Below are positions 1 through 64,000 of a stretch of 64,000 bases of DNA, piece by piece (the first letter of the stretch is position 1; every line of letters begins with the position of its first letter). Source of the stretch: Raja brachyura (Eukaryota); NCBI GenBank assembly GCA_963514005.1, contig OY740813.1, positions 14,756,001-14,820,000 of the forward strand, in the 5' to 3' direction. Made by a program: the position numbers and the translations under genes. A model generated the notes under the pieces. It had not been told where the DNA came from. It did not search any database and saw only the letters and a program-made list of their open reading frames with translations.

Positions 1-587
1 AAAAGTTATACGATGCTGCGTAGCAATCAGCATGAGCTTATGGAACAAGAACAATGTGATATTGGAAGATCAGAGTGCACTTTAGCATCTGGAAGGATGG
101 AACAAAACTGAACAAATTGTGGCATCGGCGATCCTTCATGGGGGAAAATGCAACGTATGGAAAAGTAGACATTTCATTCTGTAACAGCTTGCATTTCAGC
201 TTGTGATTTAACAAAATGTTCTTTTATTATTCATTGAGTTTGCCAAACATGAAATCGACATCTTTAGTTTCCCTTTCTAAAGATTTAAATGAACAAATCC
301 TGGCTTGAAATAAGTTGAAAGTTTAATTAAACAGCTTATTTGAACATGTAAAAATGAGTTGTGTCGACTTAATTTCTTGCTTCTGTGATAGAACCTGGTG
401 TTGAAATCATCTGAACAGGGAAGCGGTGATCTTCATCTTGTCGATAACCCCACGCAGTTTGTTACAGAATGTAACATTTTAATTGTGAATTACTATTTTA
501 CATCTAGGAACAACTGAACTTATTAGTAAGACTCATTCCGTGAAACATTATTTCTGGTGAAATGTTCTAGATTTGTCTGTATGGGGG

Positions 588-665
588 GGAAGGGTCTAGA
601 CCTGAAACATCCCCTCCACAGATGCTGCCTGACCTGCTGAGTTCCTCCAGCACTTTGTGTTCTAG
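588..665 (+). mobile_element. degenerate PLE terminal repeat
   Basis: GAAGGGTCTAGACCTGAAACATC...AGATGCTGCCTGACCTGCTGAGTTCCTCCAGCAC; same family as 4723-4854. Confidence 0.65.
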
Positions 666-1339
666 TCAAGGTAGGTAGTGATTGTGCTGATCAAAATAAA
701 AGGAAAAGGACACAACTTATATATGTCGTGATACTTCAAATCGTACCCATTGAAGAACTAATGCCCAGTGAAAACATCCGCCTAGTAAGTTACACAAAAT
801 ACTCGGGGAGGGGAATGGAGGAAGGAAAGTGTTGAATATTGACTACTTTTCCCTGTAACTCACAATGTTAGCATCCAAATAAAGAGCATATATTATGACA
901 TATTTAAAGATGTTCATAATAGGAAGATAAAACACAGTTATCAGGTTGTGTTTTCCTGGTTTAAAATGTTAGTCCTTTGCCATGGGATAGTTTTAGGTAT
1001 CATTTTGTGTTTAAGACTCTGACAGTTTCAGTAAAGTAGATTTTGTCAGTTTATCTTGTACTATTACCCTCAAAACAGCCTCAATATTTTCCACGTTATG
1101 TGAGAAATGTGACTGATGGTTTCTTGAGAAGCAGTGACAAAAGCCCCTTGGATAAATGCTCTTGGCATATTCAGGTAAAGTATGCAGGAGCACAAACAAT
1201 GCGCGAGAGGAACTTGCAATATAGGAAAGGTTTCGAGGGATATGGGCCAAACACAGGCAAATGGGACTAGCTTTGATGCGGCACCTTGGTCGGCATGGAT
1301 GTGTTGGGCCGAAATAGCCTCTTTTCTCTGCTAGGTGAC

Positions 1340-1800
1340 CACCAGCTCGGGAAACATTTGCGGAGGGAAATGGACAGATGACATTTTGGGTCGAGACACT
1401 TCTTCAGACTACACATGGCTGTAATAGTGAGTCCGGGTCAGACTGTGGTGGGAGAGCAGGAGGAATCATAGAGGAGGAGCAGTGAGAGAGGGTCTCACAA
1501 AACCCTTGTCCGAGGAGGAGGAGAACTTCCTCAAAGTGGGCGTACTTTGAATGGGCTTTGCATTTAGTAGTAAAATGGGGGCATTAGAGGTTGGAGATGC
1601 TGGAATCTGGGGCCACAGAGAGGAAGGTCAGTTTTCTCTCCGTTCTGCTACAGAGTGTCACCCTGAAATGTCAACCCATACCTTCTGCCTCCACAGATGC
1701 TGCCTGACCTGCTGAGTTCCTTCAGTGAATAAAAGTGCGTGAGGAATTCACTAGGTCAGGCAGCATGTGTAAAGGGAATGAACAGAGACCCTTTAGACGG
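1340..1800. mobile_element. cluster of PLE fragments (tail, adjacent internal segment, further tails)
   Basis: Minus-strand tail at 1340-1411. The segment ~1486-1575 is the reverse complement of 60771-60862 (GAAGTTCTCCTCCTC...GTGAGACCCTCTCTC). Further tail pieces lie at 1655-1800. Confidence 0.6.
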
Positions 1801-2749
1801 AACAATTTGGGAGAAAGATCATGTATGTGGGAATACGATCGACAACTTCTTCCCCTGTGTATCGTGCTCACCACACAAGTCCGGCTGCATGATTTAGGAA
1901 TTAATTTAATTTGCTCATTATTTGCTTATCTGGCTCTGTATTGTAGTCTGCACTTGTTTAACACCAGGTGATTAACCCAATTAGTTTTTTACCAATCATT
2001 CAAATTAAGGGTCATTTAAACCTCAGCTGCATTCGGCTGAAAAAGATTGAAGAAATGACACAGATTTATCGTGTGTATCCCTATTTATTATTCCAGCATG
2101 CATAGTTTGGAAAAAAAATCTTTAAATCAAACAGTTTAATTATTTCAAATGTTTCACTCATACAGAGCGGGCTAATTAGCCCTATCTTTGTTTATAAGCC
2201 TAAGTACACTATCACGAGTGTTATTTAATTGTGAGCTCCCTAATTAGTTTGATATGGATTATACAGTCAGCAGGTACTGCACTAAAGAGATTTTCCATCC
2301 TGATGTGGGCTATAGTGTGGAAGGTATGATGGCAAAGTGAGGTCAGTACAGATTCGTAGTCTCCTGGGCCCTTCTCATCATGGTTACTCAGTTCTCTCTC
2401 TTTTGCCTTCCATTATTGGCATCAGTCTTCATGCCAACATTCACCTTGCCTAAATCTGAATCTGCAAATCCTGGGACTTTGCCCAATATTCTGGCTGGCA
2501 ATGCTCTGGCAGATGAGGGCAGGCCTCCAACGTCAAAGGAATCTATGAGGGAATTAAACTGTGCTTTTTAATCCGTGCTGCCATGCTCGAGCAGATGTGA
2601 ATGTTCTAAAAGATGCCAACTTGGGTATCAGAACCAGTGTTCCAGTCCCCATTGCTAGAACTACAGAAAAACATTCGAACCATACACCTTCTGACCTGAA
2701 AGTTGTCACTAAGTCAGAAGAATGTTCTTGACGGAAGGTAATTGAAGGA

Positions 2750-3142
2750 ATCTATAGCAGGTGCTCCATCAAAGGTTAGCCATTATAATCAGACCCACAC
2801 CTCTCTGGCCATACTCTCGTCTCAATGGTGTTGCCGTGAAGAAGGTAAGGAGCCTGAAAACTGACCTCCGGGTCAAAATAGCATCTTCCCAGCAACCATC
2901 AGTCTCTTGAACACTACACAATACTAAGCTCAGCAACCAGGATCTTCTATGGATGATTGCACTGCGGACTTTAGCTTTGCACTTTTGCGGTAGCCTACTA
3001 TTACAGTTATTACTTTATTGTATAATTGATTATTATGTATTTCTCTATATTATTGCATTAACGAGCCTGTAAAACTGCAGCAAGTAAGAATTTCATTGTT
3101 CTGTTGCCGGTACATAGGACAATTAAACACTTGATTCTTGAC
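2750..3142 (+). mobile_element. older Rex1-type LINE 3' fragment
   Basis: Decayed DPH..GH/FFP..I.LLN region, then the tail AGTAAGAATTTCATTGTT...ACAATTAAACAC.TCTTGAC, which also occurs at ~59300-59365 and in reverse at ~12090-12150. Confidence 0.55.
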
Positions 3143-4722
3143 TGATTTCTCCCAAATCTGAGATTTCCGCAGAACTATCCCGGAGCTAGTTAAGAATTGT
3201 ATATAGGGTGTAACTTAAGCGGTACCTGAGATTTTCTAGCCAAATATCAACTCACTCAGGCTGGAGTAATCCTTCTGAAGTGAAATGTTTTGCATTGTGA
3301 CTGGGCAGAGCTGCATTTCTTTCTGCCAACTTGTGACTTGAGAGACATTTTCCGCACAGCATGTAGGAAGTATTGAAGGATGCCCTAAAATATCTCTCTT
3401 TTGGCATTTGATCCCTCACTTTCTTCACTGTTAGTTAATGTAGGGAAGGGGAGTGCAGTCATATGGCATGGTGGTTGCAATCATCCCTCAGCACTCTGGA
3501 AGTAGTAGATTGCCAGGATAATTATGTTGCAGTGATGTCTGTAAGGAATTCAAGCTGTCAAAGTTCCATTCTATTCACCACTTCATACTCCAGTCATGAT
3601 TTTCAATATTCCTTTTTTGCTGCTATTCTATCATAATTTACAATTCTTGCCAAGAGGAGCCAGCCTCGCGTGCCTTGTATGTCACTGCAAGTCTACATCA
3701 TGTGACTGAATAAGTGAGCACAAAATAGTTGCTGCTGCCTTAATCACTGTGATTGCCCTGGATAACTCGAATGTCAAATATCAACTTCTTGGCATGTCGT
3801 GGCCCTAATTATGGGGACTTGGAGAGACGTTTCTGAGGCCATGACTCGCTTTTCACTTATTTGATGTTAATTAAAGGTTTTGTGAGTGCACTGGAATCTT
3901 GCACAACACTGAAGCCGCTCTTAATTCTCCCTCCTGTTCAACCTTTCGTCTTAACATATTATCTCTTCCTCCTTCAAATCAACTGCACAATTCCATTTCT
4001 GTCCACAGTCTCTGCTCACTAACTGTAATTCGCTCTCTGATCTTGGCATGCATTGGGGAGAAAACCTTGTATTACTGAATTACAGGTGAAGCACTTTTAC
4101 ATGTAATAAGCTACCATGATATTTTTAATACAACGTAATACCAACATTTTTGCCTTCATGTTACAGGGAAAATTGATAATTATATTATTTAATAAGTTCT
4201 ATTTTGACTGACTTATTCAGGACATTGAGCCTGCAGCACATAATACTTATCAGAGTTATAAGATAAAGTGTAAAAATATGGAAATAACAGTTGTATAGCA
4301 GTTGCGTTTTAAACATTTTTTAATCAGTACTGTGCCCATCATTCAGTCTGGACAGCAATAGACCTCCTTGAAGAACTCTTAGGAGGGGTGGGGAGGTTCC
4401 TACTGACCTTCATTAAGAACAATATCGCCCATCAATGGCTGAGTTCGGTGCATCCTGGTTTTAAAACTACATTTCACAAAATATTTTTAACATTTGAAGT
4501 AGTGTTGTATCAGAAGTCTGAACATCAGCCAATGTGGAACAGGCTTTCATCCAATCCACTTTTTGTCATTGTTTTAGTACAGTCATAGGCAATTGGGTGG
4601 ATTGGCAGAGTTATGACGGTAATTGATGGTGAGGCTGAGTTGGGGTTGCAATTTCTTTTTATTACCAGCAGGTAGCAGCATTGAGCTATTAGCGATTCCA
4701 GGCAGGTGGGGATTCAAATGAA

Positions 4723-4854
4723 TGTTTAAGAAGGAACTGCAGATGCTGGAAAATCAAAGGTAGACAAAAAAGCTGGAGAAACTCAGTGGGTGAGGCAGCA
4801 TCTATGGAGCGAAGGAAATAGGTGACGTTTCGGGTCTCGACCCTTCTTCAGACC
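4723..4854 (-). mobile_element. PLE terminal repeat with intact hammerhead-like core
   Basis: The minus strand reads GGT CTGAAGA A GGGTC GA GACCC GAAA CGTC ACC, then TATTTCCTTCGCTCCATAGATGCTGCC...CCAGCATCTGCAGTTCCTTCTTAAAC. Confidence 0.75.
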
Positions 4855-5422
4855 AGTCTACCAATTCAATGGTACTTTATGAATCATAAATGAAAATTGG
4901 GGACAGAAAATGTCTTAGAAACTTACATTTTTATTTTAAAGTTTATTTTGAAACCTAGCATGGTAACATCATAATTTTCTACGTTTTATTTTGTTAACCA
5001 AGCACTAATTGATAACTCCTGTGCAAAGTGAGAGAGGACTTTTGAATCTCTATTGCAAAAGTACGGATGATATACAGCAGCGGAAGGATGACAAGTGTTG
5101 TAAGACTTTCTTACTGTAGTATTTCACACCCAGGCTGTTTTCTGTGTCTGTCAGGTTAAATACATTTTTTTTTAATGTTAAATGGTTGCAAAATACAAGG
5201 TGCAGAAACATGAACAATTCACATTGAGTCCAGTCAAATTTCTCATCAGCTCTCATGTTTCTGAATTCACTGGTCTGCTGCATTAACGCCTCTACCTCTA
5301 TGCCACATCAAATGTAAACACAACTTTTTTATATTCCATATGAATTTTATGTGGATTGGAGGTACCTGCTGGCTGCTCGTTCTGTTAATTCACCTACGAT
5401 CAGTCCTAAAGTTTATTTTAAA

Positions 5423-5610
5423 TGGACACAATGCTGAAGTAACTCAGCGGGTCAGGCAGCATCTCTGGAGAACATGGATAAGTGATGTTTCTGGTCGATC
5501 TGAAACATTGCCAGTCCATTCCCTCCACAGATGCTGCCTGACCCGTTGAGTTACTCCAGCACTTTATATATTGGTCAAGGTTCCAGCATTTGCAGTTTTC
5601 TTGTGTCTCT
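5423..5610. mobile_element. divergent (fold-back) pair of PLE terminal repeats
   Basis: GTAACTCAGCGGGTCAGGCAGCATCT ... AGATGCTGCCTGACCCGTTGAGTTAC form inverted arms that meet at GTTTCTGGTCGATCTGAAAC. Confidence 0.7.
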
Positions 5611-5648
5611 CAAAGTTTTAAAAAATTAGAATTTTTAGTTTTTGCTTT

Positions 5649-5675
5649 GAGAGAGAGAGAGAGAGAGAGAGAGAG
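5649..5675. repeat. (GA)n microsatellite
   Basis: Direct reading. Confidence 0.95.
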
Positions 5676-8473
5676 CGCTCTAGGGGGCTAGTCGAAGCAA
5701 GTGATATGGGGAGAAGGCTGGCACGGGTTATTGATTGGGACGATCAGCCATGATCACAATGAATGGCGGTGCTGGCTCAAAGGGCCGAATGGCCTCCTGC
5801 ACCTATTTTCTATGTATCTATAAATTGCTATTATAGAACACGAGGGGTGTTCACTGAAGCAGCATTCATAGGTTCCAGGAGCCGAATTAGGCTGTTCGGC
5901 CATTGAACCGATGTGCATAGGGAATGGACTCGAGCTTCAAAGCAAAGACTGGAAGAGTGGCAGTTTTAGTTGGTATCAAACCTTTCACAATCATTATCGT
6001 AATTCTAAATGGATCAATAGATGGATACTAAATATGTGGGAACTGAAAGGATAAAATGTACAGACTTGTTAATCTTTGGAGCATGTTGAAGACTATTTCA
6101 TGAATTAAATCCAAGCAATATTTCAGAGTTCAGTGTAAGGAACACAATTGTTCAATGTTCATTGAGGAACAGACTGCCAACAGTCTCCCGGGTCAGGGTG
6201 GCAGCTAATCAAAGCACCCACTTGTGTTGAGAGCGGGATTTTGAGTCTGAAGGATGCCAACCCTATACATTGCCTATCCCATCCCTCCACTGATGCTGCC
6301 TGACCCGCTGACTTCCTCGAGTACTTTATATTTCACTAACATGTCCATTTAATAACTTAGTTTCTGCTTTAATATTTTCTCAAAATTCTGATGTTTCTCA
6401 TGTTGCTTGAGATTGTGAGATTAATGTTTTATTTTTTCTCCCAGTTACCACACAACTTGTAAACAGTATCAGAGGACAGTCCAGAGGCAACAGTGCTGGT
6501 GTGGAGACATAAATACGTAGGCTGGACCAGGTAAGGAAAGCAGGCTTCATTCTCAAAGGGGCTCTGGTGAGGCTTTTATAACAATCTGACATTTCTAACA
6601 TTGCTTTTACAGATAATTACCTTCCAGGTTTCAGTTTATTTTAACAGAATTCAGATTAATTGGGTTTGAGTTGCCCAATTTCTGACACTTAGCTTAGTAA
6701 CAAAAACAATGTAATTACTCAAACTTCAGCAATGACTTGATTAAAATAGCAACCCTTCCAGGGCTTGGCTCCAGAGAGTCAACTCCTTTTTATAAATGCA
6801 CAGTTATGGCAATCCCACCTCTGTGAGCATGACTGTAAGTATAGCACGGCGCATCAATGGTATGACATGTTTTGGTCAAGAGAGGAAGTAGATAATTGAA
6901 GATCATGACTTCACACCCAGCACAAACTCATGGTCAACTGAGTTGCGATGATGTCTTCATGCTTCTGTGATTTGAACTACTCGTACTATTTACCTCAAAG
7001 CCTTGATGTGATTTCAACAATGCAGCCTCTGCAAAATTCTTCAAATGTGCATGCAGGATAAGACAATCCGTGTCAGTGTATCATGCCCAACACAAGATGC
7101 CTGAAGAGGGGGGGCACTCCAAACACAACTCTACTATGGAAAGAAATTGAGGTGGACATTTATAAATATTTCTTGATTTCTAAAAAAACATTGTCACCGG
7201 TTCCTGGGAATCCCTGAATCGCTCAAGGCAATGGGGGAATACTTTGCATGGGAGTGAGAGTTCGAGGAGCACATGGAAGCCCTGCATTAATGGCAGAAGA
7301 AGTATCCCACCTAAGCTATCCACCCATCAGCCCTGCCAAGCACACTGGCCTCTTCAGTCACGTCGGGATCAGAGTCTTCTCAATCATCGGGATGGGGAGG
7401 AGCAGAGCTTCACTTTATCAATTTGTTAGGGTTAACAGCTTATTGACGTGATGGGAACCCACCTTGGACAACAATGTCAATAAAGGATTGAGTGAAAAGT
7501 TCATTATGATTAAGAGAGTTTTATTTTGTGAATTGTGAAGATCGACCTTTCCAGAGACTTGGATGTTGCAAGTTGGCACTGGAACGTAGCGACACTCTGC
7601 GTGCTGTTCCAGAAGTTCTATTGGAGTCATGTATTGTATGATTTGACTGGATAGCATGCAGCACAAACATTGCACTCTCTCTGTGTGCATATGATAGTAA
7701 AATAAACCATTGAACCATTGGAAGCAAGTCACTGTCAGGATCACTATACCAGCAGCAGCATCGTGTGTCCACAGGTCTCCAGGGTGATTGGGAGCAGAGT
7801 CTGTTCTGGAGAAAGAAAATAAAAAATCATCTTCTATTCTTCCACCATCACAGGAATACTAACTGCAGATACGTGGATGTGAATCAAGCTTGTGTATTGT
7901 AGATGGGCTGAATGAAATATCAAAGTTCATGTTTGAGCCTTTATTCTTGCCCTTTGTTGAACTGGCACATACCTCACCACAGGGGGCATGGATCTCAGAC
8001 TCCGTGTCGTCTCCGTGTCACCTCTCTGTTCAACAGCAGCGGAGACCAGAGTGTAACATGAGGAAGGGAAAATAATTTGATCTGTTAAGTAAAACATTAC
8101 ATGTTGTCTGATTCTAATCCTGATTAGATCATGGCTATCTCCATACATTTATTGTGCGGTTACTTTAGTGCAATGAAACTTCAATGGAAGTGGCTAGTGT
8201 AATAAATATGTAATAAAGTCTGCGATGAGCACTCAAAAGCTATCAATGTAATTCTAGAGTGGTTGTTAAAAGGCAAGGACCCAATCCAGTGGTAATGTGT
8301 TGTTCAAGTCGCCACTAAGACAGATTTGACGGAAAAGATGTAACGTTTATTCTGAATGACACTGGTGACAGGGAAGCAAAAGTCAGAGTTCACTTTCTGA
8401 ATGACAACGCTGGACTATTGTGGGTCAGGTGAGGAAGGGATAGAGTTAGAATTTTCTTTTTGTTTTTTTTTGC

Positions 8474-9292
8474 GGGCGCCGTCCTGTACGGGTATGGCTG
8501 CCCAGCCTGCAGCTGTCCGTCTTTTCTCTTTTTTTAATTTTCAGTTAGTTGAGTTTTTTGTTTTTCGGAGTCCTAGCCTTTTTTTATGTGGAGGGGAAGG
8601 GGGAAACTGCTTTCTAGGGTCCCTACCTGGTCGGAGAGGCAGCTTTCTCCGGGCTGCACAGTCGACGCGTCCTCGCGGCCTACCAGCGGGCCTGGAGCAG
8701 CGTTTCCTGGGGGGACCGCCCAGAGCCACGGCTTCGGCGATGGCACAGTGCTGGAGCACCATCGCGGAGCGGAGCGGGCGATACTTTGCCTGGGTCGCCG
8801 CGCTGGAGCTCCGGTGAGCTGAAGACCGCAGGTGAACATCGCGGAGCTGCGGGGCGGCCGGCCGCGGGCGGCGGCGCTGAAATTTAAATCGGGAGCCTGG
8901 GATCTCTCGGCGAGATCACCAGTTGTAGAGCTCCATGCAGCGCGGCCTGTTGGCGTCGGAAGCCGCAGTCTCCAGCACAGAAGCGGCCGTTACAGGCACC
9001 CCTGAGCTGCTGAGAGGGTTCTCCCGTCGCCGGAGCACCATCACCCGGCGAAGAAGGGCCTGGAACATTGGCCCCCATAGCGGCGACTGTTGGGGCCTCA
9101 ATAGGCCTGACTATGGGTCTGGACTTTGTGCCTTCCCTCGTAATGGGAACCATTGTGGGGGGATGTTTTTTATGTTTATGTTAAATTCTTTAATGTTATG
9201 TCCTATCTTTATCTATGTTCTGCATGGCAAGACAAATTTCACTACACCAATTGGTGTATGTGACAATAAATGTCCTTTGTCCTTTGTCCTTT
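8474..9292 (+). mobile_element. CpG-rich non-autonomous retroelement with (TGTCCTT)n tail
   Basis: A very GC/CpG-rich body ending AATTTCACT...GTGACAATAAA+(TGTCCTT)3, a LINE-type tail. Confidence 0.6.
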
Positions 9293-10247
9293 AATTGAAA
9301 ACGATTTCAAATGTTAATCGCAGTGGGATAATGTAGAACCAGGGTGATCGATGGTCGGCGTGGACTTGATGGGTCGAAGGGCCTGATTCCACGCTGTTTT
9401 TTTGTCAATCAACCAAACATACCTGGGATTCCTCCCTTCTCGAAAGAGGTGAGAGTGATAGACCTTTTTGTTGGGTCATTGTGTCAGCGATTTGCGGTAA
9501 GGAAACAAAGTTGAGATACAGGATAACTGATCTTAATGAATGGCAGTGGGATTAAATGTCCCAACTGGTCACTGTGATACTTTTCTGCAGCTCAATCCTT
9601 CTGCAAGGACCCCAGATCTTCTTTAGCAATACATTGGCATTTTGATTTTTTTTGTGAGGCGAACTTCGTTAAACCTGGACTGCAAAGAATATTCCAGATA
9701 CTTCTCCATCGAGCTGTTTTAACTCATCTGTTGTTTGAAAAGCTTTCTACCCATTTGTAACTGAAGCCCCTGAATGTCTGGCTGACATGTTGGACATGAT
9801 GCATTGCACCTCAACAGGCAGCGGACTTTAAGCTGCAGCCACACAGCTGCGGTGGACAGATGGGACTGCAGTGAATCACTACATGAAGCTGGCATCCAAA
9901 GCATTGTTGGCTGAAGGATGGAAAGAGATGCACTGAAAGCAAAAAGGTATTACAATGGAGACTTTGTGCTTAAAACAGTGCATTAAACAAAAGAGAAAGG
10001 TGGTAAAGTTGGGGCTTGAATAGGAAGTATGTTATTCTCCCCATCTATCCTGGACCATGGGTGCTTGCTGGCATTAAGTTCCATGATCATAATGTTCCCA
10101 GAGAGGCTAATGAATGTGCAAACATAGAGTGATTGTAACTTGTCTATTCAACCGTGTGTAGATGTAGTCAATGATGGGGAAACTGGTCTGTGGAAGCTTA
10201 TCATAGGAGGAAGGTAATGCTTGAACTAACAGTAAATACTTTGAGGG

Positions 10248-10340
10248 TTACACAAAAAGCTGGAGAAACTCAGCGGGTGCAGCAGCATCTAAGGAGCGAA
10301 GGAGATAGGCGACATTTCGGGTTGAGACCCTTCTTTGAAC
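10248..10340 (-). mobile_element. PLE terminal repeat
   Basis: GCTGGAGAAACTCAGCGGGTGCAGCAGCATCT...TTTCGGGTTGAGACCCTTCTT. Confidence 0.7.
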
Positions 10341-11054
10341 TGTTTGTCCCGACTGAAGCGGGTACTTAACTATTTTCTGTGTTAAAGAGAGTACAGCCGT
10401 TCATTACTTTGATTAATCACTGCTGGTAAACAAAACTTGATTACAAAGTCATTAGTCATTGTGCTGAATAGCACAGAAATGTTTACAAAGATCAGGCCCA
10501 AACTGGATAATTTTTACGTGGCACTGGTAGCTGGTTCAGTATCACAGCGCACTCAGCCTGTGATATTGAAAGGAAGCTCCTTTTCCTAACTGTCCAACTC
10601 ACTGACACGGCCTCGGTTGCTGCTCAAAGCGGTTGAGTGAAGCCCTTATTTACAAAATCCACACATGCAGTTTAACATCAGTGAATGGTGATCGTAAGCA
10701 GGAGTTGTGGCTGATTCCAACATTCAAGTCACCCTCAACCCCTTGCCAAGTCCATTGGCTATTTTTGACAGATTGGGTCTATGCAGGTTTGAATGGTTCT
10801 GTCCACGTTACGTGGAGGCCATATCCTGAATTCAAGACCATTTCATTCAAAGCAACAAACTCATCAATGGGAAATTCAGAAGAATGTAGTAAAACTTAAA
10901 ATAACTGATCACCTTAAAGCTGGCCTTTAAGATTAAACTTTGCTTTCGGAAGCAGGTCTTTAACAGTATTTGGACTGCCTAGTGAACAAGGAGAACTCTT
11001 AATACTACTTCCCCATCTCACCCTAAATCCCTATCCTGTCTAAATTCCTGGGCC

Positions 11055-11730
11055 ATGGATAAAGTGAATGTTCAGAGTCTTATTCCCAGGGAAAGGATAC
11101 CAAAACTAGAGGGTAGAGACTTACAGTGGCTTGCAAAAGTTTTCATACCCCTTGAACTTTTCCACATTTTGTCACGCTACAACCACAAACGTAAATGTAT
11201 GTTGGGATTTTATGTGATAGACCAACACAAAGTGGCGCATAATTAGGGGTATTAGAGTAAAGGGGGCTGAATGCTTTTGCACGCCACACTTTTCAGTTTT
11301 TTATTTGTAAAAAAATTTGGAAACCATGTATCATTTTCCTTCCACTTCACAATTATGCACCACTTTGTGTTGGTCTATCACATAAAATCCCAATAAAATA
11401 CATTTGCGTTTGTGGTTGTAACGTGACAAAATGTGGAAAAGTTCAAGGGGTATGAAAACTTTTGCAAGGCACTGTAAGGTGAGAGAGGAGAAATTTAAGA
11501 GGGTAACTTTGCACAGAGGGTAATCTATATCTGGAATGAGCTGCCAGTGGAAACTTTAGAAGCAGATACAATAATGACTTTTACAAGACATTTGGATAGA
11601 TAAGTGGATAGGACGAGTTTAGAGGATATGGGCCAAATGCAGGCAAATGGAACAAGCCAATATGCCAACTTGGTCAGCATGGACAAAGTGAGCCGAAGGA
11701 TCCGTTTCTCTGCTGTACAGCTCAATAACT
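11055..11730 (+). mobile_element. CR1-type LINE 3' fragment, split by the Tc1 MITE
   Basis: Removing the MITE restores ...AGACTTAAGGTGAGAG...TGGAATGAGCTGCCA...GGATATGGGCCAAATGCAGGCAAATGG. Confidence 0.75.
11124..11474. mobile_element. Tc1/mariner non-autonomous element (IR/DR type), 351 bp, TA TSD
   Basis: TA|CAGTGGCTTGCAAAAGTTTTCATACCCCTTGAAC...GTTCAAGGGGTATGAAAACTTTTGCAAGGCACTG|TA, with inverted arms of about 120 bp. It interrupts a CR1 fragment. Confidence 0.92.
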
Positions 11731-12222
11731 AATCGCTTTCCACCGTCATTAAAACCCCAGTGTCAGGTTATTCTTGCTCTGTGATACCTATTCCTCCCAG
11801 TTCCTCTTGTGTAGTGATTGTGTAATTAAAGACATTGGGCCAGCCTATTGTACAATTGTGATTTAGGTGAGTTTGTTGGGTCTCAGTTCTTGCAGATGAC
11901 CACTCCAGCACTCCCGAGTTGCACACCTGATAGACGTCTCACTGACTTTGAGTACCAAGAAATGTTTGAACATTACAAGGCTGGAGCCAACGGTGTAGAC
12001 ACAATGCAAGTTAAGATTGCAAGCGACGTTACACTTTGCTGACATACAGCTTGAGTTTAGAAAAAATATGAACCCTTTTATAAGGAAGTAGTTTCAAGAG
12101 AGTTAATTGTCATGTGTCCCAGATAGGACAATGAAATTCTTGCTTTGCTTCAGCACAACAGAATATAGTAGGCATAAATAAATACAGAACAGATCAGTGT
12201 GATCGTCTACTATTGAATATAT

Positions 12223-12306
<84 letters not shown>
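12223..12306. repeat. (TA)n(CA)n compound microsatellite
   Basis: Direct reading. Confidence 0.95.
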
Positions 12307-12308
<2 letters not shown>

Positions 12309-12464
12309 GAAATTGCAGAAATGTAGAACTTGGAGAATGTTGTTTTAATGGTTTGTATCAGTATTGATGTACCAGTGAGATGTTGAATTTTAGCACAAAA
12401 TGAATATGTGCCTACCCAGATCAAATAAAGACCACAGATTGAACGGAGGCGTGAGTAGCTCTAG

Positions 12465-12720
12465 GCTACTCCACCAGAGACCCGGGTTCCATCCTGACCA
12501 CGGGTGTTGCCTGTACTGAGTTTGTACGTTCTCCGAATGATCTGTGTGGCTTTTCTCCGGGATCTCCAGTTTCCCTCTGCACTCCCAAGACGTACAGTTT
12601 GTAGGCTTATTGGCATGGTATAATTATATATTGAGTGTGGAAGATATATAGGTGGGGACCACCGGTCGGCACTGACTCAATGGGCCAAAGGGCTCGTTTC
12701 CGTGCTGTATCTCTAAACTT
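12465..12720 (+). mobile_element. V-SINE (HE1-like)
   Basis: CCAGAGACCCGGGTTCCATCCTGAC...GAGTTTGTACGTTCTCC...CTGTATCTCTAAAC. Confidence 0.78.
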
Positions 12721-14507
12721 CAATGCTGTGCGTGATGCCTTTTACAGTGGTGCTAGAGAATTTAAGAATGTTGAATTGATGATAAAGGCTTGTTTAATTA
12801 TTATTGAGAGAATACAGAGAATGCTATGTTTTTCCAAGATGAGACATAACTTTGCGATGTTGGTCATTGTTACACAAAACATGATGAATTACCCACTGAG
12901 CCAATGGGGAGCAGCTCATTGTTATTTTGTCCCCATCTGCTGTCGTGGCAATAATCTCCAACTGACAAGTAGAAGTATGTCCTCGCCCCTCCCACACCCG
13001 TGTAACACATTGCAATAAATCGTCTTATGTGAAGCTGATGAGAGAACAAACTGGGATCTCCCAGTAATTCCACCGCACAGTGACTTGTGGAATCCGGTGG
13101 CAGCTGGAGGCAGCTGGAGGCATGGGTAATGCCATTGTCATGCTGATACCTATTTCCATGGCAGATGAGACCAACAGCAGGACAGGCATCTGTTGAGGGC
13201 TGAGGAGGTGGGGGTGGTCATTCAATCCAGATTAGCCAGGCCCTTGTTTGTTAACCAAATAAAAAGCGTGCAGCTGCTGAAGTCTACACGGCTTCAATAT
13301 CAATATATGGATAATAAATCGAGCATTGATGTTGCCTTGTCCTATCCAGCACTACAGAAGGTTCTTATTATACTGTTAACTTATGTGATTATCTCCCTAT
13401 TATTGTTTCTTAAGATAAGGTCATGCAGCACGTAAACATGCCCTTCGGCCTGATTTGTCCATGCCAACCAAGATACCCCATCTAAGCTAGTCTCATTTGC
13501 CTGAATTTGGCCCATATACTTCCAAAATCTTCCTATCCATTTACTTGTTCCAATCTTTTTTAAATGTTGTTATTCTACCTGCCTCGACTACTACCTCTAG
13601 CTTGATAAGCTGTTCCATATACCCACCACCCTCTGAGTGGAAAAGTTGCCCCACAGTTTCCTGTTAAATCTTTCCCCTCTCCTTAAACCTATGTCCTGTT
13701 TCTTGATTCCCCTGCCCTGGGGAAAAAGACTGTGGAATCATGCTATGTATTTCCCACACAATTTGCATCTCGAAGCGGTAGGAAATTATTATATAACTGA
13801 CAATTTTCATTGAAAATTGGATGTTTATTAAAATCCATACAGTGTTATGTGAAATTACATGGAAATATTCTTGTATTTAATCATAAGTGCACATTTGGCC
13901 CAGATTTGTATTCAACAGGGTGTCATTCCAGTTGTCAGAGAACAGCTTTAATTCAAAATTGCTCTTTTTATGTACTTTTAATTAAAAATATGAAATGTGT
14001 GTTACAAAAAAAAGCTTTAGTGTTGACAGATTAATATTCAGAGCTCCAGTGGCAAAGTCAAGAATATTTAATTGTCATATGCATCGAAATGGAGCAATGA
14101 AATTTTTATTCTCCTTGTGCTCCTACAATTAGTTTGGTTACAATCCCAAACTCAGTCCAATATGGGTATTGTGAGACCAATGAGAGGAGTGATGTAATTT
14201 CTCTCGGTCTGTGGGGAGGAATCTGTTGATGATTTCACTTCTGGCTGTCATCGAATGAGTACCCGAGTGTTTGTGTGTGGACAGGGTGCACTGAAAAGTT
14301 GCACATGAAAAATTGACCCATTTTATCAATGGCTGTCAGATTCTGCAGGAATAGAATCTGTTCAAAAATGAGAAGAAGAAAAAATTATCTTTTTAATTAT
14401 ATCGTTAATCAATATTGGATACCCAACTGGAATGCAACCAATTTTTTATTTGTTGATGATCCACTTTAAATTTGAGAATGAAATATGCCCTCCCCCACTC
14501 ATAATCA

Positions 14508-15960
14508 TGATAATCATGATAATCATATTTTATTAGCCAAGTGTGTTTTGCAACATAAGAGGAATTTCAGTGGCCATACAGTAGGTATGTTACAAAACTT
14601 ACCTTGAGCAGTGCTGCAGTTCTGCCGCTCCCCGGGTGCGCAACTTTGGCGCCTTTCATAGGGGGGCGGGCTTAAGGTGCCGTTTTTCCACAGACTGGGC
14701 AAATCAATCAATGTTGGGCGATTTCGTTGCGGAAGAAAAATCGCTCCGACATTTCATTAATGAAGGTATTTTTAAATTACGCTAGATTATTTATTATCTA
14801 GAGTAATTTAAAAATCACCTTCAAAAGCCGTGAGCGCCGATAACGGGAAGGATTTTGCGTAGAGGAGAAAAAAAGGTACACAGTTTATTTTTATATTAAA
14901 AGTTGATTTTTATGGAGGCTTTAATAATATTTTCATGTTGCGAAATGGGGTCCAAAAAAAATGTATGAACCGGCTGTATTATTCATACCGACTTCACAGC
15001 AAACCGCAATGTTCCAATCCACCGCATTCCACTAAAACCCACTCGCTAGTTGATTTAAATGGCCATTCATTTACAGGCATTAAACACTAAATTCATTCCA
15101 TTTGGCCCAGAAATTCATGAAAATGAGATTTATTGTGGATTATTGTGTGAATATTATTTGGACACTTAGGCAATTTAAAAAAAGTTTATCTTTTCTTAAG
15201 AAATGGATAGATGTTTAGATCTACTTATTGAATTTTGTAATTAGCTACAATTAGATAACTAACTAATTATATGCTTTAATTTCAGGCCATCCAAGTAAGA
15301 TTGTTTCATATTTGTTTTAGAATGCTTCAAGCTATAATAACTGAAAATTGCATTGAGTTCTCTTAATTTTTAAGAAAGTTATGGGCTTTTAACAGTTCTA
15401 AATCACAGCTTTTAAGTTAAGTCAATTGAAAGGCAATGGGGAACAAGATGCTAATTTCCAAGTATGAAAATGGTCATAACTTTCTTAATACTGAAGATAT
15501 GAAAGTGAATTAGGTGTCAAATTAAACATATTTTTATGCTTTATCTGATGGGATAAATTGCAGACTTGATTTTTAAAATCTCAAAATTTTGTAACATTGC
15601 TACATACAGTCATACCAATAAAAAGCAACAGAACACACAAAATACACTATAATATGAACATCCACCACAGTGACTCCTCCACATTCCTCACTGCGAGGAA
15701 GACTTAAAGTTCAATCTCTACCTTCTTTGTCCTCCAGCGGTCGGGGGCCTATAACCTTCCGTTGACGGGACGATCATACTCCCGTAGCCGGCGGCGGGCC
15801 TTCCTCATCGGGGCGATCAAGCTCCTGCATCGGGGAGGAATCTTAGCTCCCCCGCTCTACCCCGGGTCGGGGCTAGTCGGACATCGCGAGGCTTTTGGAG
15901 CTTCCCGACCTCGGTCTCAACCTGAGACTGCGCACTCATCGACGGTGAAATCCACAGGCA
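14508..15960 (-). mobile_element. CpG-rich non-autonomous retroelement with microsatellite tail, split by the DNA transposon
   Basis: (ATAATCATG)n plus TTTATT at the left end, LINE-like tail continuing after 15603, and a GC/CpG-rich head at 15735-15960. Confidence 0.55.
14582..15602. mobile_element. 1021-bp non-autonomous DNA transposon with TAG...CTA termini (hAT-like)
   Basis: Terminal inverted repeats TAGGTATGTTACAAAA / TTTTGTAACATTGCTA (14 of 16 match). CATACAG is duplicated at 14575-14581 and 15603-15609. No transposase ORF. Confidence 0.8.
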
Positions 15961-16494
15961 CACACACCTTTGTGCCTGTTTTACGATTTGGTAACGTCAT
16001 TGACAACATTCTACATCAACTTCACTTTTCTGCCTCATTTACAATCTCTTAATTTCTTTCAATCTATCCATATCATGCTTGAATTTACTTTGTAATTGAA
16101 TGTCCAAAGAGCATGGCATAGAGGTTTCAAAAGATTTACAACAATCCCTGTAAATACATTTATCTTCAGCTGATTCTAGATAGCTGATGTCTTAATTTAT
16201 ACAGAGATGTGATTAATGCTAGGATTCCCTGTGAAAGTCGTGGTGAGCTTCTTGAATCATTGCAGTCCCTCTGGTGAAGGTGCTCTCGCGTCTTTTAGAT
16301 AATGGGTTCTGGGATTCAGAGCCACAATGATAGTGTAATTTCAATTAGTAGAAACAAGAAAGTGGATGCTCGTTTGCAACGTTAATACATGAAACGGTGG
16401 AGTAACTCAAGGATCAGGCAACATCCCTGGGGAATATGGATCGGGTTGACGTTTCGGGTTGAGATCAAAGAAGGGTTCTGACCCAAAATGTCAC

Positions 16495-17105
16495 CTACCA
16501 TCGACTCCACAGTCAAAAAGGCACATCAGAGGATGTACATCCTGCGGCAGCTGAGGAAGCACAATCTGCCACAGGCAATGATGGTTCAAATCTAGGTCTG
16601 TTCTCACCTTCTCCATCATGGTCTGGTTTGGCTCAGCCACCAAGCACGACACCTGGAGGCTGCAGTGAATCGTCCAATCAGCAGAGAAGGTTATTGGCTG
16701 CAACCATCTCTCCATTGATGAACTGTACACTGCAAGGGCCAGGAAGCGAGCGGGCAAGATCATCTCTGACCCCTCTCACCCTGGCCACAAACTCTTTGAA
16801 TCACTTCCCTCTGGAAGGCGAGTCCGGACTGTCAAAGCTTCCACAGCCAGACATAAAAACAGTTTTTATCCATGAGTAGTTGCTCTACTCAACAACCATA
16901 AATCTGTAGCCTCCCTTTGATCTGGCATTTTGTTGGTTCACATGCTTGATCAATGGTGTTTTATCATTAATGTTTTATTATTATTAATGTTTAGTGTTTT
17001 CTGAGTAATTCGTAACTCTCACGTTATGTCATGTTGCTTTTGGCGGAGCACCAAAGCAAATTCCTTGTATGTGAATACTTGGCCAATAAACCTACTTACT
17101 TACTT
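16495..17105 (+). mobile_element. Rex1/Babar-type LINE 3' fragment with (ACTT)n tail, inserted in a PLE tail
   Basis: Near-identical to 59829-60439. Encodes a disrupted ...IISDPSHPGHKLFESLPSGRR... and ends AATAAA+(ACTT)n. Confidence 0.85.
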
Positions 17106-17606
17106 CTCAATGTTCTCCTGGGATGACCCGCTGAGTTACTCCAGCATTTTGTATATTCCTTAATGGAATTTCAAGTAAAGATAATAAGTGACTTGATAGG
17201 AATCTGCAAGAGATGGTATACCATGTACCTGCTGGCATTCAGAGCCTAGTATTTGTAAAGGAGGAGTAAAGATTGTGAGGGATATCACTTAAATGCACTT
17301 AATGACTGATATATAGAATAAAGGCCACATTTCCATGTTGTCGCCTTCTGTCACTACTAAGATATTGGGTAAGTTAAGATGCATTCAAGATAATAGAGAA
17401 TACCAGTTCTGTTTATGCAATTAGCTGGATAATATTTTATAGCTCTAAACATTGAAGTCAACATTTCTACATACTTCATTGCTTGGCTGAACTAGGGTGG
17501 TGCCAGGCTGTGGTGAAAGTTAACTACAAATTCCACTTATTTGCAGTGTTAGGCATGCACTAATGGAAGTTGTTGATGGCAAACTAAGGACAGGATCAGG
17601 CTTGGT

Positions 17607-17692
17607 GTTTAAGAAGGAACTGCAGATGCTGGAAAATCTAAGGAACTGCAGATGCTGGAAAATCAAGGAACTGCAGATGCTGGAAAATCTGG
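17607..17692 (-). mobile_element. triplicated PLE 3' terminus with 10-bp TSD
   Basis: Three copies of AAGGAACTGCAGATGCTGGAAAATC(T), flanked by CAGGCTTGGT at 17597-17606 and 17693-17702. Confidence 0.8.
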
Positions 17693-17946
17693 CAGGCTTG
17701 GTCCAGTTTATGGTGTTTCTGCCATCCCCAATTCTCCATCCTTTCAAGGATGCGGTTATGTGCATGAGATTCCCAATGTTGCAACGACTGCAGCACAGAA
17801 GGAAGCCCCTTGGGCAACTTGGGCAGCATGGATAAGTTGGGCTAACCTAACTATCCCATTTGTATATGCCTGGCCCAAGTCCTCTCCAAACCTTTTCTAT
17901 TTATGTGTTTATCTAAGTGCTATTTAATTGCACCTGCCTGTATATC

Positions 17947-18242
17947 TAAACTAAACTAAAGGAAGTGATATAGTGCGGAAACAGGCCCTTCGGCCCACCG
18001 ATTCCACGCCGAGCAGCGATCCTCGTACACTAGCACTATCCTACATACTAGGAACAATTTATAATCTTTTACTAAAGCCAATTAATCTGCAAACCTGTAC
18101 GTCTTTGAAACGTGGGAGGTAACAGGATCAGGCGATCACTGTGAGAACGTACAAACTCACTATAGACCGCATCCGTAGTCGGGATTGAACCCGGGTCACC
18201 GGCGCTGTAAGGCCGCAACTCTATCACTGTGCCACCATGCCG
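17947..18242 (-). mobile_element. V-SINE (HE1-like)
   Basis: Reverse complement of the 38451 family (GGCACAGTGATAGAGTTG...GGTTCAATCCC...GAGTTTGTACGTTCTC). Confidence 0.8.
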
Positions 18243-19644
18243 CAAAGCTCTAATTTTGGAATTGATTGTGACTTTTATTTGAAAAAGAGAAGGGGGGGCA
18301 GCAAGGAGCCAAAAGGCCTGAAAAGGGTCCTGATACAGAACATCACCTATCCATGTTCTCCAGAGATGCTTGCTGACCGCTGAGTTACTCCAGCACTTTG
18401 TGTTCCGAGGAGCCATAAGTAATGTTTGTGTTTATAGTTTCCAAGACTGGTGCACCGAATCATTGGATACTGCAATTTGCTTCAGCACTTGGGGGAGCAG
18501 CCTGTTCATTTGATTGATTTTGGTCAGTGGTGATACCAGTACTGAAATATTTGAAGTCCTGCCCCTTTGGATGGAAGCATATTGAAACCATATGTAGTAC
18601 ATTCCATCTATTTCCATTCCGCAGAAAACTGTTCAAGTTTTCTAACTGGACTGCTGTGCATTTTGGATAAAGCTTTCACATTTACACACCATCTTCTGAA
18701 ACATTTTGCAAATGGTGCCTAATCTATAGTTGTCTTAACTTTATTGAGGATAGATTTAAGACTTGAATTGCATATTGAAAGCTTATATTCTTTGCTCCAT
18801 TCTTGTGTGTGTGTGTGTGTGCCTCGACCACACATATCTGTCACATTTTGAATGGCCACAGGAGATGCAATATGAAAACATTAAAATACTTATAAGGTGG
18901 TATTTATAAGTAAGTATATAAGTATACTTTTATAAGTAAGGGAAATGATGGAGATTGGGGTTGAAGGTGTTTTGGGACAGTTTTAGTTCTGTGGTTTGAC
19001 CTATGCTGTACATGATTTGAGAGCTCTCAGTGCTGAGTTACCAAGATAGAAAAAGATTGTGTTCCTCTCTACTAATATTCATCAAGGTAGAAGAGTCTGC
19101 GGAGAATCACTTAAGCTAAACATCCTCCCCCCTCCCTCGAATACTGTCAACAGGTAAAAGTCAATAGTTTGCATCAGAAATAGTGGCTTTTGGGGTGTGT
19201 TAACTGAAGGGAATTGCTCTGTCAAATAATGGTCTGTCAGCGAACTCTAGGTGTCAATAATTGTTGCACAGCTTCTGCAAGGTCACTGAAAGAGGTAACA
19301 GTTATGAAAGGTGGTAATAACATTACTTAATGAACCTCACCTAATAAACCTAATCTAAAATACCAGCGTTCATCTTCCTGTCAGTTTTTATTGGTGAGCA
19401 TTTTTCTCCTCTCTTGAAAGTGGCCTCTTACTCTCGGGGTGTGGTTTTTAAAGCACCTCAAGTGATCATACTAAACTTGTCACTCTAAATGGGAATTATT
19501 CCCCAAATAATTAGTGCTCCAAGATGTGCTAATTCACCACAGACATGGAATTAAACTGTTGGGAAATATAGCTCCCAATTGAAAAATCAAGAACCTCAAC
19601 CAAAGGATAAACCCTTTCATGATTAAAAACCATAAACTATCATT

Positions 19645-21953
19645 TTCTCATTTTTTTCAATTTATTAGCATTTCTCAACTTTTAATGAACGTATATTTAA
19701 AAAAATTATTTTAATTGCACCAATGAAGTCAGAAATGACATACTGTACTTTACGATCACTTACTTTCGCTCATACACATCTTAATACAAATGAAATCATT
19801 CATAAACAACCAAGATTATATTCTGTAACAAATGGGACAACTTTATGTAAGGACATATTCATTATATACATCTGTTTCTATTTACACTGTGCCATTGTTG
19901 CAAAAGCAGAAGAACACTGAAGAGTTTTGCGGTTAAACATAAATGTAATTAGATGGCCTGAGGACCACGTTAGTACGTATATGAGGTATGTTCCTTTTTT
20001 GGGCAATTAATGCAGGATTGGTGTTGGACATGTACAGTATTAACTACTGTTGTCTATTCGGTTGTGTCTGTTTGGATCTGTGCACCTGCATTCCATTTGT
20101 TGTGCCATTCAACGTGGCCATTGCCAAATGGAGTGCTTTTAAAAAATGTTTTATGGTGTGTTGTATGTGAATCGGAAAGCATAGATTTGGCAGCATCTGT
20201 CTCAGAAACAGAATAATGCTGGCCTCCTCCCCCAAAGGAACCTCTTGGGAATAGCAGTAAATGTTAGCACTGTGGTGAAGGCCTGTTTTCAGCTTTTACA
20301 GAGTTCATTGTCTTCAGCAGTGAGATATACCACCTATGCATCTAACCCTAACCTTATTCACTAACACTGTTAAGTACACTGGTAATGACATATTTTCAAG
20401 TTAAATTCTGCATTTTAAACCAGAAAGCTACAAAAGAATGAGACTATTCCAGATTGTTGAGTTTCTCTTCTCCCTCAATGAAAGACAATTTGATGTGCAG
20501 GAGTCCAACAGGACCAAGGAAAGGTTAGTATCCTGATACTTAAGAGTACAATTACTCCGTTTTTGCAACAAAATCTTCCCTCCCATGGCATGTCTTCAGT
20601 TTTCCCTCCTTGAAAGTGCTTGCGTCCATTTCCTTGGGTTTAACTTTCTTCAAAGTAGTTTAAGGAAAGAAGTCCAGTTGTCGAGGGTTGGAAAGCATAC
20701 AAGGCATCAATGTTTCACATGTAGGGAAGGTCACTGAACAAAGATTGGAAGCTAAACATTTGCTTCCTAACTAGTTGCTCGGGTAATGGGCAGCATCTGT
20801 GTGTATCTTTACTCTCTGTTCCTCAGCATTGCCTCCAAAGTGCAGATTGTGCTCTCTGCTCTGAGAAGGCTCCAAGCCATCTCAAAAATGAGATGCCACT
20901 CACACTGCACTCGGTTGGGTTGACATGGGTGCATGGTGTTACTGATGCCAATGAGTCTGGGATTACCCTTCCCATCAATACAGTGGTATTGGGTATCGAG
21001 TGCTGATGTGCCATCTTACCCCTAACTTATCTCACAGTATAATTTTCCGGTAAGCTAACACAGTGAGACAGTCGGATGTTATTTTTATGGATAACAAACC
21101 AAACAACCCTAGTTTTGCATCTGAAGGGCTGCTGCCTGCCATCTTTCATTAAGACTTTGTTAATTTTTTTTGTCATTTAGATCTCGGAGGCATCATTCGG
21201 CTAGATTTCCTTTAGGCAGTGGAGCACCATGACGTTCACAGCTATCATTTCCTCACATTCAAGATGCTGGATAACTACATATTGCAATATTGTTGGTTAG
21301 TTTTTTTGGAGAAAAAGTGCAAATCTTTTTGGGTTTGGTCACCTTTTGAAAGATTTATCAGTTTTCCACTGCGGTTGAGTTCCTCTCCTAAAAAGTGCCA
21401 ATTCAGGCTCCAGAACCTTATCCACATGATTGTTGTTCAAAACAGTTTTGACCGTCAGTCCCAGTAAGCTAGTAGCATCTTGGCTTCATCCAATTTCAAA
21501 TGCAGGTCCACTTCCCAGTAAAACTCACTGGATTGCAACTGCTTGCTGGGATTTCTCTCCACTTCTCCAGTCTCAAAGAAAGTTCATTTACACCCTCTGC
21601 AACACCTCCACGTTCACCTTGATGAAAGTGAGATGTCAAACTTTTTTGCACATGCTTTTCTGTGGACTATTCTGATCCATACTGCTTGGCAATAAATGAT
21701 TAAGAACGTTATCAAAGCACTGGGTCAGAGATTGTCATAGTTTCTAAGATCTATAATGGTTAATCAACGTTTGAAATCCATGCCCATCTCTTTCTATTTA
21801 TGAATCTGTGCACACATGAATTACCAATGACTCTTACGATAGCCCATTAAACAGATGGGATTTCTAGAAATAGGTGAATGAGAAAAGAACAACACTAGGA
21901 AGTTCCTGTTTAGTGATCCCATTAACCAGGCTTGTGAAGATATTAGTTCCTTG
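19645..21953 (-). other. probable sh2d3c 3' UTR (~2.3 kb)
   Basis: AT-rich stretch after the stop with no repeat I recognise, ending at a minus-strand AATAAA (19666-19661). Confidence 0.55.
19661..19666 (-). terminator. candidate polyadenylation signal AATAAA
   Basis: Plus-strand TTTATT. It is followed on the minus strand by a GU/U-rich tract (GTTTATGGTTTTT) about 20-35 nt downstream. Confidence 0.5.
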
Positions 21954-22129
21954 CTACAATTCACTGTGACGGACTGGCGGCTCCAGCTTGTTCGACAGCG
22001 CACATAGGACCTTGTCAAACTTTTTGTATCGCTCGGCTTGGCTGCCGCCTGCTCCTCGACTGCCCCACAGCAACCGCATTTGGAACTCTGTCTTGAAGAC
22101 TTCAAGAACTTGCTCGTTCTCCTGAAAAC
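21954..22129 (-). CDS. sh2d3c: SH2D3C last coding exon (FQENEQVLEVFKTEFQMRLLWGSRGA...LSNKLEPPVRHSEL*)
   Basis: Acceptor TCATCCCGCAG|GT, TAG at 21956-21954. Contains TEFQMRLLWGS, conserved in the NSP family. Confidence 0.95.
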
Positions 22130-22399
22130 CTGCGGGATGAAAAATAGAAGAGTGTGACGCACATGTGGTGAGCTCGCTATGAAAGCAAAGCTAGGATGGT
22201 GTGAACATCTCCTTTCAAATGGTGTTCCAGATCATTCAACTTGCTCTAATTTAAAACAAAAGACCTTTATTATCCATGAAAGTTAGGTTGGGGCATTTTA
22301 ATCGGGTGATGATTAAGGAATAGTGATGTACAAGTCATGATGGTGTATGACGTGGTTGGGGAAGCAATGGGGGTAATATTCCTATGCATCTTTGAATAG

Positions 22400-22728
22400 T
22401 TAGAAACACAGAAAATAGGTGCAGGAGGAGGCCATTCGGCCCTTCGATCCAGCACCGCCATTCATTGTGATCATGGCTGATCGTCCCCAGTCAATAACCC
22501 GTGCCTGCCTTCTCCCCATAATCCTTTGATTCCACCAGGCCCCAGAGCTCTATCTAACTCTCTCTTAAATCCATCCAGTGATTTGGCCTCCACTGCCCTC
22601 TGTGGCAGGGAATTCCACAATTTCACAACCCTCTGGGTAAAAAAGTAGTTTCTCACCTCAGTCCTATATGGCCTCCCCTTTATTCTAAGACTGTGGCCCC
22701 TGGTTCTGGACTCGCCCAACATTGGGAG
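22400..22728 (-). mobile_element. CR1-type LINE 3' end
   Basis: ORF MLGESRTRGHSLRIKGRP...FFTQRVVKLWNSLPQ.AVEA.SL..FK.ELD (CR1 ORF2 C-terminus) plus the GATCAGCCATGATC...GGGCCGAATGGCC tail. Confidence 0.9.
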
Positions 22729-22789
22729 TTCTTTCTAGGTAGGTGAAGTTGTGGGTTTGAGAGGTGCTGTGTGAGTAGCGGAAATGAGA

Positions 22790-23450
22790 AACATCGATTT
22801 ATTCTGCTGAGGTTGTGCACCAGGAGTGCAGAGAACACATGTTTAAACTGGTGAATCTGGTGCCAAACAACTGGATTGAATGGTATTGTGCTCTTGAGTA
22901 TTGTGAGAGCAAAACTCATCTGGGCAAGAGAAGCATGTCCCATCATACCCTTGACTGTACTCTGTACACGGTTTAAGGCTTTGTGGCGCAAGCGAGTCAC
23001 TCCCCACAGGATATCCTGCTCTTGTAGCCGTCTTATTTATGTGGTAGGGGCAGATCAGTTTCTGGTCAATGGTGACCCGGGGGACATTGAGGTAGAGGAT
23101 GCAGCATTGGTAAAGTAATTGAATATCAAGAGTACATGGTTAGACTGTCTCTCGCTAGACATGGTCAGGGCCTGGCACTTTGTAGCAACAATGCTATTTG
23201 CCACTTAACAGCCTGTATTTGTTGCCTGAGGGTATGTACGGTTCAATTTGATGAGGAGTTCCAAATGGACTTGAACTTTGTGCAGGCATCAGTGATCATC
23301 CCCACACTCCATCCCCTTTGAGTTTATAGTGGTGGAAGGTCATTGATGAAGCAGCTGACGTTGGTTGAGTCTAGGACAATACCCTGAGGAAATATTGTAG
23401 TGATGTCCTGAGGCTGGGATGATTGACATCTAACAACCACACACAACTCC
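22790..23450 (-). mobile_element. old CR1/L2-clade reverse transcriptase fragment
   Basis: The minus strand translates approximately to VVVRCQSSQPQDITTIFPQGIVLDSTNVSCFINDLP (RT PQGS.LGP..F..FINDL motif). Confidence 0.55.
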
Positions 23451-24427
23451 CTGAACTGAAGTGAGTGCATTCTCTGTGCTCTGAGTTTACAACTAGCTAA
23501 AGCCTTACCACCAATATTAAAACCTATCAGCTTGGACCATGTCCAAACCCGAGTCTCCGAGGGTCAGGGTACCTGCAATGTATTGACAGCTGCTACACAA
23601 TAATAATGGAATATGTGTGCATATTGTCTTACTTTTAAGTCCCCCTCCAGCTTCCACTATTTCCCCAAACCAGACAAACAAATTGCTCTTGGCTTCATGC
23701 CAATTGTGTTTTGTAACCATCTAAAAGGCTTGTGCAGGATAACCTTGTGATGGGGGTTTCCTTCCTTTCCCATGCCAAAATAACCACCATCTGTTCAGTC
23801 CAGCCCCTCCTCCCATACTGGACCAAGGCACAAACGCAGTCAGAATGTGTGTAGCTACATCCTCCCCAGCCATTATCTGCTTTCCACTTTCCCTTCAAAG
23901 CAAATGTAGCTTTGAACTAAACAGGACGCACAAGAAACTGCGGATGCTGGAACCTTGGGAAGAACACAATAGTGCTGGAGGGACTCAGTGGGTCAGGCAG
24001 CATCTGCGGAGGGAATGGACAAATGATGTTTTGGGTTGGGACGGATCGGTTTGGGTCTCTAGCCAAGGCCACATGAGCTGACCTCAACCAGGTGGCAGTG
24101 GTCACACTCTGTTTTATGCAGCAGCCTGAGTCGAAGCAGTAAGGAAGAAAAGTCCAACACTGGTTCCTGACAGTGCCCAATGCTGGGAAACAATAGGAGA
24201 TGCGTAGGTCGGGCCAGTACAGTGTTTAAACAGCTAGTCGCTGTGGAAACTCGTGTAAAGATTGGATTTGGTACCTGGTTGGGCATTTGGCTTGAACCAA
24301 TGAAACAAAACCCTGCAGATTTTACAGCCTTTAGAACAAAGAGGGGATAACTGGGAAGAGAGAGATTATTGATGGATGCTAAATATAACTCTTTGTTTCA
24401 GCAAGAGAGAGTATTCTAAGTATTTAC

Positions 24428-24634
24428 CTTGTAGTTTCAGTTCAGCGTTGGTTTTATATAGTCCCCCGTGATGTGCAATTGTTCTTGCAGCCTCCAGATG
24501 TGACATAACCACCTCGACGCCACTGTCACTGATCTCCCAGGGCTCGATGTTCTCAGTCGTTGCCAAATTACGCTCAAGCAAAGTGATGAGAGGAACCACA
24601 TGAGGAAAGGTGGTGTTGGTCAATGGAGATGCTT
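24428..24634 (-). CDS. sh2d3c: SH2D3C exon 9 (ASPLTNTTFPHVVPLITLLE...HLEAARTIAHHGGLYKTNAELKLQ)
   Basis: Overlaps ORF 24366..24623. Acceptor CCTTTCAG|AA, donor CAAG|GTAAAT, 207 nt. Confidence 0.95.
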
Positions 24635-25333
24635 CTGAAAGGCAGATAGTTATTGTTTAAATCAAACTCAGGAAGCTAAATAAATTAGAATGAGATGTGC
24701 AGATTGAGACGTTCCATCAATCCTGCAGACATCAATCCACAGACTACCTGCCTAATTACAATTTCTATTTCATTCATTTAATCAGTTGCTAAATATTCTG
24801 ATCCATAAAAGAAGATTTAAAAAATCACTAAATATTTGTCAATTTCTTTTCCCCCTGGACCTTTGACTCAGTAATTGACTTTGTAGCAACAGCTCCCCTG
24901 TCTCAAACCTATTTCTCAGGGTCACTAGCATTGCACAGGGGAGCATTTCATCCTGTTGGTCTGTTCCTCTATCACCAAGAACTTTTTTTAAATTCAGTTG
25001 AGGGTGGAGCTTGTTTACAAAGGCATTTATTTCATAAACGCTCAAATAATGGTATTATCTTCATATTAAGAGATATTCTTGATATTGGATCTATATCCAT
25101 TCAAATCTATAATCCCTCGCATCTCATTTGTGCATCATCAGATGGTGCACTAAACCACCGTTGGACCTTAATCCCACAATTAGCCAGGGGTCAAATTGCC
25201 ACCATGGATAGGCATTGAAGGTGTGTTGCCTTAACTAAAATCATTTTCTCTCCTTCCCTTTATTAGACTGTTTTCAGTATATGAAAACAGTTCAATAACA
25301 AACAGGTCTGATCGATGAAATTCTGGGTCTTAC

Positions 25334-25445
25334 CTCTTCCTTCATTCATGTTCCTCATGAAGGGTTTCAACTTCTTTTCATAAAGAATCGCTCCCTCAGT
25401 GTGTCGCTGTCTAAGAGCCATCCATGTCTGCTCGAGCCTCGAAAT
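25334..25445 (-). CDS. sh2d3c: SH2D3C exon 8 (ISRLEQTWMALRQRHTEGAILYEKKLKPFMRNMNEGR)
   Basis: Acceptor TTTTATTGTAG|ATT, donor AGAG|GTAAGA, 112 nt. Confidence 0.95.
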
Positions 25446-26554
25446 CTACAATAAAAACTTGAGGTGAATAAATGTTGCAACTGGGAAGATACAGATTTAA
25501 TATGAATTGGACCAGTTCAGAGTGGGTAACCTGTCATGAAACTGCTTTATGTCTCAGAGGGGAATTTGATACTGGTTGCTTATTTAGCTTGATTGAATTC
25601 ACTTTCTGAGGTAGCAGAAGTGAAGAAATGCAGTGCAATCGATGTATGTATATCTTTTTAAGAACATATTTGATAAAGTATCACATTACAGATTTATTTA
25701 CAAAGTAGCAGCTTTAGGTATTTCAGTTGGTGACTCCTTGTGGACATTAGAGGCAAATGGCTAACAATAAAGAGGAGCGGGGAACTGCAGAAAAGTAGCA
25801 AGTGGGGGTTGATATTATGGATACAAACTGAAGCTGGATTTAAGGAGTTTAATGGCAAAGATCAGGATAATATAGTATAGTAGACAGTAATCTGGTAGTG
25901 GCACAGTTCACGAGGATAAAGACTGATCATAGGGCAGATATTTGAGTCATAAAGCTGTATAGTACAAAACAGGCCCTTCAGTCCACCTTGTCCATGCTTA
26001 CCAAGTTGGCACACTGCACTAGTCCCATATCCATCTAAAGCCTTCCTATCCATATATCTGTCTGAATGCCTTTTGAAACTCGTAATTTTTTCCATTTCTA
26101 TAGCTTCCTCTGGCAGCTCATTCTAGATGCAAACCACCCTGAGTGGAAAAAGCCCCTGCGGTCCTTTTTAAATCTCTCCCCTCTCGCCTTAAGCCTTTAC
26201 ACTCATGGTTCACTGTTTGGGGAAAAAGACTGTGAATCGCTTTTTCCCTGGGAAGAAGATATGACAAATGCTATTTAATTGGGCTTGGTGTGATGCGAGT
26301 CTCTGAGGGAGAAATGAGCAGAAATATGAACTAAATGCCATTGTTCTGAAGATGTGGTGTAGTGAAAAGCAAATGAGATTTTGTGTATTACCGAAGGTGT
26401 CAAGAAAAGTTAATGTGATAATTAACAAACGAATGAGATATTTAATAGTGTAGATCATAAAAGCAAGGGAGGCATGCTTAATCTTCACAAATCACATTTT
26501 AAGATTCAGAAGGAGTAATGTTTATAATGCTAGTCACATTACGTTAGGAAAACG

Positions 26555-26945
26555 GTCATGATCTCCTTTTCACCGACTATCAACAAGGGTGCACTGCAAG
26601 GCTACCTGCTTAGCCCACTGCTCTTCTCTCTACACCCACGACTATGTAGCTAAACACCGCTCCAATGCCATCTATAAATTTGCCAATGCACCCGCTGCTG
26701 TTGGCTGAATCACCGGTGGTGATGAGTCAGAATACAGGAGACAGAACAGGTGGTTGAGGGGTGTCACAACAACAACCTCTCGCTCAACATCAACAAAATC
26801 CAAGAACTAATCATTGACTTCAGAATGGGATAGTCGGAAGACCACACACCGGTGGGTCAAATGGTGGAGAGAGTTGGCAGCTTCATATTCAAATGCCTCT
26901 GCTTTAGAGACTTAACGAGATGTCACCAAGTACTCTAACATACCT
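26555..26945 (+). mobile_element. degenerate Rex1-type reverse transcriptase fragment
   Basis: Translates approximately to GALQGYLLSPLLFSL/THDYVAKHRSNAIYKFAN..., matching the RT motifs GxPQG..LSPLLF and KFADD. WC..NNL.LN..K follows. Confidence 0.7.
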
Positions 26946-26949
26946 ATGT

Positions 26950-27165
26950 AGAAAAAACACAAAGTGCTGGAATAAACAATGGCTCAGACTACATCCCTGG
27001 AGATCATGTATCGGGTCTGAACCCTTCTTCAGATTGGGGAGTCTGAAGAAAGGCCCCAACATGAAATGTCACCAATCCATGTTCCCCAGAGATGCTGCCT
27101 GACCCACTGAGTTACTCCAGCACTTTGTGTCTTTTTTTTGTAAACCAGTATCTGCAGTTCTTTGT
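26950..27165. mobile_element. divergent pair of PLE terminal repeats
   Basis: CCCTTCTTCAGA ... GTCTGAAGAAAGG back to back, with outer arms CACAAAGTGCTGGA / TCCAGCACTTTGTG. Confidence 0.7.
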
Positions 27166-28421
27166 AAATCAGTGACCAGAGGTTGTGGATTGAAAATGAT
27201 TGACAATTGAGGTGAAATGTCTTTGTTCAGAGGGTTATTATGATCTTCAGCGCCACCAGAGGATTATGGAATCGCATTCCACAGTAACTTTAAACTGGCA
27301 ATTGGATAAGCATATGAAAAGAATAGGCATAGCATTCCCCTTCTCTTTGGAGCTTCAGTAAGTTTAAATGATGCGATTTTGTAGATTTTACAGAATAATG
27401 GAACAAGCCGCGAAATGGAATCATCAGAGCACCAGGAAAATCCTCAGAATCTTGCTCATTAGGAGTGTAGTTTCTCAGCCAGTTGTCATATTGTAAAATG
27501 ATGAATCATGACGAGCAATACCATGGGAGGGTGAGTGGTGATAAGATCCACGGGATACAAGGAACCCACCACCAGAACCAAACACCTTCTTCCAGCTCAA
27601 ACTATTCAGTCAATGTCCACCACCAATCAAATTCTGACCACAATGGATAAGGAGAAATAGTAGAGTTTGAATTCACACGCGCTAGTTCCCCGAGTCAACA
27701 ACTGCTGCAAAGTCTGGTAATGTAACCAAATAAAAACTGATTCCAAGCAAGAATAAAATTAGACGAAGCTGAGAATGATATTCCGAGAACAAGTCCCAGC
27801 TCGATAATCAAAAATTCACAAAAAGACATTTGCTGGAGAAACCTCACTCATATTTCCAGCTAATTGAGTTTGGATCAATAAAATATCATCGGTGATGGAT
27901 TAATATATTTAATGGGACATCAACTGTACTAAGCGAGAGCGCACTGCTGATATTCATACCCTGTGGACATTTTTAATGCAATGATGCTAAGTATGAACAA
28001 TACAATTAATTATTTAACATGGATTCTTGGTCATTTTGAATGTGACTTAAACCTCCTTCAAACACAAAAAAACCCACTGGAACTGGATGCTATTACGATG
28101 AACGATGGAACAAATGCCACATATCCTGGAGGGTACCAGATTTGCACTGCCTGCTACCCTCAACAATCCCATCTTTTGAGTATTTAACCATTTCCCTTTG
28201 TGAGGAAGCAGACTTTTTCCACAGTGTGGCAGAGGAAGTCAGACTGGGGGGCGTTTAACAGGCCATGCTGCCTCACCTGGCTGAGGGCAACAGAATAGTC
28301 AGGCCGTTGGCTGGTTGGTCCAGGAGCACATATCTCACTCTACCCTTGGCCCAATAGTGGAATAATAATAAAAGAAGGATAAGAAATGCAGTTTTCAGAT
28401 CTCACCGATTCCAGCACCTAC

Positions 28422-28593
28422 CTGAGGCATTTCCAAAGCTTTCATCACAGCGGCAAAGCCAAACATATTCCCCATATTGCTCTTCAGTTCAGCAGCCAAC
28501 TGTATAGTTTTATGCAGGAGGGAAGCTCGCTCCTCTGTGCTGCTTGTGCAGCCCAGAATGTCCACTGCCATCATGATTGACATGGTATTAAAT
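28422..28593 (-). CDS. sh2d3c: SH2D3C exon 7 (FNTMSIMMAVDILGC...ALEMPQ)
   Basis: Overlaps ORF 28395..28583. Acceptor TTCCATAG|A, donor CAG|GTAGGT, 172 nt. Confidence 0.95.
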
Positions 28594-29004
28594 CTATGGA
28601 AAAATGTAAAGAAGACCTAGAGTTAATATAGAAAATGCAGGGGATACTCAGTGGGTCAGATAAAGCAAACTGGCATATCATGACTCTTTGTCAGAACTTT
28701 TAATTGGAGAGAATAACAGAACATTTGATCCAGGGTTTCAACCCAAAATTGATTCAACATTGACCATTCCTTTCCCCCTCAGATGCTGCTTGACCTATTG
28801 AGTTACTCCAGCAGATTGTTTGTTGCTCAATTCTAGCATCTGCCATCACTTGCGTCTTCCAGACCCTGTGTCCCACCGTACTCAACCCCGCTCTAATTAG
28901 TTCAGTAGATAACATTGGCCTGGGGAACTCTCTAAGAATACTCAGCTACATGTCCTGCAGCGATAGATGCTTGTCAAAATTCCCACCTGCATTTGTGGAC
29001 AATT

Positions 29005-29430
29005 AAAGTCATACAGCATGAAACCAGTCCCTTAGCCCAACTTGTCCATGGCAATCAGTATGTCCCATCTACATTGGCCCCATTGCCTGCATTATCCTAT
29101 ATACCTCTAAACCTTTTCCTAATCATGTACCTGTCCAAAATATTTTAAATGTGGTTATAATACCTGGCTCAACTACTTCCTCAGGCAGCTTGTTCCAAAT
29201 ACCTACCTCCCTCTGATTGAAAAAGTTTCTCCTCTGGTTCCTATTAAATCCTTCCCCTCTCACCGTAAACCTATATTGTCTTGTTCTTGATTGACCTACT
29301 CTGGGTAAAGGACTATGTGCATTCACTTTACCTGTTCCCCTCATGATTTTATAAACCTGTATAAGATCACCCTTCAATCTCATGCACTCCAAGGAATAAA
29401 ATCCTATCCTGCCCGACATCTCCCTAGAGC
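29005..29430 (-). mobile_element. CR1-type LINE 3' fragment (second subfamily)
   Basis: ORF 29123..29434 (RLKGDLIQVYKIMRG...FFNQREVGIWNKLPEEVV). Related fragments lie at ~1218-1335, 13420-13740, 25945-26240, 32830-33210, 42490-43100, 51160-51560 and 59500-59790. Confidence 0.85.
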
Positions 29431-30623
29431 TCAAGGCCTTGCAACATCCCTGTTACACATTAATTGTTCTCAGGAAGAACTATGCAGTCATATATATACT
29501 CCATAAAATATCATTCACTGTCTTCTAACCCTGATCCTGTCTTTGAGTGCCCCATAACACTCCATTCCCTCCATCCTTTCTGCTTCCAAGTCCCCATCGA
29601 CCATTCTTGTATAGATACCTTTATTGACTTACAAACTGCCCAGAGAGTTTGCAGGTTTTGCCACTGACTCTAACATGCGACTATTTGTTGCTTTAGATTA
29701 ATGTATAAAGCTGTGCACTAATTTTACCTGCCAGCAGGCTAAATATTATTTTTCAGTACCCAGTAAGATCTGTTCAGTAAGGGCATCACACTGTGCTGCT
29801 GTAAAACATTTAATAGAGTTAGCAGCCCCCAGAGCCTATAGGGTCTTCTAATTAATCATCCAAATTGCCCGCAGGTAAAATAAGATTTAACCATTGCCTT
29901 TGAAAGTGACCGGGCAGACTTTGTGGGCTGAAGGGCCTGCTGTGGTGCTGTGCTGTCCTATGTTTTATGTTAACCCTTGGTCGCCTCAAAATACTGAGAC
30001 TTGGCATCTTTAATAACCACTTTCAACAGCAGACTTGAGCTTGTTTTAACTTGCTCCTGAAATGAGCAGCTCAGCTAGAGCCAAAATGGTGCTCCACATT
30101 CTGGATTGGAACTTAAAAACATACGTTGCATGGTCATGTGTGGCTCAGAGCTGGCTAAAGCAGGGGTAGGAACATCAGATCTGCCCTTTAATTTCCTGAC
30201 CTACAAATGAGTTTTGACCTAAAGATCAACATGTGCTCAACACGTGCTTGCTCTAGATTGTTGTGTGAATGTCTCTTATAGTTGAATAGCCTTGCCTGCC
30301 TTCGTTTTACGTACCTAATGTAACAAACCAAGCAGTCGGCAGCACCTTTAGGATAGGAAGAAATGATCATATTTTTCCTTCCCACAGGACAGAAGAGTAA
30401 ATGAGATGGAAATATTCTGCACAAATTCTTGCTGCAGGAGATTGGCCATCTGATTACACCGAGCAGTTTGGCTCAAATACAGTGACATTATCCCAATGTT
30501 ACAAATTGATGCCAGAACATTTATGAAACAACTCTCGAAGCCACCCTGTTTCAAAGTAACTGGGCTGCAAAGCGGCCAAGGACACAGGACGTGGTTTACA
30601 CCACGACTCTCGGCTTCTCTCAC

Positions 30624-30739
30624 CGTTCCAGTAAGTCAAGTCGAAGCTGGTGCCCGTGGGGCAGAGTAAGTAACTCCAGCCCTGAGCTCACTCCCATCTG
30701 CTTCTGCAGCTCCTTAGAAACAGCCAGTATCCTAGCAAC
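30624..30739 (-). CDS. sh2d3c: SH2D3C exon 6 (VARILAVSKELQKQMGVSSGLELLTLPHGHQLRLDLLE)
   Basis: Acceptor TCTCCACAG|GTT, donor GAACG|GTGAGA, 116 nt, phase 0/2. Confidence 0.95.
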
Positions 30740-31929
30740 CTGTGGAGACAGGATATAAAGGAGATTAATCAACTTGCACTCTCAGCAATTACATGGCCAC
30801 AAGTAACAAGCATCACATTCACCCTCTGAATATCGATCTGTTTATCAAAAGGATCTCCACACTCTGTCTTGCGTTTTGTGAAACATCAAGACTCCCAATC
30901 AACTGTTTTGGATGCACATTTGTCTCTCAGAATTGGACAAGAGAACTGTGGATATACACACTGAAAAATGTTTTCCTTAATTTTAGTTTTAAGGAACATT
31001 TTGTCGGTTTTTAGCCAGAGAACAAATTGAACTTGGTGGTTAGAACAGGCTGGTAATATGCCAACTACAGTGCTTAAGATGAATAAATCAAGCAATTCAA
31101 GTCCACTTTCATTTCTTCTTCAGGCCTCACTAGGACTCAGCCAGCTTCTGCTAAGAGGCCCCGGATAATCTGAGAGTCAGGGCATTGTCCATGATAAATA
31201 TTCAGCTGCACATTTAACAAAATTGGGACTGGTCCTGCCCTTACCCGACTGTTCCAGCAAGACAACTGATGAGTTCACAATCTTCAGTGGAAAAACAGCC
31301 CCCTCCCCAGATCCAGTACATAGGAACCGCCAGGAGTGCTTCAGCTTGCACCGTGCCTCAGATTATCCAACAGCATAGATCGTGAGACTTTCTGGAGCCT
31401 GTTTTGCTCTATACTTACACTTTTGAGTTAGAGATTGTGGGTTCAGAGGTATTTGTGCAGTATAATCTGGCCTGGCACTTTGGTGCAATACAACTGAAGA
31501 TGCAGTGTTTTGTGTGAGACCATAAATTGAAGCTCCATCTATTCTTTGAGGCTGATATACAAGACCTCGTGGGGTAAGGGTCAGAACCTCTTCTCAGCTG
31601 TCGAACCCAACATTCAATGCTCGACTAAAAACATCCACACAGATTAACCTGTCCTCTTTTCACTATTGTTTATGGGGGTTTCCTGGTGCCAATTACTGCC
31701 ATTTATTATATTACAATGATGACGTCTTTATTCTGTGAGAAGGACTTTGGCTCCTTCTGGTGATTCGAAAAGGCAACATGGGAATGAACATTTTATACCA
31801 ACAAGCTGTTTAGATGGGACTTCCTTAAATTGGACTAGTCTTGTTAATAAGGAAGGTTTACTATTTCCACAACTCAGCACAATAAAGAAATATAATTGAG
31901 ATGAATCCACTGGAACTAGATTTTCTTAC

Positions 31930-32804
31930 CATGCAGTCAACTTTTGTGATATGTTTGGCAATAGTTTTTGCATCTTCCCCAGCCAACAGCTCCTTGACTC
32001 TCTTCAGGACAGTCATCTCGAGTGGCTTGTTCTCCAAGGGAATGAGCAGAGACTGATAGCCGTTTGGGTGAAAGGAAGATTCCAGATCGATGACCGGGGT
32101 TGTGAACCAATGGCACTGCTGTCCCTCCTCCTCCTCCGCACAGCTGGGCAACGGGCTGAGATACGTCTCTGTTTCCAGGCACCCGAAGTTCGTCTCAGAC
32201 TGCAAGCTGGATATGTTCGGATTTTCCTCAACTTTCAACCGTTCCACGTAGCTCTTTGCCATCAGCTGGCTTTGCTTGAGGGCCAGTCCCAGCTGTTGCC
32301 TCTCCCAGTCGATTGGTGAAGATGGCCGCAGCTCACAGTAGTGGCTGTGCTCTGATTCTCCACAGTTCTCTGAGGCAACTCTCTGGTCTGACTGCGAGGA
32401 GCCGTGCGACTGGGCGGAATGTGTGCTGGTGCAATGAGGTCCATTCGAAGCCTCGGGAGCCTTGTCCTTGTTGGGCTCCTGACACAGACTGTTACCGATC
32501 GTTGGGCTTAGTTGCGGCTCACTGGATCGCCGGAGAACAGGCGATGATGGCGACATCCTCGCTACTCGACCCAGCTGGCTTTTGTGCTTCAAGCCTGTGG
32601 AAGATTTAACAACATTAGGTGCTGGTACCTTAGTTGGATTACTCCCTACCCCCAGCCCTTTTGCTTTTCGGATGGAACTGACATATTGCTGACAATGGGA
32701 CAGATCCAGTGCCTGAGATTGATCCAGGGCCCAAATTGAAAAGTGGGGCTGAGGTTCATAAACACATGCATCTACCAAAGTGACTCCCTGACAGTGATTC
32801 TCAC
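31930..32804 (-). CDS. sh2d3c: SH2D3C exon 5 (Pro/Ser-rich linker and start of GEF-like domain); alternative start at 32594
   Basis: Lies in ORF 31861..32778 and contains RRSSEPQL, HYCEL and LLIPLENKPLE...KVDCM. Donor ATG|GTAAGA. Two in-frame phase-1 acceptors, both TTCCACAG|G, give exon starts at 32804 and 32594, so the upstream boundary is uncertain. Confidence 0.88.
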
Positions 32805-33312
32805 CTGTGGAAGCAGAACATTAAAAAAAACAGTGTGCATCTCTGGTCACCCAGCTACAGGAAGGGTGTTATTAAGTTGTAACAGTTGTAGATGCACCAG
32901 GATATCACCTGGGCTAGCGGGATTAAGTTCTAGGGAGAGGCTGGGATGTTGTTTTTTGAAGGATTTTAAAACTAGAGGCAGCATCGGCAGAGGGTGAGTG
33001 AGGAGAGATTTAAGATGGATATTCGCGGTAACCTTTTCACTCGGACGGCAACTCGTATCTAGCATGAGCTGCAGATAGAAAGGATAGGAAAGGTTTAGAG
33101 GGCAATGGACCAAGTGCAAACAAATGGGTCGTTCCCAGGCCGCTCACTTGGTTGGCATAAACAAGGTGAACCAAATGGCCTGCTTCCATCTTGTGCTCCT
33201 CGATGACTCTAAATGCTCAAGATCTGTGTAGATCCTTGTAAAATGCTTTGTTGTGTCAGATGGCAACATTTTACTGGAAGGCCAGTTACGGTATTATTTT
33301 GACGTCACTTAC

Positions 33313-33437
33313 TTGTGCTGTACTCTGGAGAGAGAGGGATCTCATTCACTGGGCTCATTCCGTGGCGAATGTCCTTGATTTGATCCATGCTCAGAGCAAA
33401 GTTGCGGATTGGATCCTTGTGATGTGGTGACGGAATG
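33313..33437 (-). CDS. sh2d3c: SH2D3C exon 4 (IPSPHHKDPIRNFALSMDQIKD...SPEYST)
   Basis: Acceptor CCTTCCGACAG|C, donor ACAA|GTAAGT, 125 nt, phase 2/1. The ALSMDQI motif is conserved in SH2D3C. Confidence 0.92.
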
Positions 33438-34441
33438 CTGTCGGAAGGGAAGACACTGTTGAATGGTAGCTCTTGTGCATTGTCAATTAGCATTTAACTG
33501 TCAAGAGGACACACCATACTCTCTAGAAGTCGAAATCCAGGAGTACATTTGGGTGGCTAATGAAACCTGGTGCATTTTGAAAACCAGCATTCATTTATAT
33601 TGTGTCTGCTGGCCATAGATGGGGATTAGGTGTTCCTGGAGACTGCCAGGTTTCTCCTGACCATCTTTGTCTCACTTGCCTTACAAATTGAAGAGAGCAC
33701 AACTTGACAGTAAACTGCTGGGGATCCCACATAATGGCAACCTAAACTGCAGCAGAGGCTCTGAACTGAAACGTGAAGTGGGCTCACCACTCTGGGAGTC
33801 TCTTTGGACTACACCACAGCTGTAGTCCAAAGAAGTGATGCTGCCACTTTAGGATCCTCCCTACTTCCAATAATCATCTTGCCAACCCACTGCCCAATGT
33901 TGTGGAAGTTCAGAGCCAGCTGGCTTACTCCTAGCCTCCTGTGAGGAGAGCGGCAAATTGTTATCTCCATTTCCAAGGCACTGCCACCCCAAGCGCAGCC
34001 CATTTTCATAAGTACAGCCAAATGTTTTCCTGCTTCTCTGATCTTCAAGCAGAAGGTCACAGTTTGCATGTCATTTGAGTGTCTCAGACAATAAGATAAT
34101 GGGAAATGGGCACAAGGAAATCATAACTGAACCTGATCCTATATTCAACCAATGAAAGAATGACACTATTTATCACAAGTGACACGTCACGGTGAGATTT
34201 TTGTTTTGCATAAACAAGTCGCCACATATAGGGTGCTGACAAGTTCCATTTAGTCCCAATACATGTGCACATGTTCATCAGTGGTAGGAGCAGAATCAGG
34301 CCACTCGGCCCATCAAGTTTACTCTGCCATTCAATCATGGCTGATCTATCTTTCCCTCTCAACCCCATTTTCCTGCCTACCCCCCCCCCCCCCTTGCCAA
34401 TCACACCTTCGTAGATACAAAGCTGTCTGAGGATCTGAAAC

Positions 34442-34577
34442 AAGGGTGGGAGATTGCAACCTTCACGTGGTCCACCCTGTTTCGACTAATGCAATCAACT
34501 CGACGTGCACAAACAAGATCAAATAGAACAAGTTGACCTACAACTTTAGGCTGTGCACGGCATATGCAAGAAGAAGA
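34442..34577 (+). mobile_element. short non-LTR element tail ending in (GAA)n, 12-bp TSD
   Basis: TSD AGGATCTGAAAC at 34430-34441 and 34578-34589. The same tail (ATCAAATAGAACAAGTTG..CAACTTTA.GCTGTGCACG..(GAA)n) occurs at 52379-52450. Confidence 0.75.
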
Positions 34578-34647
34578 AGGATCTGAAACTAATTTTCTGC
34601 AGCACAAGGGATTTGGGTCCTTTCCCCTCAAAAACCCAAACATTTAC

Positions 34648-35096
34648 CTGTTACCACAGCTGTCACTTCGGATGATCTTGTCAGACGTCAGGCCGTCCGT
34701 CATGGTCACACTCCTCCGCTTAATGTATCCACCTTTCTGATTTGCTGAGGGGTGAGCTAGCCCATACTTCCCATTGGACAGCCCGTAGCTGGCCTCCAGG
34801 TATCGGAGGGGAAGGGTGCGGTTGATTGGACAGTAGATGATGGCACCACTCTGCTCGGAAACGGGCTTGCGGTTCCTGATGTAAAACCTGACCAGGGCGG
34901 GGATGTTGTCGAAGCTCTCCCGCTCAAACAGAAACTGGATGCGGGTGAAGGCCTCGTTCTGTTTGATCATCACCTTGTTGATTTTGAAGTGGAGAGGTTC
35001 ATTTCTCCACTGGCAGGTCAGCACGTAATCACCGACACACGTGAGGGAATCTCGAATGAGGAAATCACCATTTTTCTGCATTAGGTTCTCAGACAC
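34648..35096 (-). CDS. sh2d3c: SH2D3C exon 3 (SH2 domain core: VSENLMQKNGDFLIRDS...KRRSVTMTDGL...)
   Basis: Lies in ORF 34644..35174. Acceptor TTTTTCAG|GTG, donor AACAG|GTAAAT, 449 nt. Contains the SH2 FLIRDS motif. Confidence 0.96.
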
Positions 35097-36564
35097 CTGA
35101 AAAAATATCAGAATTTTAAAAAATGGTTGAGGAACACAGGAATCAGATTTGTCCCCACAAGCCTGTTCGTCCATACAAGTGGATAAGGGGCAATCTATGT
35201 TGCATTCCTTACACTTTTCATAATTCTGATTCTCTTTATGCAGTTACCTAAAACAAAGTGTTGAATCTTTCAGGTGACCCTGTACCTCCCCCTATCTCTC
35301 CCAATCCCAGTTTTAATAGCATTTCTGAAGGAGATTGTTCCGGATTTCTAACTTAATACTGCATTTTCAACCTCATTCGGTACTTCATAATTTCTAACGG
35401 CCAATCCCTCAGCATCAGTTCCATTGACACATACTTTGTCTCCCAGCCCTGAAGTGAGTCCCTGTCTACAGCCTGTGCAATACCTACGCGGCTTTGACCC
35501 AGAGGCTGGTGTTTAGATAAAATCACCCAATGTTCTTGCTCCTGATCATTGACCAGCAGTTCCTCTCAGCAGTAGGAGTATCATTCTGCAAAGACCCACA
35601 TTGATGGATGGGAACTGGACCATTTCCCACCCATCAATGTAGCTACTTTGCACAACGGTACACTTCCTGCGAGGCATCCCCTGGTGAAACCAATGAAAGT
35701 GACCCCCTGTGCTTGTGACGGCTGAACATGCCCTGACAGTCATGTCATTAACCCTGAGATGCTGGAAATAAAGACCATCGGTGCTTTTTTAGTATCTTCT
35801 AAAAAGTTAAAAACTAGATTTTCAAATAACGTTTAATTTATAACAGGTGGTGATTTTACCTTTCTAGTTGTTAGTTGTTAAATTAGAAGTTGATTGGGCA
35901 CAGAATCAAAACAGAGGAAGGGGACAAATTGATGGGGGAAATTTGTCGATAAATATAAGCATCATTTTTCAATTGATGTGTCTACGAAAATAAAGCACTG
36001 AAGATCACGATCCATTCTTCACCTCACTAGGCAGGTGTGAAATTTTCAGAATAAACTAATGAAAAGGTGTCAAGACACTGAGAGGCCATTGACTGACCAT
36101 TCGTCAGACTGTCAGCTGCACTCCCCCCCAACCGCTCACTGTGCTCTGATGTATATTTATGTTTTTAATGCCTATAGCAGTAAAAATGTCAAATCCTTTT
36201 CCTGCGTGGAGGAAAAGCAGAAGATATATTGCAGTTTTTCGCAGCTTTTAGGTGCTATATCTCTTGATCATTTTTATTCATAGTAATACACGAGGGAGCT
36301 ATCACCTTGACATTTCAATTTGTTTTCAAATTAGATTCATTCCTGGTAACCGAATTTCTGCTTTCTTTGTCAAGTGCTTCCACAAACACCTTGAAAACAG
36401 TGACTGAATAATGGGCTTTGGTGACTGGAACTACATTTGGAAGTTGTTACAACATAAAAGTCTGAACATAGGCTCATAACATGAGCTCTTATGTCTTTAC
36501 CAGTAACCTATTTATTGTACAACAGTGACAAAATAAATATATGCATTTCATAGAATATCATACG

Positions 36565-36862
36565 GTTCCACAGTTTCAGAATAAGGGGTAAGCCATTTAG
36601 AACGGAGATGAGGAAACACTTTTTCTCACAGAGAGTGGTGAGTCTGTGGAATTCTCTGCCTCAGAGGGCGGTGGAGGCAGGTTCTCTGGAATGTTTTCAA
36701 GAGAGAGCTAGAAAGGGTTCTTAAAAATAGCGGTCAGGGGATATGGGGAGAAGGCAGGAACGGGGTACTGATTGGGGATGATCAGCCATGATCACATTGA
36801 ATGGTGGTGCTGGCTCGAAGGGCCGAATGGCCTCCTCCTGCACCTATCATCTATTGTCTATT
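36565..36862 (+). mobile_element. CR1-type LINE 3' end
   Basis: Same family as 22400-22728 and 55720-56161. Confidence 0.88.
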
Positions 36863-37734
36863 GATTCTTAAATTAGGCCCAAAATACAGATGAACCATTG
36901 TTTATCATTGGGTAATGATATGCCAACTTCTGCGCCTCTTTGCTGAAGCTCACCGCTGAAGTTCAGCTTTGGTACCTTACATAGTGTAAAATTGTGGAAT
37001 TTTTTGGAAAGCCTGATGTGAATAGAAAATCCAGGCAGATATCCTGGAGAAGATGTGTGTTAATAACAGAATAAATTACAACATTGATTTATATCATAAA
37101 AATAGAAATAATTTAATAAAGCATTGGAAAGGGTTTTTAGTTTGGAAATGCTGACTTCAGTAGTCTAGTGCACAGGACATGTCATGTAAATACCCAGTAT
37201 TAGACAGGCAGGGTTTTACTGCCAGTGTCAATACCTGTCCCATGGGTACAGCAAACCACATTAAAAAAGCAGGCATTTCAAAGTGAGCTACAAAAGGCTT
37301 CCAAACATTTTTTTAAAAGAAAGAAACTATCAGTGATTGTTGTAATCTCATTATTTTCCTACATTCACAAAACCTGCCGGCTGTGCTATTTTTTGGAGTC
37401 ACTCTCTCAACTATCTCTGCTCCATAAGGGGGAGCCCGAGCATTCAGCAATTGGTGGTTCTCCAGGAAGCGACAATGGAAACAGGAAAGCAATGATTTTC
37501 ATCTACACCGACTTCACAACAGGCAAGAGGCACAGAACGTCGAGGGAGCTTGAGGAATTTTCTGCTAACAGCTTTTGAGAAACGTTGCGCCTAATAAATC
37601 ACACTGTGATTCCATAAATAGCAGCCTTTGTTACAATATTATCACCTGCACAATATATTACGCGCTTGTAATAGTTACAAGTAATAGTAATAGTTTGTGG
37701 GAATAATAACTTTTGCTCCAACAAAAATGTAATA

Positions 37735-37890
37735 GGTAAGTGAATAAGTAAGTAAGTTTATTGGCCAAGTATTCACATACAAGGAATTTGCCTTGGTGCT
37801 CCGCCCACAAGTAACAACATGACATACAGTGACAGTTACGAATGGCTCAGAAAACACTAAACATTAATAATAATAGAGCATTAATGATAA
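37735..37890 (-). mobile_element. 3' tail of the same Rex1-type LINE
   Basis: Reverse complement of 16960-17105 (TAAGTAAGTTTATTGGCCAAGTATTCACATACAAGG). Confidence 0.8.
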
Positions 37891-37964
37891 ATCGGATAAA
37901 TAGGGATGATATAATTGGCCCCTTTGTTAACTGAGAACCAATTTAAGGTGCCGGTTTCCATTAC

Positions 37965-38093
37965 CTCCCGTGGGATGCGCCCATGGTACCAGGCGTGACT
38001 CCGCAGGTCTGTGCTACTCAGTTTGAGCTCCTCCTCCAACTCTTTGTGCAGTTTCTCAGGACTGGAATCCAGGATATATTTATCCTTTGAAAA
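37965..38093 (-). CDS. sh2d3c: SH2D3C exon 2 (FSKDKYILDSSPEKLHKELEEELKLSSTDLRSHAWYHGRIPRE), start of SH2 domain
   Basis: Acceptor ...TTCCTCTAG|TTT, donor GAG|GTAATG, 129 nt, phase 0/0. Contains the SH2 WYHG motif. Confidence 0.96.
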
Positions 38094-38450
38094 CTAGAGG
38101 AAACAAGGGAAACTGGATGTTAGTAATAATTTGGCACTTTTTTTTGAAGTAACACCTGGGCTTGTCTGTTGTTAATTTGGATTGGAACATGTGCTTGGCT
38201 CAGCAAGTTCCACCAACTTGTCCTAAAGATTTCTGACTACTACTCCAGAGCTCCTGGGCAGTTCCCCCTGCACTGGAAATAAATGCCTAAACTTGATGGA
38301 TACTATTTACCATAAATGTTGAGAGATTCCCTAAATTGGACACCTGATGTGTCCTGGACTTGATGAGATTTTCTAAATTAAATAGACATCAAAAAGCCGT
38401 GAAAGGAAAATGCCTAAACTGGACGGACTGTACCCCTGATGTGATGTAAC

Positions 38451-38738
38451 AGCACAATGGTGTGGCGGTAGAGCTACTGCCTTGCAGCACCAGAGGCCCG
38501 GGTTCGAAACTGACTACGGGCGCTGTCTGTACAAGTTTGTACTTTCTCCCCGTGACCTGAGTGAGTTTTCTCCAAGATCTTCGGTTTCCTCTCAGACTCC
38601 AAAGACGTGCAAGTTTGTAGGATACTTGACTTGGTTATAAATATAAAATTGTCCCTAGTGTGTGTAGGGTGGTATTAATGTGCGGGGATCACTGGTCGAA
38701 GGGCCTGTTTCTGCGCTGTATCTCTGAACTTAACTAAA
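38451..38738 (+). mobile_element. tRNA-derived V-SINE (HE1-like)
   Basis: A-box-like TGGTGTGGCGG, B-box GGTTCGAAAC, V-domain-like GTTTGTACTTTCTCCCCGTGAC, and LINE-derived tail GAAGGGCCTGTTTCTGCGCTGTATCTCT. Confidence 0.8.
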
Positions 38739-39124
38739 TGACAGAAAACCTATGTTGAGGTTTTTCAAATTAGACTGGTACCAGGTACTTCTGATATTCA
38801 AAACTTGTCAAAATTGGAAAACTGCAGGTTCCCAGACATTTATATGCTGAAACCTTCAACAGGATCTTCCAACACATCACTACGTCAAGGCTATAACAGT
38901 TACTTTAACTTTTTTTTGGAACATAGCTGACCAAGATTCTGGGACCAAAGCTAGCAAATTGTGTCACTGTGGGGCCACAGCTGCTTTTAAAATGTTGCTC
39001 TTTCACACAGTACACATTAGCACTAAATACAAAATACTGTTAATTATCTTAGATGGTCCCTGAGTACTTTATACCAATGAAATACTTTTGGACTGTATTA
39101 ACTGCTGAAAGATAGGAAATGAAT

Positions 39125-39622
39125 GGCACAATGGCGCAGCTGGTAAAGCTGCTACCTCACACTGCCCAGGTTCAATCCTGACCTTGGGTGCTGTTCGTGT
39201 GGTGTTTGCACGTTTTCCTTATCAGCATGTAGGTTTCCATCGGTTTTCTCCCACATACCAAAGACGAGTGAGTTTGAGGGTTAATTGGCCTCTATAAATT
39301 TCCCAATTTCTGTCCACTGAATCGCTGCCTACCATCAATCACCTCTTTACAATAATCCTCCATTAATCCCAGTTTCAAAACTCTCGCCTTATTCTCATCA
39401 ACTATGCCCCCCCCCCCACCCCCAGCCCCTCAGACTCTGCTCTTCCCCCACAGAGGGGACAATTTACAGAAGCAAATTAGCCAACCAACCCACACATCTT
39501 TTGGAACGTGGAAGGAAACGGGCACCTGGAGGAAACCTATGCAGTTACATGCAAACTCCACACAGTCAGCATCTGAGGTCAGTATCAAACCTGGGTCTCT
39601 GGCACTGTGAGGCATCAGATCT
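39125..39622. mobile_element. two V-SINE fragments in opposite orientation
   Basis: Plus copy 39125-39300 (GGCACAATGGCGCAGCTGG...GGTTCAATCC) and minus copy 39452-39622. A further minus tail lies at 39901-40025. Confidence 0.7.
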
Positions 39623-41091
39623 ACCAGCTACAATTGACAACTACAATTGTTACACTTGTTTACTTGCGAATGAGTGTACTCATGACGTGACTTGGCTGGA
39701 CACCACCTAAAGCAGTTTTCCACTATATCTCTGTAAATGTAACCATAATTACATTTACAGAGAAATATTTACAAAGGTAAATATTTTTGGAAGTGAATTC
39801 TGAATTCCATATAGGCAAATTGATGTTCCCCAAACTGCTTTAATGCAGAGGTATATTGCACTTCATTAAAGCCTCACTAGCCTCAACATAGGTTTTCTGT
39901 CATTTAGTTAAGTTCAGAGATACAGCGCAGAAACAGGCCCTTCGACCAGTGATCCCCGCACATTAACACCACCCTACACACACTAGGGACAGTTTTATAT
40001 TTATAACCAAATCAAGTATCCTACAAACACCAACAACAGAACCACACTAAATGACTCCACTATCTTTCCATCCTTTGGAATGCCTGACTATCACAGATGT
40101 AAGGTTGCCAATCATTGACGGAATATCCTGATGTCTCCAGGATTTGAAGATTAATAATTGGAACAATGCTCGAAGCAACTCAGAAGAAATAACTTAGAAA
40201 TAAAAGAGAGATGGACACAAAATGCTGGAGTAAAAGGATAGGTGATGTTTCTGGTCGGGACCCTTGTTCGGACTGGACCGCTGAGTTACTCCAGTACTTT
40301 GTGTCTATCTTTGGTTTAAACCAGTATCTGTAGTTATATGTTCCTGCATTTGGGAATAAAGGAACATGCTTTGAATATTACCCAGATACAGGAGGAGACA
40401 ACAAATCACATGGTATTATTCAGCATTTATTTAGTGCCCTTAAATAGTGCCCATATATCAAGGTGCAATAAGGCAGAGAGGCGAATATGTTCCAGTATCT
40501 GTCATATGTTTTAACATGAGGTGTCACAAATAACCAAGAATGTGTTCCAAATAAAACTCCCCCGTGTAACATGTTGTCTTACACTTTGGAAAATTTGATA
40601 CGTCACTATCTTTTGTGGGGGAAAATACTTCAAAGTGTGTCCCATGGCCATTTTGTTTCAATTATCTCATCTGAGTTTGCCACAGACTATATTGCATCTG
40701 TGCTTGTCAGCATGAAGAGAAGTTTCAAGCGGCTTTTTAAATATAGCTGGAGGTTAGGGTGTAAATGGAGGGATGTTGCATTGGACAGTGCGATGAGGGG
40801 CGTACTCCACGGAATGAGTGTGGTGTAGTAACCAGTAATATGTGACGTGTGGTATATGAGGGAGCAGTGGCCTTGCTATATATGCGACTGAGGCTTAGCA
40901 GTCAATTCATATAACATGAAAGTTAAAATATTCTTATAATTAACCCCGCCAGTGCTCATGATCATGGTGATAGCTTTTTCCCAAACTCATTCTCTTTGCT
41001 CCTAATTTACTAGCCAGCCCTGGAGGGTTTGTCTGTGTGAAATTGCTTTTGATTCCTTTGTGCTAATTTGATGTGTTCGGCTATTGCGACT

Positions 41092-41095
<4 letters not shown>

Positions 41096-41122
<27 letters not shown>
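41096..41122. repeat. (CA)n microsatellite
   Basis: Direct reading. Confidence 0.9.
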
Positions 41123-41123
<1 letters not shown>

Positions 41124-42489
41124 CGCGGTGCGGATGCAGGTCAGCTGGTGATGTCATATTATATTTTTACTCTGCTCTTCGAGATTCCCAGGGGTTCTGG
41201 TACAATGTAAGGTTTAAACTGCCGGTTCTAAGGACAGGAAGACAAAGAGAGAGAGATGGTGTGCAGAAGGACGTTGCACAAATTGAGAAAGGCTAGTTAC
41301 ACGACTGTAAGACGGAGAATAAGACAAAAAGAGGGCAGACATACATGAGCAAGTGGACAGAACAGGAGAAAAGACAAAATGAGAGGAGGGTGGGAGTGGA
41401 AATGGAACTGATAGAAACATTAAGGCTACAAGGTGTGCAAGACACATCAAAGCTAAGCCGCAGTAGTGATTCCTGGAAACGAGACAGTCAGCCTAGTTCC
41501 TTTCCGTGAGCACTTCTTACAGCCTAGCTCTGGCCCAAATACAGGATGAGAGCAAATAAAGGAATGGGGTGGGAAAAATGGTTTAAAAATACGTTAGATC
41601 AGTAACACTAACCCTCCAATGTATACATCATTGCTTCCGCGCCCAAAACAGATCAAGAACTAAATAAATCCGCAAGGAAATCACAAAAACAAAACGCTGC
41701 AGGTGCAGAAAAAAAACTATAAATCTATCTTGTGGATGCTGTTAGACCCACTGAGTAATTCCAGTATTTTGTGTTTTAGTTTGACTCTGGAATTAGACTT
41801 CATATATTATAAAACATAGGATTGAAAGCAAGCACTCACCACATCGACAGATCACCTCAGATTTAGAAACAAAGAACTGCAGATGCTGGTTAATACACAA
41901 AAGGACACACTGTGCTGGAGTAATTGGGCAGGTCAGGCAGCATCTCTGGAGAACATGGATAGGTGAGGTTTTGGGTCGAGACCTTTCTTTCGATTCTGAT
42001 TGACCTCACATTAACTGTGTAACTTTCTCCAGCATTTCTCCAACATTAATCTCTTGTGCAAATCCATTTCCTACAACACTCCAACAAAGCTCGGGTTTCA
42101 CCCTAAGATTCCCTTTCTCAATGTTTCAGCTTTCTTTCCTCATTTAAGAAGTAAATTACAAGATACCTCTTTGCCCAAGTTCTTGGTCATTGCCCACTAG
42201 CATGGTATTTTACCTGATTACGTTCCTTCGAGGATGTTTTTACATTAGAGATGCAACATGGTTGCAAGTTCCAAGTCAGGCTGATTATTGTTATTCTTCT
42301 CTAAAAATTAATCTTCCCAGTAGCCTTACTTTTGTCAGGCAGCCAGCTGTGTAAGGCCAGCTTGAATGAAGCCAATACTATAAGCATGGATTTTGAACAA
42401 TAAAATGATGCCTGGTATCACCTGCGTCCCAATGACACAAGATCTCAGCAGTTTACATTGTGTGTGGCTGGATGCCACAATATCATCGT

Positions 42490-43100
42490 TCCACAAAAGT
42501 GAAGACCGATAGACAGAGTGGTGAAGAGTATTTGCACACTTGCCTTCATTGTTGGAATCACTGGGTACAGGAGTTAGGATTTTGGAATGCTTTGTATAGA
42601 TCTGGTTGCCCTGATAATGGAAGGCTGTTATTAAACTGGCAAATTTGTGCAACAAAGATACAAGGATGTTATTAGGTCTGGAGTTTTGAGGAGAAGGTAG
42701 ATAGACTGTGTCTTTTTCCCTCATAGTATAGGAAGCTGCTGCGCGACCTGATAGAGATATAGAATATCACGTGGGGCTTTGATAAAGTGAATAACCAGTC
42801 TTTTATCCAGAGTGGGAATCATGAACATGGGGACGTGAGTTTAAAGTGAAAAGGGAAAGATTTATCAAGAACTGAGAGCAACTTTTTCACACCAAGGGCG
42901 ATAGATATATGCAACGAGCTGCCAGAGGAAGTAGTAGAATTACAATATTTAAAGCCTTTGGAAGGTACATGGGTAGGAAAAGTTTGGAGGGATATGGGTC
43001 AGGAGCAGGCAAGTGGATCTTCCTTGGTTAGGCAACTTGGTCAGCATGTGGACAAGTTGACTCAAAGATCGTATTTCCGTAGTGTATAGTTCAATGACTC
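42490..43100 (+). mobile_element. degenerate CR1-type LINE 3' fragment
   Basis: GACCTGATAGAGATATAGAATATC...GAGCTGCCAGAGGAAGTAGT...GGATATGGGTCAGGAGCAGGCAAGTGG. Confidence 0.7.
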
Positions 43101-43344
43101 TCTACTGTCAAACCATGTCATAATGTTGTATATTTATCCCTCACTCTTTTGAACGAGAGAGTGTAGGCCTAGTCTAGTAGATCTCTCCTAATAGAACCCT
43201 TGTCCCAAGTATCAATCTTGTGAGTTCTTGCAGCGCTTCCTCTAGGGAGACCAGTACTGTACATAATATACCATTTGCCTCCCTGCTTGCTTTCCACATC
43301 AACAAGTCATCTTTCATGGGCATAGACAAGCAGGTGCCTCTGAA

Positions 43345-43450
43345 CACCTGAGCAAAAATAACAAACTGTTGGAGGAACACAGTGGGTCGGGGCAACATCT
43401 GTGGAGGGAAGGGACAGACGATGTTTCGGGTTGGGACCCTTCTTCAGACT
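43345..43450 (-). mobile_element. PLE terminal repeat with hammerhead-like core (CpG-decayed)
   Basis: The minus strand reads AGTCTGAAGAAGGGTCCCAACCCGAAACATCGTC. Other degenerate copies lie at about 6270, 16350, 18318, 23925, 28735, 40210, 41865, 52805, 55310, 58765 and 61685. Confidence 0.7.
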
Positions 43451-44845
43451 CTGAACACCAACCTTTCAATCTCTCACAACAAATATATTTTATATATCCT
43501 TTATTTATTGATATCAACAAGGATGCCTTCACATTTTCTGCCATGGCCTTGCCCTTTCACTTACCTTCCCAATACCCCTGGGGCCTCTGTACATCATCCT
43601 GACTACACACGCTGTCACCCAGCTTTGTGTCATCTTTGAATCATCAGATGTGTCATGCACATGAGACTGTGCAGCAGGACAAAACCGTGAGCTTTGTGCT
43701 GCAAAAACCTTCACCCGTCTTTTTGATCTGTCCTGCTTTGAAATGACTAACATTTAATGATCTCTGACTGATGATATCTTGCTGCCTCCCCGGTAACATA
43801 TTTGAGCAGTTTTAATATTCCTGGCGCTTTTAATTGTAAACTCTAATTAATTGTTTATCAGCTTGCCCCTCTCGTTGCTCTTCACAATCTGGGGCAAGAC
43901 TAAATAAGAGAACACAATGCTGATAATTACATGCCCTGGTTAATGATGTGCCATTGCAGTTCAGCATTCATTACCATATAGTGTACACACACACAGCTCT
44001 AATTCATAGTTTATGGGAACATATGGGAGGTGGGACAAGAGCCTGTAGTTAAGGGTATAGAGGAATGTTATTCCCTAATTAGAGTCCCATTTATTCCATG
44101 AATTGCGAGCATGTTGGGTGGTGTCTGTAGAAAGGACAGACTTTTATTTGAATGGTGCCTTTCAAGAGGACCCTCAAGTCCCTGACAGCCAACAAAATAA
44201 TTCAGAAGGGTAATCTTTATTATAATGTGGAGGAACTGAATTTGCACACCGTAAATCAGTAAGATAACCAGGGTGAACTGGGGACAAAGTAGGAAGAAAG
44301 CTAGCTGTGTAAATCCAGGGGAGAGGGAGGTTAGGCCAAAGAAAATCAGCCCCAGCCCCACAGCAGGAGATTAATAATATCACCATCGGTTTGTTTTAAA
44401 TGTGTGAAGTTAATCTCTCCTTCGTTTTTATTATCCCTTTTTTATTTATAGCAGCTTATTTACATTTTACATTTATGGCTGTGCATTTTTTTTTACATAC
44501 TGAACATAAATTATGGGAAAATTGAGCGTTAAATGCCGCATAAGGTATATTATTGTGTTTGCTCCTGATCGAAATATTAATCATGTCGATTGATTGAGAT
44601 GAGTTTGTATTAGCACTCGGGCACCTGACGCAGGCTGGATGGATGCGGCTCTCTCCCTGCCCCTCCCCCCGATGCATGTTGCCCGTGAGGCTACAGGGAG
44701 ATGAGGTAATGTCTAGTTCAGCTGCAGCTCCTCACAATGCGTTTGACTGCACGCTTTCACATGGGCACTTTCCCCATCTCACCCCCTGCACACAGCTCAC
44801 CTGCACCTTCCCACAATCCGGCTGAGATACAGAATGATAAGAGGC

Positions 44846-44867
44846 GGGGGGGGGGGGGGGGGGGGGG
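44846..44867. repeat. poly-G run (others at ~46209, ~50519; poly-C at ~54258)
   Basis: Direct reading. Confidence 0.85.
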
Positions 44868-47800
44868 AAATGCTCCAATGCCTAACTATAATTAATCGGC
44901 GTGAAGTAAAATGATTGAGCAGCGACAGTCATTGAATCACGAGGCAGGAAATTGGCTAATTTATGTTCCACGTTTCAGCATGAGTGTTATGCAGATTCGA
45001 ATGAGTTTATATGTGTGTGTTTATTTATATGCTTGTGCCGATATGGTACTGAGTATACTTGTCTATGAAAATAGATAATAGATACACAATGTAAGACTGG
45101 CGACTACAGCAGGAGGTTGCAGTAAAGCATTGGGACCATGGTGATTTACAGCGTTTACATGTTGTCCCTACCAGTCCTGTGTACAGAGCAAGGGGGCAAG
45201 CCCACCCCGTCAGCACATTTTATCAAGGAACAGGCTTGGTATTCTAAAGCTGCAGGAAGCCTTTGGTTTCTCAGGTGTAAATACACTTTTATCACGTCTA
45301 TACTTTAAAATACAATGTTAAAGATAGTGTTGCCTCTGACACTGTGCAGTACATGGAACGCTGGTGCCGCCTGGAGCAGGCTGCAAACAAATCAAACGCG
45401 AGGGGGTGTTTCATATCAAATTTCCATCCTCTCACCAATTCCATTGCTTCTCAGTGCATGAGCCTCAGTGACTAAACGTGGAGGTAAACCAAATCAGGGA
45501 TACATCTACAACAGGGGATTCCCCCACCACCTATTCACACCATTGCCCAACCTTCCTAGGAAGGTCAAGGATAACTTAAAGTCAGACAGCACAGGAACAG
45601 ACCCTTTGGCCCAACTCGCCCATGCCGACAAAGATGCCCCATCTAAACTAGTCCCATTTGATTTGTTTCCAATATGTGTGTGCTCTGAAGTGGCTGATGT
45701 ACAATCTTTGTGGAATCCACACTGCCAAAGGCTGGCTTGTATGACAGGGTGGTTGGGTGTGTCCCCAATGTCCCTGGCCATCCATTTCTCTGTCCCTGGC
45801 AATCCACTTCTCCTTATCCATCACATAACTGCACTGTTAATCCCCAGCCCCAACCCACAGCTCCACTAAACATTTCCTTATGAAGTACTGAAAAGTAAGG
45901 AGCCCCCTGCAACTCAGATTTTAGTATGGGTAGATGTGAGGTGTTACATGAATCTGCTAGAAAATTATCAACCGAGAAAATTATCCATTTTGAACCTTGT
46001 AGAACCAGCCTCCTACTAGTCTGCTACTTTAACTCAGCCTTTCAAAAAAAAAAAGCAGGGTTTCAAAACAGTGATGTCACGGAGAGACACAAAGAACCCT
46101 TGCGGTGGGAAGCAATGACGTGGCATGGTGGGGAACAAAAATACAGGCTGGGGTTTGGAGTAAGAAATGTTGGAAACATCAAGAGCATGGAGCAGGGACC
46201 AACATGGTGGGGGGGGGGGGGGGGAAGGGGTACAAAGATAACATGGGGTCATCGGTAGTAAGAGTAGCAGCAAGAGGGGCAGGCGGCAAGAAGACATGGG
46301 GTTAGCAAGCTTGAAAATACGCAGAGGGAGCTGGAACACCATGAGCATATAGTCGAGGACCAAGAGTAAAGGGCAGCATGAACGTGGGGTGTGCCAAGTG
46401 CAATACAGGAAGTAGCATGAACATAGGGATCGGACAGTCACCCACGCGAACTGGTGTGGAGGAGAAAGATGTTGCCACAGGTGAATACGTTTGTTGCAGA
46501 GAATAGCTTAGGTGGGAAGCAGGCCAATAGGGGGACAGGGACTGGGGTGCAGTTGAGATAGTGGGGAGCAGGGACACCAACAGGAACCTGGGGGGGCGGT
46601 TGTACCAAAGCCTTCCTGACATTTGTAGTTAATTTCACCAATGGATATTTATCCCTTCTGTTCCAGCGAACTGCCTACAGAAACAGTGTAAAATCAATAA
46701 CCTGTTAATAGAATCTGCATAATAGCACTGCTGGTTGTGAACTCATTTTACGGGAAGTGTTTTTGATGCATCGATGGTGAGTCACTTACTGAAATGTAAG
46801 CAGCTTACATTTCTTATGCCTAAACTCTGCTGGACTCCAACAGTGCTTTCTGCCTTTTCAATAATGCATGAAGTGCCCATTAAACCCAGAATAGCATTTT
46901 ACGTTTTCTGGATTAATCACAAGGTTTGCTCATTCGGGATCTAACTTCAGCCTGTCCTAAGAGGTAATTCACTGATCATCCGTCCCACAACCAAGTTCCA
47001 CCATTTAGAATATTAATGATATTCAGCCATGAACTCATATCAAATCCCATGACCTGAGAGAATAATTTCCATCACATCTGAAATTGCCAGGGTTCAGGTT
47101 AAGAATGAAGGAGGGATAATGCAATTACCATAATAATCTCACAATCAACTGTAGTCTATAGAATATGTAGAAGTGGCTTTGGAATGTGATTTACCAAGTG
47201 TGATTCCATACATCACTTTGGTACAATATGAACTAATGAATATTCAACGGGTTGTGCTAAACCAGAAATGATGTCTGCTTTATCAGAAAAGAGTTGATAT
47301 TTGTAAAGAATGCCCAGTCAGAGTCAATTATCGTCTGTAACCACCAAGGAACTGATAGATGAGGATCGCCAGATTCTTTAGCAAATCTGAACCACGAGAA
47401 CTCATTTGTCTGATGATTTTGAGGATTATGTCAGTAAAAATCACTTTTCCCTCTATTCTACAAAGTGCAGGAGTGTGGCCACGGTTTGCCTGCTGTTCCC
47501 AGCAGAGGGTCTATTATCATCCGTTACAATCCTTCTACTCTTTTAAATCTCTTTTCCAAGTACTTGTGCATGGCTCAATTGTACTCATGCATGGTATGTT
47601 TTGACAGAATCGCAGGCAGGACAAAGTTTTTCACTTTATCTCTGTACTCATAATAATAATAAACTAACTCCAAGGTATTAAATTAGGAATATTCTTTGCC
47701 TGTAAAAACTATAGCTTCCAAATTGAGGCAATTACCAGGATTGATACTATTTCACCCAGACATTAAGTGAAATTACAGAAACATCAGAATGCTACAGATT

Positions 47801-49269
47801 ATTCCCCTCCTTTGTGCAAAACGATCACAGATTCCATTATTGGTCCATTTTAACATAGCTACATTCCACCAGGGAGAAAATGACAGAGTTTCAGTTAGTC
47901 ACAGCTGCCCTGGTATAACAAAAGCAGAGAGGTTGAAGGAAATGGTAGGATTCCAGCTTGGTAGACTGCAATCCAGGGTCTTGCTCATGATAGTATGGTA
48001 TGAATGGATGATATTGGATGACATTGGTTTCAGTTTGACATACCTCATCTCCAGAAGATATTCACTATCTAAACACTAGCACAAAAGGTGCCCGTCTGAA
48101 TGATGAATTAATGAATGAGCAACGTTGGCAAAGGTCATGTTTTTAGCAAAGACAAGAGCCACATTGACGTCTCTAGCCTGTGTATTTTTCCCCAGTGGCC
48201 CAGATAATAAAAAGTAAGTATCCATTCAACAACACCCTGAACTACATAATGAAACTTTATCCTAGTGTCGGTCTAATGGACCAGTGTTCTCACATCTACT
48301 GCAGAATTCTCAGTAATATTACGCTGCATTGCTTTGGTGATGAGACACTCAGTTTGTACAATGCGTGCCACACCCATGCTGATGAGGCTCCCAGTTTTAT
48401 CACCACTGTGACAGCAGTTCTGGCTATACCAGTCTGATGCACCCATTATCAGAGGATAATAAGGCTGCCAATTATAATGCAACATGATAAACATTGTGTT
48501 AATAATATGGCTCCTCATTATAAAGCTGAGAATTCCACTCTGAAGGTAAGTCTTGGTTGTGCCACTGTGTGCTACATTCCATGATTAAAAAGGTTTGCAA
48601 GCATAATTCAATGGGGGAAATTTGCAGAGCCCAGAATAATCGCCAAAGAAATTCATTTCTGAAAGAGATTATTCTGTTCGGCTTTCCACAGTCACTTGTA
48701 GTTGAAATTAAGGTTATGACCTATTCTAACCAATACAAACAGCCTTTACACATCACACAGTGTGATTCTCTGGACCCTGAACAGATTAATATTGACCCAA
48801 ACTGTAACTGGGAAATAGCAGACAAACCTGGTTTTCCAGTTATGACCTTTCTGACGCTGCCGCTGACCTTAACTGTCCTGAGATGGAACATTTAATGGGG
48901 TCAGAGGCCGGATCCTGTTACCTTTTACTACAGAGACCAGCCTCGTGCTCCCAGATGAATTCCAATTGGAGTTGTTTTATAGTGAGAAGAAAAGACAGCT
49001 ATGTTTAGCGCTGAACTGGCATGCGGCCATTTCCAACAGCTCAGTAGGAATATGATTTGAGAGAAATAAACCATGGGAAACCTTTGGCTTTATTGTCACC
49101 TCATTCAAAGAAAGATTTAGATGCATAAAATATATTTTACAACCTCTACAAATTATTACATTGTAAAGAAGGAAATTTGCCAAATTTTCCCACAAACGTG
49201 AATGTGAGAATGACAAACCAGTTGTTTTAATTAATGTTGGTGACGAGGCAAACATTAGCTAGAATGTAC

Positions 49270-49640
49270 GCAGCAATAGAGTTGATGCCTCACTGTCAGA
49301 GACCCCGAGTTCGATCTTGACTATGGGTGCTGTCTGTGTGGAGTTTGTACGTTCTCCCTGTGACTGCATGGGCTTTCTCCAGGTGCCCCGGTTTTCTTCC
49401 ACATTCCAATGACATGCAGGTTAATTGGCTTCTGTAAATTTCCCCTAGCATGTAGGATGCAAAAGTGGGATAACATAGAAAATAGGTGCAGGAGTAGGCC
49501 ATTCGGCCCTTCGAGCCGGCACCACCATTCAATATGATGATGGCTGATCATAGAACTAGTGTATGGGTGAGTGATGGCTGGCGTGGACTTGGTGATCCTA
49601 AGGGCCGGTTTGCACACTGTATCCCTGAAAACTAAAACAC
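49270..49640 (+). mobile_element. V-SINE carrying a nested reverse CR1 tail
   Basis: The SINE body is interrupted at ~49481-49547 by AATAGGTGCAGGAGTAGGCCATTCGGCCC...GGCTGAT, with CATAGAA on both sides. Confidence 0.78.
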
Positions 49641-51625
49641 TCAGGATTACCCAGGCCATCTTCTTAAAGGATGATTATGTCTTTGATAACTATCTTGGTT
49701 TAATTTCTCATCTGAAGGACTGACACTGCTGCACACCCTCAGAACTGCACTGAAGTGTCAAACTGAATCCATAGGGAAAAATGAATGGCATATAATCCAC
49801 AATCTGTCCACTAGATGGGTCCATTGTTCCCACATTCTATGTCCTTATGGCATTCCTGAGCCCAGATCCGTGTCCCTGGATGCAGCTCCTGAATGCAAGG
49901 GGGCAGTAACTGGGCAGCAAGAAGACAAAGCATGTTTTCAAGGTAACAATCACAAACTCAACCACAGCTTTAAACCAAACCAAACTGAACTTTGAGGTAA
50001 TTAATTTCCAGTCTGCAACTCATTCTCGGTTTATCCCTGCAGCAGTGTCAGTTCGCCAGTGGAGCCTGAGTTTTGGGGAGAGGTTGGGCAGGCTTGGACT
50101 TTATGTCTCCGAGCACACGAGACTGAGGGATGAAGGAGCAATGACTAGAGAAAACAGCAGAGTAGGAGCGAGTGGAGCAATGAGGAGATGGTGCCATGGC
50201 ACTAGTTAGTGTATAAATATTTCTAAAAATATCCGTCTAGCAAATACACAATTAAAACAAAATGAGATTCTTGGGGTTGGCCCTCAGAGGTGGTTTGCAC
50301 AGTAAAATCTGCTACTCCCCTCAGAAAGGTTGTTCATCATCAGTCTATATTATGTATTCAAATCTCTGCAATGGATTAAAATCGACAAACAAGATGAAAG
50401 TGCTACACCCTGGAAAAGAATGAAATCCTGTAGGATTTGCAACAAAGGAGAAAGAAACAAAGGAACGGCCACATTGGAGCTTCTGTGGTGTATGTCCAGA
50501 GTGCATTGGTGAAAACGTGGGGGGGTGGGGGGGGGGGGGGGGTGGGGAGGGGGGAAGAGATGAGCAACAGGACAAACTGGTCTCTCCAACCAAGCGCAAC
50601 TTGTATTTGAGCTTAAACACAACCTTTTCCTCTCAGAAGTCTGTGCAGGGACTGTCTGCAGATTCCCCTCACACACACACTGTCCCTGCTGAGACCACTG
50701 AGCCACTCACTAATATACAGACGTCATCTGTAGTGGATGCCTGATATCAACACAGCTTCCCATCACAAATGCTCAAGTACTTGAGCTGGAAAATGGAGAA
50801 GTGGAAGAAACGGTGAACAACATTGATAGTGTACGGGATGCTGAATTTGCCAGTAATGAACAGCAAATAATTTCTTCATAAATCTGCAACCCTGGTGCAG
50901 GAGCAATTAATCCTTCAGCACAGACGTCACAGCTCAGCAGCGAATGGGAGCACACAGACTGACACCACTGCACCAGCATGAAAAACAGTCGCGAAACCAG
51001 TCACGTCATCTTAAGCTGGAAGATAAAATCCTGGATTGTCTTCAAGATAATAATCACAAACTCAACCAAACCAAGATGAACTGTTAAGCAATTAACTTTC
51101 AGCCTTCAGTTCACTCGAGGTTAACCCCATGTAGCAGTGACTATTCACTAAGCAATGTCTTGAGGTGCATGGAGAGGTTGGGCAGGCTAGGACTTTATTC
51201 CTTGGAGTACTAGAGGCTGAGGTGTATAAAATCATGGGGAGGAGGAGATGAGGTTAGGGGAATCAAGAACCAGGGATCATAGGTTTAAGGTGAGAGGGAA
51301 AGTTTTTTGGGAACCTGAGGGGCAACTTTTTTCAATCACGGAATGGTGGGTATATTGACCAAGCTGTCAGAGGAAGTAGTTGAGCCAAGTGCAATTACAA
51401 CAGTTGAACGACATTTGGACATGTATGTGGATAGGAAAGGTTTAAAGAGACATGGGCCAAAACTCATGCTGTTAAAACGACAAACTGGTTTGGATGTGGC
51501 ATCTTGATAGTCATGAACAAGTTGAGCTGAAGGGCCTGTTTCTGTGCCGTATGACTCCAAGTATAAATTGGATTCGGTAATGGTGCCTTCTGCATTCAAA
51601 TATCTCTCAAACATTATCTATTTGG

Positions 51626-52378
51626 CTCAAAATGTCAGAGTGACTCAGAGGGTCAGGCAGCATCTCTGGAGAAAATGAATAGGTGACGTTTCGGGTCAAG
51701 ACCCTTCTTCAGACACTTCAGAGACCCTTTTTGCTCCAGAGATGCTGCCTGGCCCGCCGTGTCTACTCCAGCATTTTGTGTCTATCTTCGGTGGAAACCA
51801 GCATCTGTAATTCCTTCCTACAGTACTATCCATTTGGCGTTTAAGAAGGAACTGCAGATGCTGGAAAATCTAAAATGCTGGAGAAACTCAGCGGGTGAGG
51901 CAGCATCTATGGAGCAAAGGAAATAGGCAACGTTTCGGGCCGAAACGTTGCCTATTTCCTTCGGTGTCTGAAGAAGGTTTTCGGCCTGAAACGTCGCCTA
52001 TTTCCTTCGCTCCATAGATGCTGCCTCACCCGCTGAGTTTCTCCAGCACTTTTGTCTACCTACTATCTATTTGCCTTCAGGCATGCAGGGGGTGGGGGCA
52101 AGGGCAGGTGTGGGGAAGGGTACTCTGAACTAGAAAGGTAGACAAAAAATGCTGGAGAAACTCAGCGGGTGCAGCAGCATCTATGGAGCGAAGGAAATAG
52201 GCAACGTTTCGGGCCGAAACCCTTCTTCAGACTGGACCAGACAATATCAAATAGAACAAGGTCTCGACCCGAAACGCCGCCTATCTCCTTCGCTCCTTAG
52301 ATGCTGCTGCACCTGCTGAGTTTCTCCAGCTTTTTGTGTAACCCTCGATTCTCCAGCATCTGCAGTTCCTTCTTTAAC
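51626..52378. mobile_element. cluster of three fold-back PLE terminal-repeat insertions
   Basis: At least six tail copies in alternating orientation. Hammerhead-like cores lie at ~51682-51714(-), ~51965-51999(+) and ~52199-52233(-). A perfect inverted repeat with 22-bp arms spans 51917-51961. Confidence 0.8.

Positions 52379-64000: not shown

What the first reader, a model, noticed from the sequence alone, without database searches (positions are those of the whole stretch)
4821..4854. Dispersed family of minimal hammerhead-ribozyme-like motifs in Penelope tails
Seen: the minus strand reads GGU-CUGAAGA-A-GGGUC(GA)GACCC-GAAA-CGUC-ACC. This gives the hammerhead core CUGANGA/GAAA/UH, a GC stem II, a 3-bp stem I (GGU/ACC) and a palindromic ACGU in place of stem III. 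Other copies change the stem II loop but keep pairing: GGGU-CUUG-ACCC (~51695), GGGU-UUCG-GCCC (~52215, UUCG loop with a U-G pair) and GGGU-CCCA-ACCC (~43430). Established: Penelope-like elements carry minimal type I hammerheads with a very short palindromic stem III, thought to cleave as dimers, and an extra nucleotide between A9 and G10.1 occurs in some natural hammerheads. Inference: with more than 20 tail copies in 64 kb, this genome may hold a very large number of potentially self-cleaving RNA motifs. The intact minus-strand copies at ~51.7 and ~52.2 kb are sense within sh2d3c intron 1 pre-mRNA. Stem I is weak in most copies, so activity is unproven.
Basis: partly seen in the sequence, partly recalled or inferred. 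Interest (0 to 1): 0.75.

Follow-up and report, generated by a model that had tools for sequence, protein, structure and literature searches.

The report
Penelope hammerhead copied 82,000 times
A short repeat from the end of a Penelope-type jumping gene in a cartilaginous fish carries an already described kind of minimal hammerhead-ribozyme motif, intact at about 82,000 places in the genome, but cutting is untested and the scattered copies are likely inert.

Summary
The motif is real. It is the minimal type I hammerhead in the terminal repeat (pLTR) of a Neptune/Nematis-type Penelope-like element (PLE). It follows the endonuclease gene end in 28 of 31 loci and also sits in the 5' repeat of 5 of 25 loci. 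One exact pattern gives 81,851 intact copies, control 0. This kind was described in 2014, and the scan found it before in three other shark genomes.

Corrections: stem II is 4 bp with a tetraloop. The family's stem I is 2 bp; 7,723 of 81,851 copies have the 3-bp form. Only 3 window copies are intact. There is no covariation; loop variants mostly match CpG decay. The intron is not intron 1 of any isoform mapped. Intact copies are not depleted in sense in introns (22 vs 17).

New lead: copy 5' ends pile up 0-4 nt before the core, not at the cleavage site, on an initiator-like TCAGT. The ribozyme may occupy the first 31 nt of the transcript (probability about 0.3).

The parts
4821..4854 (-). Minimal type I hammerhead motif: C3 at 4851, core 4851-4845, extra A 4844, stem II 4843-4832 (loop 4839-4836), GAAA 4831-4828, palindrome 4828-4825, C17 4824; predicted cut between 4824 and 4823; stem I 4854-4852 with 4823-4821
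4721..4853 (-). Solo 133-bp copy of the PLE terminal repeat, 90% identical to the 5' repeat of a full element (L210); no ORF remnant upstream; no clear target duplication; no Pfam hit in 98 ORFs around it
51685..51712 (-). Intact copy, CUUG loop, 2-bp stem I, sense in an sh2d3c intron; overlaps an inverted partner
52203..52230 (-). Intact copy of the UUCG-loop subfamily, sense in the same intron; predicted to pair with the inverted copy at 52253-52376
43420..43447 (-). Core and stem II kept, palindrome broken (G16.2 to A); sense in the same intron
51968..51995 (+). Copy with damaged stem II, arm of an inverted pair
58507..58534 (+). Decayed copy (C11.1 and C15.2 changed to U)
63672..63825 (+). 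Degraded remnant of the PLE endonuclease C-terminus
21957..38102 (-). Nine coding exons of sh2d3c inside the window; upstream exons lie beyond the window (window-equivalent 82.2, 93.2, 99.4, 122.8, 135.2 kb)

Best explanation
The motif is the minimal hammerhead of the terminal repeat of a very abundant Penelope-like retrotransposon, present at both ends of full elements; it likely cuts after GUC/GUU only as a dimer or with help from the element's own protein, and the roughly 135-bp solo copies, this one included, are likely inert by-products that decay neutrally. Shown: the anatomy, the position about 100 nt after the endonuclease end and about 160 nt before the putative ATG, the copy number, and decay at CpG sites. 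Inferred from published PLEs: two motifs pair through their ACGU palindromes to build stem III, and reverse transcription starts internally at the tail end, so short copies arise when it stops just 5' of the motif. Inferred from five tolerated subfamily changes: selection on the motif acted on the parent elements, not on the copies.
For: Same-strand motif 55-115 nt after the endonuclease end in 28 of 31 loci, one a duplicate, and after the ORF region in 15 of 20 near-full copies. A 467-aa ORF is 50% identical to a protein with RVT_1 and GIY-YIG hits. The tail runs on into the ORF 5' region in 5 of 25 loci. All features of the published consensus are present; the Acropora Neptune motif has the same build. 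In 9 subfamily consensuses 0 of 11 core positions vary; the 5 variable motif positions are two loop bases, H17 and two U-A to U-G shifts. Only 42 of 269 sampled copies are intact and the losses are mainly at CpGs, G12 included. G12A is about 2.2-2.4 times as frequent as the loop G-to-A change both in intact and in already palindrome-broken backgrounds (the loop ratio in the broken background is my count of 100 listed rows), which points to sequence context, not purging. Sense vs antisense in introns: intact 22 vs 17, all 133 vs 123. No 5' end peak at the cut site: 2 of 302. Published: a minimal monomer did not cut and dimers cut weakly; the anole PLE ribozyme cut only with protein; 1 of 9 Xenopus dimers cut.
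Against: No cleavage data for this family. No covariation, so structure rests on motif match alone. Stem I is 2 bp closed by U-A or U-G, weaker than the G-C 2-bp helices in the published list. The 34-mers fold no better than shuffles (z 0.3-0.6) and two favour other folds. The two-copy minimum-energy fold is an intermolecular stem II duplex, not the active dimer. The tail downstream is also conserved between subfamilies, so conservation is not special to the motif. The orientation test covers six gene spans; its interval (sense share 0.40-0.72) excludes only a strong depletion, and intron cleavage need not harm splicing (recalled).
Confidence: 0.75

Rival explanations
1. The motif doubles as the element's internal Pol II core promoter. 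Transcription would start at the A three bases before C3, so the ribozyme would fill the first 31 nt and cutting would remove the cap; solo copies would be strong-stop products that ran to the RNA's 5' end. This adds to the best explanation and does not exclude it.
For: 100 of 302 well-matching copies begin at -3 to 0, about 25 per position against about 2.5 further in. 143 of 269 have unique flanks that fall to background by -4/-5. Target duplications of 10+ nt end within 6 nt of C3 in 13 of 143 (three are one triplicated locus) vs 0.2% shuffled. With that A as +1: initiator 6/6, MTE 9/12, Bridge I 5/5, DPE 5/6 (consensus); joint chance 6e-5 with the hammerhead skeleton fixed (test chosen after seeing the match). 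By eye, 9 of 56 published PLE-hammerhead 5' flanks hold TCAKTY, against about 1.5-2 by rough estimate. Drosophila Penelope has an internal promoter.
Against: All 5 full elements with a complete 5' repeat extend upstream of -4; a simple start-site model expects some to begin at +1. Cap-derived G excess is marginal (11 of 25, p=0.035). Part of the MTE/DPE match comes with any hammerhead core. In D. virilis the start lies 46 bp upstream of the intron, well before the ribozyme. No RNA 5' end data.
Confidence: 0.3
2. The 5' end hot spot is mechanical: the cDNA folds back or switches template at the near-palindrome spanning -5 to A6 and joins the target by 1-4 nt of microhomology. No promoter is needed.
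For: Inverted head-to-head junctions at this place are common (38 of 269; 96 of 394 by a wider rule). Several target duplications end in the same AG or GT as the element start. Inverted 5'-truncated copies are typical of PLEs.
Against: The fold-back is only 3 bp. Other GT-containing sites in the motif show only small bumps. It does not explain why different upstream sequences all end in CAGT.
Confidence: 0.35
3. Many dispersed intact copies cut host transcripts, as monomers or in trans, and so affect expression of genes such as sh2d3c.
For: 81,851 intact cores and 7,723 with 3-bp stem I. One tandem array of 43-nt units exists. The finding's 34-mer has stem I plus stem II as its minimum-energy fold, at 19% of the ensemble.
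Against: No sense depletion; copies with 3+ bp stem I are 7 sense vs 1 antisense. Decay looks neutral. Inverted neighbours sequester many copies. Published monomers are inactive.
Confidence: 0.1
4. The conserved CAG before the motif is the 3' splice site of an intron in the repeat, as in D. virilis Penelope, and splicing defines the copy boundary.
For: Pyrimidine-rich sequence, a CTRAC-like word and CAG precede the motif in several subfamilies. In D. virilis the intron ends at helix I.
Against: The one junction tested (from the GT at the ORF end) occurs once in the genome and 0 times in 1.77 Mb held. It is not among the 15 joints shown of 95. Target duplications abut the motif, so no exon was carried along in those copies. 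The branch-like word lies only 2-5 nt from the AG. PLEs keep introns in DNA, so the genomic test is weak.
Confidence: 0.15

Closest known systems
Minimal hammerheads of metazoan PLEs (Cervera and de la Pena 2014, PMC4209133); closest in build the Acropora digitifera Neptune motif in Fig. S3
   Same: CUGANGA-N-G...C-GAAA core, extra base between A9 and G10.1, G10.1-C11.1 pair, palindromic 15.2/16.2, place in both terminal repeats, most copies solo.
   Different: No cartilaginous fish among the 56 motifs of 40 species listed. About 82,000 exact copies against about 4,000 (coelacanth) and 9,000 (Xenopus tropicalis), counted with other descriptors. Very uniform, no covariation; 56 of 57 descriptor hits in 1.26 Mb are this one family. 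Stem I is 2 bp with U-A/U-G closure.
Poseidon PAc of Anolis carolinensis (Frangieh et al. 2024, PMC11167929)
   Same: Hammerhead in the repeat near the ORF start; fixed tail ends; uncut RNA as the template for insertion.
   Different: In PAc the ORF starts inside stem II and the tail ends 111-118 nt into the ORF. Here the putative ATG lies about 160 nt after C3 and about 33 nt after the tail end. The protein here has the Cys linker of Neptune/Nematis.
Non-LTR retrozymes (bioRxiv 10.64898/2026.07.22.740005)
   Same: Short non-coding PLE-repeat-derived sequence with a type I hammerhead; reported in the one chondrichthyan sampled.
   Different: Retrozymes are defined as tandem units; these copies are dispersed monomers or inverted pairs. 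One short tandem was seen in 1.95 Mb.
Drosophila virilis Penelope (Schostak et al. 2008, PMC2377424)
   Same: Repeat holds an internal promoter; 2-bp helix I preceded by AG.
   Different: There the start site and a 75-bp intron lie upstream of the ribozyme; here no intron was shown and the candidate start is 3 nt before the core.

Membership tests
Metazoan PLE minimal hammerhead | Core CUGANGA, GAAA, UH | tested here: met
Metazoan PLE minimal hammerhead | Extra nucleotide between A9 and G10.1; G10.1-C11.1 pair | tested here: met
   against the consensus
Metazoan PLE minimal hammerhead | Palindromic 15.2/16.2 in place of stem III | tested here: met
   CG in all 9 subfamily consensuses
Metazoan PLE minimal hammerhead | Helix I closing the motif (2-6 bp in the published list) | tested here: met
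   2 bp in the family, 3 bp in this copy; at the lower limit
Metazoan PLE minimal hammerhead | Located in the terminal repeats of a PLE, sense to the ORF | tested here: met
Metazoan PLE minimal hammerhead | Compensatory changes within a genome's families (reported as supporting, not required) | tested here: not met
   12 double-changed cells vs 18.3 shuffled; two one-sided wobble shifts only
Metazoan PLE minimal hammerhead | Site-specific self-cleavage as dimer or with protein | not testable with these tools
   only contigs were available for RNA runs
Endonuclease-bearing PLE | One ORF with reverse transcriptase and C-terminal GIY-YIG endonuclease | tested here: met
   467-aa frame of L046 is 50% identical over 451 aa to P0002, which has RVT_1 and GIY-YIG hits below the curated cut-offs; no intact full ORF was found
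Endonuclease-bearing PLE | Partial-tandem terminal repeats and inverted 5'-truncated copies | tested here: met
Neptune/Nematis clades | CX2-5CxxC linker between RT and endonuclease | tested here: met
   C-X4-CxxC in the translations; criterion
Neptune clade | Placement in an RT phylogeny | not tested
   no named reference sequences were on hand (one search hits are unnamed or 'uncharacterized')
Non-LTR retrozyme | Tandem units each with a complete hammerhead | tested here: not met
   dispersed copies; one array of at least 4 partly decayed units in 1.95 Mb
Rfam hammerhead families | Match to a curated model | tested here: not met
   no hammerhead hit at E<=1 in the window; a motif without stem III may simply fall outside the models

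The most novel reading that the evidence does not exclude
In this PLE family the hammerhead and the Pol II core promoter are the same 35 bases: transcription starts three bases before the catalytic core, the ribozyme removes the capped first 31 nt, and tens of thousands of solo copies are strong-stop products that each carry a ready initiator-MTE-DPE promoter. The same layout may hold for other PLEs.
Probability: 0.25. Interest if true: 0.65.

Novelty: new member of a known kind. Interest (0 to 1): 0.32.

Why it matters
As a kind it is known since 2014, so the catch alone is ordinary. Two things add value. The count (one intact motif per 33 kb) is 9-20 times the counts given in the 2014 paper, which makes this genome a well-powered place to ask whether PLE hammerheads affect host transcripts; the first test here says not strongly. 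And the sharp 5' boundary on an initiator-like word offers a testable answer to an open question, namely what these weak ribozymes do in the PLE life cycle and why helix I is so short.

Tried and rejected
Rfam scan: no hammerhead hit; the weak microRNA hits are inverted repeat pairs. Pfam missed two of this element's frames and hit one weakly, so the PLE call rests on homology to P0002. Metagenome scan for related loci to get cross-species covariation: 1 locus from 99 candidates, not used. Sequencing runs: no RNA holder listed; four contig sets laid on L045 show presence only and nothing on ends, strand or cleavage. The depth jump just before the motif is partly an artefact of subfamily differences, so boundaries were measured on genomic copies instead. 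L045 first looked like a full element with two repeats; its upstream motif is a separate solo insertion. Purging of active copies as the cause of the G12A excess: rejected because the excess persists in palindrome-broken copies and in copies with other core lesions. Cleaved RNA as insertion template: rejected. Host exon transduction: rejected for the 13 copies with abutting duplications. No gene found around the 4.8 kb copy among 98 ORFs of 66+ aa, 98 of 125 listed; small exons would be missed. Dropped rows: a 60-kb span with unverified gene orientation was left out but is in the 17 vs 18 strict count. Literature: no report of this motif in cartilaginous fish in the listings; one search was dominated by unrelated papers and is weak; Lunse et al. 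2016 was not available, and it, Repbase/Dfam entries, supplement file 1 of the 2014 paper and the preprint's species tables could hold shark or skate examples.

Full report
Observation. The minus strand at 4854-4821 carries the full minimal hammerhead pattern. A strict pattern matches three times in the window and never in 100 shuffles. The motif heads a repeat with 44 profile hits in the window. Of 13 window copies that keep the motif region and tail, 3 are intact. Stem II is 4 bp with a tetraloop. The copy spans 4721-4853 at 90% identity to a full element's repeat, so the third stem I pair uses a base outside the aligned element.

Host and gene. The best named matches of the SH2 exon are sawfish, manta and electric ray proteins at 94-95%, so the host is a cartilaginous fish, most likely a batoid (inference). 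The genome is 2.7 Gb. sh2d3c is on the minus strand, with coding exons from 38,102 to 21,957 in the window and further exons at window-equivalent 82.2, 93.2, 99.4, 122.8 and 135.2 kb. The copies at 43.4, 51.7 and 52.2 kb are sense in a 44-kb intron, the second of the short isoform.

Link to a PLE. One of the first ten loci had the end of an endonuclease frame about 100 nt upstream of the motif. That 72-aa piece had 109,460 first-look candidates in the genome (not a copy number). In 28 of 31 loci chosen by it the motif follows on the same strand. Of 20 copies chosen by an RT piece, 15 have it after the ORF region. A 467-aa frame is 50% identical to a protein with RT and GIY-YIG hits. The linker has C-X4-CxxC, the mark of Neptune and Nematis elements. 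Walking upstream reached 5 of 25 loci where endonuclease end or UTR, motif and tail run on into the ORF region, with a putative ATG 163 nt after C3 in L210. So the motif is in both repeats, as published for PLEs. All copies seen are broken.

Numbers. The exact intact pattern has 40,911 + 40,940 = 81,851 matches, reversed control 0. 7,723 of them have the 3-bp stem I. A general descriptor over 1.26 Mb gave 57 hits, 56 of this family, control 0. The 2014 paper gives about 4,000 for coelacanth and 9,000 for Xenopus tropicalis with a different descriptor, so the comparison is rough.

Structure and selection. In 99 distinct copies, 76% of cells pair and double-sided changes are 12 against 18.3 in shuffles: no covariation. 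Across 9 subfamily consensuses none of 11 core positions varies, and the five variable motif positions are all tolerated ones. This fits selection on parent elements, but the tail is conserved too, so it is modest evidence. After insertion the motif decays at three CpGs; 42 of 269 copies are intact. Genome-wide, G12A has 14,459 matches, G16.2A 14,433, both 6,231, and the loop G-to-A change 5,389. G12A exceeds the loop change about 2.2-fold among otherwise intact copies and about 2.4-fold among palindrome-broken ones (loop ratio from my count of the 100 rows listed). That points to sequence context, not removal of active copies.

Orientation test. Six spans of Sushi-repeat genes (1.13 Mb, orientation checked) hold 22 sense and 17 antisense intact copies (95% interval of the sense share 0.40-0.72), and 133 vs 123 in all; without inverted partners 17 vs 10; with 3+ bp stem I, 7 vs 1. 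One gene gives 13 vs 3, the others lean the other way. A strong loss of sense copies is excluded; a mild one is not.

Mechanism. By analogy with published PLEs (inferred), two motifs pair their ACGU palindromes to form stem III and cut after C17. Folding gives this pairing about -3 kcal/mol beyond two stem II hairpins, but the lowest-energy two-copy fold is an inactive duplex. Published minimal monomers did not cut and dimers cut weakly; the anole ribozyme needed the element's protein, and uncut RNA was the insertion template. Consistent with that, only 2 of 302 copies begin at the cut site. I therefore read the solo copies as likely inert (about 0.75).

The 5' boundary. 100 of 302 copies begin at -3 to 0 relative to C3, about ten times the rate further in; 70 more reach -4 or beyond (a few of the 100 may be longer copies with an end mismatch). 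143 of 269 have unique flanks, with the element's bases fading over -1 to -4. Target duplications abut this point in 13 of 143. The bases there are a full initiator match, with MTE 9/12, Bridge I 5/5 and DPE 5/6 at the required spacing. By eye, 9 of 56 published flanks also hold the initiator word. Against this: 5 of 5 full elements extend further upstream, the cap-G signal is marginal, the test is post hoc, and fold-back with microhomology explains the same pile-up. I give the promoter reading 0.3 and the full novel case 0.25. I found no statement of this layout in the passages read or in the listing; that is a thin search.

Papers. PMC4209133: main text parts 1-2 of 4, supplement file 2 parts 1-2 of 3 and a term search; file 1 unreadable. 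bioRxiv 10.64898/2026.07.22.740005: parts 1-3 of 5; supplements not seen. PMC11167929: parts 1-2 of 4; supplement list only. PMC8557442, PMC2377424, PMC4581360, PMC6765202: passages. Lunse et al. 2016: not seen, known from the review's passage and reference list. Hammerhead numbering and the role of G12 are recalled.

Verdict. A real, correctly guessed, known kind of motif in a new host group, in unusually high number. The scan noted the same in three other shark genomes (unchecked AI notes). Interest 0.32, held up by the count and by the 5' boundary lead.

Noticed in passing
L136 about 150-360, minus strand (G000:C31 near 16,107,200): Tandem array of at least four 43-nt units, each one minimal hammerhead plus its CAGT lead; a natural dimer context and a retrozyme-like birth, partly decayed.
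   Followed up: no
window 4836-4839: The loop is the reverse complement of the family loop, a likely micro-inversion within the hairpin; rare (one more among 100 rows).
   Followed up: partly
upstream 12 nt of the motif in many loci: Unrelated upstream sequences of different subfamilies end in a CTRAC-like word 2-5 nt before CAGT; branch-point-like but too close to the AG; unexplained.
   Followed up: partly
Fig. S3 of PMC4209133: The initiator word TCAKTY appears in 9 of 56 published 5' flanks by eye, with its A 4-9 nt before C3.
   Followed up: partly
P0001-P0006: The fish protein is 42-50% identical to unnamed metagenome proteins and a sea-urchin protein; horizontal transfer not tested.
   Followed up: no
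window 16596-16895 and 59864-60268: A 300-bp repeat pair at 93% identity; the second overlaps a frame with an ALKBH8_N hit, likely a LINE C-terminal fragment.
   Followed up: no
window 51600-52400: Cluster of six tail copies forming two near-perfect inverted pairs and one overlapping pair; long predicted duplexes in sh2d3c pre-mRNA, candidates for A-to-I editing.
   Followed up: partly
L036 2365-3966 +: A 534-aa uninterrupted frame next to a PLE copy that resembles an SPT2-like chromatin protein (recalled, not searched).
   Followed up: no
L201 (G000:C3 near 102.08 Mb): The same tail insertion with its target duplication recurs three times at about 1.87-kb spacing, a local triplication.
   Followed up: no
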